The translations under genes and the position numbers were made by a program. From contig SVAX01000004.1 of NCBI GenBank assembly GCA_015059155.1, positions 1 to 58,286 of the forward strand: a stretch of 58,286 nt of DNA, given 5' to 3'. Shown piece by piece: positions 1 to 58,286 of this stretch. The DNA is from Bacillota bacterium. Lineage in GTDB: Bacteria; Bacillota_I; Bacilli_A; RF39; UBA660. Positions within the stretch are counted from its first letter, which is position 1. Each line of letters opens with the position of its first letter. Below the pieces are notes generated by a model. That model was not told the DNA's origin and did not search any database. It saw nothing but the letters and a program-made list of their open reading frames with translations.

Positions 1-81
1 TCAACAGATGATATGTGTAGGCAAAAAGAATATGATATCAATAGTAAAGTTATTTTTGGGTATGGTACTCCTGCTTATTAA
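1..81 (+). CDS. 3' end (partial) of CHAP-domain cell-wall hydrolase typical of conjugation modules
   Basis: Frame 1 reads STDDMCRQKEYDINSKVIFGYGTPAY*; this GYGxPAY end resembles CHAP proteins of Firmicutes ICEs. Confidence 0.6.
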   Translation, partial: STDDMCRQKEYDINSKVIFGYGTPAY

Positions 82-88
82 AATTAAA

Positions 89-119
89 AAGGTTATTTCT
101 TATTTTGAGAAATAACCTT
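89..119 (+). terminator. Inverted-repeat terminator after CHAP gene
   Basis: aaggttatttct-tattttg-agaaataacctt, 12-bp perfect stem. Confidence 0.7.
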
Positions 120-141
120 AATACATATTAAGGAGTTTTAG

Positions 142-179
142 TTGGGAATATAGATTATTTTTTGATTTAATGCTATACT
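142..179 (+). promoter_or_regulatory. SigA-type promoter, copy 1 of a duplicated promoter block
   Basis: TAGATT(151-156)-N17-TATACT(174-179) with extended TG; ttgggaatatagattattttt is repeated at 1038-1058. Confidence 0.6.
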
Positions 180-311
180 TGTTAAAAACAAAATATTAAA
201 ATCTACTAATAGTAGATAGATGATAAAAGTAAAATATCAAACTCTACTATTAGTGGGTGTAAAAATAATAATAAATATAATATATTTTTTGTTGAAAGGA
301 GTTAATAAATT

Positions 312-776
312 ATGAATCAAGAAAAAATAGGAAAGTTTATTGCAAGTTGTAGAAAAAAACAAAAATTAACACAAGAACAACTTGCTGAAAAATTAGGTAT
401 AACTTACAAAGCAGTAAGTAAATGGGAAACAGGAAAAGGTTTACCAGACGCTTCAATAATGATGGATTTATGCAGTATTTTAGAAATAAATGTCAATGAT
501 TTGTTGAGTGGCGAAAAGGTAGTTATAGAACAATATATAGATAAAGCAGATGAAAATTTAATAAAACTTCAAAAACAAAAAGAAATTGGGATTTCCTCTG
601 CTAGATGGACTCATATTACTACAATTATTATTTTTTTAATTTGGAATGCTATAAATGTAATTAAATATGGAATAACACAAGCAATAGATATGCCAGAATT
701 TATTGTTATGAATATTATTACATTAACTTATTTTATAATTTATATATTTCTTTTAAGAAGAATAGAAAGAAAATAG
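312..776 (+). CDS. XRE-family HTH regulator with two C-terminal TM helices
   Basis: LTQEQLAEKLGITYKAVSKWETG HTH; hydrophobic C-terminal segments; RBS aaggag. Confidence 0.9.
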   Translation: MNQEKIGKFIASCRKKQKLTQEQLAEKLGITYKAVSKWETGKGLPDASIMMDLCSILEINVNDLLSGEKVVIEQYIDKADENLIKLQKQKEIGISSARWTHITTIIIFLIWNAINVIKYGITQAIDMPEFIVMNIITLTYFIIYIFLLRRIERK

Positions 777-786
777 GAGGATATTT

Positions 787-996
787 ATGAGAAAATGTTT
801 GAGATGTGAAACTGAAATGGTAGAAGATTTAACTTTAATGGTAGCAAATGGATTTGCTATTGACGTAAGGGAAAAAGGTGCTTTTAAAAATGCGTTAGAA
901 AAAATTAAATGTGCAGTATGCCCTGATTGTGGATATACTGAAACTTACATAGAAAATACAGAAAAAGTAAAAAAGTTAGTTAGAAAAGATAAATAG
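787..996 (+). CDS. Small Zn-ribbon protein
   Basis: CLRC...CPDC motifs; RBS aggagg. Confidence 0.8.
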   Translation: MRKCLRCETEMVEDLTLMVANGFAIDVREKGAFKNALEKIKCAVCPDCGYTETYIENTEKVKKLVRKDK

Positions 997-1006
997 TGAA
1001 ATTTAT

Positions 1007-1037
1007 AAAGCAGATCATAAATGATTTGCTTTTTTTA
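1007..1037 (+). terminator. Intrinsic terminator, copy 1
   Basis: aaagcagatcat-aa-atgatttgc-ttttttt; near-identical copy at 5050-5080. Confidence 0.8.
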
Positions 1038-1075
1038 TTGGGAATATAGATTATTTTTAAGTTTTATGCTATAAT
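1038..1075 (+). promoter_or_regulatory. SigA-type promoter, copy 2
   Basis: TAGATT(1047-1052)-N17-TATAAT(1070-1075), extended TG. Confidence 0.65.
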
Positions 1076-1128
1076 TTTTTTGAAGAATACTGAAAGAAAA
1101 AATAACATTTTATTAGTTGGGAGGAAGT

Positions 1129-1506
1129 ATGAATAAAATAAATATAAGATATGTAAAAAAGACTATAAGTTCTGCTGTTATATCTGGATTACTTGCATAT
1201 TTTCTATTTAAGACAAACGATTTATTATCAAAAATAGTAATTTCATTGTTTTTAGTTTTTGGAATAAGTTTTTGTATTACTAATCTATTATTAGTATTTA
1301 AAAAAAATAAATTAGCAGAAAAAGTTAGTAAAGTATATGTTATAGCATTTTTTATTTATTGGTACGGATTTTTAATATATTGGGACTATGTAAGTATATT
1401 AAATAAAGATTTTATGTCGGTTTTAATTTCATTGATAATGTGGTTTGCAGGAGGATATTTCATTTATAAACGTTTCTTTAAGAAAAAAGAAGAAAATAGG
1501 AGGTGA
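1129..1506 (+). CDS. Small 4-TM membrane protein
   Basis: Four hydrophobic segments; ATG at 1129 after ggagg. Confidence 0.8.
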   Translation: MNKINIRYVKKTISSAVISGLLAYFLFKTNDLLSKIVISLFLVFGISFCITNLLLVFKKNKLAEKVSKVYVIAFFIYWYGFLIYWDYVSILNKDFMSVLISLIMWFAGGYFIYKRFFKKKEENRR

Positions 1507-1510
1507 TGAG

Positions 1511-2161
1511 ATGAAAAAATGGTTAAAAATTACTATCGGAGTTGTTGGTGGAATTGTTGTTTTATTTGCAATAGGTATTTATATATTGATAAATAAAGGT
1601 TATGGAATATCTGTTGGAAGATATTTAGAAGTTAAAGATGGTACTGCAATGCTTGTTCGTGGTAATTCTCCAATAGTATTATCAAGCCAACATAATGGTG
1701 ATATGTTCTATGATTTAGATATTGGTGATAAAATATTAGTTATTCATACAGGAATAGCAGAAAGTTATCCAGCACAAACAGGTGCAAAAGCAATATTTAA
1801 AATTGGAAATGGATCAAGTGCTGATATCCCACAAAAAGTTATTAAAGAATTAAATGAATTAGGTTGGATAGAAACACAAGAAATGCCAATTAGTCTTGAA
1901 GATGTAAATATAAAAATACAAGAATATTTTGAATTAGATAATGTTGATAAAAGTAATTTTAAAAATAGTTATGTAGATAGAGAAAAAGAAGTTGTTGCAG
2001 TGGAATTAATTGATAATAGTAAAGTAAAACAAGATGAATTTATTTATAAGGTATTTTCACATTCTACAGGTTCAAAGTATATCAAATATATTAAAGATAA
2101 TGGTATGCTTGAATTTAGACAAGCAGGTGTATCTGGTAGTGCAAGTTCTTATAACGAATAG
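1511..2161 (+). CDS. Membrane-anchored extracellular protein with DUF3221/YobA-like (ESYPAQ) region plus a second domain
   Basis: ATG 1511 after ggaggtga; N-terminal TM; IAESYPAQ motif. Confidence 0.65.
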   Translation: MKKWLKITIGVVGGIVVLFAIGIYILINKGYGISVGRYLEVKDGTAMLVRGNSPIVLSSQHNGDMFYDLDIGDKILVIHTGIAESYPAQTGAKAIFKIGNGSSADIPQKVIKELNELGWIETQEMPISLEDVNIKIQEYFELDNVDKSNFKNSYVDREKEVVAVELIDNSKVKQDEFIYKVFSHSTGSKYIKYIKDNGMLEFRQAGVSGSASSYNE

Positions 2162-2182
2162 TTGTGAAAGAGAGGTAGTTAT

Positions 2183-3055
2183 ATGAAAAAAAATATAAAG
2201 AAAATTTTAATTATAATTGGTGTAATTATACTCATAATTTTATTAGACTCTATACAAGCATTAGTATTTGATAATAATCCATTATTGAAAATAAGAGAAT
2301 ATTATAATGGAGGAAATCTAAATTATAAAGATAAAGGAATATTAGTAGATACTTATTGTGGAATTAACGGCAAAAAAGATACTGTAATAAAAGGATTTAG
2401 TTATTCTTTATCTGATGAAGATACTTTTGAAATAGTAGATAAAACTAAAAATATGGAAGATTTTGCGTGTGATGATGCGTTAGAAGAAATATATGAAGAT
2501 GAAAATTATATATATTATCTACCTTGTATAAAGAGCAGATATATTGAAGTAAGATATAAATCTTTAAGAAGAGAGAACATAATTAGTGCATTAGCAAATG
2601 GAAATATAAGTATTAGTGATTTAGATAAATTTAGTATTGATTACATTAAAGAAGAAAAAAATCAAGAGGAATTACAATCACCTCCAGAATTATTTGTGTA
2701 TATAGATGAAAATGAAAAAGCAAAAGCAATGCTTGGCACATATAGTTGGAAGATTACAAAAGATGGAAAAGAAGAAGTAATAGCAGCAGATTCTAAACAT
2801 CCAAGCCAAATTAAATATAATGATATAAATACATTAAAATTAACTGATGAAAAAGTAAATATAAAATCTACTAATGCAAGAATTTCTAGTGCTAATATTT
2901 ATAATATAGATAAAACAGAAAGTATTAAAAAAATATCTTGGGATAATAGTACAATAATGTTAGGAAACTTAAATGCAGGAGAATATGTTTTAGAAATAGT
3001 TGCAAGTTATTCACAAGGTAAAGTTTATTACGGTGTAAAACTTGTTGTAGAATAA
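2183..3055 (+). CDS. Membrane-anchored multi-domain extracellular protein, unknown function
   Basis: N-terminal basic + hydrophobic anchor; RBS gaggt. Confidence 0.8.
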   Translation: MKKNIKKILIIIGVIILIILLDSIQALVFDNNPLLKIREYYNGGNLNYKDKGILVDTYCGINGKKDTVIKGFSYSLSDEDTFEIVDKTKNMEDFACDDALEEIYEDENYIYYLPCIKSRYIEVRYKSLRRENIISALANGNISISDLDKFSIDYIKEEKNQEELQSPPELFVYIDENEKAKAMLGTYSWKITKDGKEEVIAADSKHPSQIKYNDINTLKLTDEKVNIKSTNARISSANIYNIDKTESIKKISWDNSTIMLGNLNAGEYVLEIVASYSQGKVYYGVKLVVE

Positions 3056-3073
3056 TTTATAAAGGAGTTAGAA

Positions 3074-3400
3074 ATGAAAAAGTATATTAAGGAATTAGTT
3101 ATATATATATTACAATTATTTATGTTTTATATTTTTCCATTGTTTGCAGGTCCGACTGATGCAATGGGAATGGTGTTGCTAATTATTATATCTACATTTG
3201 TTTTGTCGGTAATTATGGGTAGTATTTCAAAAGAAAAAATTAAATATTTATATCCATTTATAGTGGCTGTTATTTTTATACCAACAGTTATGTTATATTA
3301 TAATTCATCAGCGTTGATTCATTCTATTTGGTATTTAGTTGTATCTGCTATTGGATTATTTATTGGAACTGTTATATATAAATTAACACACAAGAAATAA
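3074..3400 (+). CDS. Small 4-TM membrane protein
   Basis: Hydrophobic throughout; RBS aaggag. Confidence 0.8.
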   Translation: MKKYIKELVIYILQLFMFYIFPLFAGPTDAMGMVLLIIISTFVLSVIMGSISKEKIKYLYPFIVAVIFIPTVMLYYNSSALIHSIWYLVVSAIGLFIGTVIYKLTHKK

Positions 3401-3414
3401 TGATGGAGGTAGTT

Positions 3415-4095
3415 ATGAAAAACAAGAAAATTATAATAAGTGTTGTAGTAGTAATTTTGCTAATAATTGCTGGTTGGTTTTTATCAACAGGTGGTGCAAG
3501 AACGGATGTATTTTTAAGAGATTTTAGTTTTGATGAGAAGTGTAATCAAATGACTATTAAAGTTGGAGTTTCTAGTAGTGCAGGATATGTAAGAAAAATG
3601 AAACAAACAAGTGGAAGTATGAATGGTTATTATACCTTTTATTCAACATTTGGTATCAATTCAAGATTAGGTGCAGAAGATACTTTTGAAATACAACTAG
3701 ATAATAATGTAGATGAAATATTTTTCTATACAGGTGGAAAAGGATATACAAAAGTATTAGAAAAAAATGAAAAAGGAGTATGGGTTAAAGTAAACGATAA
3801 ATCTGGTGGATATCAATTAGTTTCTACTTTAAAAAAAGTTCAACACGTTTCAACAGAAATTTTAGTTCAATTTGATGGAGTATTATATGGAAAATCAAAT
3901 GCAATAATAGATTATGCAGGTGGAACAGAAAAAATAGGAGTAATAGATAAAGTTATTGATAGCAACTATGTTCCTAAATTTGATAATGAAACAAACAGGG
4001 AAGAAATAAAAAATGCAGAAGTATATGATAAAACTGATAAAAGTATAGTTTTGTTATATAACAATGAATATGTATTATTTGAAAAGATTTATTAA
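3415..4095 (+). CDS. Membrane-anchored two-domain extracellular protein, unknown function
   Basis: ATG 3415 after ggagg; N-terminal TM. Confidence 0.8.
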   Translation: MKNKKIIISVVVVILLIIAGWFLSTGGARTDVFLRDFSFDEKCNQMTIKVGVSSSAGYVRKMKQTSGSMNGYYTFYSTFGINSRLGAEDTFEIQLDNNVDEIFFYTGGKGYTKVLEKNEKGVWVKVNDKSGGYQLVSTLKKVQHVSTEILVQFDGVLYGKSNAIIDYAGGTEKIGVIDKVIDSNYVPKFDNETNREEIKNAEVYDKTDKSIVLLYNNEYVLFEKIY

Positions 4096-4165
4096 ACTCT
4101 ACGGTTCGTTTGGTGTATTTTTATAATTTTTATATTATAATTTATTTACGAAAGGGGAGATATGT

Positions 4166-5035
4166 ATGAATCAAGAAAAAATAGGAAGATTTATAGCAGA
4201 ACTTCGTAAAGAAAAAGAGATGACTCAAATTGATTTGGGAAACAAATTAGGTATTACTGATAGAGCAATTTCAAAATGGGAAAATGGCAGAGGAATGCCA
4301 GACTTATCATTATTAACACCATTATGTGAAATATTAGATGTTTCAATAAATGAATTATTAAGTGGTGCAAGATTAGATAAGAAAGATTATCAAGAAAAAT
4401 TGGAGGAAAATATTATAAATACGATAGATTATACAGATAAAAAGATTAAGAAAACTAAAAAGATTTTTATTATTACTATATCAGTAATTTTAATGTTTAT
4501 AGTAATGCTTATGGTAATGTATGGTATTGATATAAACAGAATGAGAAATAATAAACCTGTTTTATTTAGCACTTGGGGTTATTCGTATGTGCCTCCTATT
4601 GATTTGAAAGAAGAAGAAATAGAACTTGCAATAATGGATTATCTAATTGAAAAAGGCGATAGTGAGCCTAAACATCACGAAAACGAAAAAACATTTGCTA
4701 GTATGAGAGTGTATTTAATTGAGGAAAAAGAGAGAGATAAACATTATAATATATATGCTTGGGTATTAAAAGAAAAACATTATTTAGAAAATGATGAAAT
4801 AAAACAAGATAGTGGCTCATCAATACCATATAAGTTTGTTGTAAAAAACATAGATGATAAATTTACTGTGACTGATTCAAGAATACCGAGAGATGGAAGT
4901 TATTATTCTGTTGATATGAAAAATATATTTCCAAGTAGTGTAAGAAATGATATGGATGATGTTCATACAGACGGAACAATAGAAAGATTAGAATTGGATA
5001 TTGAACAACAAACAAAATTATATTTTCATAAATAA
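4166..5035 (+). CDS. XRE HTH + TM + extracellular domain (membrane-tethered regulator)
   Basis: MTQIDLGNKLGITDRAISKWENGRG HTH; TM at ~aa 100-120; soluble C-terminus. Confidence 0.9.
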   Translation: MNQEKIGRFIAELRKEKEMTQIDLGNKLGITDRAISKWENGRGMPDLSLLTPLCEILDVSINELLSGARLDKKDYQEKLEENIINTIDYTDKKIKKTKKIFIITISVILMFIVMLMVMYGIDINRMRNNKPVLFSTWGYSYVPPIDLKEEEIELAIMDYLIEKGDSEPKHHENEKTFASMRVYLIEEKERDKHYNIYAWVLKEKHYLENDEIKQDSGSSIPYKFVVKNIDDKFTVTDSRIPRDGSYYSVDMKNIFPSSVRNDMDDVHTDGTIERLELDIEQQTKLYFHK

Positions 5036-5049
5036 TTATTATAAATGTA

Positions 5050-5080
5050 AAAGCGGATCATAAATGATTTGCTTTTTTTA
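5050..5080 (+). terminator. Intrinsic terminator, copy 2
   Basis: aaagcggatcataaatgatttgcttttttta, one mismatch to 1007-1037. Confidence 0.8.
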
Positions 5081-5198
5081 TGGTATAATATGTATAAATT
5101 TAATTTTGCAACCAACTTTCAACAAAAAACAACCTAAAAGTGGTGGTCTGCTACCGGTAGAAAATTATAAAATATAAGCGAAAAGGAGGTAGAAGAAA

Positions 5199-6755
5199 AT
5201 GAATAATAAGTTTTCTGAAAATTTAAAAAAGATTAGAAAAGATAATAATCTTTCACAAGAACAACTTGCTGATGAACTTGGGGTTTCAAGACAAGCAATT
5301 TCAAAATGGGAATCAGCAGTTGCATATCCAGAGATGGATAAAATTATTACTTTATGTGAAAAATTCAATTTGAATATAGATGATTTATTACATAAAGATA
5401 TTAGAGAAGTAAAGGGGGAAGAAGAAAGTAAAAAGAACTTAAATAAATATGTAGATGACTTTTTAAATTTTATTACAAACACTATAAATATGTTTAGTAA
5501 TATGAGTTTTAAAAGTAAATGTAAATGTTTATTTGAACAAATTGTTATAGGAACAGTATTATTAGTAGTTTGTTTGATTATTGGAACATTAGGACAAGAT
5601 TTACTATCCGGAATATTTGGAGTTATACCAGATAAATTATATTATATATTACACTCAATACTTCATTTAGTATATGGAATATTCGCTATTATGAGTTCGG
5701 TTATCATAATGGTACATATATATAAAACGAGATATTTAGATTATTATGAAAAAATAAAAAAAGAAGTTGTAGAACAGGATGAAAAAAATGAAGATGATAA
5801 GATTTTAGATAATTCAGATAAAGATGAAAAAATAGATAAAAAGAATAAGATACTATTTAAAAAGAACGAAGATAAAATTATTATAAGAGATCCAAAACAT
5901 AGTGAATATAAGTTCATAAATGGATTATTTAAAGTTATAGTAGGAATTATTAAGTTCTTTACATTATGTTTTTCAATAATATTATTTGTGACTTTAATAT
6001 GTTTGTTTATTGCATTTATAATTTCATTTTTAACAATTAAAACAGGTATATTTTTTATAGGCTTATTAGTAGCAATATTGTCTGCTGCAATTATAAATGT
6101 AGTATTGATATTACTTCTATTAAATTTTGTATTTAATAGAAAAAATGATAAAAAGAAAATGATATGGTCGTTTGTTATATCACTTATAATGATAGGAATT
6201 GGTAGTGGTTTAGTTTTAGTAGGTTCATTAAACTTTGAATATATTGAAAATGATAAAGATATTTTAAAAACAGAATATATAGAAGTTGATATGAAAAATG
6301 ATTTAGTATTTGGCTACCATTATCCAGAAGTAGAATATATTGAGTCTAATAATGATAATATTAAAATTGAATATACAATAAATAAATATTGTGAGATAAA
6401 TCATTCAAGTTTATCAGATAAAGTAATACATATATGGGCAAGTTGTGATAATCCCATAAAATTAGTAAAAGAAGTAATAAGTAATTTTAATGATAAAAAA
6501 ATTGTTTCAATAAATAATCAACTTCAAGATGTTAAGATATATACTACAAAGGAAAATATTGAAATATTAAAGAAAAACTATAAAGATTATACAGATATTG
6601 AAGTTCAGACACAAAATACAATTAACTCTTACGAAAATAGAATAAATGAATTACAAGAAAAAATTGATGAGTATATTCAAAAAGAGTGGGAATATCAAGA
6701 AGAAATTAACAATTTAAAAGACCAAATTGTTATGTATCAAAACGATAATGAATAA
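5199..6755 (+). CDS. XRE HTH + multi-TM + extracellular/coiled-coil protein
   Basis: LSQEQLADELGVSRQAISKWES HTH; ~5 TM helices; heptad-like C-terminus. Confidence 0.9.
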   Translation: MNNKFSENLKKIRKDNNLSQEQLADELGVSRQAISKWESAVAYPEMDKIITLCEKFNLNIDDLLHKDIREVKGEEESKKNLNKYVDDFLNFITNTINMFSNMSFKSKCKCLFEQIVIGTVLLVVCLIIGTLGQDLLSGIFGVIPDKLYYILHSILHLVYGIFAIMSSVIIMVHIYKTRYLDYYEKIKKEVVEQDEKNEDDKILDNSDKDEKIDKKNKILFKKNEDKIIIRDPKHSEYKFINGLFKVIVGIIKFFTLCFSIILFVTLICLFIAFIISFLTIKTGIFFIGLLVAILSAAIINVVLILLLLNFVFNRKNDKKKMIWSFVISLIMIGIGSGLVLVGSLNFEYIENDKDILKTEYIEVDMKNDLVFGYHYPEVEYIESNNDNIKIEYTINKYCEINHSSLSDKVIHIWASCDNPIKLVKEVISNFNDKKIVSINNQLQDVKIYTTKENIEILKKNYKDYTDIEVQTQNTINSYENRINELQEKIDEYIQKEWEYQEEINNLKDQIVMYQNDNE

Positions 6756-6757
6756 AA

Positions 6758-6795
6758 AAGATTAAAGACTATTCGTGTGAATAGTCTTTAATCTT
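6758..6795. terminator. Bidirectional terminator between convergent genes
   Basis: 17-bp perfect inverted repeat aagattaaagactattc-gtgt-gaatagtctttaatctt. Confidence 0.8.
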
Positions 6796-7027
6796 CTAGT
6801 TTATTTGCGTCAAACAATTTTGAATCATAAAACTCTGACAGAGTAATTTTGAATGTTCTACATACTTTATGTATTATGTATGAACTAGGATTATCTACTT
6901 TGTTCGCCAATAATGCTCTTAAAGTTGATGGGGCGATAGCAGATAATTCAGCAAGTCTGTTAGGGGTGTAATCGTATTTATTACATAATTCAAAAATGCG
7001 TTGACTTAATGCTTCTTTAAATAACAT
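6788..7027 (-). CDS. Small XRE/Cro-like HTH repressor
   Basis: TPNRLAELSAIAPSTLRAL...NPS...IHKVC...ITLSEFY pattern; RBS aggaggtgg. Confidence 0.85.
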   Translation of the reverse strand: MLFKEALSQRIFELCNKYDYTPNRLAELSAIAPSTLRALLANKVDNPSSYIIHKVCRTFKITLSEFYDSKLFDANKLED

Positions 7028-7062
7028 AGAATAAACCCACCTCCTACAATCATTAAAATTGT

Positions 7063-7126
7063 AGCAGATATCTGCTGATTTTATGCGCCGATATCGGTTG
7101 ACTTTTAGTTTTAAGGGTGTTATAAT
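7063..7126 (+). promoter_or_regulatory. SigA promoter with two upstream GATATC-core palindromic operators
   Basis: agcagatatctgct (7063-7076) and ccgatatcgg (7088-7097) abutting TTGACT(7098)-N17-TATAAT(7121). Confidence 0.7.
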
Positions 7127-7219
7127 ATAAATTGTCTATTAAGCAGTACATTTTAGATATTGGTGTACTGTCTTTTTTTTGAAATACAACTTGGGGAAAT
7201 AGATTATAAAGGAGGAGTA

Positions 7220-7744
7220 ATGATAACAATTACTAATGGCGTAGAAGAAATTTCTATAAAAGAGAATATGACAAAGAAAACAAAAAAGGGGATTATTATT
7301 AGTCCGTGCAGAGATTATTGGTACATTGAATTATTTACAGAAGTTAAGAAAGGAAAATATACTAGAATAATAAAAAAACTACCACCAGAGAGTGGTGATG
7401 AATTAAAGAGTTATTATAATCTTGATATTTACTCGGAAAAAGGAATTGTTTTATCAAATAATGATTTTGCAGAAGTTAAAAGACTTTATGAAAATATGCA
7501 AGTTGTAGATATAAAAAGAAAAGAATCAATAATTTTAGCAGCAGCAACATTATTTGCGTATGAATGTTATCAAAACTATTATTTAGAAGAATTATATAAA
7601 GTTCCTAGTGAAGAAATGTTTGAAGAAATTGTTGTTGCTTTACAACAATATAAAGAACTTGCAACTTATAAAGATGAAATATATGCTGTGACTAAAAAGA
7701 TATTAAAAGAAAAATATGAATTAGAAAATTTATTAAAAGATTAA
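7220..7744 (+). CDS. Hypothetical protein
   Basis: ATG 7220 after ggagga; open to 7744. Confidence 0.75.
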   Translation: MITITNGVEEISIKENMTKKTKKGIIISPCRDYWYIELFTEVKKGKYTRIIKKLPPESGDELKSYYNLDIYSEKGIVLSNNDFAEVKRLYENMQVVDIKRKESIILAAATLFAYECYQNYYLEELYKVPSEEMFEEIVVALQQYKELATYKDEIYAVTKKILKEKYELENLLKD

Positions 7745-7758
7745 GGAGTGGAATAAAA

Positions 7759-8418
7759 ATGGAATTTGTAGTAGTGGGATTAGTTGTATTTATTATAATT
7801 TGTTTTTGTTATATATCAGAATATGGTGAAAAGACCAAAACTAAAATTGAAGAATTAAACAAAGAAATAGAAAGATTAAATAAAGAAGTTAAATTAAGAG
7901 ATATCTACAAGAGAGAATTAGAAAGAATAGAATTTGATAAAGAGATTAAAAGTGTTGGAATTGAAAATATGACTATAAGTAAAGAACATAAATATAAAGT
8001 TGTTGGTAAGAAAATACCTAAAATTCTAATAGGCGATTATAATCCTTCTTCTGTAAGAAATACTTGTGGAGTTTTAATGAGAATGGGATTTGATGTAGAT
8101 GTTGTAGAAACTGCCGAAGATGTAATAGAAAAAGTAAAAAGTTTTATGCACTACGATCTAATTATCTCAAACAACGAATACTATGGAAGTAAGCATAAGT
8201 CTAAAATTACTAGCAGTCATCAATTATTAGATGGTTTAAAAGAAATAGAAGATTTTGATACACCTGTAATTGTATTAACAGTATCCAATGATAGAGAAAA
8301 GTTTTTATCTTATGGATTTAATGAACATATCCAAAAAGTTTTAGATGAAGAAAAAGTAATGCAAGTTTTCCCAAAAGTATTAAAAAAATTAAAGTTTGAA
8401 ACAATAGAAAAGCAATAA
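7759..8418 (+). CDS. TM + coiled coil + degenerate receiver (CheY-like) domain protein
   Basis: KILIGD...GFDVDVVETAEDVIEKV...YDLIISN...TPVIVLT...GFNEHIQK receiver pattern. Confidence 0.75.
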   Translation: MEFVVVGLVVFIIICFCYISEYGEKTKTKIEELNKEIERLNKEVKLRDIYKRELERIEFDKEIKSVGIENMTISKEHKYKVVGKKIPKILIGDYNPSSVRNTCGVLMRMGFDVDVVETAEDVIEKVKSFMHYDLIISNNEYYGSKHKSKITSSHQLLDGLKEIEDFDTPVIVLTVSNDREKFLSYGFNEHIQKVLDEEKVMQVFPKVLKKLKFETIEKQ

Positions 8419-8428
8419 GTCATAAGAT

Positions 8429-8869
8429 TTATTGCTTTTTTCTACCTAATAATGAGTCAATAGAGAATGGTTTATATATTCTTGTTAAATTATACAAGAA
8501 TGTAGTAGGTATCAAATTAACTGCATTTTCATAATGAGCATAAGATGCTTGTGTAGTGTTTATTTTACTTGCTACATCTTCTTGCGTTAATTTATGTTGT
8601 TTTCTTAAAAGTTTTAAGTTCTTTGCAATTATATCTAAATTTATTTCTAATGGTAGATAATTTGAATCGTTGTATCGTGTAATACCAAATAAATAATCTA
8701 AACTATAATTGAAGTGATTAGCATATTCAATTAACCTTTTTAGTGGGATAGTATCTTTCCCTGTTTCCCAACCAGAAACAGTAGTAAAATTAACTGATAA
8801 TAATTCTGCGACATCTTTTTGTTTAATATCTAAAATTTCCCTACTTTCTCTTAAATTTTTAATAATCAT
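8429..8869 (-). CDS. Tandem double-HTH XRE repressor
   Basis: Two HTH repeats (IKQKDVAELL..VSGWETG; LTQEDVASKI..YAHYEN); start at 8869 after ggtga. Confidence 0.9.
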   Translation of the reverse strand: MIIKNLRESREILDIKQKDVAELLSVNFTTVSGWETGKDTIPLKRLIEYANHFNYSLDYLFGITRYNDSNYLPLEINLDIIAKNLKLLRKQHKLTQEDVASKINTTQASYAHYENAVNLIPTTFLYNLTRIYKPFSIDSLLGRKKQ

Positions 8870-9116
8870 TTTAGTTTCACCCAATAATATTATTCCATTA
8901 ACTTGGGCTATTATTATTTTTCTAGGGGAAATAGACTATTTTTTTAAAAATTTGTTAATTATATGAAAAAAAAGTGACATTTTTTTATTTTTTTTGCACT
9001 TCTGCCAAATTCTGACAATTTTCGCAAAAAAAGTGTCGTATAATGGGCTTGACAATGCCAAATATAAATAGAAAGAGTAAGTGATTAAAATTAAATAAAA
9101 AATTATAGAAATGATT

Positions 9117-9163
9117 AAGCAGTAAATTTTCTATGAAATATAGTTAGTTTACTGCTTTTTTTT
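9117..9163 (+). terminator. Terminator-like hairpin in leader of sigma-like gene
   Basis: aagcagtaaa...tttactgctt followed by T tract. Confidence 0.65.
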
Positions 9164-9310
9164 AGAATAATGAGATAAGTACAATTTTTAAGTAGTATTT
9201 ATTTGTACTAATGATATCCAAGATAGGCATTGATCTTTGAGTAAGGATATGCCTATGATTGTGAAAAAATACTACCCAAAAGGAATTGTAAAATTAAATA
9301 AAATAAATAG

Positions 9311-9360
9311 AAAAGCCGGATGTAATCCTTTATTTGTTAGGGATACATTCGGCTTTTTTT
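9311..9360 (+). terminator. Second terminator-like hairpin in leader of sigma-like gene
   Basis: aaaagccggatgta-atcct...ggga-tacattcggcttttttt. Confidence 0.7.
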
Positions 9361-9453
9361 GTTGCGTAAATAGTACGGGTCTATATAGGTGTAGAAGTCC
9401 ACCAACTATCAATTTTGAATTTAAAAATTTGAAATTGATAGGAGGAAAGAAAA

Positions 9454-9930
9454 ATGGCAGAACGCCCAAAAAGAAGAAAACATAAGGATAATCCTTATAC
9501 ATTAGAATTTATAGAAGAAAAAAATAGTTATAGAGTAAGTTTTAAAGATGTAAAAGGTAAGTTTCGCAGAGTAGATGTTAATAAAGAAATATATCAAGCA
9601 TTTGATAGATTTGAATTAGATGATTTATCAGAATTAAATGAGTTTGATAATCATATAGAACATTCAGAAGTATATGAAAATAATCTTAATGAAAGAGCAA
9701 TGGACAAGCCATTAGGTGTTGATGAAATTGTTGAAACAATGTTAATTAACGAAGAATTAAAGAAAGCAATAAATCAGTTATCAGAAGTTCAAAAACGAAG
9801 AATTAAGATGTATTACTTTGAAGATATGACATTAGAAGATATTGCGAGAGTAGAGAAAACATCACACCAAGCAATTAGTAAAAGTATTATAAAAGCACTT
9901 GCTGAATTAAGAAAAATATTAAAAAAATAA
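9454..9930 (+). CDS. Sigma-70 region 4 domain activator of ICE type (Tn916 Orf7-like role)
   Basis: RPKRRKHKDNPY N-terminus; LSEVQKRRIKMYYFEDMTLEDIARVEKTSHQAISKSI region-4 HTH. Confidence 0.85.
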   Translation: MAERPKRRKHKDNPYTLEFIEEKNSYRVSFKDVKGKFRRVDVNKEIYQAFDRFELDDLSELNEFDNHIEHSEVYENNLNERAMDKPLGVDEIVETMLINEELKKAINQLSEVQKRRIKMYYFEDMTLEDIARVEKTSHQAISKSIIKALAELRKILKK

Positions 9931-9970
9931 AAAAATTTAAAAATTCGGGTTGCAAAAATGCGCTTTAGTT

Positions 9971-10047
9971 AGGAAACAGGTGAGAGGGTAAGTTATTCCC
10001 TTTTGCCTGTTTCTTCTTTTTGGAAGAACAGGGGTGTTCTTTGAAAA
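9971..10047 (+). promoter_or_regulatory. Overlapping alternative hairpins plus boxA-like site
   Basis: 18-bp stem 9971-10015 whose only non-WC pairs are G-U; overlapping stems 10006-10032 and 10024-10041; tgttctttgaaaa at 10035-10047. Confidence 0.55.
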
Positions 10048-10054
10048 TTTGATA

Positions 10055-10330
10055 TTCATTCATCAGATACGTTCCTATTGTAATCTGAAAGGTAAAGCAC
10101 GTTAGCAAGTACGCTTGTCGGTTAATGCTTGGCTATAAAATTAGGTGGCACCTAATCTGCGATAACATACAATAGGGTTAAAGATACTCCTGTCCAGCCA
10201 CAGACTCAAGCAATGGGGGCAGTCTTGTGAGAACCACAAGAGAGTGAAATTCTCGTGGAATTGATTAGCCGTCAATCGTTTGATGACTTCCCCGTGTTGT
10301 GGGGTTTCGAGGAGAAATAGCAACACATTA
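10055..10330 (+). ncRNA. Candidate large structured RNA, family unassigned
   Basis: Markedly GC-richer than flanks, no convincing ORF, many nested stems including long-range 10060-67/10279-86 and 10074-82/10168-76. Confidence 0.65.
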
Positions 10331-10470
10331 AACATATTTAGATAAAGTCAGAATCAGTATGCAAAAAAAGGAAAACGGATCTCGTTTTTTCTCAATAGGG
10401 CAAGTGATTTTGGCTTAATACATTGCACACTTATTTGGTGTTCTTTTTTTATGAAAAGGAGGAAGTTAAT

Positions 10471-10839
10471 TTGGAAATATTAAGAGGTAATTTGTATTAC
10501 GCAGATTTAGAGCCTGTAATAGGGAGTGAACAAGGTGGAATAAGACCTGTTTTAGTAATACAGAACAATATAGCAAATACATATAGTCCTACTGTTATTA
10601 TTGCACCTACAACTAGCAAAGTAGATAAAAAGCCTAACTTGCCAACACACGTTGAGGTGAAAGCATTTCAAGGATTAAAATACGATTCAATTATTTTATT
10701 AGAACAAATAAGAGTAATTGATAAGCAAAGATTAAAATCATATTTAGGAAGATTAGCAATTAAGGATATGGAGTTAATTGATATAGGAATTATCCATACA
10801 TTTGGATTAAAAGTTAAATTGGAGGATAGAAAGATATGA
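10471..10839 (+). CDS. mazF: PemK/MazF family endoribonuclease toxin
   Basis: RGNLYYADLEPVIGSEQGGIRPVLVIQN...LEQIRVIDKQRL; TTG start after aaggagg. Confidence 0.9.
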   Translation: MEILRGNLYYADLEPVIGSEQGGIRPVLVIQNNIANTYSPTVIIAPTTSKVDKKPNLPTHVEVKAFQGLKYDSIILLEQIRVIDKQRLKSYLGRLAIKDMELIDIGIIHTFGLKVKLEDRKI

Positions 10840-11057
10840 AAAAATATTTAGTTTATGTGACGAGAAGCAAAGTAAACGAGTTTGAAGTAGAGGCTAATAA
10901 TAGTAATGAGGCAGAAGAAACAGTAAGAGAATTATTAAATAAATCAACTATTTTAGACTGCAAAATAGTTAATTTAGTACCAACTGAAATAAAAATTAGT
11001 TCAAAGCGAATGAAAAAAGAAAGAAACAAATGCAAAGTCATTAAGTTTCATTTTTAA
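10836..11057 (+). CDS. Small DpnD/PcfM-like protein
   Basis: MKKYLVYVT...FEVEANNSNEAEETV pattern. Confidence 0.55.
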   Translation: MKKYLVYVTRSKVNEFEVEANNSNEAEETVRELLNKSTILDCKIVNLVPTEIKISSKRMKKERNKCKVIKFHF

Positions 11058-11069
11058 TGGTGATATAAG

Positions 11070-11348
11070 ATGATGAACAATAATTTAGCAGTAATAGTAA
11101 GAACTGCAAGAGAAAAAATAAAAATATCACAGAGAGAATTATCAAGAAGATCCGGAGTAGATAATAATACTATTTCAAAAATAGAAAAAGGTATTAGAAA
11201 AAAGCCGGGTGTTATATCTCTTATTAAATTAAGTGATGTTTTAGATATAGATATTAGTAAATTGCTAAAAGCAAGTGGATATTCAAAAAATGAAATACAA
11301 GTCTTTTTTATGGGAGGTGCTTATGTCGTTTTTCAAAAAGAAAAATAA
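11070..11348 (+). CDS. XRE HTH protein
   Basis: ISQRELSRRSGVDNNTISKIEKG. Confidence 0.85.
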   Translation: MMNNNLAVIVRTAREKIKISQRELSRRSGVDNNTISKIEKGIRKKPGVISLIKLSDVLDIDISKLLKASGYSKNEIQVFFMGGAYVVFQKEK

Positions 11349-11526
11349 AACTTACTATGTCACATTGATTACAAAAGATAAGAAAGAATCAATGTATGTC
11401 ACAGGTAAGAGTAAAAAAGAAGTTAAGGAAATGGTTAGTAGTGTTGTTATAAATTGCAGTTTATTTCCTTTTAGGTCAAAAGAAGATTTTAAATTAAAAG
11501 TCAAGTCTGCGAATTTTAAAAAATAG
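11323..11526 (+). CDS. Small hypothetical protein, possibly distant paralog of 10836..11057
   Basis: ATG 11323 after ggaggtg; similar length and YxV...V..K/N...E..E.V pattern. Confidence 0.65.
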   Translation: MSFFKKKNKTYYVTLITKDKKESMYVTGKSKKEVKEMVSSVVINCSLFPFRSKEDFKLKVKSANFKK

Positions 11527-11555
11527 ATAAAATCGCACAATGGAAAGAAATGATA

Positions 11556-11597
11556 AGAACTTGTATCCTTATAGCGTGAGGTGCAAGTTCTATTTTT
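11556..11597 (+). terminator. Terminator-like hairpin directly before excisionase RBS
   Basis: agaacttgta-t-cctta-tagcg-tgagg-tgcaagttct-attttt. Confidence 0.6.
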
Positions 11598-11620
11598 ATG
11601 AAAAGGAGGAAAGTAGAATT

Positions 11621-11824
11621 ATGCACGAGCAAGTTATAAAAAAGGTTTATGACGTTAGTGATATACAAAAAATATTAGGATTAGGAAGAACAAAGGCTTA
11701 TGAGTTTTTAGAAGAAGTGTATTACAAAAAGAAACCTTTTGCAGTTATAAAAATTGGTAAACTCTACAAAGTTCCAAAAGAGCCTTTTGATTTATGGGTA
11801 AATGGAGGAATGCAGAATGATTAA
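11621..11824 (+). CDS. xis: Excisionase (HTH_17-type)
   Basis: YDVSDIQKILGLGRTKAYE...IKIGKLYKVPKEPFDLW; directly upstream of integrases. Confidence 0.85.
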   Translation: MHEQVIKKVYDVSDIQKILGLGRTKAYEFLEEVYYKKKPFAVIKIGKLYKVPKEPFDLWVNGGMQND

Positions 11825-11850
11825 AATGTAGAACTACCAAGAGGAAAGGA

Positions 11851-13059
11851 ATGAGAAAAATGAAAACAGAAGTTGCTGAATATAAAGGAACTATTGCATT
11901 CTTTTATAGGAATTCTTGGTATCACAGAAAGAAAGAATTATTAGAAGATGGTAGTACAAAATATGGAAGATTAGGTGGATTTAAAACACCAGAAGAAGCC
12001 GAAGAAAGTTATAAAAAATGTTTAGAAGAATATGAAAATCAAAGAAGAAACTATATTGTACCTAACATAGATAAAGAAATTTTATTAAGAGATTATTTAA
12101 TTTATTGGTATGAGAATATTCATTCAAAATCTCAAAGAATTGAAAGTACAACTAAAATGGTGACTTGTTATACAATATACAACTTAATTCTTCCTAATCT
12201 TCCTTATGATATAAAGGTAAGATTAACAACAAGTGATTATATAAATGAAACATTAGATAAAATAGATAAGTTAGGTAAAACAACTGCTAATAGAAGTAGA
12301 GAAACATTTAATTGGGCTTTAAAAGAGGCTATAAAAGATAGTGTTATTACAGTTAATCCTGTTGATAGTACAAAGTTTTTTAAAAGAGGAAAAACAAATA
12401 TAAAATTATTATCACAAAAAGAAATAAAAACTTTATTATCAGCAAGTTGTAAAGATAATTGGTATTTAGAAATATTGCTAGCCTTATTCTGTGGATTAAG
12501 AAAAGGCGAAATACGAGGATTAAAGTTTAGTGATTTTAATGAAGAAAAAAAGACAGTTAAAATACAAAGACAGTTAGGAAATCAATATGAATTAAAAGCA
12601 AATGAATTTAAAGTTGAAAAAATATCTTGTATTGAAAAAGACCCTAAAACTGATAATAGTTTTAGAACTTTAAGAGTTCCTAAAATTATATGGGAAGAAT
12701 TAGCAAAGAGAAAGAAATTGATAGAATATCAAAAATTAGTTAATAGTGATCTATATGAAGATAATGATTATATAAGTTGTCAGTCTAATGGTAAACCACA
12801 TAGTAGTACATCAATGAATGCTTATTTAAAAAAAGTATGTATGAAAAATGGACTTCCAGAAATAACAGTTCACGGATTAAGACATTTATATGCAACTATA
12901 CTTATAGAACAAGGTGTAGCATTAGCAAAAATATCTGCATTATTAGGTCATAGTTCAATTCATACAACATTTGATTTTTATTGTGATGTATTAAATGAAA
13001 AAGCAAAGATAACTGCATTTGTTAATAATACTTTTGCAGTAGAAGAAACGGAGGGATAG
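11851..13059 (+). CDS. int: Tyrosine integrase A
   Basis: GFKTPEEA arm-binding region; GLRKGE, HGLRH, LGHSS...FY catalytic motifs. Confidence 0.95.
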   Translation: MRKMKTEVAEYKGTIAFFYRNSWYHRKKELLEDGSTKYGRLGGFKTPEEAEESYKKCLEEYENQRRNYIVPNIDKEILLRDYLIYWYENIHSKSQRIESTTKMVTCYTIYNLILPNLPYDIKVRLTTSDYINETLDKIDKLGKTTANRSRETFNWALKEAIKDSVITVNPVDSTKFFKRGKTNIKLLSQKEIKTLLSASCKDNWYLEILLALFCGLRKGEIRGLKFSDFNEEKKTVKIQRQLGNQYELKANEFKVEKISCIEKDPKTDNSFRTLRVPKIIWEELAKRKKLIEYQKLVNSDLYEDNDYISCQSNGKPHSSTSMNAYLKKVCMKNGLPEITVHGLRHLYATILIEQGVALAKISALLGHSSIHTTFDFYCDVLNEKAKITAFVNNTFAVEETEG

Positions 13060-13061
13060 AT

Positions 13062-14372
13062 ATGGATTTAGAGTTAATAATTGAACAAAGACAATATATT
13101 GATTTCAAAGTTTATTCTGTCACTCCTATAAAGAAAAAATATGGATTTAGAATAATATTGATATATGAAAATGGCGAAGAAAAGCCAATGCAAAAATCTG
13201 GATATGCCACAAAAAAAGAGGCTAATAATGCTAGAAATATTGCAATAACAGAACTGCATAATGGAACATTCGTAGTTAATTGCAATGTAAATGTAAAACA
13301 ATTTTTTACTTATTGGCTTGAAAAAGTTATGCGACCTAGTATATTAACATCAGATTCTTATGACGCTTATAAAAATATAGTTTATAATCATATAATACCT
13401 AGTTTAGGAACATTAAAAATGACTACATTAAGTAGAGGTCATATACAAAAGTTTTATAATGAGAAAACACAATATTCTCATAATGTAGCAAAATTGTGTA
13501 AGGCAGTTATGAATACAGCATTAAAATATGCGTTAGAAAAGAAATTAGTAAAGTTTAATGCAGCATTAGATATAGAACTACCAAAATGTGTGAAAAAAAA
13601 GAAATATAGAACAATAGAAATAGATACAAAAAAGACTTTAAATGAAGAACAAGTTAGATTATTGATAGAAAAAAGCAAAGATACTCCCATTCATTTGCAA
13701 GTATTATTTGCAGTCTTAATGGGATTAAGGAAACAAGAAATAAATGGATTAAAATATAGTGATATTGATTATATACACCGTACTTTAAAAGTTCAAAGAC
13801 AATTAGGTAAAAAACCTAATACTGACAATTCAGAATTAAAAGTAGGTGAATATACAAAGCAAGAAATAGAAGTTAAAACATTTTCTAGTAATAGAGAACT
13901 TGAAATACCAGACATAGTATTTGAGGCAATATTAGAAGAAAGAAAAAAATATGAAAGAAATAGAAGTAGAAGAATAAATGATAAGACAACACCATTTAAA
14001 GATTATGATTTTATTTGTTGTTCTACCTATGGGAATCCAAGAAGTAAGAGTTTTCATTTTAAATATTGGAAAGCATTATTAAAAGATAATAATCTACCAA
14101 ATATAAGATTTCACGATTTAAGAGCAACATATTGTACTTTACTTATTAAAAATAATTTTAATTTAAAGGCAATATCTAAACAAATGGGACACGCAACAGA
14201 AATAATATCAGTTGATGTATATGGTGATAATGAAGAAATAATATCTGATTGTTTAGATGAGTTAGAGCCATTTATTGATATGGTGAAACCAGAAGAAGAA
14301 ATAGAGGAATATGGGGACGAATTACTAATAGATATTGATGAAGAATATATAAATGCACTTGCAGTATTTTAA
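13062..14372 (+). CDS. int: Tyrosine integrase B
   Basis: GYATKKEA arm-binding region; GLRKQE, HDLR, MGHA...VY catalytic motifs. Confidence 0.95.
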   Translation: MDLELIIEQRQYIDFKVYSVTPIKKKYGFRIILIYENGEEKPMQKSGYATKKEANNARNIAITELHNGTFVVNCNVNVKQFFTYWLEKVMRPSILTSDSYDAYKNIVYNHIIPSLGTLKMTTLSRGHIQKFYNEKTQYSHNVAKLCKAVMNTALKYALEKKLVKFNAALDIELPKCVKKKKYRTIEIDTKKTLNEEQVRLLIEKSKDTPIHLQVLFAVLMGLRKQEINGLKYSDIDYIHRTLKVQRQLGKKPNTDNSELKVGEYTKQEIEVKTFSSNRELEIPDIVFEAILEERKKYERNRSRRINDKTTPFKDYDFICCSTYGNPRSKSFHFKYWKALLKDNNLPNIRFHDLRATYCTLLIKNNFNLKAISKQMGHATEIISVDVYGDNEEIISDCLDELEPFIDMVKPEEEIEEYGDELLIDIDEEYINALAVF

Positions 14373-14391
14373 TTTAATAAATAGCCATAAT

Positions 14392-14427
14392 AAAAACAAG
14401 GTAAAATTTTCAGTTTCCTTGTTTTTT
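14392..14427 (+). terminator. Terminator after integrases
   Basis: aaaaacaagg...ccttgtttttt. Confidence 0.65.
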
Positions 14428-14496
14428 AAGGGAAAAAATGATAAAATTATACAGTGAAAACGACTTTTAGTAATGTTTAATATCATTTAGTGTTAT

Positions 14497-14632
14497 TTAG
14501 TCCGGGAAATGAAATTTGTGACTTTTATTAGTCCAGAACTAAAAAACTAATATTAACCAGATAAAAATAGTCCCAGAAGGACGAATTAAGGGACTAATAG
14601 TTGGCTGACAGTTATCTTTTTAAAAGTCACAA
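14497..14632. repeat. Putative att arm-type sites
   Basis: tagtcc at ~14498, ~14529, ~14568 and inverted ggacta at 14591; 12-bp IR ttgtgactttta (14516-27)/taaaagtcacaa (14621-32). Confidence 0.6.
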
Positions 14633-14645
14633 GAAAGGAGTAAAA

Positions 14646-16589
14646 ATGTTTAAATTACACTCACCATTTCAACCAAGTGGCGACCAACCACAAGCGATTG
14701 AAAAATTAGTTAATGGAATAAAAGAGGGCAAGAAACACCAGACTTTAATGGGTGTGACGGGCTCTGGTAAAACATTTACAATGGCTAATGTAATAGCACA
14801 AGTAAATAAACCAACATTGATTTTAACACACAATAAAACACTCGCCGGACAATTATATTCGGAGTTCAAAGAGTTCTTCCCAGAGAACGCAGTTGAGTAT
14901 TTTGTATCATATTACGATTACTATCAACCTGAAGCATACGTGGCTAAAACTGATACATATATTGAAAAAGATGCAGCTATTAATGATGAAATAGATGAAT
15001 TAAGACATGCTGCTACTGCATCTTTACTTAATTTTAATGATGTAATAGTAGTTGCTTCTGTATCTTGTATTTATGGTATTGGAGAAATGGAAGAATATCA
15101 AAAGAAAATGTTAACTTTATTCCAAGGACAAACTATTGATAGGGAAGAAATAATAGAAAAATTAATAGATATGTTGTATGAAAGAAATGAAATAGATTTT
15201 AAAAGAGGTACTTTTAGAGCTAAAGGTGATATTATAGATATCATACCAATAAATGAACATACAAAAGGTATTAGAATAGAGCTGTTTGGAGATGAAATAG
15301 AATCAATAAAAGAGTTTGATCCAGTTACTGGAAGCATAACTTCAAATAAAAAGTCAATATCTTTATTTCCTGCTAGTCATTTTGTAACTAGTCCAGAAAA
15401 ATTAAAGATAGCTATAGAAAATATTAGAAAAGAATTAGATGAAAGATTAGAGTTTTTTAAAGAAAATAATAAACTTCTAGAATATCAAAGACTTAGTGAA
15501 AGAACTAATTATGACATGGAAATGCTTGAAGAAACTGGGTTCTGTAGAGGGGTAGAAAACTATTCTAGACCGCTTGCACTAAAAGAACCAGGAGCCACAC
15601 CAACAACGCTCATAGATTTCTTTAAAGATGATTTCTTGCTTTTTGTAGATGAGTCACATGTAACTCTTCCTCAAGTAAGAGGAATGTATAATGGGGATAG
15701 AGCTAGGAAAGAAGTACTTGTGGATTATGGATTTAGATTGCCAAGTGCTTTAGATAATAGACCACTAAAATTTAATGAATTTGAAGACAAAATAAATCAA
15801 GTTATCTATGTATCAGCTACTCCAGGGGATTATGAGTTAGAAAAATCACCAAAACCTGTAGAACAATTAATTAGGCCTACAGGATTGCTTGATCCAATTG
15901 TTGAAGTACATCCAACTAAAAATCAAATAGATGATTTAATAACTGAAATAAATGAAAGAGTAGAAAAGAAAGAAAAAGTTTTAATAACAACTTTAACTAT
16001 TAGGATGGCAGAAGAACTTACTCAATATTTGAAAGGATTAGACATAAAAGTTGCTTATTTGCACTCAGAAATAAAATCTCTAGAAAGATTAAAAATAATA
16101 AGAGATTTAAGAAAAGGTAAATATGATGTACTTGTTGGAATAAACTTACTTAGAGAAGGATTAGATATTCCAGAAGTTTCTTTAGTAGCTATTATGGATG
16201 CAGATAAACAAGGCTTTTTAAGAAGTGAGAGAAGTTTAATACAAACAATAGGTAGAGCTGCTAGAAATGCTAATGGTAAAGTAATAATGTACGCAGACCA
16301 AATAAGTGAATCAATGAATGTTGCTATAAAAGAAACAAATAGAAGAAGAAAAATACAAGAAGAATATAATAAACAAAATAATATAATACCAAAAACAATA
16401 ACAAAAGAAATATCAGATATAGTATCTAACGAAGTAGAGGAAATTAAAGAACCTGAGAAAATGTCTAAACAAGACAAAGCTAAATTAATGATCAGACTTG
16501 AAAACGAAATGAAAGAAGCAGCTAAAAACTTAGACTTTGAAAGAGCTATGGAACTTAGAGATATTTTATTTGAATTAAAAAGTGAATAG
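14646..16589 (+). CDS. uvrB: Excinuclease ABC subunit B
   Basis: [39 protein letters not shown]-terminal UVR domain; ATG 14646 after aaggag. Confidence 0.98.
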
Positions 16590-16599
16590 AGGAGAAGTT

Positions 16600-16920
16600 A
16601 TGGAAAGTAAAATAAATATAGATGTAGAAAAAATGATAGAACTAGAAAAACACCCGAAAGATAAAACTCTTTTAACGGATAAATCTCATGAATTTATATA
16701 TTGGCTTATGTCATTACAAATGCCATTTGAAGAAATAAAACAAGATCTTATAGAGTATGATAATCCTTCACTAACAATTGATGAACAAGATTTTATATCA
16801 TATTTAAGGATTAAATATGAGCAACCAAAGGATAGAATTCTTTTAAGAATAGAGCAAGTAAGAAAAATAATGGAATATGAAAAAGAATTAGAAGAAAATG
16901 ATCAAGTTAAAATAAAGTAA
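16600..16920 (+). CDS. Hypothetical protein
   Basis: ATG 16600 after gaggag. Confidence 0.7.
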   Translation: MESKINIDVEKMIELEKHPKDKTLLTDKSHEFIYWLMSLQMPFEEIKQDLIEYDNPSLTIDEQDFISYLRIKYEQPKDRILLRIEQVRKIMEYEKELEENDQVKIK

Positions 16921-16966
16921 ATTGAATAAAAACAAAAATAGATATATAATATAAATAGGTGATAAA

Positions 16967-17362
16967 ATGAAAATAAATAAATGGATAGACTGGTTAATAC
17001 ATATGGTAGGATATGCTTTAGTACTGATATTAGTTTCAATAATGTTTAATGATACAGTATATATAGATAATTCATATTTTGGATTATGGGGATTTATAGC
17101 AGTTATAATAATATTTATACTAAATAGAACTATAAAACCATTATTAGTATGGATGACGTTACCACTTACCGCATTAACTCTAGGTTTATTTTATCCATTA
17201 ATAAATATATTAATATTAAAAATAACAGATTTCATCTTGGGTAGTCATTTCTATATAAGAGGAACAATATTCTTATTTATAGTATCAATAGTAATATCTA
17301 TTATGAACGCTATTATGGATAATTTAATAATAGATAATTTACTTAAAGGGAGAAAAAAATGA
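16967..17362 (+). CDS. YvlD-like (4-TM 'phage holin family') membrane protein
   Basis: IKPLL..MTLPL..LTLGLF..IN motif; adjacent to lgt as in Bacillus. Confidence 0.85.
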   Translation: MKINKWIDWLIHMVGYALVLILVSIMFNDTVYIDNSYFGLWGFIAVIIIFILNRTIKPLLVWMTLPLTALTLGLFYPLINILILKITDFILGSHFYIRGTIFLFIVSIVISIMNAIMDNLIIDNLLKGRKK

Positions 17363-18138
17363 ATCCAATACTATTAGATTTAGGTTTTATACAAATAAGA
17401 TGGTATTCAGTATTAATATTAATTGCTTTTACAATAGGTTATTTTTTGGTAATTAATAGGTGCAAAAAAAAAGGAATATCACTAGCCCATATCTCTGATA
17501 TGTGCTTTTATCTAGTAATTATTTGTATATTAGGTGCAAGACTTTATTATTGTTTATTTAACTTAGATTATTATTCTAAAAATATACTAGATATATTTAA
17601 AATATGGGAAGGTGGACTTGCTATACATGGTGGTGTAATAGCTGGTATTATCTTTATATATTTTTATACAAGAAAAAAACAAATACCACTTCTTGATGTA
17701 TTTGATATATTTGCACCTGCTTTAGTTTTAGGGCAAGCAATAGGTAGATGGGGTAACTTCTTTAACGGAGAAGCCTTTGGCCCAGAAACAACTATTTCTA
17801 CATTAAAAAATCTATATATCCCACAATTTATAATTGACGGGATGTACATAAATCATAATTATTATCACCCTACATTTTTTTATGAATCATTAGGTTGTTT
17901 AATAATATTTATAATAATAATGTGTATAAGAAATTTTAAACATATAAAACCTGGCCAAATAGCCTCTATATATTTTATCTTTTATGGCTTAATAAGATAC
18001 TTTGTTGAAGGATTAAGACAAGATAGTTTAATGTTATTTAACTTAAAGGTAGCTAAACTAGTATCAATAATAATGATATTAGTAGGTATATATTTATTTA
18101 TAAGACCATATATAAAAAGACTTAAGAAAAAATCTTAA
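17359..18138 (+). CDS. lgt: Prolipoprotein diacylglyceryl transferase
   Basis: IRWYS, GARLYY, WEGGLAIHGG, GRWGNFFNGEAFG, HPTFFYE. Confidence 0.97.
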   Translation: MNPILLDLGFIQIRWYSVLILIAFTIGYFLVINRCKKKGISLAHISDMCFYLVIICILGARLYYCLFNLDYYSKNILDIFKIWEGGLAIHGGVIAGIIFIYFYTRKKQIPLLDVFDIFAPALVLGQAIGRWGNFFNGEAFGPETTISTLKNLYIPQFIIDGMYINHNYYHPTFFYESLGCLIIFIIIMCIRNFKHIKPGQIASIYFIFYGLIRYFVEGLRQDSLMLFNLKVAKLVSIIMILVGIYLFIRPYIKRLKKKS

Positions 18139-18142
18139 GTCT

Positions 18143-18577
18143 TTATTTTGTTCTTCCACAAAGCCAATCCATAGAAATATTATACTTTTCGCATATTTGA
18201 TAAGCAAAAGATGTTAAAATTAAAGTTTTTCCTTTTTCATATGCACATACAGTGGAAGGAGTTGTATTTAGAAATTTAGCTAAATCTTTTTGAGATAAAT
18301 TATTATCGTTTCTAAATTTAACTATATTATTTCCTATAGTTTTTCTATCAATCATATTGCTATTTAAGTTTATATTTTTATTATTCGAAAAACCGCAAAT
18401 ATAATCTAAACTTAAATTGAAATAATTACAAAAATTTATTAATTTTGGTAATGGAATAATTTCTACTTTGTTTTCCCATCTTGAATATACAGCTTGCTTA
18501 ACTCCTAATACATCAGCAACTTCTTTTTGAGTCAAGTCATTTTCTTCTCTAATAGTAAGTAATTTTACATTAAACAT
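18143..18577 (-). CDS. Tandem double-HTH XRE regulator
   Basis: Two HTH repeats; start 18577 after ggtga. Confidence 0.9.
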   Translation of the reverse strand: MFNVKLLTIREENDLTQKEVADVLGVKQAVYSRWENKVEIIPLPKLINFCNYFNLSLDYICGFSNNKNINLNSNMIDRKTIGNNIVKFRNDNNLSQKDLAKFLNTTPSTVCAYEKGKTLILTSFAYQICEKYNISMDWLCGRTK

Positions 18578-18708
18578 ATTAATCACCATAATAATTTTCT
18601 CATTATAAATAAATTTTTATTTTTTGTATACGAAAATACGAATTTCATGATATAATATATGTATAAATAAAAATTTTATTTATGGATAAAAAGAAAAGAG
18701 GTGAAAGA

Positions 18709-19032
18709 ATGATAATATCAACAACATCCTCATTGAATGGTAAAACTATAAAAGAGTATAGGGGAATTGTATTCGGAGAGGTCATAAATGGTATTAATTT
18801 TATGAAAGATTTTTCAGCAAGTATTTCTAATTTTGTAGGTGGTAGAGCTGTAGAATATGAAAAGGAATTGGTTAATTCTCGTGCTGATGCTATTAATGAA
18901 ATGATTGAAAGAGCAAAAAAGATTGGAGCAAATGCTTTAATCGGTGTCAAAGTAGATGTTGAATCATTAGGAGAAGAAAATGGTTCAATGTTGATGGTAG
19001 TAGCTACTGGAACAGCGGTAGTTGTAGAATAG
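18709..19032 (+). CDS. YbjQ/UPF0145 family protein
   Basis: GIVFGE...GG....YE..L..SR..A..EM..RA..IGANA..G...GTAV. Confidence 0.9.
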   Translation: MIISTTSSLNGKTIKEYRGIVFGEVINGINFMKDFSASISNFVGGRAVEYEKELVNSRADAINEMIERAKKIGANALIGVKVDVESLGEENGSMLMVVATGTAVVVE

Positions 19033-19051
19033 TTAAAGGAGTGAATTTAAA

Positions 19052-19591
19052 GTGGAAAAAAATGGACAATACGTTGGGGTAGATGAAAAATATATTCCAG
19101 AGGAAGAAAAATATGTAGATGGATCATTATTAGGAAAAGATACAATAGAAAAAGCAAAGCCTTATGCTAAAAAAGGCTTAAAAATAGTAAAAGGGGCATT
19201 TATTGGCTATACAATATTTTTTGTAATATTTTTTGCTATAGTAGTTACTATTATAGCTGTTACATTTGTTAATATGAAGGAAACAGGAACAAAATCTAAC
19301 AATAATGCATATAGCGAGATAGAAAAAAATTCTTTTAACAGAACTTTTGAAACATATACTGGAACTCAAAGTGGATTTTTTGTTACATCATTATTGGATA
19401 AAGTGTCTACAAATAATAAAAAAGAAAAAGATCATATAATAACAGTAATTTATAATAATCAAACGACAACAATACCTGATGAAATTATTTCTATAAAACA
19501 AAGTCTTGAAAGTCGTAATAACTATGAAGTTTCTTTTGATTATGATCAAAATGGATTTATTAATAAAGTAACTATGCAAAATATAAATTAA
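19052..19591 (+). CDS. Single-TM hypothetical protein
   Basis: GTG start after aaggag; one TM. Confidence 0.75.
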   Translation: MEKNGQYVGVDEKYIPEEEKYVDGSLLGKDTIEKAKPYAKKGLKIVKGAFIGYTIFFVIFFAIVVTIIAVTFVNMKETGTKSNNNAYSEIEKNSFNRTFETYTGTQSGFFVTSLLDKVSTNNKKEKDHIITVIYNNQTTTIPDEIISIKQSLESRNNYEVSFDYDQNGFINKVTMQNIN

Positions 19592-19795
19592 AATGGTAAT
19601 AATATATTAAATGTATTAAAAAAGTGAGTTTTCTTATTTATTGCTAAATTAAAATTTCGAAGAAATTTTGAAAGGATTAGAAAAATATTTGCCTCAATAA
19701 TTAAGAATAAACACTTTTTAAAATTTTTCAATAAAACAAAATCTACTTTATAGTAGGTTTTTTTGTTGATAAACATATAATTAATTGGTGATTAA

Positions 19796-21085
19796 ATGTT
19801 AAGTAAAATAATATGGTTGGTTGCTACTTCATTAATTATTATTAGTGGTATATATTTTACTTTTAAATTAAATTTTGTACAATTTAAATTTATAAGAATG
19901 TTTAAAAGCTTATTTATAAAAAATAAAAATAAGGATACTATAAAACCATTTGAGTCTTTAATGATGGTACTTGCTGGTAGAATTGGTGTAGGTAGTATTG
20001 CTGGCATAGCTATATCAATATATTATGGAGGAATAGGTAGTATTTTTTGGATGTGGATAAGTTCTATATTGGGTGCTTCTTTAACTTTTATAGAAACAGC
20101 ACTTGGAATGATGTATCAAAAAAAAGATATAAAATCTATATGTAAGGGTGGCCCTAGCTATTATATAAAATACGGATTAAACAACAAGTTGCTTGGAAAT
20201 ATATATGCACTTATTATAATAATAAGTGATATTGTAGGCTTTATTAGTATTCAAACAAATACTATAACTCATTCTATACAAGAAATAGTAAATATTGATA
20301 GTAAAATCATAGGAACGCTATTATGTATATTAGTAATTATTATAATAATAGGAGGTGCTAAAAGAATAGCTAAATTTTCAAGTAAGATGGTTCCTACTAT
20401 GACTTTATTGTACTTATTTATTTGTCTGATAATTATAGTAATTAATGCAGAAAAAATACCTAATATATTTATAACTATAATAAAAAGTGCTTTTGAATTT
20501 AAAGCTATAGGAGGTGGAGTACTTGGAAGTATAGTTATAGGCATACAAAGAGGTATATTTTCAAGTGAAGCAGGAATAGGGACAGGAGCAATTGCAGCCG
20601 CAACTGTTGAAACTTTAACACAAGAAGAAAAACTTGCCCAAGGATATACTCAAATGTTAGGAGTATATATAACTACTTTTTTAATATGTACATCAACTGC
20701 TTTAATATTATTAACAACTAATGTGTCTAATTTAAATTTTAATAATTTTAATGGTATAGAATTAGTACAATTAGCTTTTACTAAACATTTAGGAGGTATT
20801 GGCAATTATTTTGTATTTTTAATAATATTCTTGTTTGCTTTTACTACAATTTTATCAAGCTATTATAATGGAGAATCATCGCTTAAATATTTTATAGAAA
20901 AACCTAAAAAATCATTAAAGTTATTAAAATTATTTACCTGCCTTTCTATAATGTTTGGAGCTATATCTTCATCAAGCATTATCTGGAACTTTATAGATGC
21001 GTTTGTAGGTATATTAGCTATTATAAATATATATGCTATAATAAAATTACAAGATAAAGTAATAAAATCTTTAAATGAGAAGTAG
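19796..21085 (+). CDS. Alanine/glycine:cation symporter (AGCS/AlsT family)
   Basis: AGRIGVGSIAG, GGPSYYI, RGIFSSEAGIG, LICTSTA. Confidence 0.9.
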   Translation: MLSKIIWLVATSLIIISGIYFTFKLNFVQFKFIRMFKSLFIKNKNKDTIKPFESLMMVLAGRIGVGSIAGIAISIYYGGIGSIFWMWISSILGASLTFIETALGMMYQKKDIKSICKGGPSYYIKYGLNNKLLGNIYALIIIISDIVGFISIQTNTITHSIQEIVNIDSKIIGTLLCILVIIIIIGGAKRIAKFSSKMVPTMTLLYLFICLIIIVINAEKIPNIFITIIKSAFEFKAIGGGVLGSIVIGIQRGIFSSEAGIGTGAIAAATVETLTQEEKLAQGYTQMLGVYITTFLICTSTALILLTTNVSNLNFNNFNGIELVQLAFTKHLGGIGNYFVFLIIFLFAFTTILSSYYNGESSLKYFIEKPKKSLKLLKLFTCLSIMFGAISSSSIIWNFIDAFVGILAIINIYAIIKLQDKVIKSLNEK

Positions 21086-21114
21086 AAATATGATAAAATA
21101 TTATTGGTGGTTGT

Positions 21115-21765
21115 ATGATAAATAAGAAGTGGGATGTAATATTAAAAGATGAATTTAAAAAAGAGTATTTTAAAAATTTAGGATTATTTGTTAAAAATGA
21201 ATATAAAACAAAAACAGTATTTCCTCCATATGAGAATATATTTGACGCACTTAGATTTACTGATTATGATGAAGTTAAAGTCGTAATATTAGGACAAGAT
21301 CCATACCATGGATTAGGAGAGGCACATGGACTTTCTTTCTCGGTAAAAGAAGGAGTAAGAATGCCTCCTTCACTGTTAAACATATTTAAGGAACTTTATA
21401 GTGATTTAGGTATAAAAAGAACTAAAAGTGATTTAACTGATTGGGCTAAAGAAGGAGTATTACTATTAAATTCAATAATGACGGTTGTTAAAGATACACC
21501 TTTATCACATAAAAATAAAGGATGGGAAATATTTACTGACACAGTTATTTCTAAATTAAACGAAAGGGAAGAACCGGTTATATTCTTATTATGGGGGAGC
21601 TTTGCTAGAAGTAAAAAAGAGCTTATAACTAATAAAAGACATAAGATTATAGAATCAGTCCATCCATCACCTTTATCAGCAAGTCGTGGTTTTTTTGGAA
21701 GTAAACCATTTAGTAAAATAAATAAATATTTAAAAGAATTTGGCAAAGAAGAAATAAAATGGTAA
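21115..21765 (+). CDS. ung: Uracil-DNA glycosylase
   Basis: GQDPYH, GLSFSV, PPSL, GVLLLN, HPSPLS. Confidence 0.97.
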   Translation: MINKKWDVILKDEFKKEYFKNLGLFVKNEYKTKTVFPPYENIFDALRFTDYDEVKVVILGQDPYHGLGEAHGLSFSVKEGVRMPPSLLNIFKELYSDLGIKRTKSDLTDWAKEGVLLLNSIMTVVKDTPLSHKNKGWEIFTDTVISKLNEREEPVIFLLWGSFARSKKELITNKRHKIIESVHPSPLSASRGFFGSKPFSKINKYLKEFGKEEIKW

Positions 21766-21873
21766 TTATATAATGTGAAAAATTGATGAAAAATCAATTT
21801 TTTTTAAATTATTTAAAAAAATAAAAAGGAAATAGAAAAGTTTTGTAGAAAGATATAAGTGAGGAGGTGAAAT

Positions 21874-22830
21874 ATGATTGAAGAAAAAAGAATAATTCCG
21901 TTAAAATTTGATTTAATGTTTAAAAAAGTATTTGGAGATAAAAATGATCAAAAACCATTAAGAAAACTTTTAGAATGTATATTAGGAATAAATCCAAAAC
22001 AAATAACTATTTTAAATCCTGAAATAATAGGGTCATCATATTATGATAAGAGAACAATTGTAGATTTAATAGTAGAATTAGATGATGGGACACAAATAGG
22101 AATAGAAATGAATACTAATGTAAATAAATATTTAATAGCTAGGAATCTAAGATATCTATTTAAAAATATAGGCCAAGGTTTGAAAAAAGGAAGTTCATAT
22201 GGTAATCTTCAAAAATACATACAAATAAATATAGATTGTGAAGGCAAACATATAAAACCAATAGAAACATATAAAATAATGGAGATAGAAAAACATAAAA
22301 TATTAACAGAAGATGTAGAGATAGTAAGAGTAGACCTTTCATATTATGTAAAAAGGTGTTATAATGAAGATGCAAGTAAGTTAGACTATAAAGATAAGTT
22401 TATAGGGCTAATGGGAATAGAAGATAGAGATCTTGCAAAAAATATAACAAAGGGAGATGTAAGTATGGAAGAGATATTAAAAAAAGTAGAAGATTTTAGC
22501 GAGGATGAAGAAATATTAGGTGCTTATGATGCAGAGTGGCACAAACAAGAAGTAGACAGAGTAGTAATGCTAGATAAGTTAGAAAAAGCGCAAGAAGAAG
22601 GATTAGCTAGTGGTATGGCACAAGGTATGGCACAAGGTATGGCACAAGGTATGGCACAAGGTATGGCTCAAGGCATTGCTCAAGGTATGGCTGAAGGAAT
22701 AGAGCAAGGAAAACAAGAAAAAAGTGTTCAAATAGTAAACAATATGTTAAAAGAAAATATTGATATAGAAATAATATCAAGAGTAACGGGATTATCAATT
22801 GAAGAAATAGAAAGTACTAAAAATATTTAG
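21874..22830 (+). CDS. Rpn/YhgA-like PD-(D/E)XK nuclease family protein
   Basis: DLMFKKVFG, VDLIVEL..GIEM, C-terminal G(M/I)xQ repeats and ISRVTGLSIEEIE tail. Confidence 0.9.
   Translation: MIEEKRIIPLKFDLMFKKVFGDKNDQKPLRKLLECILGINPKQITILNPEIIGSSYYDKRTIVDLIVELDDGTQIGIEMNTNVNKYLIARNLRYLFKNIGQGLKKGSSYGNLQKYIQINIDCEGKHIKPIETYKIMEIEKHKILTEDVEIVRVDLSYYVKRCYNEDASKLDYKDKFIGLMGIEDRDLAKNITKGDVSMEEILKKVEDFSEDEEILGAYDAEWHKQEVDRVVMLDKLEKAQEEGLASGMAQGMAQGMAQGMAQGMAQGIAQGMAEGIEQGKQEKSVQIVNNMLKENIDIEIISRVTGLSIEEIESTKNI
22612..22707 (+). repeat. In-frame 12-bp tandem repeat (GMAQ)n
   Basis: ggtatggcacaa x4 perfect plus 4 degenerate units. Confidence 0.95.
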
Positions 22831-22882
22831 TGCTTTTTGTATAAAATAAAAAAATATTGCTCATTATCAAATAGGTGATAAA

Positions 22883-23413
22883 ATGAAAAAAACAATATTT
22901 TTATTTATTGGAATAATTATAACTTATATATTAATTGGTAATGTAATGGCAACTAACGATATAATTCCTGACGAAGCAATTAGAATAAGAGTAATTGCTA
23001 ACTCTGACTCTGAATATGATCAAGAAATAAAATTAAAAGTTAAAGATACATTAGAATATAATATGTACAATTTATTAAAAAACACAACTGATTTAGAACA
23101 TGCAAGAGAGTTAATAAAAAATAATTTAAGTAGTGTAGAGAGTAATATTGACAAAATTTTACAAGAAGAAGAGTATAAGTTGCCTTTTACTATTAATTTT
23201 GGATTAAATTACTTTCCTAAAAAGGAATTTAAGGGTATAATTTATGAAGAAGGATACTATGAATCAGTAGTTGTCACTTTAGGGGAAGGTTTAGGTAACA
23301 ATTGGTGGTGTGTATTATTTCCGCCTCTTTGTATGTTAGAAGCAGAAGAAGTAAATACAACAGATGTAGAATATACAACATTAGTAAAAACTGTAATAGA
23401 TAAATATTTTTAA
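22883..23413 (+). CDS. spoIIR: Stage II sporulation protein R
   Basis: IRIRVIANSDS..DQ..KLKVKD, FPKKEF, G.G.NWWCVLFPPLC. Confidence 0.95.
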   Translation: MKKTIFLFIGIIITYILIGNVMATNDIIPDEAIRIRVIANSDSEYDQEIKLKVKDTLEYNMYNLLKNTTDLEHARELIKNNLSSVESNIDKILQEEEYKLPFTINFGLNYFPKKEFKGIIYEEGYYESVVVTLGEGLGNNWWCVLFPPLCMLEAEEVNTTDVEYTTLVKTVIDKYF

Positions 23414-23444
23414 AAATATTGAGTATTATTTTATAGGTGAAACT

Positions 23445-23978
23445 ATGAACATAATACTCATTTTTATTATAGCTGTTAGTTTAAGTATGGATGCTTTTTC
23501 TCTTTCTCTTGCTTATGGAACTGTTTCAATGACTAAAAAAGAAATAAATTTATTATCAATTATAGTAGGAATGTATCATTTTTTTATGCCAATATTTGGA
23601 ATGCTTATAGGTGGATTTGTATTTGATATACTTCATTTAAATAATAAATTGATAGTACTAGTTATATTTAGTTTTATTGGCATAAATATGGTTATAGAAA
23701 GTTTTAAAAAAGAAGAAAAAGTAAAAAGAATGAAAATAGGAGAAATGATATTATTTGGTCTAGCAGTTAGTATAGATAGTTTTTCTGTGGGGATTGGCAT
23801 AAATAATATAAGTAGTAATTTTTTTCTTTGTTCTTGTATTTTTTCTTTAATAAGTTTTATATTTACTTATATTGGTTTAAAACTTGGAAATAAATTAAAT
23901 CAATTAATAGGTAAAATAGCGACCTTAATAGGAGGAATAACTCTTGTTGTACTTGGATTAATATACATTATAAAATAG
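23445..23978 (+). CDS. MntP/YtaF family membrane protein
   Basis: SLSMDAFS and AVSIDSFSVG repeats. Confidence 0.85.
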   Translation: MNIILIFIIAVSLSMDAFSLSLAYGTVSMTKKEINLLSIIVGMYHFFMPIFGMLIGGFVFDILHLNNKLIVLVIFSFIGINMVIESFKKEEKVKRMKIGEMILFGLAVSIDSFSVGIGINNISSNFFLCSCIFSLISFIFTYIGLKLGNKLNQLIGKIATLIGGITLVVLGLIYIIK

Positions 23979-24106
23979 TGTATATTATTTTTAATTATCT
24001 AAAATCTAATTTACAACTCTAAATATAAATGTTATAATTAGAATGGATTACTACTAAACACCCTTTTAGGCAAGAATCATAAACTATAGTAGTCTTGGAG
24101 GTACAA

Positions 24107-25360
24107 ATGAAACAAATAATAATACAAGGTGGGAATAAACTAAGCGGGACAATAAGAATAAGTGGCGCAAAAAATAGTGCGGTTGCTTTGATACCTGCCT
24201 CTATTTTATCAGATGATATTGTTAAAATAGATAATGTTCCTAATATATCCGATATAGATGCACTTAATGAAATTTTAGAATTTTTAGGTGCTAAAGTTAC
24301 CATAGAAGATGGGCTAATGACAATTAATCCAAAAGAAATAAAGAATAAAAAAATTCCAAAAGAAGTATCTAGTAAATTAAGAGCTTCATATTACTTTATG
24401 TCTGCACTACTTGGAAAGTATAAACAAGTTGAAATGTATTTTCCAGGAGGGTGCAAGATAGGTGCTAGACCTATAGATCAAACATTAAAAGGGTTTAAAG
24501 CGCTTGGAGCAAAAATAGAAGAAAAAGATAATAAATTTAAAATAACTGCAGATGAACTTATTGGGGGTCATGTATACTTAGATATGCCAAGTGTAGGAGC
24601 TACTATAAATACTATGTTAGTTGCAGTTAAAGCAAAAGGAACAACAATAATAGAGAACGCTGCTAAAGAACCAGAAATAGTAAATGTTGCAACATTCTTA
24701 AATAATATGGGTGCTAAAATAACAGGAGCAGGAACTAGTGAAATTAGAATTAAGGGTGTAGAACGTTTAAAAGGATGTTTTACTGAAGTAATTCCTGATA
24801 GAATAGAAACAGGAACTTATATAATTGCAGGAGCACTTTTAGGTGATAATTTAAAAATAGACAATATAATTCCAGAACATGTAGAATCCCTAACACTTAA
24901 ATTAAAAGAAATGGGTGTAGACATAACTATTGGTAATAATTATGCTATTGTAAATGGTTGTGAAAATCCAAAGCATGTTAATTTAAAAACTTTAGGTTAT
25001 CCAGGATTCCCAACAGACTTACAACAACCAATAACAACTCTTCTAACACAATGTAAAGGTGTTTCTATGTTAGAAGAAACAATCTATGAAAATAGATTCC
25101 AAAATGTACCATATTTAAATAAAATGGGCGCTAATATAAAAATAATAGGTAAAAAAATAAAAGTAAAAGGGCCTACTAAATTAAGGGGTAAAAAAGTAGT
25201 AGCAACTGATCTTAGAGCTGGAGCTTGCTTAGTTCTTGCAGGACTTTGTGCTCAAGGAAAAACGACAATAACTAATATAGAACATGTTTTAAGAGGTTAT
25301 GAAAATATAATAGAAAAATTGACTAATGTAGGTGCTAAAATATCGTTAGAAGAAATATAA
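24107..25360 (+). CDS. murA: UDP-N-acetylglucosamine 1-carboxyvinyltransferase
   Basis: GAKNSA, LRAS, PGGCKIGARP, PGFPTDLQ, TDLRAGA; ATG 24107 after ggagg. Confidence 0.97.
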   Translation: MKQIIIQGGNKLSGTIRISGAKNSAVALIPASILSDDIVKIDNVPNISDIDALNEILEFLGAKVTIEDGLMTINPKEIKNKKIPKEVSSKLRASYYFMSALLGKYKQVEMYFPGGCKIGARPIDQTLKGFKALGAKIEEKDNKFKITADELIGGHVYLDMPSVGATINTMLVAVKAKGTTIIENAAKEPEIVNVATFLNNMGAKITGAGTSEIRIKGVERLKGCFTEVIPDRIETGTYIIAGALLGDNLKIDNIIPEHVESLTLKLKEMGVDITIGNNYAIVNGCENPKHVNLKTLGYPGFPTDLQQPITTLLTQCKGVSMLEETIYENRFQNVPYLNKMGANIKIIGKKIKVKGPTKLRGKKVVATDLRAGACLVLAGLCAQGKTTITNIEHVLRGYENIIEKLTNVGAKISLEEI

Positions 25361-25362
25361 TT

Positions 25363-25387
25363 AAAGTAGCAATAATGCTACTTTTTT
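25363..25387 (+). terminator. Terminator after murA
   Basis: aaagtagca-ataa-tgctactttttt. Confidence 0.7.
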
Positions 25388-25397
25388 AGGTGATAAA

Positions 25398-26063
25398 ATG
25401 AAAAAAATAATATTTACTATTTTAGTAGTTTTAATAACATTCCTAATATATTTTTTTAATAGAAGTGAGAAAATATATTATGTATCACTAGGAGATTATT
25501 TGTCTTATGGTATAAATAATTTTAAAAATGTAAATAATAGTTATAGTAATAATATAAAAGAATATCATAAACAAAATTTAGATAAATATGTTAATTATTC
25601 TAGTTATGATGATTATAGAGTAATGGATTTAATAAATGATATAAACTACAATAAAACAGTTATATATGAGGATAAAGAGTATAAATTACAAAATTTATTA
25701 ATAAAAGCTAATCTAATAACCATATCAATAGGAATGAATGATTTAATATATAAAAGTAATTATGATACAGATTTGTATGAATATACCGATGATTTATTAA
25801 AAGATATAGAAAGCTTACTTATATTAATTAGAAAATATAATAAAGATGAAATATATTTCTTAAGTTTTTATAATGTTATAGGTAATGAAAATTTAATAGA
25901 ATATGCTAATAAAAGATTAGAAATAATATGTAATAAAAATAAAATAAAATTAGTAGATATATCTTTACTCAACAACTACATTATAGATAAATTATATCCA
26001 ACTAATGATGGGTATATGTATATAACAAATAAGATTTTATATTTTACAAAACAGAAAAAATAG
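25398..26063 (+). CDS. Membrane-anchored SGNH/GDSL-like protein with substituted catalytic residues
   Basis: YVSLGDYL (block I), ISIGMND (block III), DKLYPT (block V). Confidence 0.75.
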   Translation: MKKIIFTILVVLITFLIYFFNRSEKIYYVSLGDYLSYGINNFKNVNNSYSNNIKEYHKQNLDKYVNYSSYDDYRVMDLINDINYNKTVIYEDKEYKLQNLLIKANLITISIGMNDLIYKSNYDTDLYEYTDDLLKDIESLLILIRKYNKDEIYFLSFYNVIGNENLIEYANKRLEIICNKNKIKLVDISLLNNYIIDKLYPTNDGYMYITNKILYFTKQKK

Positions 26064-26087
26064 TATATAATTAAATTGGGTGATAAA

Positions 26088-26735
26088 ATGTTAGAAAGCA
26101 ATAAATTATTTTCAAAAGTATTCTTATGGATGTTTATAGGACTTGCTATAACATTTGGGATAGGATATTATGTTTCAATTAATGCAAATATGCTTTATAA
26201 TGTATTTTCTGAATACTATATATTTTTAGTAATAGCAGAATTAGTTGTAGTTATTTGGTTAAGTGCACGTATTAGAAAAATGAAACCAATGACTGCGAAG
26301 ATATTATTCTGTTTATATTCCCTTATAACAGGACTTACGTTCTCATCAATATTTGTTGTATATGAGATAACATCTATTGTTTATGTATTTGGAATAACAT
26401 CTTTAATATTCTTAATATTTGCTTTAATTGGATATTTTACAAAAATAGATTTAACTAAAATAGGTGTATATTTATTTATGATTCTATTTGGAGTGATAAT
26501 ATGCAGCATAATAAATATGTTTGTAGGTAGTGAAACATTTGATTTAGGTATTACAATAGTATGTTTAATAGTATTTATAGTATATGTAGCATACGATATT
26601 CAAGTAATTAAAAGAAATCTGTATTTAATAGAAGAAGAGGATAATTTAGCAATTTATGGTGCTTTACAATTATATCTAGATTTTATTAATATCTTCTTAA
26701 GATTACTACAATTATTTGGAAGAAATAATGATTAG
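26088..26735 (+). CDS. Bax inhibitor-1/YccA family membrane protein
   Basis: AYDIQ, GALQLYLDFINIF. Confidence 0.92.
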   Translation: MLESNKLFSKVFLWMFIGLAITFGIGYYVSINANMLYNVFSEYYIFLVIAELVVVIWLSARIRKMKPMTAKILFCLYSLITGLTFSSIFVVYEITSIVYVFGITSLIFLIFALIGYFTKIDLTKIGVYLFMILFGVIICSIINMFVGSETFDLGITIVCLIVFIVYVAYDIQVIKRNLYLIEEEDNLAIYGALQLYLDFINIFLRLLQLFGRNND

Positions 26736-26826
26736 TAGTCAAGTACTACTTTTCTTTTACACATTTCTTTCAAAAATACTTGCAAAAACTTAAATAATTT
26801 GATAAACTATGTAAGTAATTAAATTT

Positions 26827-26848
26827 CTATGACTTGAATTAGTCATGG
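26827..26848 (+). promoter_or_regulatory. Leader hairpin of rpmE (possible L31 autoregulatory leader)
   Basis: ctatgact-tgaatt-agtcatgg just before RBS. Confidence 0.45.
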
Positions 26849-26865
26849 CGGGAGGAGAGTTAAAT

Positions 26866-27084
26866 ATGAAAAAAGGAATTCATCCAGAATACAATGAAAC
26901 TAAAGTAACTTGTGCTTGTGGAAATACATTCACAGTAAACTCAAATAAAGAAGAGTTACACTTAGAAGTTTGTAATGAATGTCATCCATTCTATAAAGGT
27001 GGAAAAGATGCTGGTTTAGTTTCAAAAACTGGACGTGTAGAAAAATTCAATCGTAAGTATGGATTTAATAAAGAAGCTAAATAA
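26866..27084 (+). CDS. rpmE: 50S ribosomal protein L31 (Zn-binding type)
   Basis: MKKGIHPEY..CACG..CNECHPFY. Confidence 0.97.
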   Translation: MKKGIHPEYNETKVTCACGNTFTVNSNKEELHLEVCNECHPFYKGGKDAGLVSKTGRVEKFNRKYGFNKEAK

Positions 27085-27141
27085 TAGCTTTTTTTGTATA
27101 TAATTTTAAATAAGTGAAATACTAATATTGGTGATTAATAT

Positions 27142-27864
27142 ATGAATATAGATTTTTCTGAACTATGGGATGTAACAGTAAGAGCATTATCATCTTTAGT
27201 AACACTTTTCTTAATAACTAAAATGTTAGGTAAAAAACAAGTATCCCAGTTATCATTATTCGATTATGTAATTGGTATTTCAATAGGTAACTTTGCTGCT
27301 GAAATGACTATAAATTTAGAGTCAAATGAAATAAATGGGATATGGGCAGTAGTACTATTTGGTTTATTTGCTTATACTATTTCATATCTTACTATGAAAA
27401 GTATTGTACTTAGAAGATTTTTTATGGGGACTCCAACAATCTTAATACAGGATGGTAAAATATTAGAAAAAAATTTAAAAAAAATGAAATTTGATATAAA
27501 TGATATGTTAGAAGAGGTTAGAAGTTCTGGATATTTCGATCTATCGCAAGTAGAATATGCAATATTAGAACCTAATGGTGAAGTTAGCATTTTACCTAAA
27601 CCAGAGTATAGACCACTCACTCCAAAAGATATGAAAGTAAAAGTTGATAAAGAAGGCCTTTGCTGTAATGTAATAATTGATGGGAAAATTATGTATAATA
27701 ATTTAAAAAACATTAAGAAAGATGAAAAATGGTTAGATAAGGCTTTAAAAGTCAAAGGATATAGTGATATTTCGAAAATATTACTTGCAACCGTTGATGT
27801 TAATGAAAAAATTGTTATATACGAAAGAAATTTAAATGACGATCCTAAAGATGTATTAGAATGA
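27142..27864 (+). CDS. DUF421 (YetF-like) membrane protein
   Basis: GKKQVSQLSLFDYVIGISIG, AILEPNGEVS. Confidence 0.9.
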   Translation: MNIDFSELWDVTVRALSSLVTLFLITKMLGKKQVSQLSLFDYVIGISIGNFAAEMTINLESNEINGIWAVVLFGLFAYTISYLTMKSIVLRRFFMGTPTILIQDGKILEKNLKKMKFDINDMLEEVRSSGYFDLSQVEYAILEPNGEVSILPKPEYRPLTPKDMKVKVDKEGLCCNVIIDGKIMYNNLKNIKKDEKWLDKALKVKGYSDISKILLATVDVNEKIVIYERNLNDDPKDVLE

Positions 27865-27952
27865 TGTGTAAAAAAGTGTAAAAAAAACAAAATAAAATTA
27901 AATACTTATGACATTTAATTTTATTTTTGATATAGTATAATTAGGTGATACT

Positions 27953-28399
27953 ATGAAAAGACATTTTTGTGCGTCAGCTTTTGTAATAGACCCATATACA
28001 AAAAAAATATTGTTAATAAAACATAAAAAAAACGGAAGATGGACTCAACCAGGTGGACATATAGAAGATGATGAAACTCCAGAAGAAACTGCGCTTAGAG
28101 AAGTATATGAAGAAACTGGCTTACATGTTAGGCTCTTAGGAGAAAAATTTCCAAGAGAAGAAGATTTTATAAGACCATTAGGAATACAGAAAAATAGAAG
28201 AACAATGTCGGACGGAGAAATGCATATGCATGTAGATATTATATATGCAGCTATACCTAATGATGATAATAAAGAGCAATTAAACGCGGAAGAAAGTGAT
28301 GGCATTGCTTGGTTTTCAAGGGATGAACTTGAAGATATAGATTGTTTTCCAGATATTAAAATAACAATGGATTATATATTAAATAATATAATAAAATAG
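27953..28399 (+). CDS. NUDIX hydrolase
   Basis: [23 protein letters not shown] Nudix box. Confidence 0.95.
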
Positions 28400-28402
28400 A
28401 GG

Positions 28403-29050
28403 CTATTTAAGCCTCTTTTTGAATTCTCTTTTAACTTTATTTTTAACTTTTTTTCTAGCTTTGGTACTGAATGTGCATAATATAATAACTATACCAATAA
28501 GCATTATAATTTCTTTATAATCTTTTCCATCAATATTTTCTTCTTTTGTTTTCGCTTTTTCTTCAGTGTTTTCATCATTTTGCTCAATAGACCAAATACC
28601 TAATTTTTGATCTTCAGCTTCTTGTTCTGCTTCTTCCAACTCTTCTGTATATTTATAATCCCCATAAAGATAAGCAACACTCGCATATCCTTTACTTACT
28701 AATTTTTTTTGAAGTAAAACATCATCAACAAAAACCCAAACTAAATGTCTATCATATTTATCTGTCCTATCAGAATCTTCATCATATTCTAATTTTATTT
28801 CCTTAGCATTTTTTAATTTGTTACAAGTATATTCACTAGCTTCTTTTCCAAACTCTTCAACATCTTTAGTAGGATGTACTGTTTCAGGGGTATCAATAGC
28901 TAAAAATCTAGCAGTAATTTTTTCTCCTTTATAAATAAATTTAGCTGTATCTCCATCAACACAATCACTAAATTCAACATTAATAGTTTTCGCATTTGCT
29001 ACTGCTACTCCAATAAAAAATAAAGAAATTATTAAAATTATTTTTTTCAT
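28403..29050 (-). CDS. Secreted/anchored thermonuclease (SNase family)
   Basis: VDGDT, RFLAIDTPE, DKYDR, GIW; signal peptide and C-terminal TM. Confidence 0.92.
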   Translation of the reverse strand: MKKIILIISLFFIGVAVANAKTINVEFSDCVDGDTAKFIYKGEKITARFLAIDTPETVHPTKDVEEFGKEASEYTCNKLKNAKEIKLEYDEDSDRTDKYDRHLVWVFVDDVLLQKKLVSKGYASVAYLYGDYKYTEELEEAEQEAEDQKLGIWSIEQNDENTEEKAKTKEENIDGKDYKEIIMLIGIVIILCTFSTKARKKVKNKVKREFKKRLK

Positions 29051-29162
29051 TTGATCACCTATTATAATTATACAATAAAATAAGGAAAATTTATAATAAA
29101 GAATTTGCATTTTTTTAAGAATGTGTTATAATGATAAGCGTGTTTCGAAGGAAGTGTATAAA

Positions 29163-30977
29163 ATGAATAAAAGAAATATAGCAATCATAGCTCACGTAGA
29201 CCACGGAAAAACAACTCTTGTAGATAAATTATTACAAGCTAGTGGAACATTTAGAGATAATGAAGAAGTTCAAGAAAGAGTAATGGATTCTAATGATATA
29301 GAAAAAGAAAGAGGAATCACAATACTTGCTAAAACAACTGCAATTAATTATAAAGACTACAGAATTAATATTCTAGATACCCCAGGACATGCTGATTTTG
29401 GTGGAGAAGTAGAAAGAATAGTTAATATGGTTGATGGTGTATTACTTGTAGTAGATGCTTATGAAGGTACAATGCCACAAACTAGATTTGTTCTTAAAAA
29501 AGCTTTAGATGCAGGAGTTAAACCAATAGTGGTAGTAAATAAAATAGATAAAGAATCTGCTAGACCTAAAGAAGTAATAGACGAAGTAATGGATTTATTT
29601 ATTGAATTAGGTGCTGATATAGATGATTTAGATTTCCCAATAGTTTATGTATCTGCAATTAATGGTACATCAAGTTTTTCTGATGATTTAAGCACACAAG
29701 AACCAGATATGACTAAAATACTTGATATGATTATAGATAATATTCCTGCTCCAAAAAATGAAGAAGGATCATTACAATTTCAACCAGCACTTCTAGACTA
29801 CAATGATTTCGTAGGTAGAATTGGTATAGGACTTGTAAAAAGAGGAAGTATTAAAGTAAACCAAATGGTTTCTTGTTGTAGAGTAGATGGAAGTATCAAA
29901 CAATTTAGAATAGCTAAGATGTATGGATTTCTAGGACTTAAAAGAGTTGAAATAAATGAAGCCCATGCAGGAGATATAATAGCTATTGCAGGTCTTCCTG
30001 ATATTTCAGTAGGAGAAACAGTATGTGAGATAGGTCTTGAAGATCCTCTACCTCTTCTTAGAATAGATGAACCAACACTTCAGATGACTTTTGGAGTTAA
30101 TACTTCACCATTCTGTGGTAGAGAAGGAAAAATAGTAACTGCTAGAAAAATAGAAGAGAGATTACTTAAAGAAACTGAGAGAGATGTATCTTTAAAAGTA
30201 GCTCCTGTTCCAAACGATGGAGAATCATTCATAGTATCAGGACGTGGAGAGTTACACCTTTCAATATTAATAGAAAATATGAGAAGAGAAGGATTTGAGC
30301 TTCAAGTATCTAAACCAGCTATAATAAAGAAAGAAATAGATGGTGTAATTTGTGAACCATTTGAAGATGTTCAAATAGATGTTCCTGAAGAATTTGTAGG
30401 TTCAGTTATAGAAGCACTTGGTAACCGTGAAGGTGTAATGGAAAATATGACAAGTTCAGAAAATCAAGTGAAATTACATTATACAGTTCCAACTAGAGGA
30501 TTAATTGGTTTTTCAACTGAGTTTATGACTATGACTAAGGGATATGGTATATTAAATCATACTTATAAAGAATATAGACAAGAAGCTGGATCTACAGTAG
30601 GATCTCGTAAAAATGGTGTTTTAGTTTCTATGGAAAATGGAAAAGCTACAGCTTATTCATTAGGAAATCTAGAAGATAGAGGAGTTATGTTTATTGAACC
30701 TGGAACAGAGGTTTATGAAGGTATGATAGTTGGTGAAAATAATCACGATAATGATCTTGCTGTAAACGTAGTTAAAGGTAAAAACTTAACAAATACTCGT
30801 TCATCTAGTAAAGACCATACAGTAGTCTTAAAAAGACCAAGAACTATGAGTTTAGAAATTTGTTTAGACTATATAAACGATGATGAACTTGTAGAAGTGA
30901 CTCCAGTAAGCTATAGAATGAGAAAGAAAATATTAAATACAGAAATGAGAAAAAAACAAGATGCAAAAAGGATATAG
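29163..30977 (+). CDS. typA: Translational GTPase TypA/BipA
   Basis: [29 protein letters not shown]. Confidence 0.97.
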
Positions 30978-31016
30978 TTAATTCTATATCTTTTTTCATA
31001 AAAAAAATAACAAGAA

Positions 31017-31268
31017 TTATTTCTTGTTATCTTCCATAACATCTCTATCAAAGAAATCTCTAATATCGCAATCAAGTACTTCAGCAATATCTTCTAGAGT
31101 ATCTATTGAAATAGTTTGGTGAGTAATTGACTCTAGTTTTGCTATAAAACTATCACTTAAATATAGAGCTTCTGCAAGTTCTCTTTGTTTAAGTCCTTTT
31201 CTTTTTCTATACTTTTTGATATTTTTACCAATAACATTGTAAATATCAGATTGCTTTTTTACTGCCAT
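31017..31268 (-). CDS. XRE HTH regulator
   Basis: IGKNIKKYRKRKGLKQRELAE. Confidence 0.9.
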   Translation of the reverse strand: MAVKKQSDIYNVIGKNIKKYRKRKGLKQRELAEALYLSDSFIAKLESITHQTISIDTLEDIAEVLDCDIRDFFDRDVMEDNKK

Positions 31269-31325
31269 ATCTATCACCAACTTAATTTTCTCATAGTTTT
31301 TTAAATTATTTTATAGATAAATAAT

Positions 31326-32300
31326 CTATATGTTTAATAGTTTTGTAATTATATCTTTAAACTCTATTCCTAAATTGTTTATAAGTTTAGGATACATACT
31401 TATTTCTGTAAACCCTGGCATTGTATTGATTTCGTTAAAATATAACTTTTTGTTATCTAAATCATAAAGATAATCTATTCTACTTAAGTTTTTACAATTT
31501 AAAATATTAAAAATATTCTTAGAATAATTTCTTATTTCGGCCTTAATACTTTCATCAATACTGGAAATAATTGTATTATTTTGATTTATATATTTTGCAT
31601 CAAAATCATACCAAGAACCATTATTTATTATTTCCCCAACATCAGAAATTATAAGTTTTTTATTATCTTCTAATATAGCGCATTCTAATTCTCTATTATT
31701 TTTTATAAATTTTTCTATTAATATATTATTATCATATTTTTTAGCTATCCTTAAATATTTTTTCAATTCTCTTTTATTATGAGCAATATTTATACCAAGA
31801 GATGATCCACATTTACAAGGTTTAATTATAACAGGGTATTCTATTATATCTAAATTAGTATTTTTATTATAAACTATATAAGGTACTTGCGGTATAGAAT
31901 ACTTTTCTAAAAATAATTTAGTTAGTAGTTTGTCATAACATATTATGCTACTATATGAATCGCAACCTACATATTTTATATTATGTAATTCAAACATACT
32001 TTGTAATTTTCCATCTTCACCAGAATTACCATGTATCATAGGCAATACAACATCAAACTTTTTAGAGTATTGAATTATGTTGTCTATTTTTATAATCACT
32101 TTATTTTTCCAATTCTCATCTATTTTATTTGTTTTATTAATTTCATACCACTCATTATCATAATCAATTCCCACTAATTTGTAATTAAATTTACTTGTAT
32201 CAATATTATCAATTATAAAATTAACTGACTTACAAGAAATGACGTGTTCAAAAGAGTTTCCACCAAATAAAATTAAAACATTCTTCAATTTACCACCCAT
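31326..32300 (-). CDS. ddl: D-alanine--D-alanine ligase
   Basis: FGGNSFEH, HGNSGEDG, GSS, YDFDAKY, NEINTMPGFT. Confidence 0.95.
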   Translation of the reverse strand: MGGKLKNVLILFGGNSFEHVISCKSVNFIIDNIDTSKFNYKLVGIDYDNEWYEINKTNKIDENWKNKVIIKIDNIIQYSKKFDVVLPMIHGNSGEDGKLQSMFELHNIKYVGCDSYSSIICYDKLLTKLFLEKYSIPQVPYIVYNKNTNLDIIEYPVIIKPCKCGSSLGINIAHNKRELKKYLRIAKKYDNNILIEKFIKNNRELECAILEDNKKLIISDVGEIINNGSWYDFDAKYINQNNTIISSIDESIKAEIRNYSKNIFNILNCKNLSRIDYLYDLDNKKLYFNEINTMPGFTEISMYPKLINNLGIEFKDIITKLLNI

Positions 32301-32402
32301 ATAATTTTATGAAAATAAATTTTAATTATCTCTAATATAGATTTATTTATAAAAATGTGATAAACTATTTATATATAAAAGAAAAATGAAAAAGGTGAAA
32401 AT

Positions 32403-33188
32403 ATGGGAAAAGTTATAGCATTCGTAAATCAAAAGGGTGGGGTTGGTAAAACAACTTCCAGCATCAATTTAGCAGCTTCCCTAGGACTTTTAGGAAAAAA
32501 GACGCTATTAGTAGATCTAGATCCTCAAGGAAATAGTACTACTGGTGTAGGTGTAAATAAAGGTGATTTGGAAAGTAGTATATATGAACTTTTAGTAGAT
32601 AGAGCAGAAGTAAAGAAAGTAGTTGCAAAAACAAAATTTAAAAATTTATATCTTATTCCGGCTTCAATAAACTTGGCAGGTGTTGATATGGAATTAATGG
32701 ATATGGCAAGAAGTAATCCGGAGTTTGTCCCACAACTACAATTAAAAAAATATTTAGGAGAAATAAAAGATGTATTTGATTATATAATTTTAGATTGTCC
32801 ACCTTCACTTGGGCTAATCACAACAAATGCACTTGCTGCTTCTAATTCAGTAATAATTCCTGTACAATGTGAATTCTTTGCGTTAGAGGGGATTATGCAA
32901 CTGTTAAATTCAATTATGATTGCTCAAAAGAAATTAAACCCAAGCCTAGATATCGAAGGTGTATTATTAACAATGCTTGATAATCGTACTAATCTAGGAC
33001 TTGAAGTAGTAGAAGAAATAAAAAGTTATTTTAAGGAAAAAGTATATGATACTATAATACCAAGACTTGTTAGATTATCAGAAGCTCCAAGTCATGGTAA
33101 ACCAATTCATGCTTATGATCCAAGAAGTAGAGGAACAGAAGCATATATAAACTTAGCTAAAGAGGTGATTGAAAGAAATGGAAACTAA
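32403..33188 (+). CDS. parA: ParA/Soj ATPase
   Basis: NQKGGVGKTT, DLDPQGN, DCPPSLG, EAPSHG. Confidence 0.96.
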   Translation: MGKVIAFVNQKGGVGKTTSSINLAASLGLLGKKTLLVDLDPQGNSTTGVGVNKGDLESSIYELLVDRAEVKKVVAKTKFKNLYLIPASINLAGVDMELMDMARSNPEFVPQLQLKKYLGEIKDVFDYIILDCPPSLGLITTNALAASNSVIIPVQCEFFALEGIMQLLNSIMIAQKKLNPSLDIEGVLLTMLDNRTNLGLEVVEEIKSYFKEKVYDTIIPRLVRLSEAPSHGKPIHAYDPRSRGTEAYINLAKEVIERNGN

Positions 33189-34053
33189 AAAAAAGGCTTT
33201 AGGTAGAGGTTTAGAACAATTATTCAATAATGAGAATTTAGATTTAAATAGTTTTGAAAAAACAGTTTATGAAACAGCAACAAATGAAGAAATAATTGAT
33301 ATAAAATTAAGTGATTTAAGAGCAAACCCTTATCAACCTCGTAAAGTTTTTAATGATGAAGCATTAAATGATTTAGCTGAATCAATTAAAGAGCACGGTG
33401 TTTTTCAACCAATCATAGTTAAAAAAAGTATAAAAGGTTATGAAATAATAGCAGGAGAAAGAAGAGTTAGAGCTTCTCGTATGGCAGGACTTGAAAAAAT
33501 TCCAGCAATTATTCGTAATTTAAATGATGAGCAAATGATGGAAATAGCTTTACTTGAAAATTTGCAAAGAGAAAATTTAAGTGCAATTGAAGAAGCTGTT
33601 GCTTACAAATCAATGATTGAAAAACTTTCTTTAACTCAAGAGGAATTATCTAAAAAAGTAGGTAAGAGTAGAAGTCATATTACAAATATTTTAGGCTTAC
33701 TTAGACTTCCAAAAGAAGTTCAAGAAATGGTAGCTCATAATCAAATAAGTATGGGGCATGCTCGTGTTTTAAGTAAATTGGAAGATGATCAAAAAATAAT
33801 TAGTATGGCTCATGAGATAATTGAAAGAAAAATACCTGTACGAGATCTTGAGCAAGAAGCAGAAACAAAAGAAAAGAAAGTAAAAATAGAAAGACATTCT
33901 AGATCAATTAATAATGATTTTAAGTATGTTGAAGAATTATTAAGAGAAAAATTAGATACTAAAGTAAGAATAAAAGATAAAAAAATTGAAATAGCATTCA
34001 CAAACGTTGCGGATTTAAATAGAATACTAGAAGTTTTAAATATAAGAGAATAA
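33178..34053 (+). CDS. parB: ParB/Spo0J
   Basis: ALGRGL, NPYQPR, AGERR, ENLQRE. Confidence 0.96.
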   Translation: METKKKALGRGLEQLFNNENLDLNSFEKTVYETATNEEIIDIKLSDLRANPYQPRKVFNDEALNDLAESIKEHGVFQPIIVKKSIKGYEIIAGERRVRASRMAGLEKIPAIIRNLNDEQMMEIALLENLQRENLSAIEEAVAYKSMIEKLSLTQEELSKKVGKSRSHITNILGLLRLPKEVQEMVAHNQISMGHARVLSKLEDDQKIISMAHEIIERKIPVRDLEQEAETKEKKVKIERHSRSINNDFKYVEELLREKLDTKVRIKDKKIEIAFTNVADLNRILEVLNIRE

Positions 34054-34054
34054 T

Positions 34055-34849
34055 ATGGAATTTATAACAAGACATATATTGAAAACAGAGATAATAGCTC
34101 CTGTAATTATTCTTCTAGTATCTATTTTTCTATGTTCTATTTCAAAAAAAATTGTATATAGAATATTTAAATTTAATACAGCTAAATTAAATGAAGGTAA
34201 GAAAAAATCTATTGCGAATTTGATAAATAATATTATTAAAGCTATTATATTTACAATAGCTGTAATGACAATTTTAGAAATTTATGGTATAGATACAAAA
34301 TCTTTAGTTGCATCATTAGGAGTGGTAAGTTTAGTAGCTGGACTTGCACTACAAGATTTATTGAAAGATTTTATAGTAGGTATATCTATATTGCTTGAAG
34401 GACAATATTCTATTGGAGATTGTATAAGTATTAATGGATTTAAGGGTGAAGTTCTTCCTTCTAATCTAAGAACTACAAAATTAAAGGCTTATACAGGTGA
34501 AATAAAATACATATCTAATAGAAATATAACAGAGATTATAAATTATAGTACTGATAGCGCTAATCTAATTATTGATGTATCTGTTGCTTATGAATCTGAT
34601 ATAGATAAAGTAAAGAATGTATTGGATAGTTTATGTGAAAGATTAAAAGAAGAATATAAATTAAAAGATATATCTTGTTTGGGTGTTCAAGCATTAGAAG
34701 ATAGTTCAATTAATTTTAGATTAGTTGTTTCAACTGTATATTCCGATCAATTTGCACTAGATAGAGCTATAAAAAAAGAAATTGTAAAAGAATTTAACAA
34801 AAATAAAATTACAATTCCTTATAATCAGGTGGTGGTACATAATGGATAA
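34055..34849 (+). CDS. MscS family mechanosensitive channel (YkuT-like)
   Basis: AGLALQDLLKDFIVG, IGD.I, N.ITIPY. Confidence 0.9.
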   Translation: MEFITRHILKTEIIAPVIILLVSIFLCSISKKIVYRIFKFNTAKLNEGKKKSIANLINNIIKAIIFTIAVMTILEIYGIDTKSLVASLGVVSLVAGLALQDLLKDFIVGISILLEGQYSIGDCISINGFKGEVLPSNLRTTKLKAYTGEIKYISNRNITEIINYSTDSANLIIDVSVAYESDIDKVKNVLDSLCERLKEEYKLKDISCLGVQALEDSSINFRLVVSTVYSDQFALDRAIKKEIVKEFNKNKITIPYNQVVVHNG

Positions 34850-35027
34850 AGAATATAAATTAGGTAGTATTGTAACTATGAAAAAAGATCATCCTTGTGG
34901 ATTTAATGAATGGGAAGTAACTCGTTTAGGCGCAGACATAAAGATTAAATGCACAAATTGTGGGAGATCAATTATGCTACCAAGAATAGATTTTAATAAA
35001 AAATTAAAAAAAATAGTAAGTTATTAG
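34842..35027 (+). CDS. DUF951 (YyzM-like) protein
   Basis: MKKDHPCG...RLGADIKIKC..CGR. Confidence 0.92.
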   Translation: MDKEYKLGSIVTMKKDHPCGFNEWEVTRLGADIKIKCTNCGRSIMLPRIDFNKKLKKIVSY

Positions 35028-35036
35028 GAGGAATTT

Positions 35037-36524
35037 GTGAAAAGAAAAAGAAGGTCGATGGGACCTGTTGTAGAAATAATTCTTCTAGCTGTTATTGTAT
35101 CTTTTATTTGTCTATTATTTAGTTTGATAGGCTTTAGCGGATATATCACAGAAGGAGGGACATTTGAAACGACCTTAGTCGTTGTAAATAATTTCTTCAG
35201 TACAGCGGGAATAAAACATATACTAAATAATTCTTTGGTTAATTTTCAAACTTTAGAACCGTTAGTATTAGTAATATTGTCTTTAATAGCAGTTTCAATA
35301 TTAGAAGCAAGTGGGCTTTTGAAACAAATATTTTTACCATTAAAGAAAATAAAGCCTATATATGTAACAACGATTGTTATGTTTGTAGGTATAATATCTA
35401 CAATAATAGGAGATTATAGTTATGCACTTTTATTTCCTTTAGCAGGTATTTTATATAAATATATAGGTAGAAGTTCAAGTTTAGGTGTACTTACTATGTT
35501 TATAGCTATTACAATAGGTTATGGAACAGGAATAATATACAATCATCAAATGTATGAATTAGGTGATATAACAGAACTTGCCACACAAAGTATAATAAAT
35601 GAATACAACTATGAATTATTATCTAACATATTTTTACTTATTGTATCTACTATAATTTTAACTATAGCAGGAACAATAGTGTTAGAAAAATTTTCTAAGA
35701 AATATACAAGGAATGAAGAAACAGATAACTTAAATGTATCAAAAAAAGCATCACGAGCAACATTAATTACATTTATAATTTTAGCTATTTTATTCATTTA
35801 TTGTTTAATTCCTGGATTACCAAAGTCAGGATTATTGTTAGATAAAACGCAACCAACTTATATAGGTAAATTATTTGGTGGAAAATCTCCACTTAATCAA
35901 GGATTTATGTTTTTAATAATAGGAATACTTATGGTATGTGGATTTGTTTATGGTACAGTATCTAGAAATATTAAAAATAGTGATGATTATAGTAAAGCTT
36001 TAACTAAAACATTTGAAGGTACAGGATATATATTTGTGTTATTATTCTTTATGTCCATATTATATGAAATAATAGATTGGACAAATTTTTCAACAGTTAT
36101 TTCAACAAACATAATAGATTTTATAGGATCTACCAATATATCAGGAGTATTATTAGTAATACTTGCATTCTTATCTATAATAATAATATCAATATTTATA
36201 CCGGGAACAATGGCTAAATGGGAGTTAATTGCCCCTATATATGTGCCATTACTTATGAGAGCAAATATTGCGCCATCATTCACGCAAACAATATTTTTAG
36301 CTGCTGATTCAGTCGGAAAATTATTCTCACCGATATATATATATTTAATAGTAGCTATTGGATTTATGTATAAGTATGATAAAGATTCTAATAAGAGTAT
36401 AATAGGTACAATGAAAAAGATTATGCCTATAATATTAATATTAGGTTTAGTTTGGTTAGTTATAATAGTAGGTTGGTATTTAATTGGACTTCCAATAGGT
36501 ATAAATTCCAATATAACGTTATAA
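35037..36524 (+). CDS. AbgT family transporter
   Basis: NF..LEPL, AKW..IAPIYVP, ADS....SP, WY.IGLPIG. Confidence 0.8.
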   Translation: MKRKRRSMGPVVEIILLAVIVSFICLLFSLIGFSGYITEGGTFETTLVVVNNFFSTAGIKHILNNSLVNFQTLEPLVLVILSLIAVSILEASGLLKQIFLPLKKIKPIYVTTIVMFVGIISTIIGDYSYALLFPLAGILYKYIGRSSSLGVLTMFIAITIGYGTGIIYNHQMYELGDITELATQSIINEYNYELLSNIFLLIVSTIILTIAGTIVLEKFSKKYTRNEETDNLNVSKKASRATLITFIILAILFIYCLIPGLPKSGLLLDKTQPTYIGKLFGGKSPLNQGFMFLIIGILMVCGFVYGTVSRNIKNSDDYSKALTKTFEGTGYIFVLLFFMSILYEIIDWTNFSTVISTNIIDFIGSTNISGVLLVILAFLSIIIISIFIPGTMAKWELIAPIYVPLLMRANIAPSFTQTIFLAADSVGKLFSPIYIYLIVAIGFMYKYDKDSNKSIIGTMKKIMPIILILGLVWLVIIVGWYLIGLPIGINSNITL

Positions 36525-36542
36525 TTTTACACATATTTACAC

Positions 36543-36566
36543 ATTCTGGGAAATATTTCCCAGAAT
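36543..36566. terminator. Perfect palindrome after abgT-like gene
   Basis: attctgggaaatatttcccagaat followed by tttt. Confidence 0.6.
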
Positions 36567-36758
36567 TTTTATTTAAGTAATTGACCGCTTTTCAATACTC
36601 ATTTATAATAAAGTTGTAATGTCAATAATAGAGATTACGAATGAGTAGTTCTATTTAAGAATGAAGGGGACATTAATTGAAATATCACTTTAGTAGGTGA
36701 TATTTTTATTGTATTTTAACCTAATTTATAGTAAACTATTAAAAGAAGAGGTGATCTT

Positions 36759-37859
36759 ATGAGTTTAACAGCAGGTATCGTAGGTCTTCCTAACGTAGGG
36801 AAAAGTACATTATTTAATGCAATAACAAAGAAAAACATTTTAGCTGCTAATTATCCATTCGCAACAATAGATCCAAATGTAGGAGTAGTAGTAGTACCTG
36901 ACGAAAGATTAGATTTTTTAAATAATTTATATAAGCCAAAAAGTTTAGTGCCAACTACATTTGAATTTACTGATATAGCAGGTTTAGTTAAAGGAGCTTC
37001 TAATGGTGAAGGTTTAGGTAATAAGTTTTTGTCACATATAAGAGAAGTAGATGCAATATGTGAGGTAGTTAGATGTTTTGAAAATAATGATATAATACAC
37101 GTAGAAAATGAAGTAGATCCAATAAGAGACATAGAAATAATAGAAGTAGAATTAATACTTGCAGATCTTGAAGTGGTGGAAAATAGATTTAACAAAATAG
37201 GTAAGAAAGCATCACTTTCTAAAGACAAAGAAGTACAAAAAGAAGCTGCAATACTTACTAAATTAAAAGAAGCTCTAGAACAAAATATTCCGATAAGAAG
37301 AATAGAGCTAACTGATGATGAAAAATTATATATAAAACCATTTAATTTACTTACAAGCAAACCAATTATATATGTAGCTAACGTTTCAGAAGACGATCTT
37401 CTTTTAGGAAGTAATAAATATGTAGAAACTGTTAGAGAATACGCTAAAAAAGATAGTGCTGAAGTAGTTGTAATATGCGCTAAAGTAGAATCAGAGCTTT
37501 GTGATATGACGAATGAAGAAAAAAATGAATTTTTAAACGAATTAGGTGTAAGTGAAAGTGGAATAGATGAATTAATAAAATCATCATACACATTACTTGG
37601 ACTTAAAACATTCTTTACTGCAGGAGAAGATGAATGTAGGGCTTGGACATTTAAAAAAGGCATGAAAGCACCTCAATGTGCAGGAATTATACATACTGAT
37701 TTTGAGAGGGGATTCATAAAAGCAGAAATAATGAGTTATGAAGATTTAAAGAAACATGGTAGTGAAAAGTCAGTTAAAGAAGCAGGCCGAATGAGACTTG
37801 AAGGAAAAGAATATATAATGCAAGATGGAGATATTTGTTATTTTAGATTTAATGTATAA
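36759..37859 (+). CDS. ychF: Ribosome-binding ATPase YchF
   Basis: GLPNVGKST, NYPFATI, GEGLGN, IHTDFERGFI. Confidence 0.97.
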   Translation: MSLTAGIVGLPNVGKSTLFNAITKKNILAANYPFATIDPNVGVVVVPDERLDFLNNLYKPKSLVPTTFEFTDIAGLVKGASNGEGLGNKFLSHIREVDAICEVVRCFENNDIIHVENEVDPIRDIEIIEVELILADLEVVENRFNKIGKKASLSKDKEVQKEAAILTKLKEALEQNIPIRRIELTDDEKLYIKPFNLLTSKPIIYVANVSEDDLLLGSNKYVETVREYAKKDSAEVVVICAKVESELCDMTNEEKNEFLNELGVSESGIDELIKSSYTLLGLKTFFTAGEDECRAWTFKKGMKAPQCAGIIHTDFERGFIKAEIMSYEDLKKHGSEKSVKEAGRMRLEGKEYIMQDGDICYFRFNV

Positions 37860-37870
37860 GGAGTTTTTAT

Positions 37871-38569
37871 ATGAAATTTTTTTGCGAATATTGTGGAAAT
37901 AGAATTGATGCTAATGTAGATGATAAATGCCCAGGTTGTGGAGCATCTTATAAAAAGAATAAAACATTTATTGAATTAGAAAAAGAAAAGAAAGAAGAAA
38001 AAAGATTGTTTAAAGAATATAGTCATAGGATATTTAATCATTCTTTAAATGCCATGAAATTTTCTAGATGGTTTTTATTAATTCCAATAATAGTTTTTAT
38101 AATTATTATAATAATAGCAATTTCAGTTACTTCAAATAGTTTTAAAGAAGAAAAAAGATTAAATAATGTAGAAGAATTTTTTGACAATTTAGATAATAAT
38201 CAGGATACTCAACAAGATATTGTTGTTAAATTAGACGAATTTGCTGAAACTAAAGACTATAAAGTAAAGGTAACCAAATATGAGGTAGAAAAAGATATCT
38301 TTAATCGTTTGGAAGATGGATACGAATATGTAAAATTTTATTTGTTGGTAGAAAATTTAACAAATGATCGATTAACTAAGGAAGATGTTAATTGCATTGT
38401 TGATGGTATTGCCCAAACAAATGAATTTTCATCAGGATATTCAGATTTACCTATGTTTATTAATAAAGGTTTAACAGTTAAAGGAACAGCCACATTTGAA
38501 GTTCCTAAAGATGCTACTAGTTATGATATAAAATATGGAGATTATGTAACAATACACATAGAAAAATAA
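37871..38569 (+). CDS. Zn-ribbon + TM + DUF4352-like extracellular protein
   Basis: CEYC..CPGC; TM; Ig-like tail ending FEVPKD. Confidence 0.7.
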   Translation: MKFFCEYCGNRIDANVDDKCPGCGASYKKNKTFIELEKEKKEEKRLFKEYSHRIFNHSLNAMKFSRWFLLIPIIVFIIIIIIAISVTSNSFKEEKRLNNVEEFFDNLDNNQDTQQDIVVKLDEFAETKDYKVKVTKYEVEKDIFNRLEDGYEYVKFYLLVENLTNDRLTKEDVNCIVDGIAQTNEFSSGYSDLPMFINKGLTVKGTATFEVPKDATSYDIKYGDYVTIHIEK

Positions 38570-38580
38570 AAAAATGACTT

Positions 38581-38829
38581 TTAACAAGTCATTTTTTGTT
38601 TATATTCAACAATATCTTCTATAGAACAATTTAAATAATCACATATCCTAGCTAAAACAAATATATCTATTTTAACTAACTCTCCAGTAATTAATCTTTT
38701 AATAACTTTAAAATCTGTATTGGTATCTCTTGAAATTTTATTAATACTTATATTTTTATCCTTTAATATATTGTTTAATTTAAATAAGTAAATACCATTT
38801 TCGATTTTTACTTTTGTAATACTGCTCAT
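38581..38829 (-). CDS. Cro/C1-type HTH (YozG-like)
   Basis: LARICDYLNCSIEDIVEY. Confidence 0.85.
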   Translation of the reverse strand: MSSITKVKIENGIYLFKLNNILKDKNISINKISRDTNTDFKVIKRLITGELVKIDIFVLARICDYLNCSIEDIVEYKQKMTC

Positions 38830-39067
38830 AAGTTACCTCCACAATATTATTTTAACGTCAATAGTGGACAAATAACTACTGGTTTAATAACCAATAATAT
38901 ATTAAGCAGTTTTAATATTTAGTGTTGATACTAAATCTATAATAAATAGAAAACATAATATTTATCAATAATATTTAATGCAAAAAATAAATTTTAAAAA
39001 ATATAATTAAAATAAGGTTTACAAAGTATAAAAAGTTTGTTATAATCTTAAGCGAGTGAAGAAATTT

Positions 39068-39104
39068 ACTCCTTGCTCGAAAGAGCCAAAGACCATAAGG
39101 AGGT
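39068..39104 (+). promoter_or_regulatory. S6:S18 (rpsF) leader RNA
   Basis: ctccttg-ctcgaaagagc...aaggagg anti-SD/SD stem upstream of rpsF. Confidence 0.7.
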
Positions 39105-39110
39105 GTAAGA

Positions 39111-39413
39111 ATGAGAAATTATGAAATTATGTTTGTTGTAAGACCTACATTAGGAGAAGATGAAATAAAAAAAGTTGCATCTAACTTCCAAAAAACATTA
39201 GAAACTAATGGAGCTAAAGTTACAGGCGTTGACGCTTGGGGACAAAAATCATTAGCTTACGAAATCAAAGTAGGAAGCAATACTTACAAAAGCGGATATT
39301 ACTTCGTAGTTACATTAGAAGCTGGTGACGACAAAGCTATTAAAGAATTTGATCGTTTAGCTTTAATTAGTGGCGATATTATAAGACATATAATTATCAA
39401 TAAGGAAGACTAA
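39111..39413 (+). CDS. rpsF: 30S ribosomal protein S6
   Basis: MRNYEIMFVVRP, WG..LAYEI. Confidence 0.97.
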   Translation: MRNYEIMFVVRPTLGEDEIKKVASNFQKTLETNGAKVTGVDAWGQKSLAYEIKVGSNTYKSGYYFVVTLEAGDDKAIKEFDRLALISGDIIRHIIINKED

Positions 39414-39424
39414 GAGGTGAATCT

Positions 39425-39883
39425 ATGAATAAAGTAGTATTAGTAGGAAGATTAACTGCTAAACCAGAATTACGTTATACACCACAAAATACAGCATACA
39501 CAAGATTTAGTGTTGCAGTAAATAGAAATTTTACAAACGCTGATGGAAAAAGAGATGCTGATTTTATAAATGTAGTTGCATGGCGTAAACAAGCAGAAAC
39601 AATATCAAAGTATTTTGATAAAGGAAATTTAATTGCCCTAGAGGGTAGATTACAAACTGGAAGTTACGATGACAAAGATGGAAACAAAAGATATACTGTT
39701 GATGTTGCGTTAGATAATTTTGAATTTGTTGAAAGTAAAGCATCAAGGGAACAATCAAGTTTAAATAATTCAACTCCATATGATTATCAAGACAGTAACA
39801 TTGCTCCAGAAGTAAATGTAGAAAATGATCCATTTGCTGAATTTGGAGATAGCGTTTCTATAGATGATAACTTCCTAGAATAA
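39425..39883 (+). CDS. ssb: Single-stranded DNA-binding protein
   Basis: MNKVVLVGRL..PELRYT, ADFI..VAW. Confidence 0.97.
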   Translation: MNKVVLVGRLTAKPELRYTPQNTAYTRFSVAVNRNFTNADGKRDADFINVVAWRKQAETISKYFDKGNLIALEGRLQTGSYDDKDGNKRYTVDVALDNFEFVESKASREQSSLNNSTPYDYQDSNIAPEVNVENDPFAEFGDSVSIDDNFLE

Positions 39884-39898
39884 TAGGAGGAATAATAA

Positions 39899-40117
39899 AT
39901 GGCAGAGTTTTATAGAAAAAAGAAAAAAATTTGTCAAATGTGTGCTGGTAAAGATGTAGATTATAAAAATATTGAAGTAATCAAAAAATATGTAAGTGCA
40001 GACAAAGGCAAAATTTTACCAAGAAGAATTACAGGTGCATGTGCTAAACATCAAAGACATATAGCTTCTCAAGTTAAATATGCTAGACATATGGCACTTA
40101 TACCATTCGTTAAATAA
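39899..40117 (+). CDS. rpsR: 30S ribosomal protein S18
   Basis: [20 protein letters not shown]. Confidence 0.97.
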
Positions 40118-40142
40118 GATAGTTGTAAAACTATCTTTTTTT
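40116..40142 (+). terminator. Terminator of rpsF operon
   Basis: aagatagtt-gtaa-aactatctttttt. Confidence 0.75.
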
Positions 40143-40206
40143 GTTAGTGTGATTTGACAAAAGTAAAATTAAATGATAGTATAGACAAACAAATGAGGTG
40201 GGTACC

Positions 40207-41223
40207 ATGGATATAGATGTTTTATTAAATAAAATTAATATAAGCAATCAAAAGATAGAGATGAGTGAAATAGCCAAATTAAATTTAACAGATGAAGAGT
40301 TTGATAATTTAATAGAGGTGTTGGAAAATAAAGGTATTACCATAGAAGAAATTGAAGATTTAGATGATTATCAAACAAATGACGATACAATGAAACAATA
40401 CATGAGAGAAGTTAAGAAAATACCTTTATTAACTCCGGAACAAGTAATTGATATCTATGAACGTATTAAAAAAGGAGATATAGAAGCAAAAAAACTTTTA
40501 ATAGTTTCAAATCTTAAATTAGTTGTAAGTGTAGCTGTAAAATATTTAAATAGAGGTATTCCTATCGAGGATTTAGTTCAAGAGGGAAATATAGGACTTA
40601 TAAAAGCTATAGATAAATTTGATGTTACTAAGGGATTTAAGTTTTCAACGTATGCTACTTGGTGGATTAGACAAGCAATAACACGTGCAATTGCGGATAA
40701 ATCCCGTTTGATTCGTATTCCTGTTCATGCTAATGAAGTAATGAATAAAATTAAATCATTTGAAGCACAATTTAGATTAGAAATAGGAGAAAAACCTTCA
40801 TATAATGAAATTGCCTCTGCATTAGGTTATACAGAAGAACAAATAAGTAAATATAAAAGAGGTTTCCAAGATATAATTAGTTTAGAGACTCCTGTAGGAG
40901 AAGATAAAGAGAGTTTTTTAGAGGAATTTATAGCAACTGATGAAAATTTGCAAGAACAAATAGTAGATAAAATGAATTTTGAACAAATATTTAAAATAAT
41001 ACAAGATAAGTTAACTCCAAAAGAAGTAAACGTTCTAATTTATAGATTTGGTTTAGTTGACGGTGTAGAAAAAACTTTAAAAGAAATAGGGGATTCTTTA
41101 GGAGTATCAAGAGAAAGAGTTAGACAAATAGAAGCAAGAGCATTAAAAAAGATAAGAAATCATGTAAAAAAAATTTTTGAAAAAGCTGATTTTGATAATA
41201 AGGAATTTTATTATAGAAGATAA
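40207..41223 (+). CDS. RpoD/SigA-like sigma-70 factor (probable paralog)
   Basis: SNLKLVVSVA, DLVQEGNIGL, GFKFSTYATWWIRQAITRAIAD, SRERVRQIE. Confidence 0.9.
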   Translation: MDIDVLLNKINISNQKIEMSEIAKLNLTDEEFDNLIEVLENKGITIEEIEDLDDYQTNDDTMKQYMREVKKIPLLTPEQVIDIYERIKKGDIEAKKLLIVSNLKLVVSVAVKYLNRGIPIEDLVQEGNIGLIKAIDKFDVTKGFKFSTYATWWIRQAITRAIADKSRLIRIPVHANEVMNKIKSFEAQFRLEIGEKPSYNEIASALGYTEEQISKYKRGFQDIISLETPVGEDKESFLEEFIATDENLQEQIVDKMNFEQIFKIIQDKLTPKEVNVLIYRFGLVDGVEKTLKEIGDSLGVSRERVRQIEARALKKIRNHVKKIFEKADFDNKEFYYRR

Positions 41224-41231
41224 AATAATAT

Positions 41232-41263
41232 AAACCCTGTTTCAATATATAGAAACAGGGTTT
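41232..41263. terminator. Bidirectional terminator
   Basis: aaaccctgtttc...gaaacagggttt. Confidence 0.75.
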
Positions 41264-41311
41264 ATTATTGTTTATATATTAATATTTTGATTAAACTATC
41301 ATAAATAAAAA

Positions 41312-42508
41312 CTATCTTTTTATTTTTTTATATATTTTTAAAAGTATAGGATAGAATGTTTTTATAGGGTAATAAATCCATGAAACTGGTAAATCATATT
41401 CTCCTGTGAATTCCATAACTCTACCATTAAATTTTTGTTTAAATATAGTTAAATGATCATTAAGATTTCCATTAACGCCCCCTAAGTTACAATAGTGACA
41501 ATTGTTTTCTATAGAAAATTTAATCATTTCAAATACTAATCCTGCAGATATATTTAATTTACTAAACAAAGAACTATTACCTGCATATAAATATTCGCTA
41601 GTTCTAATACCTTTTTTATTTTTAGGAAGTAATAAAAGACCAGTAGAAACAGTTAAGATATTACCATTTTCTTTTATTAAATTTCTAACTTCTTCAATCT
41701 CTCCTTCCTTACCATTGTTTTCTTTTAAAAATTCTAAATATTTTTTTAAATCTATATTTCCAAAAAAAATGTAGGATCTATCTATAAAATTATTTAATAT
41801 TTTTACAAAGTATTCTTTGTTCCTTAAACTTATATTTTGCTTTTTTTCTGTTATCCTAAGCAATTCTACAAATTTATCTAATTTAGTTATGTCATTTGTT
41901 ATTTCAAAATATATTCCTCTTTTTTCATGGAAATTACCCAAATAATATTTAAATTTACTTTTATATGTTTTAAGTACCTCGTCTACTGTTAAAATTTTAG
42001 AATTGATATCACATATAGGGGCCATAACATTATATTGTGGTTGTAAATTTTTACCCATTTCTTTATTCATACCAGTATGTTTATATCCTAATTTAATAAG
42101 ATTATTATGTTTAATTTCGTAATTTTTTGAGTAGTTATGTTCCACTTCTTCATCTTTAAAACTGTTATCACTCTTACAAAAGTTAGGATCTATTTTAACT
42201 ACATAAGCATTGTTTTCCTTAGCTAATGCTTTAATATTTTTAGTCATAATTTCTAAATCATTAATATTAGTAAAATCTATTAAATATCCCCTAGGAATAT
42301 AAAACAATTTAATATTTTTAAAAACTTTCTTTACTAAGATCATACAAACAGCTACTAATTTTTTATCTTTATATAGACCACAGTGAAAATTATTCCAATT
42401 GTCTTTAATATTAGCCCATTCATATTCTTGCATAAAACTAGCCATAGAATAATTCTCAACAAACTTATCGTATTCTTTTTTATCTAAATTACTTGTAAAT
42501 GTATACAT
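41312..42508 (-). CDS. FemABX/MurM family peptidyl transferase (peptidoglycan bridge)
   Basis: SFMQ..EW...K, YIPRG, KIDP, YLYAG, NLGG, FK..F. Confidence 0.9.
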   Translation of the reverse strand: MYTFTSNLDKKEYDKFVENYSMASFMQEYEWANIKDNWNNFHCGLYKDKKLVAVCMILVKKVFKNIKLFYIPRGYLIDFTNINDLEIMTKNIKALAKENNAYVVKIDPNFCKSDNSFKDEEVEHNYSKNYEIKHNNLIKLGYKHTGMNKEMGKNLQPQYNVMAPICDINSKILTVDEVLKTYKSKFKYYLGNFHEKRGIYFEITNDITKLDKFVELLRITEKKQNISLRNKEYFVKILNNFIDRSYIFFGNIDLKKYLEFLKENNGKEGEIEEVRNLIKENGNILTVSTGLLLLPKNKKGIRTSEYLYAGNSSLFSKLNISAGLVFEMIKFSIENNCHYCNLGGVNGNLNDHLTIFKQKFNGRVMEFTGEYDLPVSWIYYPIKTFYPILLKIYKKIKR

Positions 42509-42620
42509 ATAATCCCATCTTTCTTTAATTATTATACCGTAAAGAACTATTTTTTACAACAGATAATCTACTTGTTAAAATATATAAAAAATAGTATAAT
42601 ATTTATTATAGAGGTGAGTT

Positions 42621-44228
42621 ATGAAAAAGAATACTTTAATAGAAGGTGCTTTAATTGCAACTTTAGGAATAATAATAGTAAAAGTAATAGGCTTGCTATA
42701 TGTTATACCTTTTAATGCTATAATTGGTGAACAAGGCGGCGCACTCTATGGATATGCTTATAATATTTATAATTTATTTTTAGCAGTATCTAGTGCAGGG
42801 TTTCCTTTTGCTATTAGTAAATTAACTAGTGAATATAGTGCTTTAGGTTATAAAAAAGCAGTAAAAGATACTTATAAATTATCTTTAAGAATAATATCAA
42901 TAATATCAGTTGTAATATTTATATTTTTATTTATATTTGCACCTCAAATAGGTAAATTAATAATAGGGGATTCTACTGGAGGAAATACAATATCTGATAT
43001 TGCATTTGTAATAAGAATGATATCATTCGCAATACTTGTTGTACCTTTTTTAAGCGTAACTAAAGGATTTTTACAAGGTCATAAGTATATAGCTCCTACT
43101 AGTATAAGTCAAATACTTGAACAAATTGTTAGAGTAGCAGTTATACTTATAGGTAGTTACATTGCTTTAAGAGTTTTTAAGACCGATATGAAAACTGCAA
43201 TAGGTATTTCAGTAACAGGAGCTTTCTTTGGAGGAATATTAGCTTATATTTATTTAAAAATAAAAATAAAGAAGTCTAAATTATTGCCTAGTAATAATGT
43301 TAAAGATGAAAAAGAAATAAGTAAAAAAGAAATAATAAAAAAAATACTTACTTATTCAATACCTTTTATAATAATAAGTTTAATCTATAATCTATATAAT
43401 ACAGTAGACATGATACTTATATCTAGAACTATGAATGATATACTTCATATGAGTGCGAGTACAACAGAATCCGTTGTTAGTATATTTACAACATGGGGAG
43501 TTAAACTAAATAATATATTACTTGCAGTTATAACAGGTTTAACAACTAGTTTAATACCTAATATAGTTTCAAGTTATACCAAAGGTAATATGAAAGATGT
43601 GGATAATAAATTTAATAAAGCTTTACAATATGTATTGTTTATATTAGTTCCAGCAACTTTATTTTTATCATTCTTAGCTGAACCGGTGTGGACTTTATTT
43701 TATGGAGAAAGTATTTATGGTCCAATAATTTTCAAAGTATATGTTTTCTATGCTTTATTTGGGGGATTATATACTATAGTAGTAAATACACTACAAGGTT
43801 TAAGTAAATATAAATTAGTAATAACTACAGTACTTATAGGATTAGTAATTAATACAGTACTTGATGTGCCAATGATGTTATTAGTAAATAAATTAGGTTA
43901 TGAAACAAGTTATGGAGCAGTACTTGCTGCTATGATAGGTTATAGTGCATCAATAATTATATCTTTAGTGGTACTTAATAAAAAATATAAATTTAGTTTT
44001 AATGATACTAGAAAAAAATTACCAAGTTATATTATATCTTGGTTAGTATTTGAAGTTTCTATTGTATTATTAAAATTAATTATCCCAACTAATTTAGATG
44101 GAAGACTTATACAAATACCAATATTATTATTATTTGGAATAGTAAGTTTTGGATTATATTTTGTTGTACATTATTTTAGTGGTAATTTAAAAACATTATT
44201 TAACATAAATTTAAAGAAAGGAAAATAG
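42621..44228 (+). CDS. MurJ/YtgP-like flippase (MOP superfamily)
   Basis: GLLYVIPF, SSAGFPFAISKL, SQILEQIVRV. Confidence 0.9.
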   Translation: MKKNTLIEGALIATLGIIIVKVIGLLYVIPFNAIIGEQGGALYGYAYNIYNLFLAVSSAGFPFAISKLTSEYSALGYKKAVKDTYKLSLRIISIISVVIFIFLFIFAPQIGKLIIGDSTGGNTISDIAFVIRMISFAILVVPFLSVTKGFLQGHKYIAPTSISQILEQIVRVAVILIGSYIALRVFKTDMKTAIGISVTGAFFGGILAYIYLKIKIKKSKLLPSNNVKDEKEISKKEIIKKILTYSIPFIIISLIYNLYNTVDMILISRTMNDILHMSASTTESVVSIFTTWGVKLNNILLAVITGLTTSLIPNIVSSYTKGNMKDVDNKFNKALQYVLFILVPATLFLSFLAEPVWTLFYGESIYGPIIFKVYVFYALFGGLYTIVVNTLQGLSKYKLVITTVLIGLVINTVLDVPMMLLVNKLGYETSYGAVLAAMIGYSASIIISLVVLNKKYKFSFNDTRKKLPSYIISWLVFEVSIVLLKLIIPTNLDGRLIQIPILLLFGIVSFGLYFVVHYFSGNLKTLFNINLKKGK

Positions 44229-44229
44229 T

Positions 44230-44673
44230 ATGAAAATAGGAATAACAAACGATCATAGAGGAATAGAAACAAAACAAAAATTGACAGAATATTTAAATAA
44301 TAAAGGTTATAATGTAGTTGATTATGGGACAAACCAAGAAGGAAGAGTAGATTATACAACTTATGGTTTTATATTAGGTGAAAAAGTTGCTGCCAAAGAA
44401 GTTGATTATGGTATAGCTATATGTGGAAGTGCGATAGGCATATCAATCGCTTGTAACAAAGTAAAAGGTGTAAGATGTGGTAAAATCAATACAGTAGAAG
44501 AAGCTATACATGGGAAAGAAAGAGATTTTGTAAATGTAATAGCTCTTTCAGGAGAAGCACCTATAGAAGAAAATATAAAAATAGTCGATGCTTTCTTAAG
44601 TGCTGAAGAAAACACAACAGATCCAGTATATAAAAATAGAATAGATCAAATAGTGGAATACGAAAATGATTAA
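44230..44673 (+). CDS. rpiB: RpiB/LacAB family sugar-phosphate isomerase
   Basis: DHRG, DYGT, CGSAIG.SIACNKVKGVR. Confidence 0.85.
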   Translation: MKIGITNDHRGIETKQKLTEYLNNKGYNVVDYGTNQEGRVDYTTYGFILGEKVAAKEVDYGIAICGSAIGISIACNKVKGVRCGKINTVEEAIHGKERDFVNVIALSGEAPIEENIKIVDAFLSAEENTTDPVYKNRIDQIVEYEND

Positions 44674-44860
44674 GGCTATTTTATATATAATACTTCTTCC
44701 ATTTACTATATGGGCAATGGAAGGATTAGATTTAAATAAACTATTTAAACAATCTAGAGTTTATCAAGCTAGAATTATGTATTTAATGATTGCTATGTCT
44801 ATAGCGTATTTAGTAGTAAACTTTTTATATGATTTCTTTATAAATTTTAAAGTAATATAG
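44666..44860 (+). CDS. DUF1146 (YwzB-like) small membrane protein
   Basis: WAM..LD..KLFK...QAR...IAYLV.NF; synteny with spoIID. Confidence 0.85.
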   Translation: MIKAILYIILLPFTIWAMEGLDLNKLFKQSRVYQARIMYLMIAMSIAYLVVNFLYDFFINFKVI

Positions 44861-44888
44861 TAGTATGTTTTTTTAAGGAGATGGTATC

Positions 44889-45803
44889 TTGATAAAAAAA
44901 ATACTACTTTTTTCATCTTTAATTATTTTTATACCTTTTATAGTTGTTACTCTTTTTATTAGAGATGATGAAATAACTTTTAACTTTTCACAGAATAGTG
45001 TAGTTAGAGTATTTGATGAAGAAAGTAATACTATAAGTTATGTTCCTATAGAAGAATATGTAGTAGGTGTTGTAGCAGGAGAAATGCCTATTGAATTTGA
45101 GTTAGAAGCTTTAAAAGCTCAGGCGGTAGCTGCTAGAAGTTATGTAATGATACAAATGGAAAGAAACATAAAAAAAGATTATGATGTAGTAGATACAGTA
45201 ATGAATCAAGTATATTTAGATAAAGAATACTTAATAACAGCGTGGAAAAATTCATATACAGAAAACATTAATAAAGTAAAAACAGCTGTACTTGAAACAA
45301 AAGGAGAATATATATCGTATAACGATAAAGTTGCAGAAGCACTATTCTTTTCAACTAGTCCAGGAGTTACAGAAAATAGCGAAGATGTATTTACAAATAA
45401 AGTTGCTTATCTAAGAAGTGTAGAAAGTATTTGGGATGAAATATCACCCGTTTATACATCTAATACTACATATACTTTAAAAGAATTTTATAATTTATTA
45501 AATCTTGATTATAATGAAGAATTAAATATAGAAATAACAAATAAGACATCTACAGGTAGAGTAAAAAAAATAAAAATAAATGGTAAAGAATTAACAGGTA
45601 GTTATGTGTGTTCTAAGTTAGAATTAAGATCTACTTTTTTTGAAATAATAAAAGAAGATAATAAAATAATAATAAAAAATAAAGGATATGGACATGGAGT
45701 TGGTATGAGTCAGTATGGAGCACAAGGTATGGCAAAAGCAGGATATACTTATCAAGATATTTTAAAACATTATTACACTGGTATTGAAATAAAAAAATTT
45801 TAA
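44889..45803 (+). CDS. spoIID: Stage II sporulation protein D
   Basis: EEYVVGVVAGEMP..FELEALKAQAVAAR, GYGHGVGMSQYGA, YY.G. Confidence 0.95.
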   Translation: MIKKILLFSSLIIFIPFIVVTLFIRDDEITFNFSQNSVVRVFDEESNTISYVPIEEYVVGVVAGEMPIEFELEALKAQAVAARSYVMIQMERNIKKDYDVVDTVMNQVYLDKEYLITAWKNSYTENINKVKTAVLETKGEYISYNDKVAEALFFSTSPGVTENSEDVFTNKVAYLRSVESIWDEISPVYTSNTTYTLKEFYNLLNLDYNEELNIEITNKTSTGRVKKIKINGKELTGSYVCSKLELRSTFFEIIKEDNKIIIKNKGYGHGVGMSQYGAQGMAKAGYTYQDILKHYYTGIEIKKF

Positions 45804-45856
45804 AAAAATGAATAAAAGAAATTATTTTGTTCACACTTATTAGTGAGGTGAATGAA

Positions 45857-46483
45857 ATGAAAAGACAATTAAAAAAATCAGTTGTATATGGACTTTATGC
45901 TTTATCTTTTACACTATTAGTTGGAGGGATAGCTATCTTAGGATTTGTTGCTAAAGATGTAAGTGAACAAAAAACTTCATATGTATCAAAAGGAATACTT
46001 GATTATGAGGAAAAAGTGCCAGTAGTGAATACTGAAGTAAAGATTGTTAGACCTTATACAGATCAAGAGGTAAAAGTATCAAAAAACTTTTATGATTATC
46101 AAGATGAATCTTCTGAACAAGAACAATCTTTAATATACTATGAAGGGACTTATATGCAAAGTAGTGGAGTTTCATATTCAAAAGGAGATGCTTTTGACGT
46201 AGTTGCAATACTTGATGGAACTGTAAAAGAAGTTAAAGAAGATACAACACTTGGTAATATTATTACAATAGAACATGAAAATGGAATTACTAGTGTATAT
46301 CAAAGTGTTGGAGAAATAAGTGTAAAAGTAGATGATGTAGTAGTTGGAGGTCAAGTAATCGCAAAATCAGCAACTTCTAATATATCAACTGAGTTAGGTA
46401 ATCATTTATATTTTGAATTAATAATAGACGGAATATGTGTAGATCCAGAAAATTATTATGATAAATCAATCAATGAATTATAG
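45857..46483 (+). CDS. spoIIQ: SpoIIQ-like degenerate M23/LytM protein
   Basis: N-terminal TM, V.K.FYD, LytM core lacking the usual Zn ligands; between spoIID and spoIIID. Confidence 0.85.
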   Translation: MKRQLKKSVVYGLYALSFTLLVGGIAILGFVAKDVSEQKTSYVSKGILDYEEKVPVVNTEVKIVRPYTDQEVKVSKNFYDYQDESSEQEQSLIYYEGTYMQSSGVSYSKGDAFDVVAILDGTVKEVKEDTTLGNIITIEHENGITSVYQSVGEISVKVDDVVVGGQVIAKSATSNISTELGNHLYFELIIDGICVDPENYYDKSINEL

Positions 46484-46546
46484 GGCTTAGCCCTTTTTAT
46501 GTATAAACACATCTAAAATTTATATAATTTATTAGAGGGGTGTTTA

Positions 46547-46798
46547 ATGAATTCTTTAATTATTAAAAGAGTTGTTGATGAAGCTAATTATATGTTAGAT
46601 ACTAAAAAGACAATAAGAGAGATAGCTAAAATTTTTAATGTTTCTAAAAGTACTGTACATAAAGATTTACATGAAAGATTACTTGATATAGATTTTGAAC
46701 TTTATAAGAAAATAGATGATATTTTACAGTATCACATAGATGTACGTCATATAAGAGGGGGAGAATCTACTAAAAAAAAGTATAAAAATTTAGCTTAA
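46547..46798 (+). CDS. spoIIID: Sporulation regulator SpoIIID
   Basis: TIREIAK.F.VSKSTVHKDL.ERL, RHIRGGESTK. Confidence 0.96.
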   Translation: MNSLIIKRVVDEANYMLDTKKTIREIAKIFNVSKSTVHKDLHERLLDIDFELYKKIDDILQYHIDVRHIRGGESTKKKYKNLA

Positions 46799-46853
46799 TA
46801 TAATAAAAAAATAGTAAGATATGGTATAATATATATAGTTGGAGGATGATAAT

Positions 46854-47843
46854 ATGTTTGCTAAAGATATTGGTATAGATTTAGGTACGGCTAATGTATT
46901 AATTTATATTAAAGGTCAAGGAATTGTTCTTAATGAACCTAGTATAGTAGCAATCGATTCTGATTCAAAAAAAATACTTGCAGTTGGAACTCAAGCAAGA
47001 GAAATGCTTGGTAGAACTCCTGGTAAAGTACTAGCTATAAGACCTATGAAAGATGGAGTAATAGCTGATTTTGAAATAACAGAAATGATGCTTAATAGTT
47101 TTATTAGAAAAATAAATGGCAAGAGTTTCTTATCTAGACCTAGAATACTTATTTGTTGTCCTTCTAATATAACTCAAGTAGAAAAGAATGCTATAAAAGA
47201 AGCTGCAGAAAGAACAGGAGCTAGGAAGGTTTATTTAGAAGAAGAGCCTAAAGTAGCTGCTATCGGTGCTGGACTTGATATATCTAGACCAAGTGGTAAT
47301 ATGGTTATAGATATTGGTGGAGGTACTACTGATATAGCAATATTATCTCTTGGAGATATTGTTACTAGTGAATCCATTAAAGTAGCTGGAAATACTTTTG
47401 ATAATGATATAATCAAATATATAAAAGATAAATATAAGTTACTTATTGGAGATAGAACTGCAGAGGAAATTAAGTTAGAAATAGGTTCTGTTTACCCTGA
47501 AAATAGAAATGAAAAAATGGAAGTTAAAGGAAGAGATTTAGTTACAGGACTTCCTCACACTATAACATTGTGTAGTGAAGAAGTAGAAGAAGCGTTAAGA
47601 GAAAGTGTATATGCAATTATACATTCTGCAAAAAATGTACTTGAACAAACTCCACCAGAACTTGCTGCAGACATTATAGATAAAGGTATAATAATAACAG
47701 GAGGAGGAGCACTTATTCATGGGTTTGATAATTTACTTGCTCATGAATTAAAAGTTCCTGTATTTGTTGCGGAAAGTCCACTTACTTGTGTAGTAGAGGG
47801 TACAGGAATACTTTTAGATAATTTGCACTTGTTAGAAAAATAA
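46854..47843 (+). CDS. mbl: MreB-like protein Mbl
   Basis: IGIDLGTAN, DIGGGTT, TGGGA; follows spoIIID as in Bacillus. Confidence 0.9.
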   Translation: MFAKDIGIDLGTANVLIYIKGQGIVLNEPSIVAIDSDSKKILAVGTQAREMLGRTPGKVLAIRPMKDGVIADFEITEMMLNSFIRKINGKSFLSRPRILICCPSNITQVEKNAIKEAAERTGARKVYLEEEPKVAAIGAGLDISRPSGNMVIDIGGGTTDIAILSLGDIVTSESIKVAGNTFDNDIIKYIKDKYKLLIGDRTAEEIKLEIGSVYPENRNEKMEVKGRDLVTGLPHTITLCSEEVEEALRESVYAIIHSAKNVLEQTPPELAADIIDKGIIITGGGALIHGFDNLLAHELKVPVFVAESPLTCVVEGTGILLDNLHLLEK

Positions 47844-47860
47844 AAAAGCTAGTAGATAAT

Positions 47861-48433
47861 TTATCTATTAGCTTTTTCATTAAATTTATTTAAATAATAT
47901 TCTCTTAATTCCTTAAATCTATTAAAGTGAACAACTTCTCTTTGTCTTAAGAATGCTAAAGGTGCAAGTAAATCAGGATCGTTAGTTAAATTCATTAAGT
48001 GTTCATAAGTTGCGCGTGCTTTTTGTTCAGCGGCCATATCTTCCATTAAGTCAGCATTCCAATCTCCAAGTGCTTGAAAATATGCTGATGTAAAAGGAAC
48101 TCCGTTAGCATCTACAGGGAATAAAGCGTGGTCGTGTTGAACATATTGACCAGTAAGACCTGCATCCATTAATTCTTTTGGAGTAGCTCCAGCCATTAAT
48201 TGTTTAACCATAGTAGCTATCATCTCAACGTGAGACATCTCTTCTATACCAATGTCGTTAAGAAGAGCATAACCTCTTTCATCAGGCATTGTATATCTTT
48301 GATTTAAATATCTCATAGCAGCAGACCACTCTCCATCTGGCCCACCATATTGAGCTAATAATGCTTTTGCCATTTTTAAATCTTTTTTCTTTATATTTAT
48401 AGGATACTCTAATTTTTTTACATATTTAAACAT
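47861..48433 (-). CDS. cotJC: CotJC-like manganese catalase family spore coat protein
   Basis: QYGGPDGE, EE.SHVEM, AAEQKARATYE, REVVH..RF. Confidence 0.93.
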   Translation of the reverse strand: MFKYVKKLEYPINIKKKDLKMAKALLAQYGGPDGEWSAAMRYLNQRYTMPDERGYALLNDIGIEEMSHVEMIATMVKQLMAGATPKELMDAGLTGQYVQHDHALFPVDANGVPFTSAYFQALGDWNADLMEDMAAEQKARATYEHLMNLTNDPDLLAPLAFLRQREVVHFNRFKELREYYLNKFNEKANR

Positions 48434-48442
48434 ATAATCCTC

Positions 48443-48925
48443 CTAATTGTCCCAAGGCCATGGCATATCTTTCCATGCCCAAGGATATGAATTTAAACTG
48501 TCACTATCAAGAGTAATAGGTCCATATTTAGACTCATATTCTTTTATTAAATTTTCTTTTTGCTCTCTATATTGATTAAATAATTTAATGGCATCTTGAT
48601 TATTAGGATTTACATCTAATAAAAGACCTAAATCTACCATGGCAAAACTTAAAGCATCTATATTAGTTAAATCTTCTGCTTGTGCGTTCATTGGCTTAAT
48701 ATCATATGGCTCACCTGATTTATATGGGTCATATAAATTTTTAAACATATTTCCTCTAATAAGACCATTATAAGGATCATATAAATTAGTATTTGCATTC
48801 ATATTATTATAATCTTTATATTGGCTATTAAATGGGGTAATTTGTTTGTTATACAAATTTACGTTTGGCATCATATTGGAATTTGTATAATTATTATAAT
48901 TTTTGAAATTTGGGTAATTATTCAT
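48443..48925 (-). CDS. cotJB: CotJB spore coat protein with N-terminal CotJA-like segment
   Basis: F..VDL.L.LD.NP...YE..YGP...W.W...PWPW; LYDPYNGLIRGNMFKNLYDPY. Confidence 0.85.
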   Translation of the reverse strand: MNNYPNFKNYNNYTNSNMMPNVNLYNKQITPFNSQYKDYNNMNANTNLYDPYNGLIRGNMFKNLYDPYKSGEPYDIKPMNAQAEDLTNIDALSFAMVDLGLLLDVNPNNQDAIKLFNQYREQKENLIKEYESKYGPITLDSDSLNSYPWAWKDMPWPWDN

Positions 48926-49078
48926 AATTTCCTCCTCGCTATATATTATGAATGGTTATTAAATATGTATAGGTTATTGTCTAATTATGAAAAAAATAAA
49001 AAAAGGTATAGACAAAGTTAGGATAATTTGATAAAATATGTTTCGTAAGTCGGAAATCGAAGACTTAAATTATTATTT

Positions 49079-49155
49079 GGCGAAATTGGTGAAGTGGTTA
49101 ACACGGTGGATTGTGGTTCCATTATGCAAGGGTTCGATTCCCTTATTTCGCCCCA
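49079..49155 (+). tRNA. tRNA-His (GTG)
   Basis: G-1, acceptor gcgaaat/atttcgc, anticodon loop ttGTGgt, ggttcgattcc T-arm, encoded CCA. Confidence 0.97.
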
Positions 49156-49166
49156 TCTAAAAAATA

Positions 49167-49196
49167 ACGATTTTGAGATACCAAAGTCGTTTTTTA
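49167..49196 (+). terminator. Terminator after tRNA-His
   Basis: aacgattttg...caaagtcgtttttt. Confidence 0.7.
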
Positions 49197-49233
49197 TATA
49201 TAATAAAAAATTTTTAAAATAATATATTTAAAT

Positions 49234-49755
49234 ATGAGAACAATAATACATGATTTAAGTACAAAAGAATTAAACAAAATACAATTTAATAAAGATGATA
49301 AAGTCATATCTTCTTTAGATTGCACTAAAAATTGTATTGGTTGCTTTTCTTGTTGGATAAAACATCCTAAAAAATGTGCGATAAAAGATGAATTTTCTAA
49401 TATTGTTGAATTTATAAAAGATTCTGATGAACTTATATTAATAAGTAAGTGTAGATTTGGGTGTTATAGTAGTGAGGTTAAAAGAGTACTAGAAAGATGT
49501 ATAGGTTATGTTTTACCACACTTCACAATAAGAAATAATGAAATCCATCATCAAAGCAGATATAATAAAAGACTTAAATTATGCACATACTTTTATGGAA
49601 ACATTTTGGATTTAGACAAGAAATGTGTGGATAAGTTAGTAAAAGCCAATTCAATTAATCTAAATGCAAGTGAATATGAAGTAAACTATGTGGATAACTT
49701 AAAGGAGATAAAAAATGTACACATTGATAAATGGAAGTCCAAAACCAATAAATAG
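49234..49755 (+). CDS. Iron-sulfur flavoprotein-like / flavodoxin family protein
   Basis: CIGCFSCW.K.P..C..KD motif. Confidence 0.8.
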   Translation: MRTIIHDLSTKELNKIQFNKDDKVISSLDCTKNCIGCFSCWIKHPKKCAIKDEFSNIVEFIKDSDELILISKCRFGCYSSEVKRVLERCIGYVLPHFTIRNNEIHHQSRYNKRLKLCTYFYGNILDLDKKCVDKLVKANSINLNASEYEVNYVDNLKEIKNVHIDKWKSKTNK

Positions 49756-50317
49756 TAATTCATTGTATTTTTTAAAACTTATAAGTTCTAACATAAAAAA
49801 TTATAAAATATTTGAACTAAAAAATAGCAAATACGATGAAATATTAGATAGTATAAATAAGTCAGATGTATTGGTATTTTCTTTCCCACTTTATATAGAT
49901 TCTCCAACATCTATAACTCTTTCTTTTCTAGATTATATAATAGATAAAAAAATTAAATTGACTAATAAATTAGTTTATATAATTATTAACTGTGGATTTA
50001 GAGAAGGTGAGCAAAATATAACAGCTTTAAAAATTTTGAAGATGTGGTGTGAGAAAGTAGAAGCTATATACGGTTGTTCTGTTTTAATAGGTGCAGGAGA
50101 AATAGTAGGTAAAGAAAAATATAGATTAATATCTAGAAAGGCTTTAAAAGATATAAAAGAATTTTCTAATATAATAAAATTAAAAGAAAAAAGGAAAGAT
50201 ATAATAACTACAATGGATTTGTTAAATAATCGTATATATTGTTATATGGCGAATTTATCTTGGAATAGAAAAGGAAAAATAAATAAATTGTCTTATAATG
50301 ATTTAAGGGTTAAATAA
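49715..50317 (+). CDS. Flavodoxin-like NAD(P)H-dependent oxidoreductase
   Basis: INGSPK...SNS, FPLYID..., NCGF.E. Confidence 0.8.
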   Translation: MYTLINGSPKPINSNSLYFLKLISSNIKNYKIFELKNSKYDEILDSINKSDVLVFSFPLYIDSPTSITLSFLDYIIDKKIKLTNKLVYIIINCGFREGEQNITALKILKMWCEKVEAIYGCSVLIGAGEIVGKEKYRLISRKALKDIKEFSNIIKLKEKRKDIITTMDLLNNRIYCYMANLSWNRKGKINKLSYNDLRVK

Positions 50318-50385
50318 AGAATACTTTAAAGAGTATTTTTTTTGTGTTATAATTTATATATTAACTATAAATTAATAGGAGGATT

Positions 50386-51312
50386 ATGAAAAAGTTAACT
50401 TCAAAATTTATAAAAAGTGTTTCTAATAGAGAAATTAGCGTTAAAAAGAATTATAAATTATTTCGTGTTTTACAAAAAATAGTAAATAAACCTTCATTAA
50501 GAAATAAAAAACATAAAGATATTGTATTTAATTTAGAAAATAGGGATATTAAGTCAAGAGTTTTTTATCCAACCGGTAATAATAGAGGCTTAATTATATT
50601 TATTCATGGTGGTGGATGGGTATCAGGCTCTGTTGAATCATACACAAATCTTTGTACAGAACTATCTAATAAAACAAAAAGAATTGTCATTTCTGTTGAT
50701 TATAGATTAGCGCCAGAATATCCATATCCTAATGGATTTAATGATTGTTATGAAGTAGTTAAAATAATTATGGATAATTTAAATTCATACGGCTTAAAAA
50801 AACAAGATGTTTGCTTGATGGGAGATTCTGCTGGTGGTAATTTAGTAGCTGCTATTTCAATAAAATCAAAACGTAGAAAAGATTTTAATATAAGAAAACA
50901 AATATTACTTTACCCATCTTTACAAAGCGATTATTCTAATAGTACTAAGTATAAATCTGTTATAGAAAAAGGAAAAGATTATCTTCTAACACAAAAACAA
51001 TTACAAGATTATATATCTTTGTATGTTGCTAATTCCAAAGATTTAAGTAGCCCATATGTATCACCATTAAAAGCAAAATTTCTTTTATTTCAACCTGAAA
51101 CATTAATTATAACTGCAGATAATGATCCATTGAGGGATGAAGGAAAAAAATATGCTAGAAGACTAAAATTATATTTTAACAAAGTGCAATATTATAATTT
51201 AGAAGGTGCTATGCATGGGTTTATGAATAATTTATATGGAAAAAAATACAAGGATACAGCAGTCAAAAAAATAAATGAATTTTTAGGTGATATATATGAA
51301 GATAAAAAATAA
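50386..51312 (+). CDS. HSL-family alpha/beta hydrolase (esterase/lipase)
   Basis: HGGGW, DYRLAPE, GDSAGG, DPLRDEG, HGF. Confidence 0.95.
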   Translation: MKKLTSKFIKSVSNREISVKKNYKLFRVLQKIVNKPSLRNKKHKDIVFNLENRDIKSRVFYPTGNNRGLIIFIHGGGWVSGSVESYTNLCTELSNKTKRIVISVDYRLAPEYPYPNGFNDCYEVVKIIMDNLNSYGLKKQDVCLMGDSAGGNLVAAISIKSKRRKDFNIRKQILLYPSLQSDYSNSTKYKSVIEKGKDYLLTQKQLQDYISLYVANSKDLSSPYVSPLKAKFLLFQPETLIITADNDPLRDEGKKYARRLKLYFNKVQYYNLEGAMHGFMNNLYGKKYKDTAVKKINEFLGDIYEDKK

Positions 51313-52555
51313 AAAATGGTATAAGTTAGATAATGCAGCTAAAATTTTTCCTCCTAATATAAATAAAAAAGATTCTAAAGTATTTAGGTTTGCTTGTGAA
51401 TTGTATGAAGATATAGATAAAACTATTTTGCAAAATGCTTTAGATAAAACTTTAGAGGAATATCCTGTGTTTTTATCAAGTTTAAAAAAAGGATTATTTT
51501 GGTATTATTTGGAAACTTCTTCTGTGACGCCATTGGTTACAGAAGAAAATAAAGCTATATGTGATATTATCGATAAAGATCTTTTGTTTAGAGTTTCTTA
51601 TTATAAAAAAAGAATTAATTTAGAAGTAAATCATTCTTTAACAGATGGAACAGGAACTTTAGCTTTTCTTAAATCTTTAGTATCAAATTATCTAATAGAA
51701 AAATACAATATAAAATCTAAAATAATAATGGATACAACCTCAGTATATGAAAAAGAAATAGATAGTTTTGAAAAATATTATTCAAAAAACAAGAAAATAA
51801 ATCTAACAAAAAGTATAAAAGCTTATAATTTAAAGGGAGAAATGTATCCAGAAAATAGATTAAAAATAATTGAAGGTGTAGTATCAACTAAAAAGATAAT
51901 AGAGCTTGCAAAAAATTATAAAACGACTGTTACAGTTTATTTGACTAGTGTTTTAATTAAAAGTATCGGTGAAACGATGAGTGTTAAAGAAAGAAAAAAG
52001 CCGATAGTTGTTACAGTACCTGTTAATTTAAGAAAATATTTTAAGTCTAATACAGTAAGAAATTTTTTTAATACAATTAGTGTTAGATATAAAATGAATG
52101 GTAATGATAAGATAGAACAAATTATAGAAAGCGTTGATAAACAATTTAAACAATACTTGCAAATAGATAATTTAAATAAGCAAATGAATTCTTTTGCTGT
52201 ATTTGAAAATGTTTTTATAATTAGGCTTGTACCTGTATTTATCAAAGATGTTGTATTAAAGTATTTTCATAGCCGCTCTAGAAAAGAACAAACCATAGCG
52301 TTATCAAATATAGGCATAGTAGAAATGCCTAAGGAATTACAAAAATATATTAAATTATTTGATGTTTTTGCTAGTACTGATTGTACACAGATATGTATGT
52401 GTTCTTATCTGGATAATATGGTTTTGTCTTTTACAACACACTTTGTTGATTCAGAAATAGAGAAAAATTTCTTTAAAATATTAAATAAAAATGATATAGA
52501 AATAGTTATAAATACCAATATAGTTGAGGATGATGATTATGAAGAAGTGTTATAA
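51296..52555 (+). CDS. Condensation-like/alcohol acetyltransferase family acyltransferase
   Basis: LDNAAKIFP, HSLTDGTG (HxxxDG), PVNLRKYF.S.T.RNF, SNIG. Confidence 0.8.
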   Translation: MKIKNKKWYKLDNAAKIFPPNINKKDSKVFRFACELYEDIDKTILQNALDKTLEEYPVFLSSLKKGLFWYYLETSSVTPLVTEENKAICDIIDKDLLFRVSYYKKRINLEVNHSLTDGTGTLAFLKSLVSNYLIEKYNIKSKIIMDTTSVYEKEIDSFEKYYSKNKKINLTKSIKAYNLKGEMYPENRLKIIEGVVSTKKIIELAKNYKTTVTVYLTSVLIKSIGETMSVKERKKPIVVTVPVNLRKYFKSNTVRNFFNTISVRYKMNGNDKIEQIIESVDKQFKQYLQIDNLNKQMNSFAVFENVFIIRLVPVFIKDVVLKYFHSRSRKEQTIALSNIGIVEMPKELQKYIKLFDVFASTDCTQICMCSYLDNMVLSFTTHFVDSEIEKNFFKILNKNDIEIVINTNIVEDDDYEEVL

Positions 52556-53201
52556 ATGTAATGTATCTATTAATTCCAATATATCAAAATGCCCTTTATG
52601 TAAGAGTAATATAGAAGATAATGCTAATGAAGAAAGTGTATTTCCTATAATTCCTAATCTTTATATGAAACATAAACTATTCTATAAGTGCTTGTTATTT
52701 ATTTCTATTTTAAGTAGTGTATTGTGTATCATTATTAATTATCTAGTAAGTGATAAAATTAGTTGGGCTTGTTTTGTTGTAGCAGGAATTATTTCTTTTT
52801 GGATAACTTTTGTAATTGGTGTTAAGAACAGAAATAATTTTATGAGGCTACTTTTTGCAGAAATGATTTTAATTTTAATTGCATCGATTATATGGGATTA
52901 TTTTACTGGATGGCATTTTTGGAGTATTACTTTTGTATTGCCGTTTTTATGTATATCATATATATCTACTTTGTTTTTCTTAAGAATATTTTTAAAAAAT
53001 ATATTTAAGGATCATATAATATATATTTATATTAATTGTTTAATCGGGTTAATTCCACTATATTTTATATTTAAAGATTTTCTTTCAATTAAATGGCCTT
53101 CAATTGTTTGTATAACAATAAGTATACTAGCTATACTTGCTTTAGCGATATTTAATCATAAACAAATGAAAAATGAATTAGAAAGAAGATTACATATTTA
53201 A
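52539..53201 (+). CDS. Zn-ribbon + 6-TM membrane protein (DUF6320-like)
   Basis: CYKC..CPLC, multiple TMs, ELERRLHI end. Confidence 0.75.
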   Translation: MKKCYKCNVSINSNISKCPLCKSNIEDNANEESVFPIIPNLYMKHKLFYKCLLFISILSSVLCIIINYLVSDKISWACFVVAGIISFWITFVIGVKNRNNFMRLLFAEMILILIASIIWDYFTGWHFWSITFVLPFLCISYISTLFFLRIFLKNIFKDHIIYIYINCLIGLIPLYFIFKDFLSIKWPSIVCITISILAILALAIFNHKQMKNELERRLHI

Positions 53202-53366
53202 GATATAAATTAGCATTTATATCTTTTTAATATAATTAGATTAAGGATATAATAACCCTATTTTTGAAATTGATAATTTAAAAAGGTAACAATTTTCAAA
53301 AATCAACTAATGAAGTTGGAGAACAATTTAAAGAATCTTTAACGGTTACTCAAAACAAAAAAATAA

Positions 53367-54293
53367 CTATTGATTAATTTCAATAGTTATTTTGTTTATA
53401 TATTTACAAGCGTTAAGTGCAGCAATCGTACCATCACTACAAGCTGTAGTTAATTGCCTAATAGGTTTAATTCTTACATCTCCAGCAGCAAATATACCGT
53501 CTATGTTTGTAGTACAATCTTCATTAGCTATAATATAACCTTTGCCATCTGTCTTAACTAAATTTTTACACATACTAGAAACAGGAATATGTCCTATAGC
53601 TATAAATAATCCATCTATTTCTAAAGTACTTTCTTTATTAGTTTCGTTATTTTTGATAGTTATGCTTTCTAACTTATCTTGGCCTTTTATATCAACTATA
53701 TTTGAATCTAATACAAAATATACGTTATCTCTTTGTTTTAATTTATCTAAATTAATAGAATCTATTTTAAAATCTTTTTGTCTATATATAACATATACCT
53801 TACTTGCGATATCGCTTAAATATAAAGCATCATCTATAGCGTTATTTCCACCGCCAGTAATAGCAACAACTTTTTCTTTATAAAATACACCATCACAGGT
53901 AGAACAATAAGAAATGCCTCTACCAATTAATTTATCTTCGTTACTAAGCCCTAATTTTCTATTTTTAGATCCTGTAGCTATTATAACGGTTTTTGATTTA
54001 TAAGAATTTTTGTTAGTTATAATTTCTTTAAAATCTTTTTTATTTTTTATTTGTAATACTTCTTCAAATTTTATGTCTGGGTTAAACTTTTTTACTTGAT
54101 TATATAATTTAGTAGCATATTCATATCCTGATATTTCTTCAAATCCAGGATAATTTTTTACTTTATCAGCACTAACTATTTGACCACCGTATACTGATTT
54201 TTCTAAAAGTAATATTTTTTTTCTAGCTTGCGAAGCATATATAGCAGCAGTCATTCCGGCTGGACCGGCACCTATAATAATAATATCGTACAT
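53367..54293 (-). CDS. trxB: Thioredoxin reductase
   Basis: GAGPAG, GISYCSTCDG, GGGN.A, AAGD. Confidence 0.93.
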   Translation of the reverse strand: MYDIIIIGAGPAGMTAAIYASQARKKILLLEKSVYGGQIVSADKVKNYPGFEEISGYEYATKLYNQVKKFNPDIKFEEVLQIKNKKDFKEIITNKNSYKSKTVIIATGSKNRKLGLSNEDKLIGRGISYCSTCDGVFYKEKVVAITGGGNNAIDDALYLSDIASKVYVIYRQKDFKIDSINLDKLKQRDNVYFVLDSNIVDIKGQDKLESITIKNNETNKESTLEIDGLFIAIGHIPVSSMCKNLVKTDGKGYIIANEDCTTNIDGIFAAGDVRIKPIRQLTTACSDGTIAALNACKYINKITIEINQ

Positions 54294-54601
54294 TAATTGT
54301 CTCCTAAAAATTCAATTAATGAATCCTCATCCATAAACCCTATATTTCTTTTTAGTTCTTGTCCATCTTTAAAAAGTATTGTAGTAGGTATAGACATAAC
54401 ACCTAATTTTCTAGAAATATCTTCTTTATCATCATCGACGTTTAATTTACAAAATTTAATATCGTTATTTATTTTAGAAGCATTTTCAAATATAGGCCCA
54501 AACATTTTACAAGGACCACACCAAGGAGCCCAAAAATCTACAACAGTTAAGCCTTTGTTATTCAGAACTTCGTTTTTAAAATTATTTTCAATATTTATCA
54601 T
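54293..54601 (-). CDS. trxA: Thioredoxin
   Basis: DFWAPWCGPC, SIPT. Confidence 0.95.
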   Translation of the reverse strand: MINIENNFKNEVLNNKGLTVVDFWAPWCGPCKMFGPIFENASKINNDIKFCKLNVDDDKEDISRKLGVMSIPTTILFKDGQELKRNIGFMDEDSLIEFLGDN

Positions 54602-54688
54602 ATTAATACCTCCATTATTTATATTTTACTAAATTAAAGAGTTAAATACAATATAAAACAAAAAAAATAAAAAAAGTTCAAAAAAGTG

Positions 54689-54717
54689 TTGATTTTTTTG
54701 TGAAAATAACGTATAAT
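54689..54717 (+). promoter_or_regulatory. SigA promoter of S10 operon
   Basis: TTGATT-N17-TATAAT with A-tract UP region. Confidence 0.75.
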
Positions 54718-54729
54718 TTTGTATGTGTG

Positions 54730-54835
54730 ACGTGCGAAGATGTGTGAGGTTGCTGATACACCAGGTTAAGTTGTTATACAAAATAATCTGAAAATCAGGT
54801 TTTTACACGGAGCAAGTCTATACTGGATATAGACG
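54730..54835 (+). promoter_or_regulatory. S10 operon structured leader
   Basis: gatgtgtgaggttgctgatacacc...cacggagcaagtc resembles Firmicutes rpsJ leaders. Confidence 0.55.
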
Positions 54836-54850
54836 AAGGGAGGATACAAG

Positions 54851-55159
54851 ATGTCAAAAACTAAAATTCGTATCAAATTAAAAGCGTTTGAACATAAAAG
54901 TTTAGACAAAGCTTGCGCTAAAATCGTTGAAACAGTTAAGAGAAATGGTGGTACAGTTGTTGGACCAGTTCCACTACCAACTGAAATTGAAAAAATCACT
55001 ATCTTAAGAGCTGTTCACAAATACAAAGATTCACGTGAGCAATTTGAGAGAAGAACACACAAAAGACTAGTAGATATCGTTGATCCATCAAAGGAAACTA
55101 TTGAAGCTCTAGCTCATTTAGATATTCCGAGTGGTGTAGATATCAAAATTATTAAATAA
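54851..55159 (+). CDS. rpsJ: 30S ribosomal protein S10
   Basis: [27 protein letters not shown]. Confidence 0.98.
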
Positions 55160-55173
55160 TAGGAGGAGAAAAT

Positions 55174-55914
55174 ATGAAAGGAATCTTAGGTCGTAAAATT
55201 GGAATGACTCAAGTATTTACAGAATCTGGTAAATTAATTCCTGTAACTGTTGTTGAAGTTGAGAAAAATGTAGTTACTCAAATCAAAACTAAAGAAAACG
55301 ATGGTTATGAAGCAATTCAATTAGGGTTTGGAAATACAAGAGAAAAGTTAGCGACTAAAGCTTCTGCTGGTCACACAGCAAAAGCACAAACTACACCTAA
55401 GCGCTTCTTTAGAGAAATAAAAGGTGTAGATATCAATTCATATACTCTAGGACAAGAAATATCAGCTGATATTTTCACTCCAGGAGAAGTGGTTGATGTA
55501 ACTGGAACTACTAAAGGTAAAGGGTTCCAAGGTGTTATTAAAAGACACGGACAAAGTAGAGGTCCTATGGGACATGGTTCACATTATCATAGAAGACCAG
55601 GTTCAATGGGTACAATGAGACCGATGCGTGTTTTTAAAGGTAAAAAACTTGCAGGTCATATGGGAACACTTACAGTAACTATTCAAAACCTTGAAGTTGT
55701 TGCTGTAGATACTGAAAACAATGTAATATTAATAAGCGGTAATATACCAGGACCTAAAAAAGGTTTAGTAATTATTAAGAGCGCTGTTAAAGCAAATGGA
55801 AAAATCAACGAAATGGAAAACTTAGTTTCTTATGAAGTTGAGGAACCAATTGTTGAAACACCAGTGGTTGAAGAAGTTGTTGAAGCAACTGAAACTACTA
55901 AGGAAGAAAATTAG
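55174..55914 (+). CDS. rplC: 50S ribosomal protein L3
   Basis: [19 protein letters not shown]. Confidence 0.98.
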
Positions 55915-55931
55915 TAGGGAGGATACATAAT

Positions 55932-56555
55932 ATGGCAAAATTAAATGTATTAAACACAAATGGTGAAAAAGTTAAAGATATTACATTAAACAAAGAAGTA
56001 TTTGGTATAGTTCCAAACGATGCGGTATTATATGATGCGATTAAATTAGCTCAAAATAATGCTCGTCAAGCTACAAAAGGTGTTAAAGGACGTTCTGATG
56101 TTTCTGGTGGAGGAAGAAAACCATGGAGACAAAAAGGAACTGGACGTGCTCGTCAAGGTTCTACAAGAGCGCCACATTGGTATCATGGTGGTTGGGCATT
56201 TGGTAACCAATCAAGAAACTATGAAGTTAAACAAAACAGAAAAGAAAGAGCTTTAGCTTTAAAATCTGCTTTAGCTTACAAAGTTATCAACAAAGAATTA
56301 GTTGTTGTTGATTCATTAAATGTTGAAACTAATAAAACTAAAGATATGAAAAATATCTTAGCTAATTTTAAAGTTGAAAGAAACGTTTTAATAGTTGTTT
56401 CTGAATTAAATGAAAATTTAGTTTTAGCTACTCGTAACTTAAACAATGTTTTATTACTTGAAGCTAGTGAAATAAATGTATTAGATTTAGTTTCTGCTAA
56501 CTTAGTAATAGTAGAAGAATCTGCTATGAAAGAAATAGAGGAGGCTTTAGTATAA
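55932..56555 (+). CDS. rplD: 50S ribosomal protein L4
   Basis: [19 protein letters not shown]. Confidence 0.98.
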
Positions 56556-56836
56556 TGAATAATTATAGAGATGTTATAAAAGCTCCGATTATTACTGAAA
56601 AATCTGCAACTTTAAGTGAAAATGGAAACGTTATTACTTTAAGTGTAGATCCAAAAGCAAATAAAACACAAATTAAACAAGCTGTAGAAAAAATCTTCGA
56701 TGTTAAAGTTGAAAAAGTTAATACAGTTAACGTTAAACCAAAAACTAAAAGAGTTGGACGTTATTCAGGATTAACTAACAGAAAGAAAAAAGCTATAGTT
56801 AAATTAAAAGAAGGAAGTTCAATAGAACTTAACTAA
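56555..56836 (+). CDS. rplW: 50S ribosomal protein L23
   Basis: [22 protein letters not shown]. Confidence 0.98.
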
Positions 56837-56854
56837 TCTAGAGGAGGAAATACA

Positions 56855-57685
56855 ATGGCAATCAAAAGTTATAAATCAACAACTAATGGTAGACGTGGTA
56901 TGACTACTTTAGATAATAGTGGATTAACTAAAGTAGCACCAGAGAAATCACTACTTGTTACATTAAAGAAAAATGGTGGACGTAATAATCAAGGTAAAAT
57001 AACTGTTCGTCATCAAGGCGGAGGAGCTAAAAGAAAATATCGTATTATCGATTTCAAAAGAATTAAAGATGATGTAGTTGCAACAGTAGCATCTATAGAA
57101 TACGATCCAAATAGAACAGCTAATATTGCTTTAATTAAATACGCTGATGGAGAAAAAGCTTATATAATTGCTCCAAAAGGATTAAAAGTAGGGGATAAAG
57201 TTGAAAGTGGTGTTAATGCAGATATCAAAATTGGTAACTGCTTACCATTAGCAAATATTCCAGAAGGTACATTAGTTCACAATGTTGAATTAAAATCTGG
57301 AAAAGGAGCTCAAATGGCTCGTTCTGCAGGTTCAAGTGTTCAAATACTTGGATTTGAAGGGAAATATGCATTACTTCGTTTAGCCAGTGGAGAAGTTCGT
57401 AAAGTATTAAGTACTTGTCGTGCGACTATTGGTGAAGTAGGAAATGAAGATCATGAATTAGTAAATTTAGGTAAAGCTGGTCGTAAAAGACATATGGGTA
57501 TTAGACCTACAGTTCGTGGATCAGTTATGAACCCTAATGATCACCCTCATGGTGGTGGTGAAGGTAGAGCTCCAATCGGACATAAAGGACCTCTTACACC
57601 TTGGGGTAAACCTGCACTTGGATATAAAACTCGTAAAGGTAAAAAACAATCAGATGACTTAATAGTACATCGCCGTAAAAAATAG
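56855..57685 (+). CDS. rplB: 50S ribosomal protein L2
   Basis: [29 protein letters not shown]. Confidence 0.98.
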
Positions 57686-57701
57686 GAAAGGATGGTAGAA
57701 A

Positions 57702-57974
57702 ATGGCTAGAAGTTTAAAAAAAGGACCTTTTGTAGATGAAAGTCTAATGAAAAAAGTTCAAAAAGTAAATGAATCTGAGAAAAAAGAAGTTATTAAAACT
57801 TGGTCACGCCGTTCAACAATATTTCCTGAATTTATAGGTAACACATTTGCTGTTCACAACGGTAAAGAATTTGTTCCAGTTTATGTTACTGAAGATATGG
57901 TAGGACATAAATTAGGTGAATTCGCTCTTACTCGTAAATTCGGTGGTCACGGTGATGACAAAGGTAAAAAATAA
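57702..57974 (+). CDS. rpsS: 30S ribosomal protein S19
   Basis: [21 protein letters not shown]. Confidence 0.98.
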
Positions 57975-57997
57975 AAACCTAGGAAGGATGAATTATA

Positions 57998-58286
57998 ATG
58001 GAAGCAAAAGCAATCGCAAGGGGACTTAGAATCCCTCCACGTAAAGCTCGTCTAGTAATTGATCTAGTACGTGGTAAAAACGTGGCAGAAGCAGATAGAA
58101 TTTGTAGAAACTACAATAGTAAAGCTGCTAGATTAACTTTAAAAGTGTTAACTTCTGCTGTAGCAAATGCTGAAAACAACTTAGGTTTAGATAAAACTAA
58201 ATTATATGTTAGTAAAGCATATGTTGATGAAGGACAAACATTAAAAAGAATGAAATTTGGTTCTCGTGGACACGTAGATCCAATTA
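57998..58286 (+). CDS. rplV: 50S ribosomal protein L22 (partial, runs off the window)
   Basis: MEAKAIARGLRIPPRKARLVIDLVRGK...SAVANAENN. Confidence 0.96.
   Translation, partial: MEAKAIARGLRIPPRKARLVIDLVRGKNVAEADRICRNYNSKAARLTLKVLTSAVANAENNLGLDKTKLYVSKAYVDEGQTLKRMKFGSRGHVDPI

Follow-up and report, generated by a model that had tools for sequence, protein, structure and literature searches.

The locus lies in a window of 58,286 nucleotides, by which we mean the whole stretch of DNA that was analysed, and is arranged on the + strand as follows.

9454..9930, + strand: sigma-70 region 4 gene with a 158-aa product (Pfam Sigma70_r4, E = 1.5e-07)
9972..10022, + strand: terminator-like 17-bp hairpin and U-run after the sigma gene (-26.8 kcal/mol, z = -4.3, 0/200 shuffles as good)
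9978-9988, + strand: conserved AGGTGAGAGGG in the 5' arm of this hairpin, the most conserved upstream motif of the family
10035..10047, + strand: boxA-like TGTTCTTTGAAAA (exact site in the sequence)
10059..10287, + strand: structured RNA core (RNAalifold consensus and pair counts; covariance model R1 gives 244.5 bits at the window copy)
10290..10326, + strand: 3' module with two interleaved stems, S1 and S2 (complementarity in 34 distinct homologues, by custom script and inspection)
10474..10839, + strand: PemK/MazF-family toxin gene (Pfam PemK_toxin, E = 1.3e-31)
10836..11057, + strand: gene of a 73-aa protein, its start overlapping the pemK stop (alignment A4 and positions in homologous loci)
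11556..11600, + strand: terminator-like hairpin and U-run directly 5' of the xis ribosome-binding site (-18.5 kcal/mol, z = -4.0, 0/200 shuffles as good)
11622..11824, + strand: excisionase-like (xis) gene (Pfam HTH_17, E = 0.0013, under the family cut-off)
11851-13059 and 13062-14372, + strand: tandem tyrosine recombinase genes (Pfam Phage_integrase, E = 2.6e-21 and 9.1e-17)
14392..14433, + strand: terminator-like hairpin and U-run between the second integrase gene and uvrB (-11.5 kcal/mol, z = -2.7)

Between the sigma gene and pemK (9931-10473) there is no + strand ORF of at least 40 aa, and 3' of pemK the 73-aa ORF is followed by an HTH_3 protein, a second small ORF, the HTH_17 excisionase-like gene, the two tyrosine recombinases and uvrB. 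The ribosome-binding site and ATG read from the sequence place the xis start probably at 11622, within the ORF 11540-11824. The 158-aa sigma protein was aligned by BLASTP to the Tn916-type Orf7 of pCF10 with 24% identity over 58 aa (E = 2e-05), and by this similarity the 9454..9930 product is the counterpart of Tn916 Orf7/Sig7; no Sig8 homologue was seen in the window. Conjugation genes were not found in window positions 1-9400, the contig beginning at window base 1, and the genome, which is 70% complete, gave 0 matches for Rep_trans and Relaxase and only weak matches elsewhere for AAA_10. We also observed a 25-nt unit, made up of a U-run and a ribosome-binding site, that is present twice, before xis and before pemK (10440-64), and a weak terminator-like hairpin at 10376-10397, 3' of the RNA.

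The original prediction saw a folded non-coding RNA leading the operon of pemK, xis and the integrase genes; an Rfam match together with covariation confirmed that the locus indeed encodes, on the + strand, a genuine structured RNA of ~230 nt. RF02913 (pemK RNA) scored 54.1 bits at 10178-10258 of the + strand, where the gathering score is 34.8; its model positions 1-61 are all matched, and this match is the sole copy in the genome. The statement that the RNA could not be assigned to a named family thus no longer holds, and the family is not an unnamed one. No other Rfam family matched 9850-10550 at E up to 10, group II intron models included, and the suggested group-II-intron-derived domain is not supported. 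The match comprises the helices P5-P7 and a conserved 5' tail, taking in the hairpins 10223-41 and 10240-54 and a long-looped first hairpin, and its alignment to the consensus revealed the hallmarks of the family, i.e. three hairpins in one junction, the conserved AUAAUGAUACU tail, the GAGAACC loop and GGUGAAAUUCC. The pemK motif is classed as Cis-reg in Rfam with no function given, and it goes unmentioned in the main text of its source publication, Weinberg et al. 2017, whose supplement lay outside our search.

The RF02913 motif makes up only the 3' core of the fold, which extends over 10059-10287. A DNA search of 61 relatives yielded homologues over most of 10055-10330, with 72-99% identity, in 5 other genomes, and a pattern for the 5' part, run on a single genome of each species, gave 67 loci, mostly in uncultured gut Bacilli as judged from record titles. 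From these, 57 distinct full-length copies were aligned (A2), while a covariance model of the whole fold with 238 positions (R1) was built from the window's family. The helices of the fold, all on the + strand, are as follows.

10059-68/10278-87, +: P1, closing helix (8/10 pairs changed on both sides in A2)
10075-81/10169-75, +: P2, long-range helix (6/7 pairs changed on both sides in A2)
10097-99/10158-60, +: three-pair helix (RNAalifold consensus)
10103-11/10126-35, +: P3 (covaries: GC 32 / AU 23 and CG 33 / UA 21)
10140-45/10151-56, +: P4 hairpin (6/6 pairs changed on both sides in A2)
10190-95/10217-22, +: P5 (5/6 pairs covary in A2)
10223-29/10235-41, +: P6 hairpin (6/6 pairs covary in A2)
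10242-44/10252-54, +: P7, the GAG-GUGAAAU-CUC hairpin (3/3 pairs covary in A2)
10260-64/10272-76, +: P8 hairpin (5/5 pairs changed on both sides in A2)

In A2, 98.0% of the cells pair, and both bases have changed in 42 of the 55 pairs. Shuffles of the alignment have a mean of 28.0 such pairs, and none of them (0/500) reached the observed 42; slid-partner controls have 14-21. The invariance of the A2 columns at about 10097-10128 is uninformative because these columns were set by the search pattern. Among 18 distant members (GC 31-59%, including Tn916 and a Subdoligranulum copy of 59% GC), 93.4% of the cells pair and 52/55 pairs covary, in an alignment that is model-fitted and therefore favours the structure. 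The consensus energy is better on the + strand (-39.3 vs -29.7 kcal/mol on the - strand) and G-U pairs are frequent there, e.g. UG at pair 22/260 in 44/55 rows, indicating that the + strand is the folded one. As a single sequence, 10055-10330 folds no better than its shuffles (z = -0.51 for the + and -0.68 for the - strand), and the evidence for the structure is therefore comparative rather than thermodynamic.

Most of the helices that had been drawn from the single sequence were recovered in this comparison. The closing helix tcatcaga/tttgatga and the hairpins at 10140-56, 10223-41, 10240-54 (gaga-gtgaaat-tctc) and 10261-75 correspond to P1, P4, P6, P7 and P8 with the pair counts listed above, and of the long-range helix cctattgta/tacaatagg, 7 of the 9 bp are conserved and 6 of these 7 covary. 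Three further elements were not confirmed. The UACG hairpin at 10105-18 is pairable in 98% of the cells, in columns fixed by the search pattern, with 0/5 pairs covarying; the proposed hairpin at 10190-203 pairs in merely 76.5% of the cells; and the pseudoknot tggct/agcca (10130-34/10196-200) is paired in 83.6%, with one pair mismatched in 21 sequences. Taken jointly, these three elements contain 3 covarying pairs, where shuffles contain 2.5, and 256/500 shuffles reach the observed value. The UACG hairpin as drawn is not supported; its flanking pairs covary with the distal partner in P3 instead.

Beyond P1, the 3' module consists of S1, CCCC/GGGG (10290-93/10301-04, + strand), which changes in step in relatives to GCC/GGC, CCG/CGG or CCUG/CAGG, and S2, GTGTTG/CAACAC (10294-99/10321-26, + strand), which stays paired through many different sequences among the 34 distinct homologues. 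The complementarity of both is also kept in the 59% GC Subdoligranulum copy, and the two interleaved stems are a candidate H-type pseudoknot. The 3' stem predicted at 10294-10326 was thus substantiated, by an informal analysis with script and inspection. The module lies within the span of the RNA-library contigs described below and is absent from Tn916.

Both models were also applied to a 151-genome sample of the phylum. RF02913 found 20 matches, spread over 12 genomes, while R1, scored on 149 of the genomes, found 13 full-length ones in 9 of them. The R1 matches coincide with 13 of the 20 RF02913 matches, and with the filters off, 6 of the other 7 were also full-length (E from 1e-9 to 6e-4); the remaining one lies below the Rfam cut-off itself and has an R1 E of 0.1. 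The larger fold, of about 230-360 nt, thus surrounds 19/20 RF02913 matches of the sample. By DNA similarity, phages yielded nothing and plasmids a single partial match.

We then examined the neighbouring genes. Of the 55 loci with at least 700 nt of upstream sequence, 52 have a sigma-region-4 homologue immediately 5' of the RNA, while pemK, the commonest first downstream gene, follows in 30/56 loci and is absent from 26/56. For the 26 loci without pemK, 39 of the 46 first downstream ORFs were scanned (omitting 3 of L026, 1 of L033, 1 of L058 and 2 small ones of L064), and this placed xis and/or a tyrosine integrase after the RNA at 3 loci, whereas 8 loci have a large serine recombinase there and 11 a large Gp10_C-domain protein. 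Two loci, L051 and L061, have the sigma gene, RNA, xis, two integrases and uvrB as in the window, only without pemK. The RNA therefore travels with the sigma gene and not with the toxin. Where pemK is present, an ORF of 60-70 aa occupies the antitoxin position just 5' of it in 28/31 pemK loci; the window has no such ORF there, and its family member is the 73-aa protein encoded at 10836-11057, across the pemK stop. Since the family usually lies just upstream of pemK, this protein is a candidate antitoxin, and a complex prediction of two PemK copies with it gave a score of 0.00, which, without controls, speaks neither for nor against pairing. Terminator-like sites in the 3 kb downstream of 54 loci, counted with a crude script, numbered 47 on the operon strand vs 57 on the opposite strand.

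The sequence directly upstream of the RNA is likewise conserved. With up to 1 mismatch, the boxA-like 13-mer occurs in 47/57 family members and 13/19 distant members, vs 26/2000 control windows, so that the boxA noted upstream in the original prediction is a real and conserved motif. In a related complete genome (G047), each of the two rRNA operons carries the identical 13-mer in its 16S-23S spacer, in the sense of the rRNA, and the 5 exact sites in five complete relatives comprise 2 rRNA spacers, 1 position upstream of a canT-like RNA and 2 unexplained sites. The window's own genome contains the boxA 12-mer in a single occurrence, which precludes a comparison with its own rRNA leader. NusB-NusE bind boxA RNA, and boxA serves antitermination in rRNA operons and at the nut sites of phage lambda.

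The hairpin at 9972-10022, whose arms covary in alignment A1, looks like the terminator of the sigma gene, and the RNA contigs begin within its loop (9991/9992). A similar two-part motif is also seen upstream of the sigma gene. The core motif shared by the two regions was found in 22/53 loci upstream of the sigma gene and in 44/53 upstream of the RNA, vs 162/1060 controls, and the bipartite form in 9/53 and 14/53, respectively, vs 11/1060 controls, in both cases with a regular expression composed post hoc. A promoter motif common to both upstream regions is thus a lead only.

The region is also present in RNA libraries. In four metatranscriptome runs of two studies, we found contigs with 0-2 differences from the window, which by their nature cannot give ends, strand or level, at the following positions.

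9991-10322: RNA contig of run X2, study P2, depth 152
9991-10326: RNA contig of run X7, study P2, depth 37
9992-10366: RNA contig of run X3, study P3, depth 15
10006-10346: RNA contig of run X5, study P3, depth 28

In the same runs the sigma gene had a depth of 0 and pemK of 0-6, although an uncovered stretch is not evidence of absence, and the contigs end before pemK and reach ~30 times the depth of the pemK pieces. Carried-over DNA would cover the flanks too (no DNA run served as a control), so the region is present as RNA, and its abundance or its stability far exceeds that of its neighbours. The contigs ending before pemK also fit a short terminated RNA or a processed stable RNA.

The RNA has a homologue in Tn916. 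R1 aligned along its full 238 positions to 41790-42071(-) of the Tn916-type element of pCF10/Tn925, between orf8 and xis, with 75.6 bits (E = 8.8e-16), and RF02913 matched that element at 41822-41922(-) with 55.0 bits. This interval is the site of canT, the conjugation-associated antiterminator between orf8 and xis of Tn916 described by Wirachman and Grossman (2024, PMC11658703). According to that paper, canT is required for conjugation, is orientation-specific and acts in cis, and when supplied in trans it does not complement. It works from foreign promoters, in a chromosomal reporter and on heterologous terminators, and it is processive, suppressing arrays of three terminators and unrelated downstream terminators (PMC11658703). 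Its authors report that sequence and structure were not followed up, that canT(S3) in a 400-bp fragment has little effect, and that the link between structure and activity is complicated; Rfam, pemK and boxA have no mention in the text (PMC11658703). We mapped the canT coordinates of that text, given as nucleotides after the orf8 stop, onto the pCF10 record, with the following results.

nt 126-577 = pCF10 42079-41628, - strand: active 452-bp canT fragment, containing the entire R1 match
nt 229-390 = pCF10 41976-41815, - strand: 162-bp canT deletion, taking out the entire pemK motif
nt 283 = pCF10 41922-41920, - strand: canT(S3), ATA to TGC; the record reads ATA, the first three bases of the motif at the start of AUAAUGAUACU

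Judging from the model match, the window RNA is thus homologous to the genetically defined canT region. The sigma-region-4 gene, RNA, xis and int, once proposed as an undescribed system, are the regulatory and recombination module of Tn916. The mapping also bears on boxA. The active 452-bp fragment starts at 42079, inside the boxA at 42085-42073, and therefore lacks the first 6 of its 13 bases, so that by this mapping the full boxA is dispensable in that canT reporter (PMC11658703); the motif is conserved, but a role for it is not supported.

We thus consider that the element is probably a canT-class, cis-acting processive antiterminator at the head of the pemK-xis-int operon, composed of 10059-10287, the boxA-like site 10035-47 and the 3' module. 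The RNA would be made as the leader of a transcript into pemK, xis and the two integrase genes, would fold as a multi-helix junction closed by P1, and would remain with the RNA polymerase that made it, presumably by direct contact. That polymerase would then ignore later intrinsic terminators, namely those at 11556-11600 before xis and 14392-14433 after int, and after excision would also pass terminators across the joined ends of the element, the joint through which transcription in Tn916 reaches the transfer genes. Processive antitermination was the function favoured from the outset, and its homologue canT performs it in Tn916 (PMC11658703), so that the case for activity in the window element is made by homology to one assayed RNA. 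Against this reading speak the RNA contigs that end before pemK, the terminator-like sites, which over 54 loci show no excess on the operon strand (47 vs 57), the missing transfer genes in the 70% complete genome and the missing Sig8 partner, as well as the small effect of canT(S3) in the 400-bp fragment.

Other readings of the same RNA were weighed against this one. It is unlikely that the RNA is a local cis-regulatory leader, i.e. an attenuator that senses a ligand or protein, or an element governing stability or translation, with a non-processive action on the next site or gene only. This would agree with the Cis-reg class of the pemK motif, with a terminator-like hairpin ~20-70 nt 3' of the RNA in 11 homologous loci and the weak one at 10376-10397 in the window, and with the RNA contigs ending at 10322-10366, 5' of pemK; however, the Tn916 homologue suppresses unrelated downstream terminators and arrays of three (PMC11658703), and Tn916 has no terminator directly after the RNA. 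A single sensed metabolite is disfavoured because the downstream genes are very varied. The discrete and deep contigs in the RNA libraries, the frequent position of the RNA before pemK (30/56 loci) and the window's missing antitoxin gene upstream of pemK would also be expected of a stable trans-acting RNA, such as the RNA antitoxin for an orphan MazF that the original prediction entertained. We nevertheless regard such a role as very unlikely and the antitoxin proposal as unsupported, as the RNA occurs without pemK in 26/56 loci and in Tn916, a gene of 60-70 aa sits in the antitoxin position in 28/31 pemK loci and has its window member at 10836-11057, 9946-10500 contains no tandem repeats of the type III antitoxin RNA kind (ToxI-like), and canT in trans did not complement in the reported experiments (PMC11658703).

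Finally, the fold might act as single-stranded DNA, for example by serving the mobile element that holds the locus as a recombination site or single-strand origin, and covariation cannot separate RNA from single-stranded DNA, as pointed out by Weinberg et al. We consider this extremely unlikely, because canT in a chromosomal reporter is active under a foreign promoter and in one orientation only (PMC11658703), the region and not its flanks is found in RNA libraries, and G-U pairs are frequent on the + strand.

Returning to the antiterminator, a broader proposal, possible if doubtful, is that the sigma-region-4 gene, a sigma-type promoter in its own terminator hairpin, boxA and the canT/pemK-class RNA make up one portable transcription cassette that is used well beyond conjugative transposons. 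Transcripts arriving through the sigma gene would stop at the 9972-10022 hairpin, whereas those starting inside it, with 5' ends near 9991, could not form the hairpin, would carry boxA and the RNA, and might thereby recruit host Nus factors and become terminator-proof. Its users would include serine-recombinase elements and chromosomal operons of very large Gp10_C-domain surface proteins, such as the one beside ftsZ in L063.

The window taken alone is an annotation and not a discovery, the kind of RNA being already known. What the comparison adds is that canT is recognised as the widespread pemK motif with a 5' domain and a closing helix, and thereby gains a covariation-backed secondary structure, while hundreds of natural variants become usable for the design of mutants. 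A function is thus suggested for Rfam family RF02913, which had none, and the same RNA is found in small-genome gut bacteria, in tyrosine- or serine-recombinase elements and beside genes of large surface proteins. Our search, which did not extend to subscription journals and supplements (including that of Weinberg et al.), found no paper equating the pemK motif or RF02913 with canT or Tn916.

Among the known systems, the RF02913 family is described by a model of 61 positions and three hairpins, and the window match resembles it also in its setting, a low-GC Gram-positive genome in which a pemK gene lies downstream, but the window copy sits within a larger fold that adds the 5' domain and the closing helix. 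The rrn leaders and lambda nut sites share with the window a boxA, identical as a 13-mer to that of the rRNA spacer of a relative, and a hairpin upstream of it, but have no counterpart of the structured domain. The RNA-only or bipartite processive antiterminators named in PMC11658703, put of HK022, EAR of Bacillus subtilis and ConAn1/conAn2 of pLS20, are likewise cis RNAs early in a long operon that render the polymerase resistant to terminators, but the window fold is distinct and much larger than put, and 9850-10550 matched no further Rfam family at E up to 10. Compared with canT of Tn916, in which alone antitermination activity has been assayed and to which the window element is tied by homology, the sequences are only distantly alike, P3 of Tn916 carries a 39-nt insertion, and Tn916 is without the S1/S2 3' module and the pemK cargo, both of which the window has. 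The window in turn is without the orf8/Sig8 gene and has two integrases, and neither transfer genes nor the far-end insulator terminator were found at its element, in a contig starting at base 1 of a 70% complete genome. The two elements nevertheless agree in the position of the RNA, which has a sigma-region-4 gene on its 5' side and xis and int on its 3' side, all in one orientation, in the P1-to-P8 architecture, as seen from the full-length R1 match, with the RF02913 core inside it, and in the boxA-like 13-mer just upstream.

Downstream of the structured RNA, two different tyrosine recombinases are encoded in tandem (11851-14372), and this pair is conserved at loci in other genomes (L051, L053 and L061). 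In the window, as in L051 and L061, the recombinase pair is followed on its 3' side by uvrB. This recurrent arrangement points to a site-specific element that has integrated on the 5' side of uvrB. In the 9 kb upstream (312-8884), we found five Cro/C1-type HTH proteins, several of which bear long membrane-like tails:

312-776, Cro/C1-type HTH protein
4166-5035, Cro/C1-type HTH protein
5199-6755, Cro/C1-type HTH protein
6788-7027, minus strand, Cro/C1-type HTH protein
8429-8884, minus strand, Cro/C1-type HTH protein

This region also contains duplicated segments of 48-64 nt, for example 311-374 and 4165-4228, and neither transfer genes nor phage structural genes were found between 312 and 8884.

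The genes at 10836-11057 and 11323-11526 encode two paralogous small proteins of one family, for which no Pfam match was obtained. Members of this family lie immediately 5' of pemK in 28 of the 31 related loci; in the window, the pemK toxin gene comes first and the small proteins follow. They are candidate antitoxins. In addition, a 25-nt direct repeat (10440-10464 and 11587-11611, 96% identical), consisting of a U-run and a ribosome-binding site, is located just 5' of the pemK and xis starts.

The sigma-region-4 gene and the RNA also occur in another setting, directly after murG-ftsQ-ftsA-ftsZ in L063 (182-7963; also L038), where they are followed by a 613-aa protein with a Gp10_C domain and no recombinase was seen within the 8 kb. 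A Gp10_C protein is the first gene downstream of the RNA in 11 loci. Elsewhere, the boxA 13-mer occurs twice without mismatch in a relative's genome (G050; L116 and L118), distant from rRNA genes and with no match to the RNA model nearby, and an S10-Clostridia ribosomal protein leader (Rfam) was detected in the window at 54729-54836, barely above the cut-off (36.7 versus 35.1 bits).

At the 3' side of the RNA (10290-10326), the stems CCCC/GGGG and GTGTTG/CAACAC interleave and include a purine-rich loop (UUUCGAGGAGAAAUAG), and both change in step among relatives. We regard this segment as a candidate pseudoknot module. Upstream of the RNA (9951-9992), AGGTGAGAGGG occurs ~20 nt after GTTGC, in the 5' strand of the terminator hairpin that follows the sigma gene; AGGTGTAGAAG is similarly placed ~20 nt after GTTGC upstream of the sigma gene itself (9362-9400). 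Metatranscriptome contigs from two studies start at 9991/9992. The motif GTTGC-N~20-AGGTGAGAGGG/AGGTGTAGAAG may represent a promoter type recognised by the element's own sigma factor. The conjugative transposon Tn916, which carries the homologue canT, lacks such a pseudoknot module and has GTGAAAGG 5' of sig7.
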